64,000 bases of DNA. Origin: Rhynchobatus australiae. Lineage: Eukaryota. Of the stretch, positions 1 through 64,000 are shown in pieces. Under the pieces are notes generated by a model. That model ran no database searches. It was not told the DNA's origin and saw nothing but the letters and a program-made list of their open reading frames with translations. Position numbers and translations under genes: made by a program. The stretch's first letter is position 1. Each line of letters opens with the position of its first letter. The DNA lies in the NCBI GenBank assembly GCA_034780895.1, contig JAUZTB010000068.1, positions 21,029,964 through 21,093,963 of the forward strand. The letters run 5' to 3'.

Positions 1-94
1 CTGACTGACTGACTGACTGACTGACTGACTGACTGACTGACTGACTGACTGACTGACTGACTGACTGACTGACTGACTGACAGACAGACAGACA
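1..94. repeat. (CTGA)n/(CAGA)n tetranucleotide microsatellite, truncated by window edge
   Basis: About 20 perfect CTGA units grading into CAGA units. Confidence 0.97.
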
Positions 95-1933
95 TTTGTA
101 CTGAAGGTTCGCAGGATCATTTTTATTTATGTGCATTCAATATCAGAAAATATCCACCTGCGTTCACTAATCTGCAACATTCGCATTTACCAATGCTTTG
201 TTAAGACACAGGTTGCTTATTGGTTAACACTCCTGACTACCAGTCAAAATGACATGTATGACATTGTACACACAATCCAGAGAACCATTTTTAATTCTCT
301 TTAATAGTCATTGCTCTGAATTCTAAAGCAAGAAAACATATCGAATCAAGACTTAAGCCCTTGTGGACATATCTGCAACTCAAATATGCTTGGACATTAA
401 ATGTAATTAGGAACATACACTTGAATAAAATTTCTTTACTGATGTTTTATCTTTAAGTAAGTTTCCTGATCCAAGATCCATAATCTGCATAAGTCACAGC
501 ACATGGTATAAAAGGGACATTGAAAGCATAGATACAAAGTTGGCTAAACCACAGACGGAATTAGTAAACGTCCGTAGGAAGATGAATGGTTCCCTATGGT
601 CAGTCATACGAGGCAGGCTGGCTGAATTCATTGGTTAATAAACATAGTATGTCTAATGTTCAACATTTTTTGTAGGATGACAGACAGCAATCCCTTCAAT
701 CTCAGTGCTACTCCTGAAGACAGGTTCCAGCTCCCACAATGTGCTGCAACTTCCCACCCAGGGTAACTCCATTCCCTCCTAGTGAGGCTGTGGAAGTCTG
801 CACCGATAGTTCCCCACAATGCCAGTAATTCACCTCTCAACATTAGATGGGGTGCTAATTATGCTTTATTAGTCTGTACAGCAGCCATCAACCACAATGC
901 ACTAAGAAGACTCTTGTTTCTGATCTCAATTACAACTGCCCAATAAATAATGAAGTTTTCCTTTCATTGTTGAAAAGCTGTGATTAATCATTACTGTTTT
1001 TAACTCTCATCATTAATTCTGTTCTGTAATAGCATAAGATTTGGCCATGTCCCTGCAAAGGTCACTTTTACCACCCCCCAACAGATTCTAAAACCTGAAC
1101 ACTCAGGTAATGCCTCATGCAGGCACAGAAAATGTAAAAGTTGGCAGTTGGCTAATTCAAGATCTGATAGTTCCAATATGGCAAATTTTTACTGCATGCA
1201 TTACTGAATCTATATACAACTCATTAAATCTTGTANNNNNNNNNNNNNNNNNNNNNNNNNNNNNNNNNNNNNNNNNNNNNNNNNNNNNNNNNNNNNNNNN
1301 NNNNNNNNNNNNNNNNNNNNNNNNNNNNNNNNNNNNNNNNNNNNNNNNNNNNNNNNNNNNNNNNNNNNNNNNNNNNNNNNNNNNNNNNNNNNNNNNNNNN
1401 NNNNNNATTAGGCTAGCTGGAGTCTGACCGCAACCCCAGATCGACAGGTGAATCAGAGAGCTAATGTCACTATCACGATGAGCAAATTTTGATTAGTTCC
1501 ACATAATGAGGCAGAACTGAATTGAGTTTTTCACTGTACCTCACCTTACTTGTGTGTATGACAGATTTGACTTGACTGCAGCTTTGAATCCAGTGTTGAG
1601 GAAGTAAGGGATAGCATTGCTTGGGGGGGGTTAAATCTAAAAGTGTTAGGAATAGTTCTCTAACTAACTGAACTGGAAAATGTTAACATTCAACAGGTAC
1701 CTTTTTGTTCAATTTTGGGTGTCCTATATTAATAAATTATCATCTGAAAGAAACTTGGGAATGTCTATACAAAGCCCAAAGATGCACAATCTGAAAGGAC
1801 TTGCAGAAAAAATATTAACAATTATAAATAAAATGTTCAATAAAAGATCTGGGGTTGCTTGCATATGAATTGGTTTCAATTTTTAGGTGAGACTTGAAAA
1901 TAGCAGTGGGCTTTAACGATTCACTATCTTCAG

Positions 1934-13683
<11,750 letters not shown>

Positions 13684-15399
13684 TCAACTGTGATACCTAC
13701 AGAGGCAGAAGCAGGAATAATTAGTTATGGTTCCCAGCTGGCATTTAGAATAACAAGAATATTATTTTGAAAGAAAACATTCAACCCAGAGGCACGGGGC
13801 CAGAGACTCGCAAATTTATGAGGAACATGTCACAAGTATTAGTTTCAGGTAAATGGTATGTATTCAGAAAAGGAATTTATTCTTCATATGAAACATTGCA
13901 ATATATATCCAGGACCTCATGCTTAAAACACTCTTACTACCAGTAGGTCTGTCGTATAAGTAAGTGATTGGTCCACCAATAAACAGTTTGCTGGCAGAAC
14001 ATACTGAAGAAAATACTAGGCAAAGGAGAAAAATTACTAATAAATTGCCCCTCACAATATTAGCATAATATCATAACTGAGGTTTATATTGTATTTAAAT
14101 AAAAAGCATTATCATCAGACCCACTATTTTTTATTCTGTGATATTTTATGTGTGATCTTATTACAGAGCTATAGAAACATAGAAACTCTTCCCATTTAGG
14201 AAGCAAGGGAGATTTAAGGGGATTTTCTAAAATTGATGTCCCTAAATAGGGTGAATAAGAACATTCCCTTTAGCAGGGAGGCCAATAACTAGGAGCTATA
14301 TATTTATAGAAATTGTCAGAAGGATTAGAATGGAAAATGGGAAACTCTCAATTCAACCACTGAACATCAGAGGTCTGGAAGCCACAGCCTCAAAAGGCAA
14401 TGGGAGTCCAAAATCTTCATGTTTAGAAAGTAACTGGGTGAGTACTGGGATGGACAAACAACTGGTACATACTATTCGTCTAAACGGCTCCTTTTTGGCT
14501 GGCATAATGTGCTAGTTCCATGTTGTGGATTTCTAGGATTTGATGAAATTCCAAGATATATTGGACAACATCCTAATGCTAGACAAGTCTGTAGCTCCAG
14601 ATGTCAAGGAATGTATGCCAAGAAAATGTTCAATTCTGGTAAGTCACCTTATTTAGTTAGTTTCCTCTAATCCTTAGCTAGTGCATGAAAGGAGCCAAAT
14701 ACTAAATGTTTAGGACCATAAGTAATAGTCACTGATGCCCAATGATCATGTGCCAACAGCATCCAAGGACAAAGGGGTAAGTGTGTGCAGGGCTTAAACT
14801 GCTCTCTGATATAAATGTTTTGAAGTAGTATTTAAGACTTGGGAGGTGGTCAGATTAATTTATCTGATTTACATTATTGGAACATAATTATGTATACATT
14901 TTCAAATCTAGTTTTTCAGATAATTCATGAGCAGAGAAAATTAACCTGCTTACATTAACATAGAGTGTGTGCATCATTCTGATAGTACAGCAAAAAAAAC
15001 CTCAGCTCAGCATTAGAGATAGAGACCATGGGTGAATTTACACTACTCCCAAGTACATGCATCTACTGAATGAAGTTAGTGCTTGAATTATTAGTAGACC
15101 TTCAGAAATAAACATGCCCTAATTCACGCAGAAATATGACTAAATGTCTCGATTACTTTTATCACTAAACTATCAAGAACTTCAAATGAAGAGGGCCGAG
15201 TAACAAGGAACTTTAAAAAAATACATAATGTCATCTTAATATAAATAATATGTCATTTAAAAATGTAGTGAATTACATCAGCCATATTTCACATATACAA
15301 TAAAGTCTTACAATACACAATTGTGCTATAATTGAAGCACTCATTGAGAATCAATCCCAGAGCACAAAACATAAAATGTTTTACACACAAAAATATTAA

Positions 15400-15958
15400 A
15401 TGTTGTGCAAGACGTTGGTGAGGTCACATTTGGAACATCATGTTCAGTTTTGGTCCCTCTGTTAGAGGAAAACTGCCAATAAGCTGGAAAGAGCACAGAA
15501 AAGATTTACAAGGATATTGCCAGGACTCAAGGGATTGAGTTATAGAGAGAGGTTGAGCATGCTAAGACTTTATTCATTCAAGCAGAGAATGAGAGGTGAT
15601 CTTACAGAGGTGTATAAAATCACGAGGGGCATGAGAGGTGAATGCACACAGTCTCTTCCCCCAGGGTTGCAGAATCAAGAACTAGAGAGCATAGGTCTAA
15701 GAAAAGAGGGGAGGAATTTAATAGGAACCTGAGGGACAACTTTTTACGCCGCGAGGGTGGTCAGCATACAGAATGAGCTGCCAAAGGAAGTGGTTGAGAC
15801 AGGTACATTAACAACATTTAAAAGATATTTGGACAGGTACATGGATAAGAAAAGTTTACAAGGTTATGGGCCAAATGCAGACAAATAGGACCAGCTTAGT
15901 CAGCATGGACCAGTTGGGCTGAAGGGCCTGTTTCTGTGCTGTATTACTGTATGAGTCT
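15400..15958 (+). mobile_element. CR1 LINE 3' fragment
   Basis: Translates to TLVRSHLEHHVQFWS and [12 protein letters not shown]...MRGDLTEVYKI, followed by a typical CR1 3' tail (gggctgaagggcctgtttctgtgctgta). Confidence 0.85.
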
Positions 15959-16151
15959 AGGAAATCAGAACTTCAGAGTGACAAAAATTGCATGGGCACA
16001 TTAACACTCNNNNNNNNNNNNNNNNNNNNNNNNNNNNNNNNNNNNNNNNNNNNNNNNNNNNNNNNNNNNNNNNNNNNNNNNNNNNNNNNNNNNNNNNNNN
16101 NNNNNNNNNNNNNNNNNNNNNNNNNNNNNNNNNNNNNNNNNNNNNNNNNNN

Positions 16152-16720
16152 GAAAGGAGGGGAGGGATGGGGAGAGAGGGATGGAGGGGCAAGAGAAGAA
16201 TAAAAAGGGACATCAGGGAGGGATGGAGGGGCAAAAGGGAGGGGAGGGAGAAGACAGCGATAGAGGAGAAGGAGGCTTGTCCTGGGAGAGAGGAGAGGAA
16301 GCCGGTTGGGGGGAGGGCGGGAGGTGGGGGATGGAGGTCGGGCAGACGGGGACGGGCCGCAGAGGGCTGAGAAGGCGGAGGGGGTGGTGAAGAGAAGCAC
16401 CGGAGCCGGAGGACGAGCTTCCATGGAACCTGCTCGGGTTGGACCAAAAGATGTTGAGGCACCGATGCCCCTCCGAGAGGGGCTGCATCGAGCTCACCGC
16501 CACTTACCCATCCACCGGTCCCACCGACACCGACCACCCTTCACCCACCCAGGCGGCCTGACTCACTGCTCGCACCGAGCGGACACATGCCGGGCCCCGG
16601 GCTGACGTCACCCCATTCCCAGCGACTCTTCCCATTCGCTGATCCTGGCTCCGTCAACTCACCGGAGGGAATCAGATCCTGATCTTTCCGAGCGCTTCCA
16701 GGATGCCCTGGAAAAATTCA
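16152..16720 (-). promoter_or_regulatory. LYPLA2 CpG-rich promoter and non-coding first exon(s)
   Basis: GC/CpG-rich island about 2.8 kb upstream of the exon-2 acceptor; perfect CRE TGACGTCA at 16603-16610; minus-strand donors at 16662, 16566, 16507 and 16497. Confidence 0.75.
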
Positions 16721-17423
16721 AGTCATAATCCAGATATAATTGAAAATTCAATGGCATCAATGTAATGTGGGTAGGTTACTATGTGACCGCTTCCTATTTG
16801 CCACCTACGATTCTGTATCCCTGTTTGTGCTCGCAGAGAGGGGCAGGGTGTGATTGTTTTTCCCTTGTGGTTTCTGCAATTCTTGTGAAAGAAGAGGAAA
16901 TGCATGAAGAACTACACAAATCACTGGGTGAAAATCCAAATATGGGTGCAATTGGGTTGTGGGAAACAGTTAAAATTGTAAATAAGTTTTATTTCCTGGG
17001 TCATTTGGGAAGCGGGGGCAATGATTATATTACTGGGCCGATCATCCACAGCTCTTTGCTACTTTTGCAGAAACGGGTGTCTCAAGCCTGAGTACAGCAG
17101 TTTGGCAATATTCATTTGGTTTAGGTCTGCAGATTAGAGCAATCAGAAAAAAAATCTAATTACTATTTATTTCATTCAGGGTGATCAAATCGATAAATGA
17201 CTCCAATTAATGATAATATGAACTGATCCACATATGTTCTCGTTATTTTTTGCGTTTATCGTTAATGAATATTATGTCCAATGTAATTCAAATTTTTATG
17301 CGTCTTTGTAATAATGAGAAATGTAGTTCCAGGTGATTTAAGGATTTAGTAACTTGAAGAGATAGGCATGATCAAAACTGGTCATTTTGTGACCTTACCT
17401 ACTGGAGGAAATTCAGTTGGTAG

Positions 17424-17809
17424 TGTGAGAGATCAGTTTGATTAAACTGCCAGAGCCCTGGGAGTTAACTTGCAGAAGACATATATAACACAGGACAAGA
17501 CAGCTGTAGGCNNNNNNNNNNNNNNNNNNNNNNNNNNNNNNNNNNNNNNNNNNNNNNNNNNNNNNNNNNNNNNNNNNNNNNNNNNNNNNNNNNNNNNNNN
17601 NNNNNNNNNNNGTGCTCTTATTGGAAGGGAGTCAGAAGGGGAGTATGTGTCTTTAACTTTGCTGTGTATAAAGGGAGGGGATTCCCCTCGCCTCGGTGTG
17701 TCTCACGGGGGAGAGGCACCCGACTCTGCAGACTTGTAAATAAACGGTTTTCTTGTTTCCACGACTTTGTCTCTGGCATGGTGCTTGTGAGCACGGATTA
17801 TATCTCACA
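17424..17809 (+). mobile_element. Solo LTR (family A), 4-bp TSD GTAG
   Basis: TGTGAGA...TCTCACA inverted termini; GTAG at 17420-17423 and 17810-17813; internal TATAAA and AATAAA; second copy at 29435-29724. Confidence 0.88.
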
Positions 17810-18479
17810 GTAGGAAGGTAGGTACACAGTGAGTGAAAGACTAAACCAGATCAGCTCGTATTCTGAGCTGAGCCAACCACAGAGGGGAATTGCAAGGGAA
17901 ATTACATGTTTTAAAAGCAGCGAGGAACTAATCTGCCACAATTCTAAAGATTGTCAGTTAACAAAAAGAAACTATTGTATTCTATAGCTAAATTAACTAG
18001 AAAATAATTATTTTAAGTTTACAGTGACACCATTTGTTAAAGCATCCCTGCTTCAACATTCTTGGTGTTTTCTATTCCATTTTAAAGCAATTGCCTTTCT
18101 TAACATTTAAGCAATTCTGGGCTTGTTTGTTCCTACTGGTTAACAAATACAGCCTTATCTCATAACATTGAATCATAGGATCAATTCATTGAGTCTCAGA
18201 TTTTTTGCAAACTAAAGTAATAGAAAACACTGAACACTTAGCAGGTCAGGCAGCACCGGTGGAGGGAGAAATAGAGTTAACATTTCAGGTCAATGGTCTT
18301 TCCTGATGAAACAATATTCTGTTTTCATTGAAGACTTCCTGCATCTGTAGTTTGTTGCTCTTTAAACTCTTGACTTCATTGATTGATTTTACTCTCCGAT
18401 GGTGTGAAATCATATTCTAATGAATAAAGCACTGGCATTTCATGTATAGTGCTTAATTAAAACATAGTAGATTAAGGAA

Positions 18480-19860
18480 CAGAAAGGAGATTGCAGCGGT
18501 GAGCAGCTGATTTTCTGACAGGAAGGAAATTCTCTGTGGTATTCCCCAGGAGTTGGGACAAAGATCACCAATCTTACTGATACATCATCCTAAACTTTGT
18601 TGTTCATAATTTCACTGGATGTATACAAAACACTCAAAGCTCACAAACAATGTGGCAGATAATGAACTTCAGGAAAAGACAAGTGAAATGGGAGCTACAT
18701 GGCAGATAAAATTTAATGTGAAGTGATAGACGGTGGTGTGATGAATGAGAAGATGCAATAGAAAAAAGGATACAGAAGGATGTAGTGGAGTATGATATGT
18801 TTGCAAATCAGAAGATTCAAAATTCTAGGGCATTGATAATGTATATAGAACCTTGTATTGTTAATGGTGAATAGAGTCCAACAGCAAGAAAGTAATTTTC
18901 AACCTTTAGAAGGCACAGTTTAGGCCACAGATAGAATAGATTGTCCAATTTTGATTGCCGCTCTTTACAAGAAACAATTAGGCCCTTGGGAGATGCACAG
19001 AATAAACAAACTTGAATGGTGCTAGGGATTAAGGATATCAGGTATAGGGTTGCACAGTGGCTCCACACGCTCCAGTGAGTTGAAGTGGGGGGGACGGGAC
19101 TCAATCATTACCTTCAGTACTGTCTATGTGGAATTTGAATGTTCTCCCCTATGATTGCTTGGCCCCCTCACCCCCCACCCCCCCCAAGTACTCTGGTTTC
19201 TTCCCACATTCCAAAGACATGTTGTCTGGCAGGTGCCACTGTAAATTGCTTCTGGTGTAGGTGGGTAGTAAGAGAGCCATGGGGAGTTGGTGGGTATGTG
19301 AGAGAGATTAAATCATAAGAAAATAAGTGGGGGGAATGGGATCGGTGGGATTGCTCTGAGAAGCAGCATAGGCAGCCAGTTGACCCATTGAGTATATAAT
19401 CATGAGAAATAAATGAGGCTGGAGAAAGTGAAGTTATCTCCTTAGGGCAAAAAAAAAATCAGAGATTTGCCAAAAGTCTTCAAATTCATCAGTAGTTTCA
19501 ACAGAATAAATAACGAGAAACTCTCCATTGGCAAGAAGATTGGTAACCATCGGTTTGACAAGAAGAAATATTTTGATTTAAAAACGCAAGTTGTAGCGAT
19601 CTGGAATATACTGGAATAGCAGATTCGCTGATAGCATTCAGAAGAGAATTAGACAAATATTATGANNNNNNNNNNNNNNNNNNNNNNNNNNNNNNNNNNN
19701 NNNNNNNNNNNNNNNNNNNNNNNNNNNNNNNNNNNNNNNNNNNNNNNNNNNNNNNNNNNNNNNNNACAAATATTATGAAGGAAAAAAATACACAGCCATG
19801 GACAAAGAACAGGGGACTGGGATTACTGAGATGACTCTAGGAAAGGGCTAGCATAGGGAT
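18480..19860 (+). mobile_element. Decayed CR1 LINE 3' region interrupted by a SINE
   Basis: tggtattccccagg (G-PQG), tggcagataaaatttaatgtg (WQ-KFN), yclsqfw-like and RTR-like remnants; bounds approximate. Confidence 0.5.
19045..19400 (+). mobile_element. V-SINE (HE1-like) copy
   Basis: V-domain-like text tgtggaatttgaatgttctcccc...ctctggtttcttcccacattccaaagacatg. Confidence 0.65.
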
Positions 19861-22103
19861 AATGAACCCACCCACCTGTGCCATATCATTCCATTTTATG
19901 ATTTGTACAACTATTTTAAAGCTCATTTAAGAAACACTATTTTTGATAAGTTAATTGCAATTTGTAAGCTTTAATATTATCCCCTTTGAGTTCTTGTCCA
20001 AAACAAACAGTTCAGGCATATTTCAGCTTTTAAGCATCTCCTTTGCTCTTGATACAAAAATATATTCCTTTATAGAAAAAATTGTTATGATGTATAATTT
20101 AATTGGTTTCAAAGTATTTTCTTGCACCATGTATTCATTCTTTGAAGCAGAGTGGACTAAACATTTCTAAAAGCTGCTTATTAGAAGGAACAAATACCAG
20201 CCCTATTTAGAAATTTGAAATTGTAGTGTACACTGTTCTATGTAATAACACATTCTCTACTACACATTTGATCCTATCTTGTATAGGTTACAAACACAAG
20301 CTGCAATGTGCTTCACCTGTACTATCAATCAATGAATCACACTAATGATCTGATGTCTTTTCTTTCCCCCCAAACAAGTGCCTTAGAAATTTTCATCTCC
20401 TTGGTAAAAATGCAACTTGGACTCAAGAATTGTAATTTAAAATCTTGAGGAAACCGGATTACAACCAAGGTTGTGTCCTAGAGGCTGAAGGGAAGAAGAG
20501 GGTGGAAATGTGGATCTGGAGCTTGTGAAAAAAAACTTAGTGTGCAAAGAAAATTATGGAAGAACTGAAATTCCTGAAGCACCTGTATTTAGTTTACTCC
20601 ATAGATGACAAATAACTGTTGTTTCTCACACTGATAGCTTTTCTTTAGAAGAGTATCTCTTATTTTATTTCCTTCCTCACATCCATTTGTTCTCACGCCC
20701 TTTTACATGGAGCTGTTTGTATGANNNNNNNNNNGCAATCCTTTACATGACACATTTCTTGCAGAACGAAGACTTGGCCTGTCTCAGGCTGGCTGTAAAT
20801 CTGCTGAACATTGCAACTAGGATGCACATCAACGGGTAGAGGATTTATTTTATTTCCTTGCGTTACATTCTGCTTCATCACAACATTGCATATTTTAGGC
20901 AGCATATTCAGTCATTTCTCACGTGTTTGAAACAACTCTAGTGCAGCTATTTTAATCAAATGCATTTCACTTTAAAAAAAAAGTCAGTAGCCAACATTAC
21001 CTAATTTGCAGTGCTCAAAAGGTGACAGATCACACATTCAATTAACAGCAATAACATTTTAGTTCTTCCACAAAACCATGGTTGTATTGTCTTGCAAATT
21101 CCAAACACAGAAAATAAGGGAAAAGTTCTAACCTGGTATATGTTATCAGCAAAAACCATGAACAAATTCATATGTCTACATCAACACCGGCTGTTCAGTA
21201 AACTTTCATTCACCTGATTGATACTCAAAGGACATGGATATTTGAAGGACATAAGGCTATCCAATCTAATAAAGGCATATGAAAAGAGAAGGCAACAAAA
21301 AAAAAGGAAAGAAAACCTGATAGCAAGTTATATGGAACAGACAGAGATTGCTGAATTATTTCATTCATTGTCAACATATTTTTGGACAGATTGGTTTGCT
21401 GTGTGTTCGTGATTCAAGAGTTACAGTAAGCCCTCTTTATATTAAACTCAACATTTCTGACATCTGTTATAGCCATTCTGGCATTCAATCAGCATTAAGG
21501 ATTTAATGGATAATTAAAAATAGTTGCCCCCAATACATAGACTTGGTAATTTTGATTTGACATCATGATGAACTTTCTCCAAGGTGAGTAATTATTCTTA
21601 AAAGTAATTTTCTTATCTTCATAATTTACAAAAAATATAGCTTTGAATAATTGTTCTTGTGAGTCAAATTATCACATCCAGAACCAAAAATCCACTTGTA
21701 ATAAGGGGGCATGGAGGGGTTTACAGGGGAGGAAAAAGAGGAAAAACAGGCAGGACAAAGATTCATGTTAACAAACCAAAATTAGGTATTATATTTTAAT
21801 AGCAAATAATCTATTTTTGACCAAGAACGTCAAGATGCCAGCTACTTATACTTGCTTGCAAATAGGTGTTTTAACATTTACAAATTAAAAGCAGCAGCTG
21901 CAAGCTCCTATTTAAACAGCAAATGTTACCTCCTTATTAATCTTCTGTTCACCACACCTTAGACTGTTTACAAAATTTGTCATCACATTGAGCCTATATA
22001 CCAATCTGTTCCACTAGACGTTTAGTGTACTCCAGTATTCCAGAATTACTTTTGTCGTGGCCTTTCCTTTCTCACTGCATGCTGAAGCTGCAGAAGTCAA
22101 GTT

Positions 22104-22205
22104 TTAAGCGATGAAGTGTGTGTGAGGAGTGATGAGGTCAATTTTGTGATCCGTAGGATTCGCAGAAGCTTCATATGTACAAAGTGTCACTTCATGTCTG
22201 TGGCT
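22104..22205 (-). CDS. PITHD1: PITHD1 exon 6
   Basis: SHRHEVTLCTYEASANPTDHKIDLITPHTHFIA*. Confidence 0.95.
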   Translation of the reverse strand, partial: SHRHEVTLCTYEASANPTDHKIDLITPHTHFIA

Positions 22206-25200
22206 CTGCCAAAAGAGTAAAGTTATACTGCAGAATTAATGCTTCAGGTCAGATAAGGACTTCATGTTAATTTTATGTAAGAAAATTACCCACAGTGCCT
22301 CTGGAACAAACTATAATTTAAAAGTTCACCTTCCTGATTATTATTCAGTGGATCAGGGTGTTTATTTCAGATGACAACAGATTCTTTGCTTGCTTCTCAT
22401 GCAGCTTAATTTAACAAGTTGTTTGTCCTGAACTTATTCTTGAAGGATGACAATACTAGAGGATTCAGGAGGACACTGAGGATTTTTGAACTGTACCCAG
22501 AGATAAAATTATATCATTTAAGAGAAATGTCCCAAGGAATAAAGTAGGAGATAATCAGGAAAAAGAATACATTTGTCTGCTAGCTGAACTTCTAGTACTT
22601 GGAGTAGAATCATAATATGCAAATGACAAGCATGTCTCATACTACAATTATAAACATTACAAAATTCAAGAGAGCTGCAGTGAAATTACTTTAAAATATT
22701 CATCTAGACAGCAGTGAAATTCCACTCCATTTAAGTGAAAATACACGGTTCTTTGTCACAGTTCTCAATCACAGCACACTGAGGTCGTTAGTTGCTATCA
22801 AATATTACTCCAAGCAATGCAAGTTCTTACCAGTGAATTTCAATGTGTGATTAGACTCACCTCTGACCACTCCCCTCGCAATCCTATATAATAAATTTTT
22901 GAAGTCTCAGCACCAAAATTCTTGGCAATATGAATGGAAAGATGATAAACACTGGAGAAACGAGCCACCCTAAAAAAAAAGCAAAAATACCTTTGAGGTA
23001 TTTAAAAAAAGGTCAAAATATACTTTATCAATTACTGGTATTGATACTTTAAGATACCACTTTCTTGAAATTATTCTATAACATGAAAAAACTTTAAATT
23101 TGGATATCACTGGGCAGAGGTCCATGCAGGACAGTGATCATTTGACTAAGATATAAATACTTTTAAACACTTGTATTGATGTGTTCTTGGCTGCCTTTGA
23201 TTGCATGCAAATAGCTGCAGATGTAGCTTGTGGACATACAGGCTCAGCATTGGGTACCATGTCAATTCTTTGATTACACTGACCATTGGCATCAACTTTG
23301 GATTTGTTAGTAGTACATTAAATGGGCTACAAATTAACTTCGACATGCTAGACTTTCAGCTTTTCTTTGTTGTTGATGTCACATCTGGGTTGGGATTACC
23401 CAGCTTAACTTCNNNNNNNNNNNNNNNNNNNNNNNNNNNNNNNNNNNNNNNNNNNNNNNNNNNNNNNNNNNNNNNNNNNNNNNNNNNNNNNNNNNNNNNN
23501 NNNNNNNNNNNNNNNNNNNNNNNNNNNNNNNNNNNNNNNNNNNNNNNNNNNNNNNNNNNNNNNNNNNNNNNNNNNNNNNNNNNNNNNNNNNNNNNNNNNN
23601 NNNNNNNNNNNNNNNNNNNNNNCTTTGTAGTATATTCTAGCACCCCTGTGACATCTCGGTTCATCTTAAACACTTGGTCAGGTTCTCTGCCTGTGTCATC
23701 AAACGACATATGAGGGATGTTCTTATAACTAATTGGAGAAAAGAAGAAAATTGATTAGCATCCACATTATTTAAAAGACTATCCTACAGCATATATAAAG
23801 GACATCACTGCTTAATTTATTTTTCCTCCCTTGTTTACCCACAGATTGCCATAGAACATTTTCCTTTAATTTGAAACTTGCTCACAGTAAAACAAAGCAA
23901 GTGCTTTAAAAGAACTCGAAGGAAGTCTCTAAANNNNNNNNNNNNNNNNNNNNNNNNCTCCCACAATCCAAATCCACCACTCTGTGATGATCCAACTGAC
24001 CCTCCCAATAGATCATTTCCAACCAGCATAACATAGTTGTGGTTCCAGGAGAAAATCCACCATCACTTTCCCAAGACAGCAGTGATGATTATTCGATGTG
24101 CTTTCCAGCATGGTCCACAATCTAGGAACAAACTTCCAAGAATCTGTTTGAGGACATTTCACTGGGGATAATAAACAACACAAAGAGAGTCCAAAATAAC
24201 TAAACTGGACATGATCTGTTGACAGGCGGAATACTTTCTTGTGGACCTGCACCCACATCATTCACTACTCAGGAAGGGATATTNNNNNNNNNNNNNNNNN
24301 NNNNNNNNNNNNNNNNNNNNNNNNNNNNNNNNNNNNNNNNNNNNNNNNNNNNNNNNNNNNNNNNNNNNNNNNNNNNNNNNNNNACATCATTCACTACTCA
24401 TGAAGGGATATTGTTGAGTACATCTTTCAAATAAGGCATGGGTGTTTCATTATTCATTCCTTACATTTTCAATCCACAGAATAACCTAAAATAATGTTCT
24501 GAAAATATAATGATATGTCACAGTACTGATTGAAAATCTCTCTCCTCTGGATCACTGGTTTGTACATTTTAAAGTTTGGAGTCCACCTGGTTGGTTTAAC
24601 CGTCATTTTTACCCTTTAACATCAAATAACACAGCTAAAAATACTTTGGATTGTAACCAAAATATATCAAACGATCTGCAATTTAAGGACACATTTACAG
24701 TTCTCTGTGAACCATCCAGTGATTAGTCCAAGGAATATGAACTATCTAATGATTGACAGTTTAAAAAGAAACATATAATCCAAGTTTTAAAAATCATACC
24801 ACTGTTTATAGATTTTTTTTTAAATTTTAATGTTAAGCACCTTAAGAGAAAATTAAAATATTCCAGCACTTACAGTCTCATTTCTGATGGATGGGTGTTA
24901 TCATCTTCTCCCATGACAATTATACCTTTGAGCTTTACGTTGCCTGTGAAACTGAATCAAAATAATTTGTTATGAATTTGAACACATGAGCAGATTTCAG
25001 CCACATACTAGGGTGTGTAGGTAATCCATAAATCTCTGCAGGGAAACACGCACATTTAAAAGAAGCCTTGGATCTAACACAATTGCAATAGAATGTGTTC
25101 GGCCCTATTTATTTCTATGTACCTTTTGATTTCTTGGCACCCATCCACCGTACTCCACTCTAACCTAGGAAATTCTTTCTTGAATCAAATCTCCAACAGT

Positions 25201-28200
25201 TTTCAGAGATCTTTTCCCCCACTTTAGTAGTCAGTCTAATCTGACCTTTTTTTTCTCCTGTTCACTGTTGTCCTGTATTGTAAAGTGTTTCAAGGTGGCT
25301 TTTGATATGAGGAAGTCTATGTGTGAAAGTAAAATAATGCTTTGTGCATTACAATAGTGACTAAACCTTAAAAAAAAGAGTTCGCTAATTAAATTAGCTC
25401 TAAAAGGGGTCATTATGTTCAGTAATCTGACTGGCTGACAAACATGAACAAAATGACTTCATCAGGCAAAGTTTTGATTATTTTTTGTGTTATTGAGGGA
25501 AAATATTTTTTCCCTTGGCCCAAGACCATCATAATCAAAGGGTACCAATATAATTAACTGTAAAGTTCCACATCTATATATATGGAAGTCTGCCTGTCAC
25601 GCTGTGGTATAGGAAAACTATTGGAAATCTAGAGAGGGAAGAATTCAGATTCACAAACCTGTAGCTTTGAATCAGGAAAATACACTATGATATGAAAAAT
25701 TGGATCTCTTTTCTTTGAAGTTAGCTGAAGGTGGTTCAATATACCTTTCAAGTTGTTACAAGAACTCAGAAAACAATGCAACTTTTCTTGTAGAAAATTT
25801 ACCACAAACGACACAAACATGTCAGTCAGCACATACAGTATATGGTAACACTAAAATAAATGTTTGTCAAAATATGTTAAAACTATGTGTGTTTTTTTTC
25901 CTAAATGAGGATAGTAGAACTATGCTTAGAAGAGAGTGACTTTTAAGGTACTTACGGAATATTAAACAACAGTTCCTCATCATCGTCGCTTTCTACGTAC
26001 TGCAACAGAAAAGTTTCAAAATGCATTAAGTAATGAAAAGATTTCCTTTTATTCAGTTATGCTTCATGGTATTGCCAACTGTTATATTTCTCTAATCCTA
26101 ATATTCTGTAGTTCTATTCAATCAGCCACAGCAGTGGTTACAAAAGTGCTATGCAATAAAGTCTTGCATTCCAATCTATGATCATTAATCTAATTACACC
26201 AAAGTCCTCATTTACAAATAGTACTCTTTCTTTAAATTTAAATTACCTTTTCTCCCCCCTAGAGGTCCAACTTTCATTCAGAAATACGGTTGCAGTTTGG
26301 CACTGATTTTAGATCACGGCACTGACAATCCCGCTCCTTTGACCTTGTTCACCTCACATAGTCTTGTTATTCTCACACTACCTCAGATCAGAGAAAGGTC
26401 AATCTCTGATCAATTCCTTGCATTGCTCTCCATTCACAACCCCTTCCCCTTGAAATACAACACTTTCTGCACCTATCACTGGAAAACACACTTCCTCCAA
26501 ATTCACTTTTATTCACACACTTAAAATCTCAACAGATGAAGAGCCTTTAATTTGAAACTTTAACTTTATTTCTCTTCCCACAGATGAGGCCTAACCTTAT
26601 TTCCAGCATTTACTGTTTTTACTTTAGCTTTTCAGCATCTGCAGTTTTTATTTTCTGATTTTTGCCCTTGCATTGGCGCTGCTTTGACCATAACATTTCT
26701 GCAACAAACATTCTGCTCAGCTCATCACTTCTACCTCACTGATCTTTCTCACACTGGACACACCACGAGGTGCACCATTTTCTTCATTGCCTTGTCCTAA
26801 GGAGTGCATAGTGGACAGTTGATTTAGGTTATTCACTGCAGCCACAGTGCACCTGCTTAGTTCTGGATAGTGTTAAGTTTCCTGTGTGCTGTGGAGCAAC
26901 ACTCATGCAGACAAGTAGTGAGTGTTCCATTACACCAAGTGAAAAATCCAATTGTAGTATTTCTGGATGGGTATGCCACATTAAAAGTTGTCACAGGGGT
27001 CCTCCCCCAACTATTTTCTTCAATTGGTAACAGAGCTAATTCATAAATTGAAGACAATGCCCTGAAATTGCCAGCCATGCCCTGAAATCGCCAGCCATGC
27101 CCTGAAATCCTGTTCATCAGGAGATAAAATGGACACTATCTTCACCATGTGATGATACAAAAAAGATGGAGGGAGCAGCGTAAACAACTCTACAAGGCCT
27201 TTCTTGACCTTTCAAAAGCCTTGAATTCTCTGAACTTGGAGGCATTGGGGAAGATCAGTCTCAGATTTGGATGCCTTCAGAAATTTGTCTCCATTCTCTA
27301 ACTGTTACACAATGCTAGCCATAATCCTAATCAACGGGTTCAGTTCAAATCCAAACCCTGATCTGGGACAAGCAAGTCTGTGTCATCGATCCAACCTTCT
27401 TCTTAAATCACTCTCACCACAATATTGCACCTCATCTCCAAATTTCCACTGATGTGGGAAGTAGTTCAGGACAAATGGGAAATTGTTCAATAATTGTCAC
27501 CTCTACTTCAGAACCGAGTTTCTTATATTGGTCTGGTATTAATGTTCCTGAGTTTTGCTACCATTAAAGGTGGTACATAAAACATGTACTGGTTTTGTTT
27601 CCTACATAAAGTTCTCAGTATTTTTAAAAAATCCCAGTCTGAAATCACAAATGAGTGGTTCCAGTCTAGTTTCTTAATACAGCAGAACTGATAATGCAGT
27701 ACGTAGTGAACTATTGATTGACAACCAGTGGTTATATGTTAGGGTAAATATTTTGCAGGATTTATATTTCAACTTTTGCATAACTTGATTCTAGAAATCA
27801 TGAATTGGAATTGGTTTATTATTGTCACTTGTACCAAGGTACAGTGAAAAACTTGTCTTGCATACTGCTCATACAGATCAATTCGTTACACAGTGCATTG
27901 AGGTAGTACAAGGTAAAACAATGACAGAATGCACAATAACAGCCTCAGAGAAAGTGTAGTGCAGGTAGACAATAAGGTGCAAGGTCATAACGAGGTAGAT
28001 NNNNNNNNNNNNNNNNNNNNNNNNNNNNNNNNNNNNNNNNNNNNNNNNNNNNNNNNNNNNNNNNNNNNNNNNNNNNNNNNNNNNNNNNNNNNNNNNNNNN
28101 ACACAGTGCATTGAGGTAGTACAAGGTAAAACAATGACAGAATGCACAATAACAGCCTCAGAGAACGTGTAGTGCAGGTAGACAATAAGGTGCAAGGTCA

Positions 28201-30187
28201 TAACGAGGTAGATTGTGAGGTCAAGAGTCTATCTTCCGTACTAGGGAACCATTCAATCGGCTTATAACAGCAGGATAGAAGCTGTTCAAGTCTGGTAGTA
28301 CGTGCTTTCAGGCTTCTGTATTCTCAGCCCAACGGGACAGGGGAGACGAGGGGCTTCCATCATGTGCTGAGCTGTGTCCACAACTCTCTGCAGTTTCTTG
28401 CGATCACTGGAAGAGCAGTTGCCATATCAATCTGTGATGCATCCTGATAAGATGCTTTCTGTGATGCCGAATAGGATGTTTTCTAATGGTGCATCAATAA
28501 AGATTAGTGAGGGTTAACGGGAGCATGCCAAATTTCTTTAGCCTCCTGAGGAAGTAGAGGCACTGGTGAGCCTTCTTGGCCATGGTGTCGATGTGTTTGG
28601 GCCAGGACAGGCTATAGGCGATGTTCACTCCAAGGAACTTGAAGCTCTCAACCCTCTCGACCTCAGCACCGTTGATGTAGACAGGAGCATGACAGTAAAA
28701 CACTACTTGGACCCTAGGCTTAAAACTGGATATGACACTGGCATACCCAGGCAATTCAATCTTATAGTGTCTCCATTCACAGTATCAGGGGATTGATGCC
28801 AAAGCTGAGAGAAGTCCCCCAGGTAATAAAGCCTGACCTATCAATATCAGTCAGTTTTCTAATGCCAATGAAAAGGGCCCACAAATATCAAACCTTGGTG
28901 CAGTTTTTCCCCAGAGCAGGACAAACATCCTAACACAGGGCAGGGAAGTATACATTTACAAAAATATTCTCAATCTTATCTTCATGAAATCCCAGCCAGG
29001 TCCAGTAATTAGATGCATCTGTTGTTTTTTAAGCTACTGCATTCCACATTATAGCAGTCCACTGTGTAAAAAGACCCTCACAGTTTGCCCTCAATTTTTG
29101 AGTTATAGTCCAAAGATGGTGTGAACCTTGAATCTGGAATACAGCCCAGGAACAGGCTCTTTGGCACAGTATACCTGCACTGACGATGATGCCATTTTAA
29201 ACTAATCCTGTCTGCCTGCACATAGTCCACATCTCTCCATTTTCTACTTGTTCATCTGTCTAAAAGCCTCTTAAACATTGCTATTGTATCTGCTTCTACC
29301 ACCTCCCCTGGCGGTACGTTCCAGGCATCTACCACTCCCAGAGTAAAAGAAAACAGCCTCACACATCCTCTTTTAAACTTTCCCCCTTCTCACCTTCAAT
29401 CTGCACCCTCTAGTATTTGACATTTCCACCCTGGTGTGAGAGATGAGTTTGATTAAACTGCCAGAGCCCTGGGAGTTAACTTGCAGAAGACATATATAAC
29501 ACAGGACANNNNNNNNNNNNNNNNNNNNNNNNNNNNNNNNNNNNNNNNNNNNNNNNNNNNNNNNNNNNNNNNNNNNNNNNNNNNNNNNNNNNNNNNNNNN
29601 NNNNNNNNACGTGTGTCTCAAGAGGGAGAGGCACCCGACTCTGCAGACTCGTAAATAAATGGTTTTCTTGATTCCACGACTTTGTCTCTGGCATGGTGAT
29701 TGTGAGCACAGATTATATCTCACACTGGAAATAAGACACTGACTATCTACCCTCTCTATGGCTCTTATAATTTTATATACTTCTATCAGGTCACCTCATG
29801 ATTTGCTTCTAGGCACTCCTTACTCTACACAAATAAAAGAGTTCAATTTTTGCCAGATTTACTGCAACAACCTTAACTTGATACCTGTTTTTTTTTTCTG
29901 ATAAAATATGGCAATGTGCATCAAGCAACCTTTAGCTCTCAGCCGCAGTGTGAACCCGGTGGTAATGTGGATGATTCGAGAGCTGCTGCCGGTTGTACCT
30001 TAGTGCGGTCCTGCCTCTCCTCCCAGGGCTTGAAGACCAGTTTGCCAGAACCCTCACTGGACTCGTTCAGACACTCCAACCTCTCACGATCGATCTTCTT
30101 GAAGAGGCCGTACTCCATGCCTGTCTCGGCAGGGTCGTGGTGCCCCTCGCACGAACACGGGCCATGACCATGCCTGTGGCCAGACAT
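22104..30187 (-). CDS. PITHD1: PITH domain-containing protein 1, spliced gene (6 exons, 627 nt, 208 aa)
   Basis: Exons 30187-29999, 25999-25956, 24951-24874, 23728-23624, 22969-22861, 22205-22104 join in frame: MSGHRHGHGPCSC...ECLNE...VFKPWEER..YVESDDDEELLFNIPFTGNVKLKG...HPSEMRLYKN...YIGLRGEW...YEASANPTDH...HFIA*. Confidence 0.97.
22861..22969 (-). CDS. PITHD1: PITHD1 exon 5
   Basis: 109 nt; VARFSSVYHLSIHIAKNFGAETSKIYYIGLRGEWSE|gtgagt. Confidence 0.95.
23624..23728 (-). CDS. PITHD1: PITHD1 exon 4
   Basis: 105 nt; YKNIPHMSFDDTGREPDQVFKMNRDVTGVLEYTT(K); only the G of the donor is visible before an N gap. Confidence 0.93.
24874..24951 (-). CDS. PITHD1: PITHD1 exon 3
   Basis: 78 nt; FTGNVKLKGIIVMGEDDNTHPSEMR(L)|gtaagt. 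Confidence 0.95.
25956..25999 (-). CDS. PITHD1: PITHD1 exon 2
   Basis: 44 nt; YVESDDDEELLFNI(P)|gtaagt. Confidence 0.95.
27057..27109. repeat. 20-bp tandem repeat, about 2.6 copies
   Basis: atgccctgaaatYgccagcc twice plus a partial third unit. Confidence 0.85.
27130..27520 (+). mobile_element. Decayed RTE-type LINE RT fragment
   Basis: ctctacaaggcctttcttgacctttcaaaagcc = LYKAFLDLSKA, then tttggatgc = FGC; typical RTE RT motifs. Confidence 0.6.
27806..28700 (-). mobile_element. Rex1/Babar- or L2-type LINE 3' fragment
   Basis: ORF 28494-28754 contains VERVESFKFLGVNI...W..HI....KKAHQCLYFLRRLKKFG; the 3' tail ends in AATAAA plus a short repeat, and the same tail occurs at about 63141-63330. 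Confidence 0.8.
29135..29790 (-). mobile_element. CR1 LINE 3' fragment interrupted by a solo LTR
   Basis: Minus-strand RVEMSNTRGCRLKVRRGK and [10 protein letters not shown] motifs lie either side of the LTR. Confidence 0.75.
29435..29724 (+). mobile_element. Solo LTR (family A), 4-bp TSD CTGG
   Basis: TGTGAGA...TCTCACA termini; CTGG at 29431-29434 and 29725-29728; near-identical to 17424-17809 where sequence is visible. Confidence 0.88.
29999..30187 (-). CDS. PITHD1: PITHD1 exon 1 (coding part)
   Basis: 189 nt; MSGHRHGHGPCSCEGHHDPAETGMEYGLFKKIDRERLECLNESSEGSGKLVFKPWEERQDRTK|gtacaa. Confidence 0.95.
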
Positions 30188-30640
30188 CCTCGCTCCAGCC
30201 TGTTGTTATGCCGCAAAACGTGTTGGCACAACTGTCGCACAAGGAACCGCCCCGCCCCTGATCACGTGGCACGGCCGGCATGTGATAGAGCACTTGCACA
30301 TCCCCCATCTTTGTACGGCGGCTGGCTAACGTGTTGTAATCTGAGGGTGCCCGATTCCATCTGAAACACAGTAGTTGTAATAATAACTGTCTCGCTACAA
30401 CATGTAAAAGATTATATTTGCGTGAAAGCGTTAGCATCGAAGCGCCGAACCAGATCAGCGATGACGCAAACGCCTAAAAACAATTTAGGTATTTATGAAG
30501 ACTTTGTGCGGTGGAGAGTGGGTTGGAACAGCTGTCGTAGAGTTGTACAGCTCAGAGCCGGGCCCCTCGGACCATCACGTCCATGCTGCCCGGTCAGACA
30601 GAAGACAAAGTGTTGCTGCCTCGAGAACGGCTAAGTGGTC
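30188..30640 (-). promoter_or_regulatory. PITHD1 promoter / 5' UTR, CpG-rich
   Basis: Tandem GC boxes CCGCCCCGCCCC at about 30247-30258; E-boxes CACGTG 30263-30268 and CATGTG 30279-30284. Confidence 0.7.
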
Positions 30641-32885
30641 AAATCCAATTTAATTTCAATAAAATCCCAAAGCTCTGAGAAAATATCAGTTTGTTCTTTA
30701 TTTTTAAGGCCATTGCCTTTTTCGTTTCGCTCAAGCTTGGTAATAATTACGAAATAACTTTTAATTCAGCTTTCATTTTTCTTTTTGGTTAGTCTTCCTT
30801 GTCCCTTCGGCCAAGTGCTATCTGAGAAAAAAAATCATACTCACTCTCCCATCAATCCTTAAATTACAGGCTTGAATGAGTAATATATAAACGCGCTGGA
30901 GGAACTCAGCGGGTCAGGTAGCATCGAGCAGGGGAAATGGACAGTCGACGTTTCGAGGCGTGACTCTTCATCTGGTCAATCATTTTTAAAAACTCTGAAT
31001 TACGTAAATTGCAGAATGCTATTTTTGCAAGATTAACAAAAATAAATATAACTATTGAAATATGTTTCAAAATAACATTGGTACGTTTGGAATTAAGGGT
31101 AGGCAAGATGGATGTTGCCAGTCGGGAATAACTAAGGAAATAGTTGATCAAATAATGTCGTTAGTTCAAATTAACAATAACTGCCCAGCTTTCTGTTCAC
31201 TCATATCTCAGTTATCAAAAAATAAACCACTTTTGTTCATATTAAATCGTTTCCTTAATTTGCAACACATCTACTGAAATGAAAAATCAATTACTAATTT
31301 TTGATTAATGCACAACGCTTTACAAAGATGCAATATGGAAGATGTGACACACAACGCATTGGGGAAAAACACATACAAATGTATGTATTCACATTGTTTT
31401 AATTCAATACAACTTGTAGGTCAGACATCAGGATTATGTACATTATAATTTCCAACCAGTCTGTACATGTATGGACAATTACAATTAGAAATTTGACACT
31501 TAAATCAGTTGTTTCTAATAGTAGTTCATTTATTAAATGAAAATTTTCATTAAATTTCATTCTCAGTATGTGATTTGCTGGCAAGGCCATTTTTATTGCC
31601 CATCCCAATACCCCTGAGCCAATCCACCTACATTATGCAGTAGCAGTTTGATACACGAGGGTGGCTTGGTAAATCACCTCAAAAAGGTTAAAATCACCCT
31701 GTTAATATGGAACTGTAGTCATTAACAAACCAGTTAATAATGGCAGCTTTCCTTCCTTAAAAAGGATTATTTTTAATTTTGAGAATTATATACACAATTA
31801 TTAATAGATACTAATATTAAATTGACTTTAATATTTAAAAAGTTTACACAGTATATTCAGAATGTACAGTAACATGCAAAATCAACACATTTTCTTTACA
31901 AAAGATGATTGCATCATGGAAGAAAGTAGGACATCTATGACTTAACTTTTTAAGGCAGAAAGTTTGGATCGGCANNNNNNNNNNNNNNNNNNNNNNNNNN
32001 NNNNNNNNNNNNNNNNNNNNNNNNNNNNNNNNNNNNNNAATGGAAAATAACCTATCAAAAACTCTGCAAATTGAAAAATACTATTTCCGCAAGGCTGTTA
32101 AGTTGATTAAACTAATATTAATATAAATATAATAAACAAACATTTTTATTCTCAGTTTTTAAAAATGACTAAACAGAACAGCTTTGTCAAGAATTTTAAC
32201 AGTCTCTATCCTCAGTGTTTATATCCGTCAGCATACAATGCAGATCTTTAGACTTTTTAAAACCTTTGAAGCAGCATTGTCAGCAATGCACAAGCACAGG
32301 AGTTAATTACCTTCCTAACTGTAGAAGATAAACGGGCCCTGTGATACCTGTAATACAGAGGGAAAACCTCTCTGTACTAATCAGCAAATTTATGCAACAG
32401 CAAACAGCTGCAATTTCTGGATGATACCTGCACCAAGACATACCTTTTCATTAAATCGTACGAAAAGAATGTATTTTCTCCAAAATCTAGCTCAAGATTA
32501 TACATAAAAATCACATGTTTAGGATTATATTCAATTAAGAGCAAATCTTCCTCTATAACATTTCAATGGCATATAATGGAAGAATAACTTCAAAAGTGAA
32601 GAAAAGTTACTTTGTTTCCTGCTTCTTTAATTTTTAATGTTAATTGCGGGTTTACAGAGAACCTTCTCCCAATATTATGCAAGTAAATGTTTGTGTATTT
32701 TGAGGGGTTTGTCAGTATTCAGAGGGTAAATCGGCAGTTGTCAAAATTCTCACTTGCTACTTCTATTTCGAATGTGATTCAAACTTAAACAGAAGATACA
32801 CTGCCATAGTTTTGTTTTAGCCAGACAGCTGTGCACATTTCTATGGTGTACGTTCATCCAGCTCGTGCTTATTATTTACTGATCA

Positions 32886-32987
32886 TTATAACTTGCAAGA
32901 TGCTTGAGCGACTTTGGAGCTGGTTTTCCTCTTCAAAGCATTGCAGATGAACGCACCAGCCTCCATTAATTTCTGCAGATCCACCCC
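32886..32987 (-). CDS. HMGCL: HMGCL last exon (PTS1 CKL)
   Basis: tttttag|GGG...TTA TAA = [33 protein letters not shown]. Confidence 0.95.
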
Positions 32988-35900
32988 CTAAAAATACATT
33001 GCAAAAAGGTTTGGTTCAGTCAAAGTTTAACATCTTTTTCATCTAGAAAGACTACTGACTTGTATCTTTACAGCAGTTATACGACAATAATAATGGAAGT
33101 GTTGATTAATCATAGCAACCAATCTACAATCAGCAATGTCCAGAAATGACAAGGCAAATCCCAGCAGTAGGAAAATGTTTGGGACAACTAATCCTAATCA
33201 CACTGAACTTTTCAAATGTCACGAATCAAACTATTGAAACTTCATAACAGTAAGTTTAAAATTCATTAAACAGAACCATCTGGAAAACATTCTTGTTACT
33301 TGAGAAAAATTAGTGATACATCATGGCATCATACTGTGCTCAAATACAGAGTAAACATTTGGCAGTCATAAGGAGGCTTAGAATGGAAATATGAAAGAAA
33401 ATTACTTTGCTTAGACATGTTTATAATCATACAAAATTGAGGACATTTAAAAATTGTAATTTAACTTTTTGCGCTCACTTTAACAAAAAAGAGTTCCTGC
33501 AAAAATTCATCATTCACTAACCATTCTCAGTGAGTTATGTTCAGATCTACAGTATATTGACTGGCTTTACCTGCTTGATGCTACCCCAGCTGATTAAATA
33601 CCCTTTGAAATTTACAATCAAGAAGTTTTCAGATGACACTGAAATAGCTGCAATAGTGGACAATGAAGGTTATCAAAATTTACTCAGTTGATCAAGATTC
33701 CCCTGTAAGTGGGCCGAGAAATGCAAATAGAGTTTAATTTGGATCAGTGTGAGGTGTTGCATTTTGGAAAGTCAAATCCAGGTAGGACTTTCACAGTGAA
33801 TGGCAGGGTCCCGAGGAGTGTTGTAGAACAGAGGGGCGTGGGAGTACAAGTACATAGTTCACTGAAAGTGGAGTCACAGGTAGATAAGGTGGTGAAAATG
33901 ACTTTTGGCATGCTGGTCTTCAAAATTCAGGGCATTGAGCATAAAAATTGGGAGGTTATGGTGTGGTTGTACAGGACACTGGCAAGGCCGCACTTTGAAT
34001 ATTGTGTTCAGTTTTGGTCGCCTTGCCATAGGAAAAATGTTATTAAACAAGAGTGCAGAAAAGATTTACTAGGATGCTGCCAGGACCTGAGGGACTGAGT
34101 TATAGGGAGAGGTTGGACGGGCTAGGACTTTGTTCCTCGGAGCGTAGGAGACTTAGAGGTGATCTTATAGAAGTGTATAAAATCACGAGGGGCATAGATA
34201 AAGTGAATGTACTCAGTCTTCCCACCTCCTCCTCCCCTGCCCCAGAGTTGGGGTATCAGGAACTAGAGGGCATAGGTTTAAAGGTGAGAGAGCAAAGATT
34301 TAAGAGGAACTTGAGGGGCAACATTTTTTTTAATTACACAAAGGATGGTATCTATATGGAAACGGTTGCCAGAGGAAGTGGTTTAGGCAGTAGAATAGCA
34401 ACTTTTAAAAAACAGTTGTACAGGTACATGGATTGGAAAGGTTTAGTAGATTATGGGCCAAACATTGGCAAATGGCACTAGCTTGGATGGGCATCTTGGG
34501 TGGCATGGACACATTGGGCCCAAGGGTCTGTTTCCATGCAGTATAACTCTATGCCTCTACAATCCATTAAAATTATTGCTGTGTTTTGTTTTGTCTCATA
34601 CGCAAATCAACAGAAGTAAATTCTCCCCAAAACTGAAATCCAGAATAGCATAAAGACAGCAATTACTTGGCATTAAGTTCAACTAGGGTGCCACCCCTAA
34701 GCCAGCTCCAACAATTGGTACTAAATAACATTGGTTTAGGTACCTGGACTTAATAATTTAACTTGTTTTTAAAACTGCAGTACTGAGTGCTACAACTAGA
34801 TACAACCATACTACTAAACNNNNNNNNNNNNNNNNNNNNNNNNNNNNNNNNNNNNNNNNNNNNNNNNNNNNNNNNNNNNNNNNNNNNNNNNNNNNNNNNN
34901 NNNNNNNNNNNNNNNNNNNNNNNNNNNNNNNNNNNNNNNNNNNNNNNNNNNNNNNNNNNNNNNNNNNNNNNNNNNNNNNNNNNNNNNNNNNNNNNNNNNN
35001 NNNNNNNNNNNNNNNNNNNNNNNNNNNNNNNNNNNNNNNNNNNNNNNNNNNNNNNNNNNNNNNNNNNNNNNNNNNNNNNNNNNNNNNNNNNNNNNNNNNN
35101 NNNNNNNNNNNNNNNNNNNNNNNNNNNNNNNNNNNNNNNNNNNNNNNNNNNNNNNNNNNNNNNNNNNNNNNNNNNNNNNNNNNNNNNNNNNNNNNNNNNN
35201 NNNNNNNNNNNNNNNNNNNNNNNNNNNNNNNNNNNNNNNNNNNNNNNNNNNNNNNNNNNNNNNNNNNNNNNNNNNNNNNNNNNNNNNNNNNNNNNNNNNN
35301 NNNNNNNNNNNNNNNNNNNNNNNNNNNNNNNNNNNNNNNNNNNNNNNNNNNNNNNNNNNNNNNNNNNNNNNNNNNNNNNNNNNNNNNNNNNNNNNNNNNN
35401 NNNNNNNNNNNNNNNNNNATAAGTAGTTATTAATAAAGTAGTTTTTAACATTTATACATGTCTCGGTGTGTTTCTTTTGTTGCTGGTACGTAACAATAGT
35501 TAGAAGGTGCTCAAATCAATTCAACCTCACAATCCATTTGACCTCTGTAGCTACCCAATTACGAAGAAGTATGGTGTCATGTTTTAGTTCATTTTTTGAA
35601 CTGGCTAACAGTATTACTTTGCACACAAACCAAGATGACGAGGGCACTTGGCCCTTTGAGCCAGCTCAGCCATTTAATAAGATCACGGCTAATCTAAATG
35701 TAACCTCAACTCTGTGTTCCCATCTACTGTGATAATATTTCACCCCTTTTGTTCATCAGTAATCTATATACTTCTGACTTAAAAATATTCACTCTTTTTC
35801 CACTACCCTTTGAGGAAGAGCGTTTCAAAAACTCTCAACCCTCAGACAAGAAAATGTTGCCTCTTCTCAATCTTAAATGGGTAGTCTCTCATTTTTAAAC

Positions 35901-38900
35901 AATGATTCCTGGTTCTAGATTCTCCCACAAGTGGAATCATCCTCTTCCCAGTCAAGCACCCCTCAGGATCATTTGTTTCAATCTTGTATCCAGAAGATAC
36001 AAGCCTAGAGCCTCCAACCTTTCCTCAAAAAACCCATCCATCCCAACTGCTGGTCTTACGAACTATTTGTTTCCAATATATTCGCATCCTTCCTTAAATA
36101 AAAGGACCAATATTGTATGGAGAATTCCAGATCCTTATCAGTGCTCTATGTAACATATATCACTTTTGCTTTGAAATCCCCTTGCAAGAAATAATAATAT
36201 TCTCCTACCTTTCCCAATTACTTGCTGTACCTTCACCCTAATCTTCTTTTGCAAATCAAGGAGGAGGACATCCAGATTCCTCTGCAATTACTCACCATTT
36301 AGGTAATGCACTCTTATTTTTCCCTCTGAAAGTGAGCAAATTCACATATTCCCTACTTTGTACTCAGCCCTGGTACTGCATCTTTAATACCAGTTTCTAA
36401 CTATTTCCCCACTACAGATGTTAAGTCAACTGGCATGTAATTTCTTTCTCTCTCTCCTTTCTTTGAAATGAAAAGTTACACTTGCACATTTTCAATCTAA
36501 TAAAACCATTAGCGATTCCTGAGAATTTTGGAAATTTAAAACTAATGTATCAACTGCCTCACTAACCAATTGTTTTAAAGATCCTTGGATGAAGTCAATC
36601 AGAACATGGGGACCACAGCATCAACAATTTGCTCAATACCACTTGGTGATTTCCCAAGTTCCTCCCTCCCTTCCAAATCCCAATTTAGAGTTATTTCTGG
36701 GACACTCCTCCAGTGACCTAATGCAATATATTCATTTAATTCAAATGTAGTCTCTTTGTTTTCCATTTTTAATAGGACCACTGCTATTTCTGGCTGGCTT
36801 TGTTTCATACTCTATTTTTCCCTCATTAATCTTTTCATAATTCTTTGCATTTTTTTTAAAAAAATAACCCATCCAATCTTTTGGCATAATACATGACTTG
36901 TTACAATTAAATGCTTGTCTTTTAAAGTTTGATACAATCATTAACTTTTTTTAAAATTAACCACAGATGGTGGGTCCATTCCTTCGAACTTTTCTCATAA
37001 GAATGCATCTGTTCTGTGCATTCAACCTTTCACTTTATGCTGTTTTGGAAATATAGTGATAGAAGAAACATGTTCATACTTCTCACCTTTTGCTTGTAGT
37101 ACAGTTCCAAACAGTTTAAACACCTTTTTGTAAATTGTGCTATATACCAAAAATTTGAAACATTGACTTTATGAAATAAATAGCAAGTATTTTTTCAAGG
37201 TAAAATGTTTTGAAGTCTATAAATGCACCGTATCTCTTTAAAACACAAAGGGCTACAAATCCTACTTCAGATATTTTCTTCATCATAGTAATTGCAATAT
37301 CTTAGTATCAAAAGCAATGGTTTTAAAAAAAAGCCTTTATCCTGAGAAAATTATGGTGGCTAAACAGAGCTACACAAAGAAAAACAGATCATTAAAAGGT
37401 GCCTTGCCTAGAAAAGGTCATTTCTATTCTGCTTAAAATGCAGATCCAATTTAAAAGGCTGTGTAGAATGGCTTTGTTCAGAGCATGCTTGAGATATCAG
37501 AAAAACCCTCAAATAATCATGGTGCTCTGAATGAATCAGAGAGGGGCTGTGTAACTGATCCTACAGGTGACATACAACTTGGATCCTGTCCAGCTCCAAA
37601 ATCAATCANNNNNNNNNNNNNNNNNNNNNNNNNNNNNNNNNNNNNNNNNNNNNNNNNNNNNNNNNNNNNNNNNNNNNNNNNNNNNNNNNNNNNNNNNNNN
37701 NNNNNNNNNNNNNNNNNNNNNNNNNNNNNNNNNNNNNNNNNNNNNNNNNNNNNNNNNNNNNNNNNNNNNNNNNNNNNNNNNNNNNNNNNNNNNNNNNNNN
37801 NNNNNNNNNNNNNNNNNNNNNNNNNNNNNNNNNNNNNNNCAATGGTATCTCCCAGGGATATCTCATAGCAGCCCATGGAATAAAGCTTCTTGGCCACCTG
37901 CAGAAAGCACACCATCAGTACCCAGATCAATGCTTTCCATCTGGCCTTTTGATTCTGTAATACATCATAAAATTCAGAGCCATGTATCTTTTGTGCAGAG
38001 TATCTAGAAGGGAAGAGAGAGCACAACTGTTTCATTTAAAATACAGCTGATTTCATAACCTAACAGACCAGTGAGTCAGATGAAGCAAATAAGGAAGTGA
38101 AGAGTGGCAGACACAAGGAAATTCTTCATAATTCTCAACAGATACACATTCCAGTTAGAAATAAGGATTCGATGAAAAAAGTGATTCACTCTTGGCAAAT
38201 TAAAGGACAGTACAAGACAAAGAAATGGTTTATAAAACTGAAAAGACTAGCAGAAACCATAGTTGAAAGATGGAGAAAATATAATGTGGCTTTAACGCTT
38301 CCAAAACCATGCAAAAGAAATAGCAAAAGTAAAAACTGATTCCTTAGAAGCTGAGGCAAGGGAAATTAATGGGAAATAAGGGCAGAGAAATTAAACAAAT
38401 ATTTTGTATTCATTTTTACAGTAGAAGACACTAAAAAGATATTATATAGTAAGTAACCAAGAGGAAAGCGTGTGAGGAACTTAANNNNNNNNNNNNNNNN
38501 NNNNNNNNNNNNNNNNNNNNNNNNNNNNNNNNNNNNNNNNNNNNNNNNNNNNNNNNNNNNNNNNNNNNNNNNNNNNNNNNNNNNNNNNNNNNNNNNNNNN
38601 NNNNNNNNNNNNNNNNNNNNNNNNNNNNNNNNNNNNNNNNNNNNNNNNNNNNNNNNNNNNNNNNCAATCATGGACAAAGAAAACAGGAAACTATGGGGTA
38701 ACATCAACTGCAGGGAAACTGCTAGAATCCTTTATTAAGGAGAAGATAATAGAGCAGAGGAAGAAGCCGTATAGTTATACAAAAACGAAATAATGCTTAA
38801 CAACAATTTGAGAATATAATCAGCAGCACAGGTAAAGAGGAACCATTATATGTAATATATTTAGGTTTTGAAAAAGCCATTTGATAAAAGTTCCAAATAG

Positions 38901-41900
38901 GTTACTGAAGTGCATAGTGAAAAATTAGCATGGAGAGAAGTTTAGTTAGACAGAGAGCAGAGCAGGGATAAATGAGTAATCTGTCATTTGGCAGGCTGTA
39001 ACTATTAAAGTGATTTTGCGGGGGCTGCAGCCAGTTATATTGATTACTTAGAAAGATGCAAGGTTACATGGGAAATTAAGCTTAGAAGTGGACGCAAGCA
39101 GTCTGCAAGGAATTAAAAATGTGTCAAGTGATGAGACAAAGAGGGACTATAATGAGGAGAAATGCAAGGCATCCACTTTGGAAAGAAGAACAGAAAAACA
39201 CATTATTTAAATATTGTGAAATAATTAAACGCTGGTGTCAGAGGAGATTGGGGGGTCATTGTACAAGAAACACATGCATGTACCTTAATTACTTGAAGGA
39301 ACATCCTTTATACTGCAACTCAACAGGGTCCTGGTGACACTAACTGGAATTATGTGTACAGTTCTAGTGCATTCTTTTTTTAAAGAAAGGGTATTCTTGC
39401 CTTGGAGGTTATGCACCATAGATTCCCATGATTAGTGGTCATTAGTGGAGAGGGGTGGTTGGTGATTGCTGTTCTATGAGGAAACACCACGCAGATTGGG
39501 CCTAGACTTTCTGGACAACAGAAGCATTTTTTGGTGGACTAAACAAAGTAGGTATTGTGGGAGTCTAAAACAATGGACATAGTTTCAGGATAATGTGCCT
39601 TTTAGAAGTCTGAAATGAGAAAGAATTTACTCTGTTTGGAATTTCCAACCCCCGAATGTTACAAAAGTATTGTCTTCTCAGTTTAAAAAAAAGAATTAAA
39701 GGGTTATGGGATCAGGCTGGAATGTAATATAGAAGCCAAAGATCAGATCAGCCAAGATCTTACTAAATGGCAGAATAAACTCTAGGGGCCACATAACCAA
39801 CGCCCACTATTTCTTATACTTATGTATCGATTAATGAAGTTAAACTATTAAATTAAAAGAATGTTTATATTCTAATTATTATTGTTCCTCTTCTCCCATT
39901 CCCACCATACTTGCCTCTGCAACTTTAACAGGGGAAACATTCCCTTCATAAGGACAGCCAAGAACACAAGATACGTATCTGAAACAGTTCAAAACAAAAG
40001 CTGATTTTGTATAGTAAGACAATCTAGATTCTCAGTGGAAAAATAAAGTTGACAGTCTTTGTACAAGCCCCTGCTGTTCAGAACCAGGCAGTACGGATCA
40101 TTGATAACTATATATAAAAAACCCACAAAAACTGAAGAGGTTACAAATTAGACATAAAATCAGAAAATGCTGGAAACACTCAGCAGTCAGGCAGCATCAG
40201 CGGAAAGAGAAACAGTTAATGTTTCAGTTCTCAGACCCTTCATCACAACTGGAAAGAGAGAAAATAAGTTAGCTTTCAGCAACAGAGGTGGTGGGGGAAG
40301 AATGGGTAGAACAAAAGAAATACCTGCTGGGGCATCTCCTCAGATTTACTATATGTAAAAAAAAATTACACAGATGAAGAAGCATGTTGTCCTAACTACT
40401 TCATTTACTAATTTGGACTTGTTCTACCCATTCCTCCCCTACTTTCTCCACTTCCAAAAACTGTTTCTTTCTCTCCCAGTTCTGATGAGTCTTGGACCTG
40501 AAATATTAAGTTTCCTTTTCCACAGATGCTGCCTGAATTGCTGAACATTTCCAACACTTTCTGCTTTCATTATGGAAAGCTAAAGTCCAACCTGTAATTG
40601 GTCAGGACATAAATTCATCTTTCCAATGGCTAACTAAAATTTACTTGCATCTTTTTCAGCATGAATTGCTTATTTCATCTTAACTAGGTGTAGACCTGGC
40701 ACAGACTGATCATCAATAACATAATCTGCTGTAAATGCCAAGTTGTATTAAAGCTTCATGGCACTTTTCCTGTTAATCAGACAAATAAGCTTTCCTATTT
40801 CAAGTCATTGCTAGTCGAATACGACTGGTAACACAAACTAAAAGGATGTCAGATTCCAATCAGATTTAACTGTCCTTTCAGTTTGATTTCCTCTCTTCCC
40901 TTATCTCATTCGGCAGTTCAGGACTGGGGAACTATACTGGATCACTTTGAATTTATAAATTTCAAACAAACGTTCAAAGGCAAGGAAGAGGATCTGGAAC
41001 TGTTCTTGCCCTCAAAAGAATAAACCTGTTTGGTCAACTGAAAGAATGAATAATTTCCATAAAGGATCAAGAAGCCTGCTGCCTGTCTGCATATAGTTAA
41101 AAGAGGGAGATGTGTTGACACCAATGGGATGATTGATGCCAGACAAGTGCCAAGATGTGATCTATAAAGGATGTTGCTGTTTCAAAACATATTTCTCAAA
41201 TGTGCACAACAGTTTATGTATAGAGAAAGGGTCTGATTTAAAGGTTACTGGAACTCCTTTCTAGCCTCAAAATTTCCTTCTTAAATGGTGCAGTTGTATG
41301 AAACATTGTCAGAAATGTTGATGAATGATGTCACAAGTCTGTAGGGAGGATTTTATTGAAAGCAGGTAAAAGTATACCTTTTATTGAAAAGGTGTGTGTG
41401 GCACGTGTCTTTGGGGACACTTTGGGTCAGCCAAATGATTGGAGTGTACAGTTGTGGTTCTGAGCTTCTACTGATAACCATTGAAATTGAGTTTTTTTAA
41501 AAAACAGAATGATGTCTTTGTTTTTTTATTTGAGTACTGTGAAAAAACATTAATGTTGCAACAGGATTAAATGTCAAGCCTCTAGTGTTCACGGCCAGTT
41601 TTCTCAAAATTAGTAGCAAAATTCAGTTACGCCTTTAACATAGTCAAATGTCTATTGCAGAAATAGTTGAATAAGTTGATTTGCATTCAGTTTTATCCCA
41701 TGTACCTTGGATAACGGGAGGGGCTGCACCTTCTGCTGTCAAGCCCCTCCCTGCACAGAGTACTCTATTAAACACATAACTTTCCAGAACATGTTACCTT
41801 CCCATTTCCTGGAAACCTCTTCATATATCAAGATAATCATTCACTGCGTGCTGCTGTCGACAACAGTTATCAGCACACATTATCCTAAGTGAGGAGAATA

Positions 41901-44900
41901 AACTGAAAGCCCTGGTCAGCTGTTTAGTTCTTGGTTTGGTTGAAATGCAGCTTGTTACTTGTGTGATTAGAAAGGCAGGACTTGTTTTCTCTGAAGAGGA
42001 GGCGGCTTAAGGGCAACCTGATAGAGGTATACAAAATTATCAGATGTATAGACAGGGTCTTTCAGAGATCGTCAGGATCTTTTACCTATGGTAAGGGGTA
42101 TCAAAAACAAGAGGACAGAGATTTAAGATGAGAAGTAGGAGTTTTAAAGGTTGATACCTGGAACTCACTGCCAGAGGAGGTGGTGGAGTCAGATACAGTC
42201 ACTACACTTAAGAGGCATTTAGACAGGCACTTGAATAGACAGGCAAGGTACAGGAATAGGGACATAATGTGGGCAAATGGGATTTGTGTAGATGGGCAAA
42301 AAGGTCAGCCTGGATGTAGAGGAATGAAGGGCCTGTTTCTGTGCTGTAATTTCCCTCCATAGATGCTGCCTGACCCACTGAGTTCCTCCTGCTTTTTGTG
42401 CGTTGCTCTCTGCTGTACAACTCAATGACTTGAAGCCCGATCATGCACTTATAAGACAACGATTGCCACCCTGTGGCAGAAAATGGTAAATACACAACCC
42501 AGCAAATGACAATCAATCGTAATCTGCGGGTACACATAATAAATCAGTTCATTCTATCTGCATAGGTTCTCATTGTTGTTCCACAGACAGCTTTTACATT
42601 CCTCTTCTTTGAAGCTTCTGTTATTGTACTCCAGATTCCAGTCAGGGCATGGATTATGTACTATTGCAGTCTGCTCTGCAGTGACAGACTGTGCAAAATG
42701 TTTTCTGTTCTCTTGAGTTCAACAGCTTTCGAGAAAACCAGCTACTGTTGGATAGCTATACTATGCAATTCCTGGATTTAAAGCTCTCAAACTGTCAAGT
42801 TAAAAAAAAGTTGACAAAATCTTTTAGAAGAATGTGTAGCCCAAGCTTTCAAAATAATTGAAGATTGCAGATCCAATATGCTTGAAGGTGATGTGGAAAT
42901 TGTAACAGGAAAGAAACCAGATTACAAATTTAAATTCTTGATTCAAATCCATTGGATATCTCAAGTTATCCAGGAAAATAAAACAAATGTCATCACAGCG
43001 ATGCATACTTGTCAGCACAATTCAAATGCAGTTTTGTTTAGAGGATGGGAAAAAAATGGAAATCATAAAAAACCCAGTTACATTAAAATATTTATGATCA
43101 TTTATAATACCAAAGATACATTTGTAATGTAATTCTGTTATCAATAATCTTATTTTAAGAACAGATAACAGAGTTGNNNNNNNNNNNNNNNNNNNNNNNN
43201 NNNNNNNNNNNNNNNNNNNNNNNNNNNNNNNNNNNNNNNNNNNNNNNNNNNNNNNNNNNNNNNNNNNNNNNNNNNNCAGAGTTGCCATTTTATTCTGTGC
43301 TTTTGCCCTAAACAGGGAAGTTCCAACATCAGTTCCTGTTTTGGGATAATCAAGAGAAAGCCAAATAACTGCTTTGACTTTTAAGTTTCAAAAGATCTTT
43401 GATCGTGTTTATGCAGATACAAAGGAAAGGAAGTTTGGTTATTTTCAATAGAGAGAAATTTTTACTGCATAAAAATGTGAAAGGTTTTTAATCTTACCCT
43501 CGGACTGGAATACTTGCATCCTTTGCTGCTTTCACCACCTCTTCAAACCGCTGAAGACTCTCATCAATTGAACAATTAATATTTCTTTTACTGAACATTT
43601 CTGAGGCTGCTCCAAAGATGGCAACCTCTTTTGCACCTGCTTTCAGCTGTGAAAAAACAATACATTTTTCCTCTTCACAACATAAGGTAACAAAATAAGG
43701 CATTAAACTTCCCAGTCTCAGCTTTACTTTTACTCTACTTTGATTCATCATTTTTTTTTAAATGAATCTTCCAAGGAGCCTCATTAAACTGGATATTAAT
43801 CTATCCTTTTCTTCTTTGACAAAAATCCTTTACATAAACATTGAAAAATATTATGGGCATCTTGAGTACATTACACCTTCTGGATAGTTATAATCACAGA
43901 ATTATTTACAGTGATGGTAATAGCTTAGCACCCTATATGCCTTTTTAGATCCGCTGAAGTTCCTTTCCCATACTCTGCCCCCAGTTGAGGAGCTGTATAT
44001 AATGGCTGGATCATGCTCACTTTTGCCACTAGTTGCTATTGCAACTGTCAGTATTTGGCTGTTCAAACTAAAGTACCAAAATCCTGTGTGTACACCATGA
44101 AACACTCCAGATTTGAAGATCTAGAATTGGAACTCAAATCTATTGGTTTACTTTGTTACTGGATTCCGTTGGATCCTATGACAGGGCCCAGTCTTGCAGA
44201 AATCCTTTATTATGCTTGGGAAATCACCGCTCAGACCTTACAATGGGGTTGTAGGACAAAGGATTAGGAAATAAAAAGGGAAGGTAAAGTTACTTTTGAA
44301 TTATTTTGCACTAGTTTGATGCTTCTAATTAAAAGATTTTTTAATGTTAGTTATGTTTTGAAAAACTAAACCAAAAAAATCATAGTTTTAATTACTTTAG
44401 TTTAGCAGCTTTAAAAATGTCTCTGAATGAACTTAAAAGGATTGCACCTTAAATGTAACAATGACTTCCTCCTTGGCCCTGTTGTATATTTTAGTAAACC
44501 TTATGGGCCAGATTTTGCTGAGAATTGCCAGCAATCTTCATTCACTTCTGAAATTCAGAGACATTTTGTAATGTTCAAAGTTTTGACATCTTTGAAAGCT
44601 GGCTAAGCTAAGGATATAGTTAGCTTCAGCATTTTTGCAGGTAGCAATTTTCTGCTCCCCCTTGCTCACCACCGCAAGCTGCTTTCCTCCAGCAGTTTGT
44701 GTGTGTGTGTATTGCTCCAGATTCTAGCATCTGCAGAATCTTTAGTCTCTGTGTGATGGATTTATGTTGCAGGAGGCCCTGCTGCAGTACATGACATCTG
44801 CAAATTCTGGGCAAGTATTTCCAGCCTTTTCACTTCCTTATAACCCTTAAAAAAAGTGTTTGTGGGATCGGAATTTTTATTATTCTAATTCTTGAAATGT

Positions 44901-47900
44901 ACATGGAATTGAAGTTAGAGTTTCAAGACAAATTAAGAATATATAAACAATCATGTGGTGCAACAATGACATTTTTATTTATGGACTCAAGTTATATTTA
45001 AAGGTCCCTGTAAAGATATTTTACCCATTAAGGGAACAGGGGCAACTGCAAGATTTGCACTAGATACTTACTGCAGTCTCAAACCCTTTTAGGTTTGGAG
45101 TCAACACTGGGTAGCTCACGTTTGGATATTTTCGGATTCCTTCCATCACTTGCTGCTGATCTGCCATCTATAATGAATACATCCCAAAGTATAGAAAGAC
45201 CACGTACAAGAGTCATCACTTATGTATGCCACGATCTTTCGAAATTCTCGTACATTACTACCTGATTAGAACACTGAGGTGTTATTTGTGCAGCAAATTA
45301 ATTAGCACAAATCATAATTAATCAGTGCAACAAAAACTTTAGAACACCATAAAACATCCCAGGGGATGCAATGGGAGGGATATCAAACAAAATTTTACAC
45401 TTGGCAAAGGAATTATCAGTATACACGTCTGAAATTGAGGTAAACAAACAGATGCATCTCAAAACCTCTCTTGCTGTGGGGAGGAAGACAAGAGAGGTGG
45501 AGCCAGTTTACAGAGCTTTGTGGCTGGGTACCTGAAGACACCACTACCAATGGCACTGTGGTGAAAATCAGCAGAGGTGCACGAGTTTGAGAAATTCTCT
45601 AATTTCCATGACTCCAAAAGGGTTGATATCTGATTTCATGAGGAACTCATGTACAGATTCATACCTCCAAATGTGTACCCTTCCATTTTTTTTAAATCCC
45701 CATTTAATTTTCACATTTTCTATCTTTTAGATCCATTAGTGCCACACAATTGTCCTCACTTGTGTGGAGGAAAATGAAGCCCAAATCATTTTGATTCTAT
45801 TTTGTGGCTAACAACCTTAGTCCTCAGACTTTTTGATACTTTTCCACTCCACTCTACGACCCCAATCCAACACGTGGTCTGGTTAAGAATAGGAATTTCT
45901 AAAAAAAAAGAACTACTTTTAAAGGTCCAGTGCAAGCAAAAAGGTCATTGCAAATACAAAACAGCAAAAAATCCATTTTATCTTGACAGAAACTGTTTGA
46001 TGTTAACTAAGTGAAAATAAGCCCAAAAAAGTTCTAAACAACAACAACAAAGTGCTGTGACTTCAGATTGCATTGGCTGAATACAATAACTTTCCAAGTA
46101 CAGAGAAAACAGCATTTTTTCTTAAACATTAACAATTTAGTTTTCAGAAACAAATATTGAATTAGTCTTAGTTTTCAAACATGCCAATCTCCACAGAATA
46201 CTTATATTTAACAACTTTACATTCAGTTTTGTGCTGTATGAGGGAGGAAAATAACATGAATCAATTTGCTTCTATACAAAAGATTGTTTCTCTTCAAACC
46301 AAAATATTTAATCCCCTTTCCTACAAAAGTATTCTTTCCACTACTTTGGTGATCATAACCATAAAACAGTTGGGAGATAAAAGCCTGCTTTCTGGTTGTA
46401 TTGCTTGTTAAAGTCCAAAAGCTAAGGTCCAAGCACTCAATATAATTGCAAAAGCCAAAGTCTAGGCTATTTTCTATTCCTAATCTCTTACCTGAGGAAC
46501 CCATTTTGGGGAGACAAAGCTTGTTGCTTCCACAACAGACAATCCTGCCTCTGACAGAAGGTTAATTAATTGAATTTTCACATCAGCTGGAACAATGACC
46601 TGCAATAAATTTTAAAGTGAGAGTCACAAACAGAAAAAAAACAAACATTAAATTTTCCCAAGTTCAACAAGACTTTCTATTGGTATTGCCTGAACTACTG
46701 AATGTTTTAAGCATTTTGTTTTTATTTCAGATTTCCAGATGTCAGTTTTGATTTTCAGTAATGCTTTTCCTTCTCCATTGTGATCTTGAAAGGCGAATTC
46801 AACTCGGTTTCTGAGAACTTAATTTCAACATACAGTCTGCAGAGCTTCAATGAAAATGTTTATTAAGCAGAAATGTGACCAAGAACTACTTTCTCAGTAT
46901 TTTTCAATTTGGTAAGGCTGTTATCAGTAAAATAACTAATGTTTTGTAAAAAACATAATCAGGAAAAGTTACACTTGCTCTATGTTAATAATATTAAAAT
47001 TAAGGTTTCAACACAATATATAAAATATCTTAGTCAAGTCAATGAAATCCAAGGGGTTAAATTTGGGTTCTGCTGAAAATGAAGGTGGAGATTGCAATGG
47101 TCAGTTAATCTGCACCTTCTTCTGATGCAGACAGTACACTAATTTTGTGCTGCCTGTACATTTGCACAATTGCTGTATAGACCAGTACCAACTGCAATTT
47201 TTATAATCAATGGCACAACTTAGCAGTGGGCTGCAAGCACGTAAATCACAAACCTAAAGAGAGTACATTGTAGCTACAAGGATTGATTGGTGCTTTTTCC
47301 AAAAATCAAACTGGACCATCATTCAGTACACAGGAGATGCCTCTAAGATTTTCCATCACTGCATTATAAGTGGGAGATGTGATCTGTGGTGTTCTGGGGC
47401 TCTCCAAGTAAATAGTCAGAAGATAATCAGAGCAAACGACTTCCATCCGACCTCAAAGATCCTTGGTGAGGCACTGCAAGACTTCAAATAAATGGTCAAG
47501 ACAGGTAAATGCATCTTTAGATGCCATTATCCCATCAGTTCCAGCTTCAGGCATCATACTGCTATCACGCACCTATCAACATTCTTAATTAGGACTGATA
47601 TCTATACAGTGAAGAGAAGGCACAATGTTACTCAATTTAATAATTGTATCCATTGGATACTCACACCACACATATTTTAGGGTTAGTTTAAGAGGGGAGA
47701 TCTAGAGATAATGGGTCATCTGGTACAAGTATCCTGCAGCCAGGGCATGGGGCAAACACACAGTTGACACTTTGTCAGAAAACAAGTTGTAAATGAGTTT
47801 TGCTGGAGAATAGTCTGATAAAGACCTTGGAGTGGCTTGGAGAAGATGGTTGATGCCCATGCATAGCAAAGTGCTTTGTGCATCGGGTGAGCCAATCATA

Positions 47901-50900
47901 TAATGAATGCAATACAAAATCATAAGAAATGGGAGTGTGATGCTCTTCATGACTGCCCTGCCATTTAATAAAATTATGGCCATCCTTCTGCCTCAGCACC
48001 AATTACTTGTACTTACCTCAAATCAACACCTGCGCCCACCAAATATCAAATCAGCATGCAGGAATCTGGCACCAACCTTGTTATATAGGCTTTATGCAGA
48101 TATTAGAGCTTGTATTCACTACAACAGTGTGGGCAGGATACCCATGGATTCCACTCCAATCTAACACGTGAAGGGCAATGTTTCAGCTTTGGTGATTCAA
48201 ATGCTTGTCCATATGCTCCTTAAATGTTGTGAGAGTTCCTTCCTCCACCACCTTCTCAGACAGTGCACCTATCCCCTGGTTGTAAAAGAATTCTGCCTCA
48301 GATTTCCGGGGGGGGGGGGGGGGCGNNNNNNNNNNNNNNNNNNNNNNNNNNNNNNNNNNNNNNNNNNNNNNNNNNNNNNNNNNNNNNNNNNNNNNNNNNN
48401 NNNNNNNNNNNNNNNNNNNNNNNNNNNNNNNNNNNNNNNNNNNNNNNNNNNNNNNNNNNNNNNNNNNNNNNNNNNNNNNNNNNNNNNNNNNNNNNNNNNN
48501 NNNNNNNNNNNNNNNNNNNNNNNNNNNNNNNNNNNNNNNNNNNNACATCCTTTCTAGAGTTGTCTGTAGCCTGGATTGGAGCATTTCAATTACACAAAGA
48601 GACTGGATAGGTTGGGTTTGTTTTTCCTGGAGCTGAGGGGGCTGAATGTGACCTGATAGGAGGTATATAAAATTGAGGGGGGATAGATAGGGTCAATAGT
48701 AAAAATCTGTTTTCCTCCCCCATTGTGGAGATGTCCATGACAAGAGGGCATTGGTTTAGGGTAAGAGACAGGAGGTTTAGAAGGGATCTGAGGGGGAAGT
48801 TTCTTTTCCCCCTATGTCACTTCTTTCTAAAGATTTGATTTCATTTTCTACTAAATGAGCCACCCAACCCACTCTGCATACCTATCTTTTCAACAGGATA
48901 TGTATCCTTGAATGTTTAGCTTCCAGTTGTAATCTTCTTTCAACCACAACTCTGTGATGCCCACATCATCATACCTGCCAATTTCTAACCGTGCTACAAG
49001 CTCATCTACCTTATTTCATATACTGAGTGCATTCAAATGTAACACCTTCAGTCCTCATTCACCACCCTTCTTTTCAAATTTGTCTCCATGTTGCCTGAAG
49101 TTCAATTCTTATCCTTTTCTAAACTTTGCCTTATAATTTATTCTGGAGACTTCAGTAACCTCTCCTGCACTCTCCTTCCCAATATCCTGCACAACCCTTC
49201 CCAAATTATCCAATATTGCTTTGATCGGCTTCTCATAAATAGCACACTTGGTACTTAAAAATCTTCTTTGTTAATTGAGAAATAACATTTGTGTCCAAGA
49301 AAAAAAAACTAATATTTGAAATCAATAAAAGCATAATGTTGTTTAAAACATTAACTCAAACTTGTTAACTTGTTGAACACAATTTTGGTTGGCATTGTAA
49401 GATAAGAATTCAATTCAGCTTTATATCCTTGGAGGATATAACTGACACAAACTGTTTGTGTTTTATTACAATGTTTCGGCACCATGTATTGTGAATTACC
49501 TTTTCATTCTGCAGTCCATCTCTGGGTCCAACTTCAACAATTTTCACATGCTTGGGCAGAGATTGTGCCACTGCCACACCAGCCTGCATAGCATCAAGGA
49601 AAAATTGTCAATACCTTAATAGATTTTAGCATTGCTTCTCTGCAATGGTATCAAAGATCTCCCTGCAATCATTACTATGAAAATCTACAATATTACTATA
49701 TTAACTACGTAGTTTTACTAGTAGTTTAACAAGTGTCCATTTTAGAACAAATGATCCTTGGTTTAAGGCCACATGTTATCCACTGAACATATTTTGTACT
49801 TTGTACCAAGGAAAGCAAAAATTCAATTGACAAATAGTGTGCCTTACAAAGCAAACACAAGAGGTGCAAGGAAGCCACACATGCACACAAAAAAGTAAAT
49901 CTACTGAAACATTTTCCATTTGTATTTGGGCACCATTGGCAAGATGTGCATTGATTTGCCTTCTCTAATTTATGCAGGTGGTAAATAGTGGGATTGGGAA
50001 GACTTGATTAAGCAAATTAAGACTTATTAAGCAAAGAGAAAGACAATGTCTGTGACAAGGTGGATGACTGGAATCAAAGCAATAGTTTCAGATGAAGTTA
50101 TGTTTAAGGTGTATTAGAGAGAAGTAACATAAAAGAGAAAATTCAGGAAGTACTCAGCAAGTCAAACTGTCATTAACATAAGAAACAGAAGGCCAATTGG
50201 CTGCACAAACCTCTGCCACTAAGATCTTGGCTGATCTATTCCTCAACGCCACTCCTGTGCTCTCCTCAGACCTCTCGACTCCCTTGAAGTTCAGATATCT
50301 TTCAGTCCCCACCCTGAATACATTCAATGACTCTGCTTCCACAGCTCTCCCAGGCAGGAAATTCCAAATAATCACAACTTTCTGAGAAGAAATTCTTTCT
50401 CATTGTCTTAAATGGTGACTGCTTATTCTGAAACCATGTCCCCAGTCCTAGACAGACTCATAAAGGAACATCCTGTCAATAACCACCCGGTCACTCCCTC
50501 AGAATGTTATACGTGTCAATAAGATCACTTCTCATTCTTCTAAGCTCCAATGTATCATCAGCAAATTCAATTTGTAAATGTCGTTTGTAAACAGGTGAAG
50601 CCCCAGCACTGATCCACGTGGCACCCTACTTGTTGCTGATTACCATCCAAAACTGACTCATTTATTGCTACTGCTTTCTTTTGGTTAGCCAATCCCTATC
50701 CATGCTAATATATCACCCACAACTTAGTGCACCCTTATCTTGTGCAGTAACCTTTTACATGGCACCAATCAAATGTATTCTGAATATCCAAATACACTGC
50801 ATCTTCTAGTTCCCCTTTATCTATCCTGCTCTTTATATCTCTAAAGGATGCTTGTAAATTTGTCAAAAGTTTCGAAATGCCTTGCTATTACCTCCTTAAT

Positions 50901-53900
50901 AATGAATTCCAGCATTTTCTTAATGACAGATATTAGGCTAACAGGCCTATAGTTTCTTGCCTTCTCTCTCCATTCTTTCTTGAATGGCAGCTTTAGAATT
51001 GGAGCTTTCCAATCCTATGGTGCCTTTCCAGAACCCACTATATCAATGCACCCACAACACTCTATACTGCAGGCCATCAGGCCCAGGCAACTTGTTGGCC
51101 TTTAGCTCCATTAGTTTGCTTAATGCTTTTTCTCTTAGAACAGAGATTGTTTTAAATTTTGTTCTCCCCATGACCCTTGACTGTCCACTATTATTGGGAT
51201 ATTTTTCAGTGTCATCTACCATGAAGACTGATCCAAAATAATTGTTTAGGATCTCTGCCATTACTCTATTGCCAATGTCATCCCCCAAAGGACTACCATT
51301 TACTTCAACTGCTATCCTTCCTTTTTATATACCTGTAGAATCTCTTACTGTTTTTTTAGATTAATTGCTACTTTACTCTCATACTCTCCCTTTCCAGTTT
51401 ACTTAGAGACACAAGAGACTGCATATGTTTTCTTAGTCATCTTTGGCTGGTTCTTTTCCATGAAATATATACAAAGGTTTGTTTTGCATTTGTACTGCAG
51501 GTGTGCAATTATTAAAATATAGGCTGCTAAAAAATGTTTCACCTTTCTACAATATGCAAAGTACATATTCCAATCTAGCTACTTCAATGAGCTTCCACCA
51601 TGCACCCCAGGATTAGGTTTAGAAAATATGATCACTCAACCATTAAGGACTGCACAAGTTTAGACTGGCAATGCATAAAAGTCACACAGTTAATCAAAGA
51701 ACTGAGTGTGCTATGTACAAAAACACTCAGCAAATGAAGCATAAAATTCTGGACCAACAGAATATTGCAGGTCTTTTGGATGAGCTGTTAAGTTAAACCC
51801 TTTATTCCTTTGTCAATTAAGCATAAAAGTTCTCATGGAAGTACTTTGAAGAGGAGTGTTATTCCTGGAGTTCTTGCCAAAATTTATCTGTAAATCAACA
51901 TCACCAAAGAACACAATGAAAAACAGAAAAGGGGCAAGTCAGTCAGTGGATAAGATCATGGCCAACTTTTTCTTTCTTCCTCAGCCTCACTTTCCTGTAT
52001 TAAACCTCATACTCCTTGATTCCCTTAGCCAAATAAATCTATCAATCTGCCTTGAATGCACTCAATGATTGAGCATAGCCCTCATGGGTAGAGAATTCCA
52101 AAGTTTCACTACCCCCAGGGTAGTACCTATATCTCAGTCCAAAATGACCACCACCTTATTTTGATAGTGTGAACCATGGTTTTGGATGCACAGCCATGGG
52201 GAACTCCCCTCACTCATTCTAAACCACACTCCTCCCAACCTTACTGGACTTGTAGCACTCTGCTCATGAAGAACTGATCCTGATAGAATCATTTCACCTG
52301 CCGACAAAGGTGGTGCTCCTGTGGTCCGATGAAGTCACACTTGTTGCCAAACGTCAATCCTCAGATACATCCTCGTAACTCCTCCATACCACGACCCCAC
52401 CAAACACCAGGCCATTGTTTCCTACATAGTCACTGACCTCATTTCCTCAGGAGATGTTCCCTCCAGAGTTTCCCCTGGCCCACACAGCCCACGTCTACCT
52501 TCTGCCCACAATCTAGAAACAGGACTGTCCAGGCAGACCCACAGTTCCAGCCTGCTCCTGTCCCATGAAACTTATTTATTCCTACCTTGACTCCAGGTAT
52601 TCTCCCTGGTTGAGGCCCTTGACATTTACCTCTGTGACATTTCAGATGCCCTCCACCACTTCAACAATTTCCAATTTCCTGATCCCAACCAGCTCACTTT
52701 CACTATGGATGTACAATTCCTCTACATTTCCATTACATATCAGGATGGTCTGAGAGCCCTCCACTTCTTCCTGGAACAGAGGGTCAACCAGTTTCCCTCC
52801 AACAATTCACTCATTCAGCTGGATGACTCATCCTCACATTGAACAACAACTCCTTCGAACTCCACTTACTTTCTGCAAAGATGCAGCTATGGGCCCAAAC
52901 TATGCCTGTCTTTCATGGGATATACAAGCCTTTGATCAGTTCTAATCTGGCCCACACCTTCAACTATTCTTCTAGTACATCGATAACTGTATTAGTGCTG
53001 CTTCCTGCACACATACAGAACTCAAAAATTTCATCACATTTGCACCTATTTCCACCCTGATCTCACTTTCACATGGTCTGATTCTTCCATTCCCTTTCTG
53101 GATCTTTCTGCCTCCATCTCAGGGGTCAGGCCAGTCACAAACACCCAGATTCCCATAGTTGTCTTGACCCATCTTGGGTTTGTCCCTACCTTAATTCCTC
53201 CCCCACCCCCAACAAGGACTCCGTTTCATTTTCCCAGCCACATGCTCCAACGATGAGATTTTGCACACAATGCCTCTGAAATGACTCTTTCTTCCTGATC
53301 TGTGGCTTTTCCTTGAAGTGGTCAGAGCCCTTCAACATTTTGATAGGAATTATTCCCTTTGCAATTCCCTGGTTCATTTTCCTACCCCCACCTACATCTT
53401 ATTGCACTTTCTCATGCAACTGCAGGAGGTGCAACACACTTGTTCTTTCCATGTCTTCTTTTCCCATCATCCAGTTTTCCTTGGTGAAGCAGCAATTCAC
53501 TTCCACTGCTCCTGTTCCAACGTGCAGCATTCAGTGTTCACAGTTTGGTCTACTCTACACAGGATAAACCATGTGCAGATTGGGTGAAGCTTCGTGGAAC
53601 ACCAGCGTTCAGTCCGCAAATGTGATATCAAGCTTCCTGTTGCTTGCCATTTGAATTCTCCATCCCACTCTCACTACTTTAATTCTCCATCTTGACACAT
53701 GTCTGTGGCGTCCTGCAGTTTATAATGAGGCCCAATACAAGTTCAAAATACAGCACCTCAGCTTCCATCAGGCACATCGCATACTTCCAGATCCGATATT
53801 GAATTCCCCAACTTCAGATAACTTGCTTTTTGTCTGAATCAGCACTGCCCATTTCTCTTACAAGACATTCAATTGTGAAATTGGCTCCATTTTGCTCTTT

Positions 53901-55922
53901 CCAATAGTATACATCAATTGCTGGGCATGTCCCATAGGCCCACAATTTGCAACACATTATATTTCTTTGTCCATCTCAACATCCTCTATCTGTCCTATTT
54001 GACTGGAGGACAGATGAACCCCATGAACAATCTGGCCTCACCCTAGAGATATTCCCTTTGTCCTGTCCATTCCTCCCCCACATTCTCTGTAGCTTTTTTG
54101 TTTTCTTTTTTTACCCAGTTCTTCAAACTGAAACATTAACTCTTTCCATAGATGCAGTCTGACCTCATCTCTCATTTTCCTTATGACACAGAGGTAGGCC
54201 ATTTGGCCACTGAGTTCATGCTGGTTCTCAGAGCAATCTCATCATCCCACTTATTTCACTGCAACCAATTCACTCTTACATGCCAATTACTTTCCCCGGA
54301 TTCTTCTCTTGCCCACCAACACTGGGGGAATTTAAAACAGCCAATTAACCTATCAACCAGTTTTTGGGATAAGGGAGAAAAATTGAGCACCTGGGGCATG
54401 TCACAGGAAGAACCTGGAAGATCCACACAGCACCAGATTAATTCAGGTAGCTGAAGCTGTGAAATACTGTCCTGTCTCATGACCCGCCAGTTCAATCTAT
54501 CACACCACGAGGGGTGCTACAAATCATCAGTGCGCAAACACCAACCTGCAAGCTGTGGATGAGATCGAGAAAGATTTCTATTCCAATCTTGGAAAAAAAA
54601 CCCTGGCCTGCATCCCAAAGGCGGCAAACTGATCTTCCTAGGTAACTTCAATGCAATCCTCTGGAAAGACGCGATTGGTTAGGATGGAGAGGAGAAATAA
54701 ATAACAATGGAGCCCTTTTCCTAATAAAATGCCTGGAGCACACNNNNNNNNNNACTGTGTCATCATCTCAATGACGGACCCCAGCACCTGCACAGGAGAT
54801 GAGGACTGCTGGATTGACTACCTTCAACTTGGCTCCAAATCAAAGGCAGCAACAGTTCTGAAAGCCTCAAAGACTTGGCAAAGGCAGTTTTTCCTCAGTC
54901 AGGACTACAAAGACAGCCGGACAACTCCCAGTGCATCCACAGGGCTTTGACTGGCCTGAAGTCTACTGTAATTAGTATCTGTGTAGAGAATCTTGGCTTC
55001 TCTACCAAAAAGCGCCAGGATTACTTAAATAATGACCAGGAGATCTGAGAGCTAAATAACCATAAACAAAGACAGTTTATGAATTAGAAACTCCTCAAGG
55101 AAAAAGAAACAGCTTTACAAACATCTGGAGACTGAACTGTAACAGAAAATGTGTAACCTCAGAAACGATTGTGGGTGGAAAGAGCACAGTACATCCAGCA
55201 CCTCTCTAATAACTACAATGTATATGTATTTTTCAGTGACTTTAAGGCAGTATGCCCCAATCTCCCAAGGATCTAACCTGCCAAAAATGAAGGATCACTT
55301 ATCAGGGAAAGTGAAGCAATCTGCACTTGCTGAAAGGAGCATTTCAAAGCACTCCACACTAAACTATTTCAGATATTATTTAGCCCAAGAAAATCAAAAT
55401 ATTACAGATACTGGAAATTTGAAATAAAAATTGAAAATGCCAGACTTGCTGAGTAATTTTTGTTTTATTTCTGATTTCCAGCATCTGCATTTTTTTTTAA
55501 ATATACATTTTATCTGCTGTATTATTCTATGTTCTCTGCTCCAGGTTCTACTGTTCCAAGGCAAACATTATCACACACTACAAGCCAGCCAACACGAACT
55601 GCAAATTTTCACACCACTTAATATTTTGCGGACATCTTTGTTCAAGTACTTTTACTCATAAAGGAAAAAAAGTACAAATGCTGCTAAGAACCTGTCTCCT
55701 TGCTTTTCCCTACTGCTCTTTTTTTTTGTCCATCAATTCGACCCTCAAAATCAGCCACGAACAAACATTTCCTATTTACAACCGTCACGCCCTGCAGTGC
55801 GTTCACTTGGAAGACTGTCCTGCGTTGTCACTCACGGTTGTGGCCAGCGCACGTTGGAAGGCAGCCGCAGCAGCAACAACACGCAGTCTCGGCAGCCTCA
55901 TCGCAGCCGACAGCAACGCCAT
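32886..55922 (-). CDS. HMGCL: 3-hydroxy-3-methylglutaryl-CoA lyase, mitochondrial/peroxisomal; spliced gene, partly in assembly gaps
   Basis: Exons 55922-55836, 49583-49500, 46599-46492, 45167-45072, 43646-43498, 39978-39915, 37897-(gap from 37839), exon 8 not visible, 32987-32886. Motifs [46 protein letters not shown]; Arg/Ala-rich presequence; C-terminal CKL. Confidence 0.96.
33625..34562 (+). mobile_element. CR1 LINE 3' fragment (RT C-terminus and 3' UTR)
   Basis: ORFs 33709-34098 and 34053-34481: [58 protein letters not shown]; frameshifted. Confidence 0.9.
35419..35495 (+). mobile_element. 3' end of probable LTR (family B)
   Basis: Matches 2310-2386; ends ...gtaaCA; preceded by an N gap. 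Confidence 0.55.
35640..37000 (-). mobile_element. Decayed CR1 LINE fragments
   Basis: CR1 3'-tail-like text at 35645-35900, gtcaactggcatgtaatt (reverse NY-PV) and an LNEY/SPG-like stretch; bounds approximate. Confidence 0.55.
37840..37897 (-). CDS. HMGCL: HMGCL exon 7, visible 5' part
   Basis: ctttctgcag|[19 protein letters not shown](G), then N gap 37609-37839. Confidence 0.93.
38100..39830 (+). mobile_element. Decayed CR1 LINE ORF2 fragments
   Basis: [16 protein letters not shown], atatatttaggttttgaaaaagccatttgataaa (YLDF-KAFDK) and a CR1-like tail; bounds approximate. Confidence 0.6.
39915..39978 (-). CDS. HMGCL: HMGCL exon 6 (GC donor)
   Basis: 64 nt; [21 protein letters not shown]|gcaagt. 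Confidence 0.92.
40155..40570. repeat. Fold-back element: two inverted arms (about 150 bp) of the common elasmobranch Penelope-terminus-like repeat
   Basis: Left arm aatgctggaaacactcagcagtcaggcagcatc...gggtagaacaa; right arm ttgttctaccc...gatgctgcctgaattgctgaacatttccaaca. Confidence 0.75.
41985..42350 (+). mobile_element. CR1 LINE 3' fragment
   Basis: [40 protein letters not shown], then the CR1 tail gaagggcctgtttctgtgctgta. Confidence 0.8.
43498..43646 (-). CDS. HMGCL: HMGCL exon 5
   Basis: 149 nt; [49 protein letters not shown](G). Confidence 0.95.
45072..45167 (-). CDS. HMGCL: HMGCL exon 4
   Basis: 96 nt; [32 protein letters not shown]|gtaagt. Confidence 0.95.
46492..46599 (-). CDS. HMGCL: HMGCL exon 3
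   Basis: 108 nt; [36 protein letters not shown]|gtaaga. Confidence 0.95.
49500..49583 (-). CDS. HMGCL: HMGCL exon 2
   Basis: 84 nt, phase 0-0; [28 protein letters not shown]|gtaatt. Confidence 0.95.
50170..51400 (-). mobile_element. Decayed CR1 LINE fragments
   Basis: ORF 51043-51288 [13 protein letters not shown]...[17 protein letters not shown]; ORF 50154-50375 [18 protein letters not shown]. Confidence 0.8.
51765..51910 (+). mobile_element. Deu-domain SINE remnant (SacSINE/AmnSINE-like)
   Basis: tttggatgag...ttaaacc...taaaagttctcatgg...ttgaagaggag..ttattcctggagttcttgccaaaattta resembles the recalled Deu core. Confidence 0.55.
52200..53830 (+). mobile_element. Decayed Penelope-like element (RT and GIY-YIG endonuclease)
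   Basis: ADKGGAPVV (52300), [26 protein letters not shown], then [10 protein letters not shown] and R-GE-FVEH-RSV, PVACH; many frameshifts. Confidence 0.85.
54500..55230 (+). mobile_element. Decayed RTE-type LINE endonuclease fragment
   Basis: [24 protein letters not shown] (GDFNA motif), CWID; disrupted. Confidence 0.65.
55836..55922 (-). CDS. HMGCL: HMGCL exon 1 (mitochondrial presequence)
   Basis: 87 nt; [29 protein letters not shown]|gtgagt; Arg-rich with no acidic residues; Kozak gaaATGG; in a CpG island. Confidence 0.88.
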
Positions 55923-56070
55923 TTCCAGTCGGCGTCCACCAGATCCCGCGGCCCGGCGAGGATCACATGACCTCGCCGCCGTCCGCTCCGCCAATCAGCA
56001 CTCACTGAGCGTGGCACCGCTTCTTGTATTGCTGGGGGATTCCAGCCGGGTGCAATGTGCCTGCAGCTGA
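55923..56070 (-). promoter_or_regulatory. HMGCL proximal CpG promoter
   Basis: CCAAT 55991-55995; GTCATGTGA E/M-box 55963-55971; YY1-like AAATGGCG over the start codon. Confidence 0.7.
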
Positions 56071-56174
56071 GGTCTTGCAGAGTCTCTTTAAGTGGTTTGC
56101 TTCCCAAACACTCGTTATAAGTTTTGAGCCGTTTTATTGCAACTAAAAGGTACCAATATAAATATACAGTCGAG

Positions 56175-56378
56175 AAAGCAGATTCTGGAAACCTTAAATA
56201 AAAACAGGAAATGCTGTATACACTCAGCAGGCCATGCAAACAGAGTTAAGATTTCAGATCAGTAACCTTTCATCAGAACCTTAACCCAATCCTTTCAATT
56301 TCATTGACCTGAAACATCAACTCTGTTTCATTCTCACAAACTCTGTCTGGCCTGCTGCATATCTCCAACATTTGCAGT
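56175..56378. repeat. Short fold-back element of the same family as 40155-40570
   Basis: aaatgctgtatacactcagcaggcc...cagagttaagatttcag is inverted against ctgaaacatcaactctg...ggcctgctgcatatctccaacattt. Confidence 0.65.
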
Positions 56379-58581
56379 GGCATGTTTGTAGCTCACAAGG
56401 AACAGATTGAACCATTTGGGAATGTGGGTGGATTTTTTTGTGGTTGGGAACATAATGGGAGTCTGCAACCTGCACCTGCAGTGCTGTAGAATTGCCTGAC
56501 CAAGCTGCAGACCTTAAGGCCTTAACTTTCAATACAAATACTTTACAGCACTTTTTTGCGAAGAGCTTGATTTTGAATGTATAGCAGTCTGACCCATCTG
56601 CATTTGTGATGATCAGCATCAGATTTAGATAAAAATAGGCATAGACTATTCGGTCCTTCGAGCGTGCTCTGCCATTCGATACAATCATACACGATAATCT
56701 GTTTTAATATCATATTTCCACATCCTCCCCATACACGTTGATGACTTTCGTCTAGAAATTTAACTTTATGCTTCCTAAGAATATTCAGTGACTGTAGTCC
56801 TCAATGGTCGCAAATTCCACAGGTTGACCGATCCTTTGAGTGAAGAATTTTTTCTTCATGTCAGTCCCAAATCTCTTGTAAAATGAGAGTGTAACTTGTT
56901 CCAGACACATCCTCCGCAAACAAGTTTGTAGAGTTCTGTGAGAATTTTGTATGTTTCAATTAGATCCCCTCTCATTCTTCTGAACATTTGTAAATAAAAA
57001 CCTAGTCAAGTTAATCTCTCCTCATGCAACAGTCCTGCCATTCCAGGATTCCCATCCTATGCAGGACCTTAGCACCCCTAAATTGCCCATAGTTCAATTC
57101 CCATATATCTCCTTGGCTAGTGAGGGAGTGTCATCTGTAAGGTCGGAAGTTGTGATGAACTGGCCACCTCTTAACTCCCCAATTATATCTTTGCACCATC
57201 TATCTGTCAGCAGTGTGTTCAAGTTTTCTCTACTTGGCCAGATGATTGCAGCTCAGATTGGCATAATTTTAATACCAAACAGCCTGCTTGAATAGCACGT
57301 CATCACCACCCAAAACATTCACCTCCTCCATCTCCTGGGCACTAATGTGTATCCTCTGCTGCTAACAGTGCAGTTACCTACCAAAGCCACTTCAAAATAG
57401 TTCCCCAACCTGGAAGGGCTAAAATCCAAGACAGAAGGTGCATGAAAACACCACCAAGGCCCCCTCCAGGTCACACGTCATCCAGATATGGAAATATATC
57501 ACTGTTCTGTTATTGTGGCTGGGACTAATAGCTGGAAATCCATGCTCAACAACAAACTTACCAAAATTGGTTCTGCACCACCTTCAAAAGAGAAGTGAGC
57601 ATAGGTAACAGATACTGGCCTGGACAGTGATAGTCACATTCCATAAATGAATTATAAACAAAAACTGCAGGAATTGGAAATGAATAGCAGAGCTGTTTTC
57701 CTGGGGGAATCTGCAAATAACCACCTGAGCTTAACGAGTAAGGAATTGTTAGCTCAGAGCTAATTACTGACCCAATAGGACGAGATACCAGAGGTTTCTA
57801 TCCACAAACTATCACACATACATCATTTTTCTGATCACCTGTTACCTATGTAGAAACATTAGGAAAGAATAATGTCAGAACATGCATCCAATGATGGGTA
57901 TTGAAATAGATAATCGGCCATGACCTGCTTCTATTTTCTAACTATGGATGTTACCACCAATGCTTTTTTGTTCGACTGCTGACCATTCTATAACTCTAGA
58001 ACTAAACTAGTGAGAACAGAAAGGAAAACATTGACTCTCATCTCTCTTCAGTACGGTAATAATCTATCCTGCACCACAGTACTATAGTAGAACTAGAAAC
58101 AAAACTGTGCGTCCCTTTACCAAAGAACCGGGACAATTATAACCAAACCGGGACGCACAATTTTGAAACAAGGCATCCACATATGAGGGAAGTAAAATAA
58201 ATGCCACATTGTGGAAACGGAATAAATCTTGTCGTTTGTTTTAAGTAAAATGGAAAGAAAACACATTCAAAAGAACTCAAATTAAATAGAAATATCAGTA
58301 CAAAATACTTCATAAATATGAGACGAACTTAAAAAGGCCACGGTTGTTCAGGAAATAAAATTAATACAAATTTTCAATAAGCAAGTAAGTGAAATCATGT
58401 AAGAAAATGCTACAAATGCATTATACTATTAAAATACCGTTTTATGATAACGTATATTGGTGTGTCCAATATACACACCCTAATGCACTGTGAGTCGTTA
58501 CCCCACGTAGGTTTCGGAATGGAATGCCATTTCGACGCAACTCTATCTCTCACTGATTTTACTTCTAATAGTCTGACTCAC

Positions 58582-58602
58582 CTGTGGACAGATCGCTTCC
58601 AT
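58582..58602 (-). CDS. HMGCL: Candidate alternative first coding mini-exon of HMGCL (MEAICPQ)
   Basis: aggATGG strong Kozak, 7 codons, perfect donor CAG|GTGAGT (58581-58576), phase 0 matching HMGCL exon 2; no transcript evidence available. Confidence 0.5.
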
Positions 58603-58760
58603 CCTACCCACCACATTATTTCACGTGAAAATGAAACTTCTTGCGACCGAAATACTCCAAGAACAGGCAAAACAAAGCTCCAATTTTTCTGACGTCAGGA
58701 AACTAAAATAGTAACTTCCTTCTCGCTTTCTCTCTGATTAGCATGTTTTTTTCTGACGTT
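58603..58760 (-). promoter_or_regulatory. Upstream promoter-like element with E-box, ISRE and CRE
   Basis: TTTCACGTGAAA palindrome 58619-58630; GAAAATGAAACT (ISRE consensus GAAANNGAAACT) 58627-58638; CTGACGTCAG 58689-58698; visibly raised CpG density over about 58430-59150. Confidence 0.6.
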
Positions 58761-60869
58761 TCTATATTTTTCATATACGTTACATTTATTCAAGAATGTT
58801 TCCCCCACTCGTTTTTTAGTGAAAATAATGCCTTTCACTTTTTAGTGAAAGATCAAAAGCCAATCCTCATTTCCTACGCGATTGATGAAACAGAGTATCT
58901 CCCAAATACAAGGAAACGGTAACTTAAAAAGAGACGGACGCATGTAACAGGATATGATTAAATGTGCAGTCGAAAGCCAAATCGAAAAATACAGAATAAA
59001 CGTTCTTAATCCATCAATATAATATATATTGAAACTTCTTGTTTTTTTAAAATAGTCTGTAACTAAAAATCTTGCCTCTGGAGTCTGCAAGGCTTAAGAC
59101 TTGTCGAACGTTGGTAGTTGTTCGAAACCTATGCGCTCGAAAATAGGATTAATGCAGAAATATATTGGCCCTAAACTGTACTGATAGGTTTATTCTTGGT
59201 CAAGTACTTGAACCAAGTAAACATAGTCATATTTGTTAATCATAGAATCAAGGATTGATTACAACAGTTGTTAGTCATCTATCCAGAATCATAAATAGTA
59301 AGGAGTAACTTAATTATGTCTAAATATTTTATATCATTAATAAGCTAGCAATATCACTTTGTGATTGGCAATAAAAAGCACAAACAAGTAACAAGGAGAA
59401 CTATTGACTTTTCCCAAAGGTTTGCATCAGCTGGGTGAAACCACCCAGCACTCAGTGANNNNNNNNNNNNNNNNNNTGGCCAGATGTTGTTATCTACTGC
59501 AAAATTATTCTTCCTTTGATACTGTGTAAATATATGATCCTTTATCTTCCTTTGGGAAAACAGGCACCTGGGAGGAAGAATTTCATCTCAGCAGTCCTCA
59601 TCCTGTATTCCAGGCTCTGCTAACATTAATTCAGAACAACCACTTTGGGGGAATTCAAACGAGGGAATTGCGGGAGAACACTGGGTGTAACTTCATGCAG
59701 CAGTGAAAGCAAGCTAATGGAAATGGCAGAAGGCAAGGAGCAAGAGCTGGAAAAGATGTGCAGGAGTTTAGGAGAAGGAGAAAGGGAAGAGCAAAAAGGA
59801 TCAACAATTTGAGGCTAACGAAAGGAACAAACAGCATTAGTCATTTTCTTAATCTGACGCACATAAATTGTTCAACAGTGAGTATGGTGTCTGGAATTAT
59901 GGAATCTTACTACATTTTCTAAATTTCAAAGACTGGAGTGATAGCCATACCACTGAACAGAAAAATAGGCAGTCTATTATTGCTTCAATCCAGACAAAAG
60001 AATGGGCTATCACATTATAACTTGTTTTGTTGGCAGGGCATTTCAGTTAAAATGTGAAGTACACCAACTGTGTGTAAAACAGAATTCAGAAATCACCTGA
60101 TAGTTTAGCTCAAAGGCACAGATGACTGGGAAGTAAAGGCATAGGAAATTATATGAAGGGCCTTGCCATTTAATGGTAAGGGACCAATTGCAGAAAATAG
60201 TTCCTATTAATTTAAGAATCTGTTTACTTTTTTAGTTGGATAAATTGTCTTGATTAGGTACATGTAAAGGCCTCATAATGGCAAGAAGAGTCTTCAGAGC
60301 TACAGAAGACATCTCTTGGAATTCTGAATATGTCGCAAATGCTGGCACATCTCCGCAGAATAACAAAATTGAGGTTCATGCTGCCACAGTAATTAAGTGC
60401 TCTTTTTGTACTCTTGGCACCAATATTACTATTGAATATCAAGGGAAAATGATGATATTTCCACATGATGCAAATGGTTATTGCCACATGCTAGAGTGGA
60501 ACTATGGTAACTTCCCCTGCAATCCAAATGGTGCAAAATTTCACAGCATTCAAGTATAGGCTCCCTTGTTGTTTGTGTCCGGAGCTAGTGGAGTAAAATC
60601 CCCATGTGAACCTTGAGCCTATAAGAGGTGCACTGACAGCATCTTCAAAGATAGCCTCTCTCGTTACCGCCTACCTTCTCCTCCTTCCTCTTCCTGCTGT
60701 CATGCTGTGGGCAAGAGCTGTGTTCATATGGTGTTAAGGAGAAGCAGGAGTGTAAGATACAGTAGTACAAGACATAGTGGGCATGTCTCCCTCCTCTGAA
60801 TTTTAGATTATTTTGTTTATATTCTTTTTCTGTGTTCTCACTCTCTAACTGCTCATTGACCAGATAACG

Positions 60870-61085
60870 TCGACTACAGCTTATCCCCATGGTCACCCTG
60901 GTTCTACCCTATCAGAGACACCCCCCTCCTCCACCCATCCTGCAACTTTTATCTCCCCAGTTCTGACAAAGGGTCTTTGACCTGAAACAGTAACTCTATT
61001 TCTCTTCCCACAGATGTGGCCTGAGCTGCTGCGTATTTCCAGCATTTTCCGTTTTTATTTTAGTTTTCCAGTACCTGCAGTTTTT
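60870..61085. mobile_element. Penelope-terminus-like repeat copy
   Basis: ccagttctgacaaagggtctttgacctgaaac...cacagatgtggcctgagctgctgcgtatttccagcatttt. Confidence 0.6.
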
Positions 61086-63140
61086 TTCGACATTTAATAG
61101 GCATTAGTACAAACAAGAACAAGCCTTCAAACTGTTTTCAAATTTAACTCACAAGCAGTAATCGGCTTTGAAATCACATGAACAGCTGCTTGAATGAAGA
61201 CCACTGTCTATGAAGAGAGCAAGCTACCGGTTCATAACTGGAGGCCACGTAAGAGATGTGCTTTGGAAGCTGACCTGATTATGAGACATTCTCATTTGCA
61301 TTGGTGAAAGGTGTTGACAATAGACCCATTTCTGATGCCTACATTGAACCAGGCATCAGGAAGCTTGAAATGAAATATTTTGCCCCATTGTGACAGAGAT
61401 CATGGAGGGTTCCAGAAAGGCTATTTCCCCACTTAGCACATCAAATGTGGTCATTATCATATTTGTTCTGGGTTTTTGCCCTCAAAAACTTTTAGATCAT
61501 CCATTTGAACTACTTTGTCCCAACAAAGGCGTTTGAATATTAAGGGTTGTTCTTGTCAGTTAAGATTTGTGTTGGACGGATTTGTGTGTTTGGCTTGCAC
61601 CCTGAATCTGGCTTTCCTGTGGGGCCCAGTTGCCTTCTTAATTACAGCTCAGACTGGGAAAGCACTCAAGGAAAATCTCACACAGCAGTGGTGAGTTTCT
61701 TGAACGAGTCAATTTATTTGGGCCCTGTCACATTGTACCTTGGGGAGCACTTTGAGTGAGAGCTCAAAGATATTCCACTGACCCAAAAAACTTCCAGCAA
61801 TTGATAGTATTTGTGTTACAGTAGTTACATGTGGATTCTACATAATTTTCCAGGTACTTACATTTCTTTGTAGTATTTGATTGTTCTTTATCTCTGCGGG
61901 AGTTGCCTCTATCTACATGTCAGCCACTTTCCCCATGCTCTCTCTAAATGGGTGCTTTAATTTATGGTCTTGTTTTTCNNNNNNNNNNNNNNNNNNNNNN
62001 NNNNNCTCTTCTGCACTTAGTCTGTATTCCAACCTCCATATGTTTATCTTTGCTCTAACTAGCTATGCCTTGCGATCTAAACACTTCCCTAATCTAACTT
62101 CTAACGTGACCTTTAAGCTACCTTCACTCTTGGCTTAATTTCCCATAGCCTATTTTCCAGTTTGTATGGCACCTAGGTTGACCATATTACAAACGCTCAC
62201 AATTTTCTTATGATTCCCAGAGATTCTTTCTTCAATGTGTTTCTATTTTAAATATGTGATTCTATGAAACCATTTATCTACACCCAAAATACTGAAGTAA
62301 ACTATGCAATTATTACTACTGAAACTGTATTTCATCACCTGCTGTTTTCTATGTACATAAACAGTATAAAAACTTAATATACTTTGAGTTCAGAGAGATT
62401 CTACAAAGAGATTCTCCCAGGAGATTCTTCCACATGTCTCCTCTGCAGGTCTGAATAAAGGCCCGAGACATCTACAGCTCTGGTTTCTAACCTCTTCTGG
62501 AAAGTACTGCAGGATGCTCACTCAAAGTTCCAATGAATAGAACCGCACTTTGAAGACTCCAGTGGCACTCTCCATTGAGCCCCTTGTTAACCTGTGACTG
62601 CAGTGATAATTGGGTTTTCAAGCATGTCCGGAAACTTGACTGGAATGAGAATCCAAGGATGGAGGGGATAACCTTGTCTCACTAGATCCATCTGTCCATT
62701 CCGTGTGGCAGCTGAAATATGGTATGGGGGAGGTGATGGGGAACGATGGATTGTTTCTGCAAGCTGCTTGAATGCATCGTGTTGTCCTTAAAAATATATT
62801 GCTGATGTTGCACAGCTTGGGAGCTCAGGGAATGATAGCCTTTCAGTTGATCAGAGCTCCTGATTCACATGTGAAGCCCAGAGTGTCAAGTGGTGCAGCC
62901 TTTCACCCCTTGAACTTTTGGGAAACCCGCAATCTAAGCCTGGACTGTCTGTTGTTTTGTGCTCAAGGGGAAGGAGATGAGCTCCCCTCTCCCCAAGCAG
63001 GGGCCATTGTGACATTATTTCTGCCCCAATGTGCTGTAATTTAGGAGACAGGACATATTATGCCACCCCTTGAAATAACCAGACCCAAAATGATACAGGT
63101 GATAGTGATCTTCATCTCTAGGGGAGAGCAGTTTAGCCAT

Positions 63141-63510
63141 GTATTGGTATTGGTTTATTATTTTCACTTATACTGAGGTTCGGTGAAAAACTTGTCTTGC
63201 ATAACGATTGTACAGGTCAATTCAGACACAGTGCAGTACAGAGTACATTGAGGTAGTGCAGATAAAAACAATAACAGTACAGAGTAAAGTGTCACAGCTA
63301 CCGAGAAAGCGCAATGCAATAAGGTGCAATGACTGGAACTCTTCCAGTTGAAAGTGACAGATCTNNNNNNNNNNNNNNNNNNNNNNNNNNNNNNNNNNNN
63401 NNNNNNNNNNNNNNNNNNNNNNNNNNNNNNNNNNNNNNNNNNNNNNNNNNNNNNNNNNNNNNNNAAACAATAACAGTACAGAGTAAAGTGTCACAGCTAC
63501 AGAGAAAGCG
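63141..63510 (-). mobile_element. 3' tail of the Rex/L2-type LINE seen at 27806
   Basis: tggtttattatt..cactt..act.aggt.c.gtgaaaaacttgtcttgcata shared with 27812-27865. Confidence 0.7.
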
Positions 63511-64000
63511 CAATGCAATAAGGTGCAATGACTGGAACTCTTCCAGTTGAAAGTGACAGATCTCATTAACCGCTGCCTCAGAAAATCTTCTTTTAAGACC
63601 CACCTGTGACCTTGGCCTCAGCAATAGTCACTCCAGTGAATATGAGTATTGTCTCTTCCTTCTGGGCAATTTACAGAGTCACATTGCATGGAAACAGGCC
63701 ATATGACCCACTATGTCTGTGCTGAAAAGTGGACACCCATCTGTATTAATCCCATCTTCCAGCATTTGGCCTGTTGCCTTCAATGCCAAGGCAATTCAAA
63801 TGATCATCTAAACATTTCTTAAGTGGACTTTGCTTCCACCAGTGCTTTCCAGGTACTCGCCACTCTTCCAGGCACATGATGAAAAAGAGACACTGAATGA
63901 TACAGATTTTCTAACCGCTGCATTCACTTTGGACTGAGCTGATGTGTGAAATAAGATAGGGAGGGAGAGCAGGTGGAATAGGAAGGAGAGAGGTCTGCGA

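Follow-up and report, generated by a model that had tools for sequence, protein, structure and literature searches.

In many sharks and rays, HMGCL has an alternative first exon with a coding part of only seven codons, and this exon is almost certainly real. In RefSeq isoforms from at least 13 of 21 elasmobranch species, this exon (MG[AG]xC[TAP]Q) is joined to HMGCL exon 2 and replaces the exon that encodes the mitochondrial presequence. By its sequence, MGxxCxQ has the layout of a predicted myristoyl-plus-palmitoyl anchor, as in the MGQICQ start of HK1S, and the ancestral role of the mini-exon was probably to give rise to a dually acylated, membrane-anchored HMG-CoA lyase. The starting point was a stretch of 64,000 nucleotides from Rhynchobatus australiae, referred to here as the window, in which the exon reads MEAICPQ and carries Glu instead of Gly at its second codon.

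The gene and its two first exons

Judged by sequence and phylogeny, the gene in the window is an HMGCL orthologue: it encodes an HMGL-like domain (PF00682 matches P0129) and groups with HMGCL rather than HMGCLL1. In the tree, chondrichthyan sequences form a starred clade within the HMGCL group, whose own support of 93/93 is unstarred. The exons of the window are 90-100% identical to HMGCL of Pristis pectinata, the closest among named proteins. On the minus strand, canonical coding exon 1 (55836..55922; 87 nt, phase 0) encodes 29 residues that are rich in Arg, include no acidic residues and constitute a presequence by homology; in human HMGCL, the leader comprises residues 1-27 (PMC6941031, available part). 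Exon 2 (49500..49583; 84 nt, phase 0) follows ...TATGCAG and supplies the acceptor for both first exons. Further internal exons were located by tblastn at about 46599-46492, 45167-45072, 43646-43498, 39977-39915 and 37900-37840, all on the minus strand and together spanning 37840..46599, and the 37900-37840 exon meets a run of N at 37839. The last coding exon (32886..32987, minus strand, stop at 32886) encodes ASCKL-stop, where CKL is the peroxisomal signal, or PTS1, of HMGCL (PMC6941031).

For residues 194-279 of P0129, no HMGCL-type match was found in the assembly; runs of N occupy window positions 34820-35418 and 37609-37839, where the corresponding coding part should sit. The region for the last four of the catalytic and metal residues (R41, D42, E72, Y167, H233, H235, C266 and N275) is absent from the assembly of the window, and all eight are present in 13/13 of the short-leader isoforms. 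Downstream, at about 5600-30150 on the minus strand, the neighbours are a PITH-domain gene (matches at about 30133-29999 and 22974-22861) and a phospholipase/carboxylesterase gene (5604-5957). GALE gave no match, either between these genes and HMGCL or anywhere else in the window and its 40 kb of flanking sequence, and the nearest fucosidase gene is ~740 kb away; the order of neighbours differs from the human one. An unrelated ORF at 30087-30305 gave no match in an Atlas search.

The mini-exon is located 2.7 kb from the ATG of exon 1. Its coding part (58582..58602, minus strand) reads ATG GAA GCG ATC TGT CCA CAG from 58602 to 58582 and is followed by the phase-0 splice donor GTGAGT (58576..58581, minus strand), which shows no difference in four of four other runs. 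The start codon is flanked by A at -3 and G at +4; 21 nt upstream lies a TGA in the same frame. The preliminary description had reported an ATG in strong Kozak context, a perfect donor and phase 0, an exon 2 that also begins in phase 0 and a protein ending in CKL; all were borne out, the CKL-stop both in the window and in the 13 isoforms. The mini-exon region is single-copy by genome search. A strict pattern consisting of R..ATGG, 2-15 open codons and AG followed by GTRAGT occurs once on the two strands of the window, as compared to 0.033 expected from 60 Markov simulations, and a looser start-plus-donor pattern occurs once as compared to 0.73 expected, both counts resting on a pattern defined post hoc with the site already known. 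Within 40 kb of flank there is one further match to the strict pattern. This second site, ATGGAG followed by GTAAGT at about 9273-9278 of L003 (minus strand, ~25 kb upstream), falls in a bin of raised CpG and may be due to chance or a repeat. At window positions 49584-49589 on the minus strand, an in-frame ATG CAG immediately precedes the exon 2 acceptor, so that translation of a leaderless protein might also begin there on a transcript whose 5' end is unspliced.

Transcription of the short form would begin in an upstream patch that retains CpG, with exon 1 being spliced over. This putative promoter patch (58001..59000) has a CpG observed/expected ratio of 0.87-1.16 and, since its G+C content is only 33-38%, is not a canonical CpG island. 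Within it, the palindrome TGACGTCA (58690..58697) is unchanged in four of four near relatives. This palindrome is a putative CRE-type site, which would suit control by CREM in spermatids or by CREB during fasting. Of the 13 runs listed for window 54760-59450, none is on record as RNA, a result with no bearing on expression. An E-box-like motif, CACGTG, was rejected as a conserved element, being destroyed in run X7. The CpG-enriched patch with promoter motifs that had been described earlier is upheld as to its CpG and TGACGTCA, both kept, while the patch itself is AT-rich and the E-box is lost. A role as the promoter of a plus-strand gene is not evident: in 25 kb upstream (window 58700-64000, L002 and L003), none of 101 plus-strand ORFs of at least 45 aa exceeded the Pfam cut-off and four gave weak matches, in a scan that leaves 107 minus-strand ORFs and L004-L005 outside and whose 45-aa floor would miss short exons or non-coding genes.

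Conservation of the mini-exon and its predicted lipid anchor

The species set was assembled from a search with one internal exon combined with cluster-member look-ups, 15 of 22 members being listed for one cluster. RefSeq isoforms are computed models, of a type generally built from transcript (RNA) alignments. They agree with the earlier proposal of an alternative first coding exon of HMGCL joined in phase 0 to exon 2, and the orthologous mini-exon that the proposal called for in other sharks and rays is present in the models of at least 13 species. Across these isoforms, the first exon reads MG[AG][IVAS]C[TAP]Q and the models have 312 aa, one of them with an upstream extension. The form MGAICTQ is found in Mustelus, Scyliorhinus canicula, Stegostoma, Amblyraja and, with the extension, Heterodontus; MGAVCTQ in Hemiscyllium and Chiloscyllium plagiosum; MGAACTQ in C. 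punctatum; MGASCTQ in Heptranchias; MGGICAQ in Hemitrygon, Hypanus and Mobula birostris; and MGAICPQ in Pristis. Orthology is also supported at the DNA level, since the leader adjoining the ATG of the window on its upstream side (58603..58620, minus strand) encodes in frame the same NNVVGR that ends the extension of the Heterodontus model, P0141. In all eight pairs tested, the short and the mitochondrial isoform of a species have identical bodies past residue 7 of the short form. The short RefSeq isoforms carry a 'mitochondrial' label though they have no presequence.

For the remaining eight of the 21 species (Mobula hypostoma, Narcine, Carcharodon, Rhinoraja, Rhincodon, Cetorhinus, S. torazame and Leucoraja), a mini-exon isoform was not seen among the models listed. 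Other RefSeq first exons, again among the models listed, are confined to one species each: isoforms X1, X2 and X5 of Mustelus, X2 of S. canicula, X2 of C. punctatum, X3 of Cetorhinus and X1 of Hypanus. Outside elasmobranchs, no MGxxC-type HMGCL start was present among the matches listed (473 proteins, of which 429 include the core of exon 2). An earlier description of the mini-exon isoform was not found in the literature searched, most subscription journals being outside it.

Gly2, Cys5 and the CKL end are each present in 13/13 isoforms, and position 6 is Thr in nine, Ala in three and Pro in one. Counting changes along the phylogeny of these isoforms gives one, three and two at positions 3, 4 and 6, respectively, and none at positions 2 and 5; under equal rates the probability of this outcome is (3/5)^6 = 0.047, a modest figure given only six changes. 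Exon-2 positions 11 and 15-17 are also invariant in the 13 isoforms, and the first base of the Gly2 codon doubles as Kozak +4. Twelve of the 13 isoforms fit the PROSITE-type myristoylation pattern. In four carpet shark proteins (P0138, P0140, P0142 and P0146), the short isoform has, besides Cys5, a Cys at position 9 that is a possible extra acylation site.

Going by established NMT chemistry and by analogy with HK1S, Met would be removed, Gly2 myristoylated and Cys5 S-acylated, and the resulting stable membrane binding would outcompete PEX5 import via CKL. The enzyme would then be anchored at the cytosolic face of membranes, with promoter choice switching it between mitochondria and the predicted membrane-anchored form. 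Since CKL is retained, peroxisomal import may still occur. The published MGXXXS/T consensus (PMC4736023) covers the nine isoforms with Thr6; of the others, three have Ala6, and Pro6 is found in Pristis as well as in the window. In HK1S, a form with Ala3 and no Ser/Thr6 (Q3A) lost membrane localisation (PMC4736023, available part), suggesting that the Ala3/Pro6 form of the lineage comprising Pristis and the window may be a poor myristoylation substrate even with Gly2. A signal weakened in this manner could have let the Gly2-to-Glu allele segregate in the Pro6 lineage.

The Glu2 variant is due to a single base of codon 2 (58598, minus strand), which is A in the window (GAA, Glu) and G (GGA, Gly) in runs X4, X3, X2 and X7; accordingly, plus-strand 58598 is C in the contigs of all four when compared over 58520-58780. 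Run X4 shares its organism label with run X1 and comes from a different sample and study, and X3, X2 and X7 represent three other organisms; contig depth is under 5 for X4 and X3, 5.3 for X2 and 12.5 for X7. Two haplotypes are present in X4, one of them ancestral at 58598, 58666 and 58687; the second matches the window at 58666 and 58687 and stops short of 58598. Pro6 is common to all four runs and Pristis. An assembly error is unlikely, as a contig of X1 spans 58392-59450 with no differences, though X1 may be the assembly's own sample and hence not independent support for Glu2. Because 4/4 other runs read Gly, including the one that shares the organism label of X1, sequence comparison indicates that Glu2 is a derived allele. 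Cys5 is kept in the window, and it is the window's own allele that has no Gly2, and this allele would probably yield a soluble protein that is not acylated. Relaxed constraint on the mini-exon in the Pro6 ray lineage can be inferred. As the window reads Glu2, the preliminary description overlooked the anchor motif and put forward a promoter switch between mitochondria and peroxisome/cytosol. With MGxxCxQ conserved and MEAICPQ a derived allele, this is not supported as the general function and is reasonable only for the Glu2 allele, perhaps also for the Pro6 lineage.

For the other isoforms, it is rather unlikely that the exon serves only to remove the presequence, leaving a soluble enzyme that is peroxisomal or cytosolic by virtue of CKL and making the constancy of Gly2 and Cys5 incidental. 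For the Glu2 allele, this account is the likely one whatever holds for the others. The retention of CKL in all 13 isoforms is in its favor, as is the recurrence of presequence-less starts without MGxxC, namely the MIDCLDLE type of catfish and knifefish and the MGPLRRGS type of squamates. Isoform X2 of Callorhinchus starts inside exon 2, and both Pro6 and Glu2 have been tolerated in one ray lineage. Arabidopsis, too, obtains compartment isoforms of the lyase from one gene (PMC6941031). Against these points, Gly2 and Cys5 are invariant in 13 shark and ray species while their neighbors change, all but one isoform fit the myristoylation pattern mentioned above, and human HMGCL reaches peroxisomes with its leader attached (PMC6941031), so that a leaderless form is unneeded for that.

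An enzyme that is acylated yet peroxisomal, with myristate only aiding binding to the peroxisomal membrane and PTS1 setting the destination, is less probable still. Both signals are conserved on one polypeptide, and the lamprey gene likewise pairs an MGN-type start with SKL. However, CKL is common to the mitochondrial isoform, which makes its conservation uninformative for the short form, and gnathostome HMGCLL1 proteins in the tree set have an MG start with neither CKL nor SKL at the end; in the literature searched, no paper was found that combines myristoylation or dual acylation with a peroxisomal PTS1. Least credible is the view that the exon marks a minor or regulatory start of transcription and that selection does not act on its peptide, conservation then reflecting a DNA-level constraint on promoter or leader. 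In its favor are the leader 5' of the ATG, likewise conserved when the window is compared with Heterodontus, and the existence of the Gly2-to-Glu allele. Against it, the 13 species have all kept the ATG, the length of the exon, its frame and its phase, and only positions 3, 4 and 6 have changed; the Pfam result (0/101 plus-strand ORFs) gives no sign that the patch is the promoter of another gene. The dually acylated, membrane-anchored lyase is the preferred reading of the ancestral mini-exon.

Lampreys and the origin of HMGCLL1

In Lethenteron, Petromyzon and Lampetra planeri, one lyase body ending in SKL occurs with two alternative starts, one of presequence type and the other, MGNVYDVVxxC, similar to that of HMGCLL1, and the bodies are identical in 3/3 pairs (P0259/P0260, P0269/P0072 and P0069/P0266). 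By eye, the alternative N-terminus of Petromyzon matches mammalian HMGCLL1 at 7/11 positions. A quick tree placed the lamprey gene with HMGCL (support 78) without rejecting the alternatives (p-AU 0.33 and 0.36), and a careful tree did not settle its position relative to HMGCL and HMGCLL1. Under all three placements, the simplest inference is that the lamprey gene had both first exons before the HMGCL/HMGCLL1 duplication. With both N-termini in a single gene, the lamprey isoforms suggest a testable origin of HMGCLL1 by subfunctionalisation, in which alternative first exons were divided between the duplicates. HMGCLL1 has been dated to jawed vertebrates, and the available portion of PMC6941031 does not mention an origin from alternative first exons.

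The mini-exon and the HMGCLL1 exon share only Met-Gly, so a remnant and a re-invention are indistinguishable. A broader scenario can be offered tentatively, as a possibility with the balance against it. The ancestral vertebrate lyase gene would have produced both a mitochondrial and a myristoylated enzyme, and the exons would have been divided after duplication. Elasmobranch HMGCL would have kept or re-invented a dually acylated exon for a membrane-anchored, ketone-producing enzyme, possibly in sperm as for HK1S given the CRE-type site and CpG-retaining promoter. In sawfish-like rays, this exon would now be decaying, through Pro6 and then the segregating Glu2.

Other vertebrates also have starts that replace the presequence. 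In catfish and knifefish (P0120, P0274, P0277 and P0279), these share eight residues of the MIDCLDLE type, with no Gly2. Squamates (P0192, P0312, P0338, P0348, P0351, P0352 and P0357) have a conserved MGPLRRGSL[IM]GQ start in which RRxS is presumably a PKA-type site.

Comparison with known systems

Elasmobranchs rely on ketone bodies, a topic for which the literature search found no paper. What ketone-body synthesis does outside mitochondria is, according to PMC6941031, not known. A third form of HMGCL, probably lipid-anchored and kept by both sharks and rays, would provide a natural system for the study of extramitochondrial ketogenesis, together with natural loss-of-anchor variants (Thr6, Pro6, Glu2). 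Human HMGCL, the same gene with a presequence exon and CKL, differs in that both organelles receive the enzyme from a single precursor, with the leader still attached to the peroxisomal form; the variants covered in the available part of this review are inactive exon-skipping forms only, with no alternative first exons (PMC6941031). Human HMGCLL1 (er-cHL), which has an N-myristoylation motif, is catalytically active and is located at the cytosolic face of the ER (PMC6941031). It resembles the short isoform as an extramitochondrial lyase with a Gly2 myristoylation motif and the same catalytic core. In contrast, HMGCLL1 is a separate paralogue with a first exon of 30-36 residues, Cys11 and no CKL (PMC6941031), while the shark isoform comes from HMGCL itself and has a 7-residue exon, Cys5 and CKL. 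The first-exon motif of HMGCLL1, MG[NT]xxxxV/LKxC with Cys11, is not found in the mini-exon, which has only Met-Gly in common with it.

The genome of the window has a separate HMGCLL1 whose exon 1 begins MGNLPVC, which makes the mini-exon isoform look redundant unless tissue or membrane differ. The N-terminus of this paralogue has Val, not Ser/Thr, at position 6. Its exons fall on three scaffolds (G000 C2:7058713-7089096, C70:5439573-5439704 and C33:27129716-27129823), probably a scaffolding artefact.

The switching mechanism itself is already of a known type. PDE2A, which differs in being a signalling enzyme, includes a dually acylated form, PDE2A3. From one gene, N-terminal variants direct PDE2A2 to mitochondria and PDE2A3 to the plasma membrane, with PDE2A1 being cytosolic (PMC5423767, available part). 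In Arabidopsis, the single lyase gene At2g26800 yields isoforms for several compartments by alternative splicing; its origin is independent, and no lipid anchor is mentioned in the available part of PMC6941031. In HK1S, use of a germ-cell promoter puts MGQICQ in the place of the mitochondria-binding exon; Gly2 has been shown to be myristoylated, and G2A, C5S or C5A each abolish plasma-membrane localisation (PMC4736023). On its own, myristate gives only weak binding, and a second signal is required, for instance an acylated Cys close by (PMC4736023). The two systems differ in that the somatic exon of HK1 binds the outer membrane whereas HMGCL exon 1 is a matrix presequence, and in that HK1S has no Ser/Thr6 and needs Gln3 whereas most shark forms have Thr6. 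The acylation and sperm specificity of HK1S have been shown, while the shark form is predicted, and no homology is claimed. What HK1S and shark HMGCL have in common, as far as the available part of PMC4736023 describes HK1S, is a metabolic enzyme with an alternative promoter and first exon or exons that confer a Gly2/Cys5 motif, MGQICQ in one and MGAICTQ in the other.
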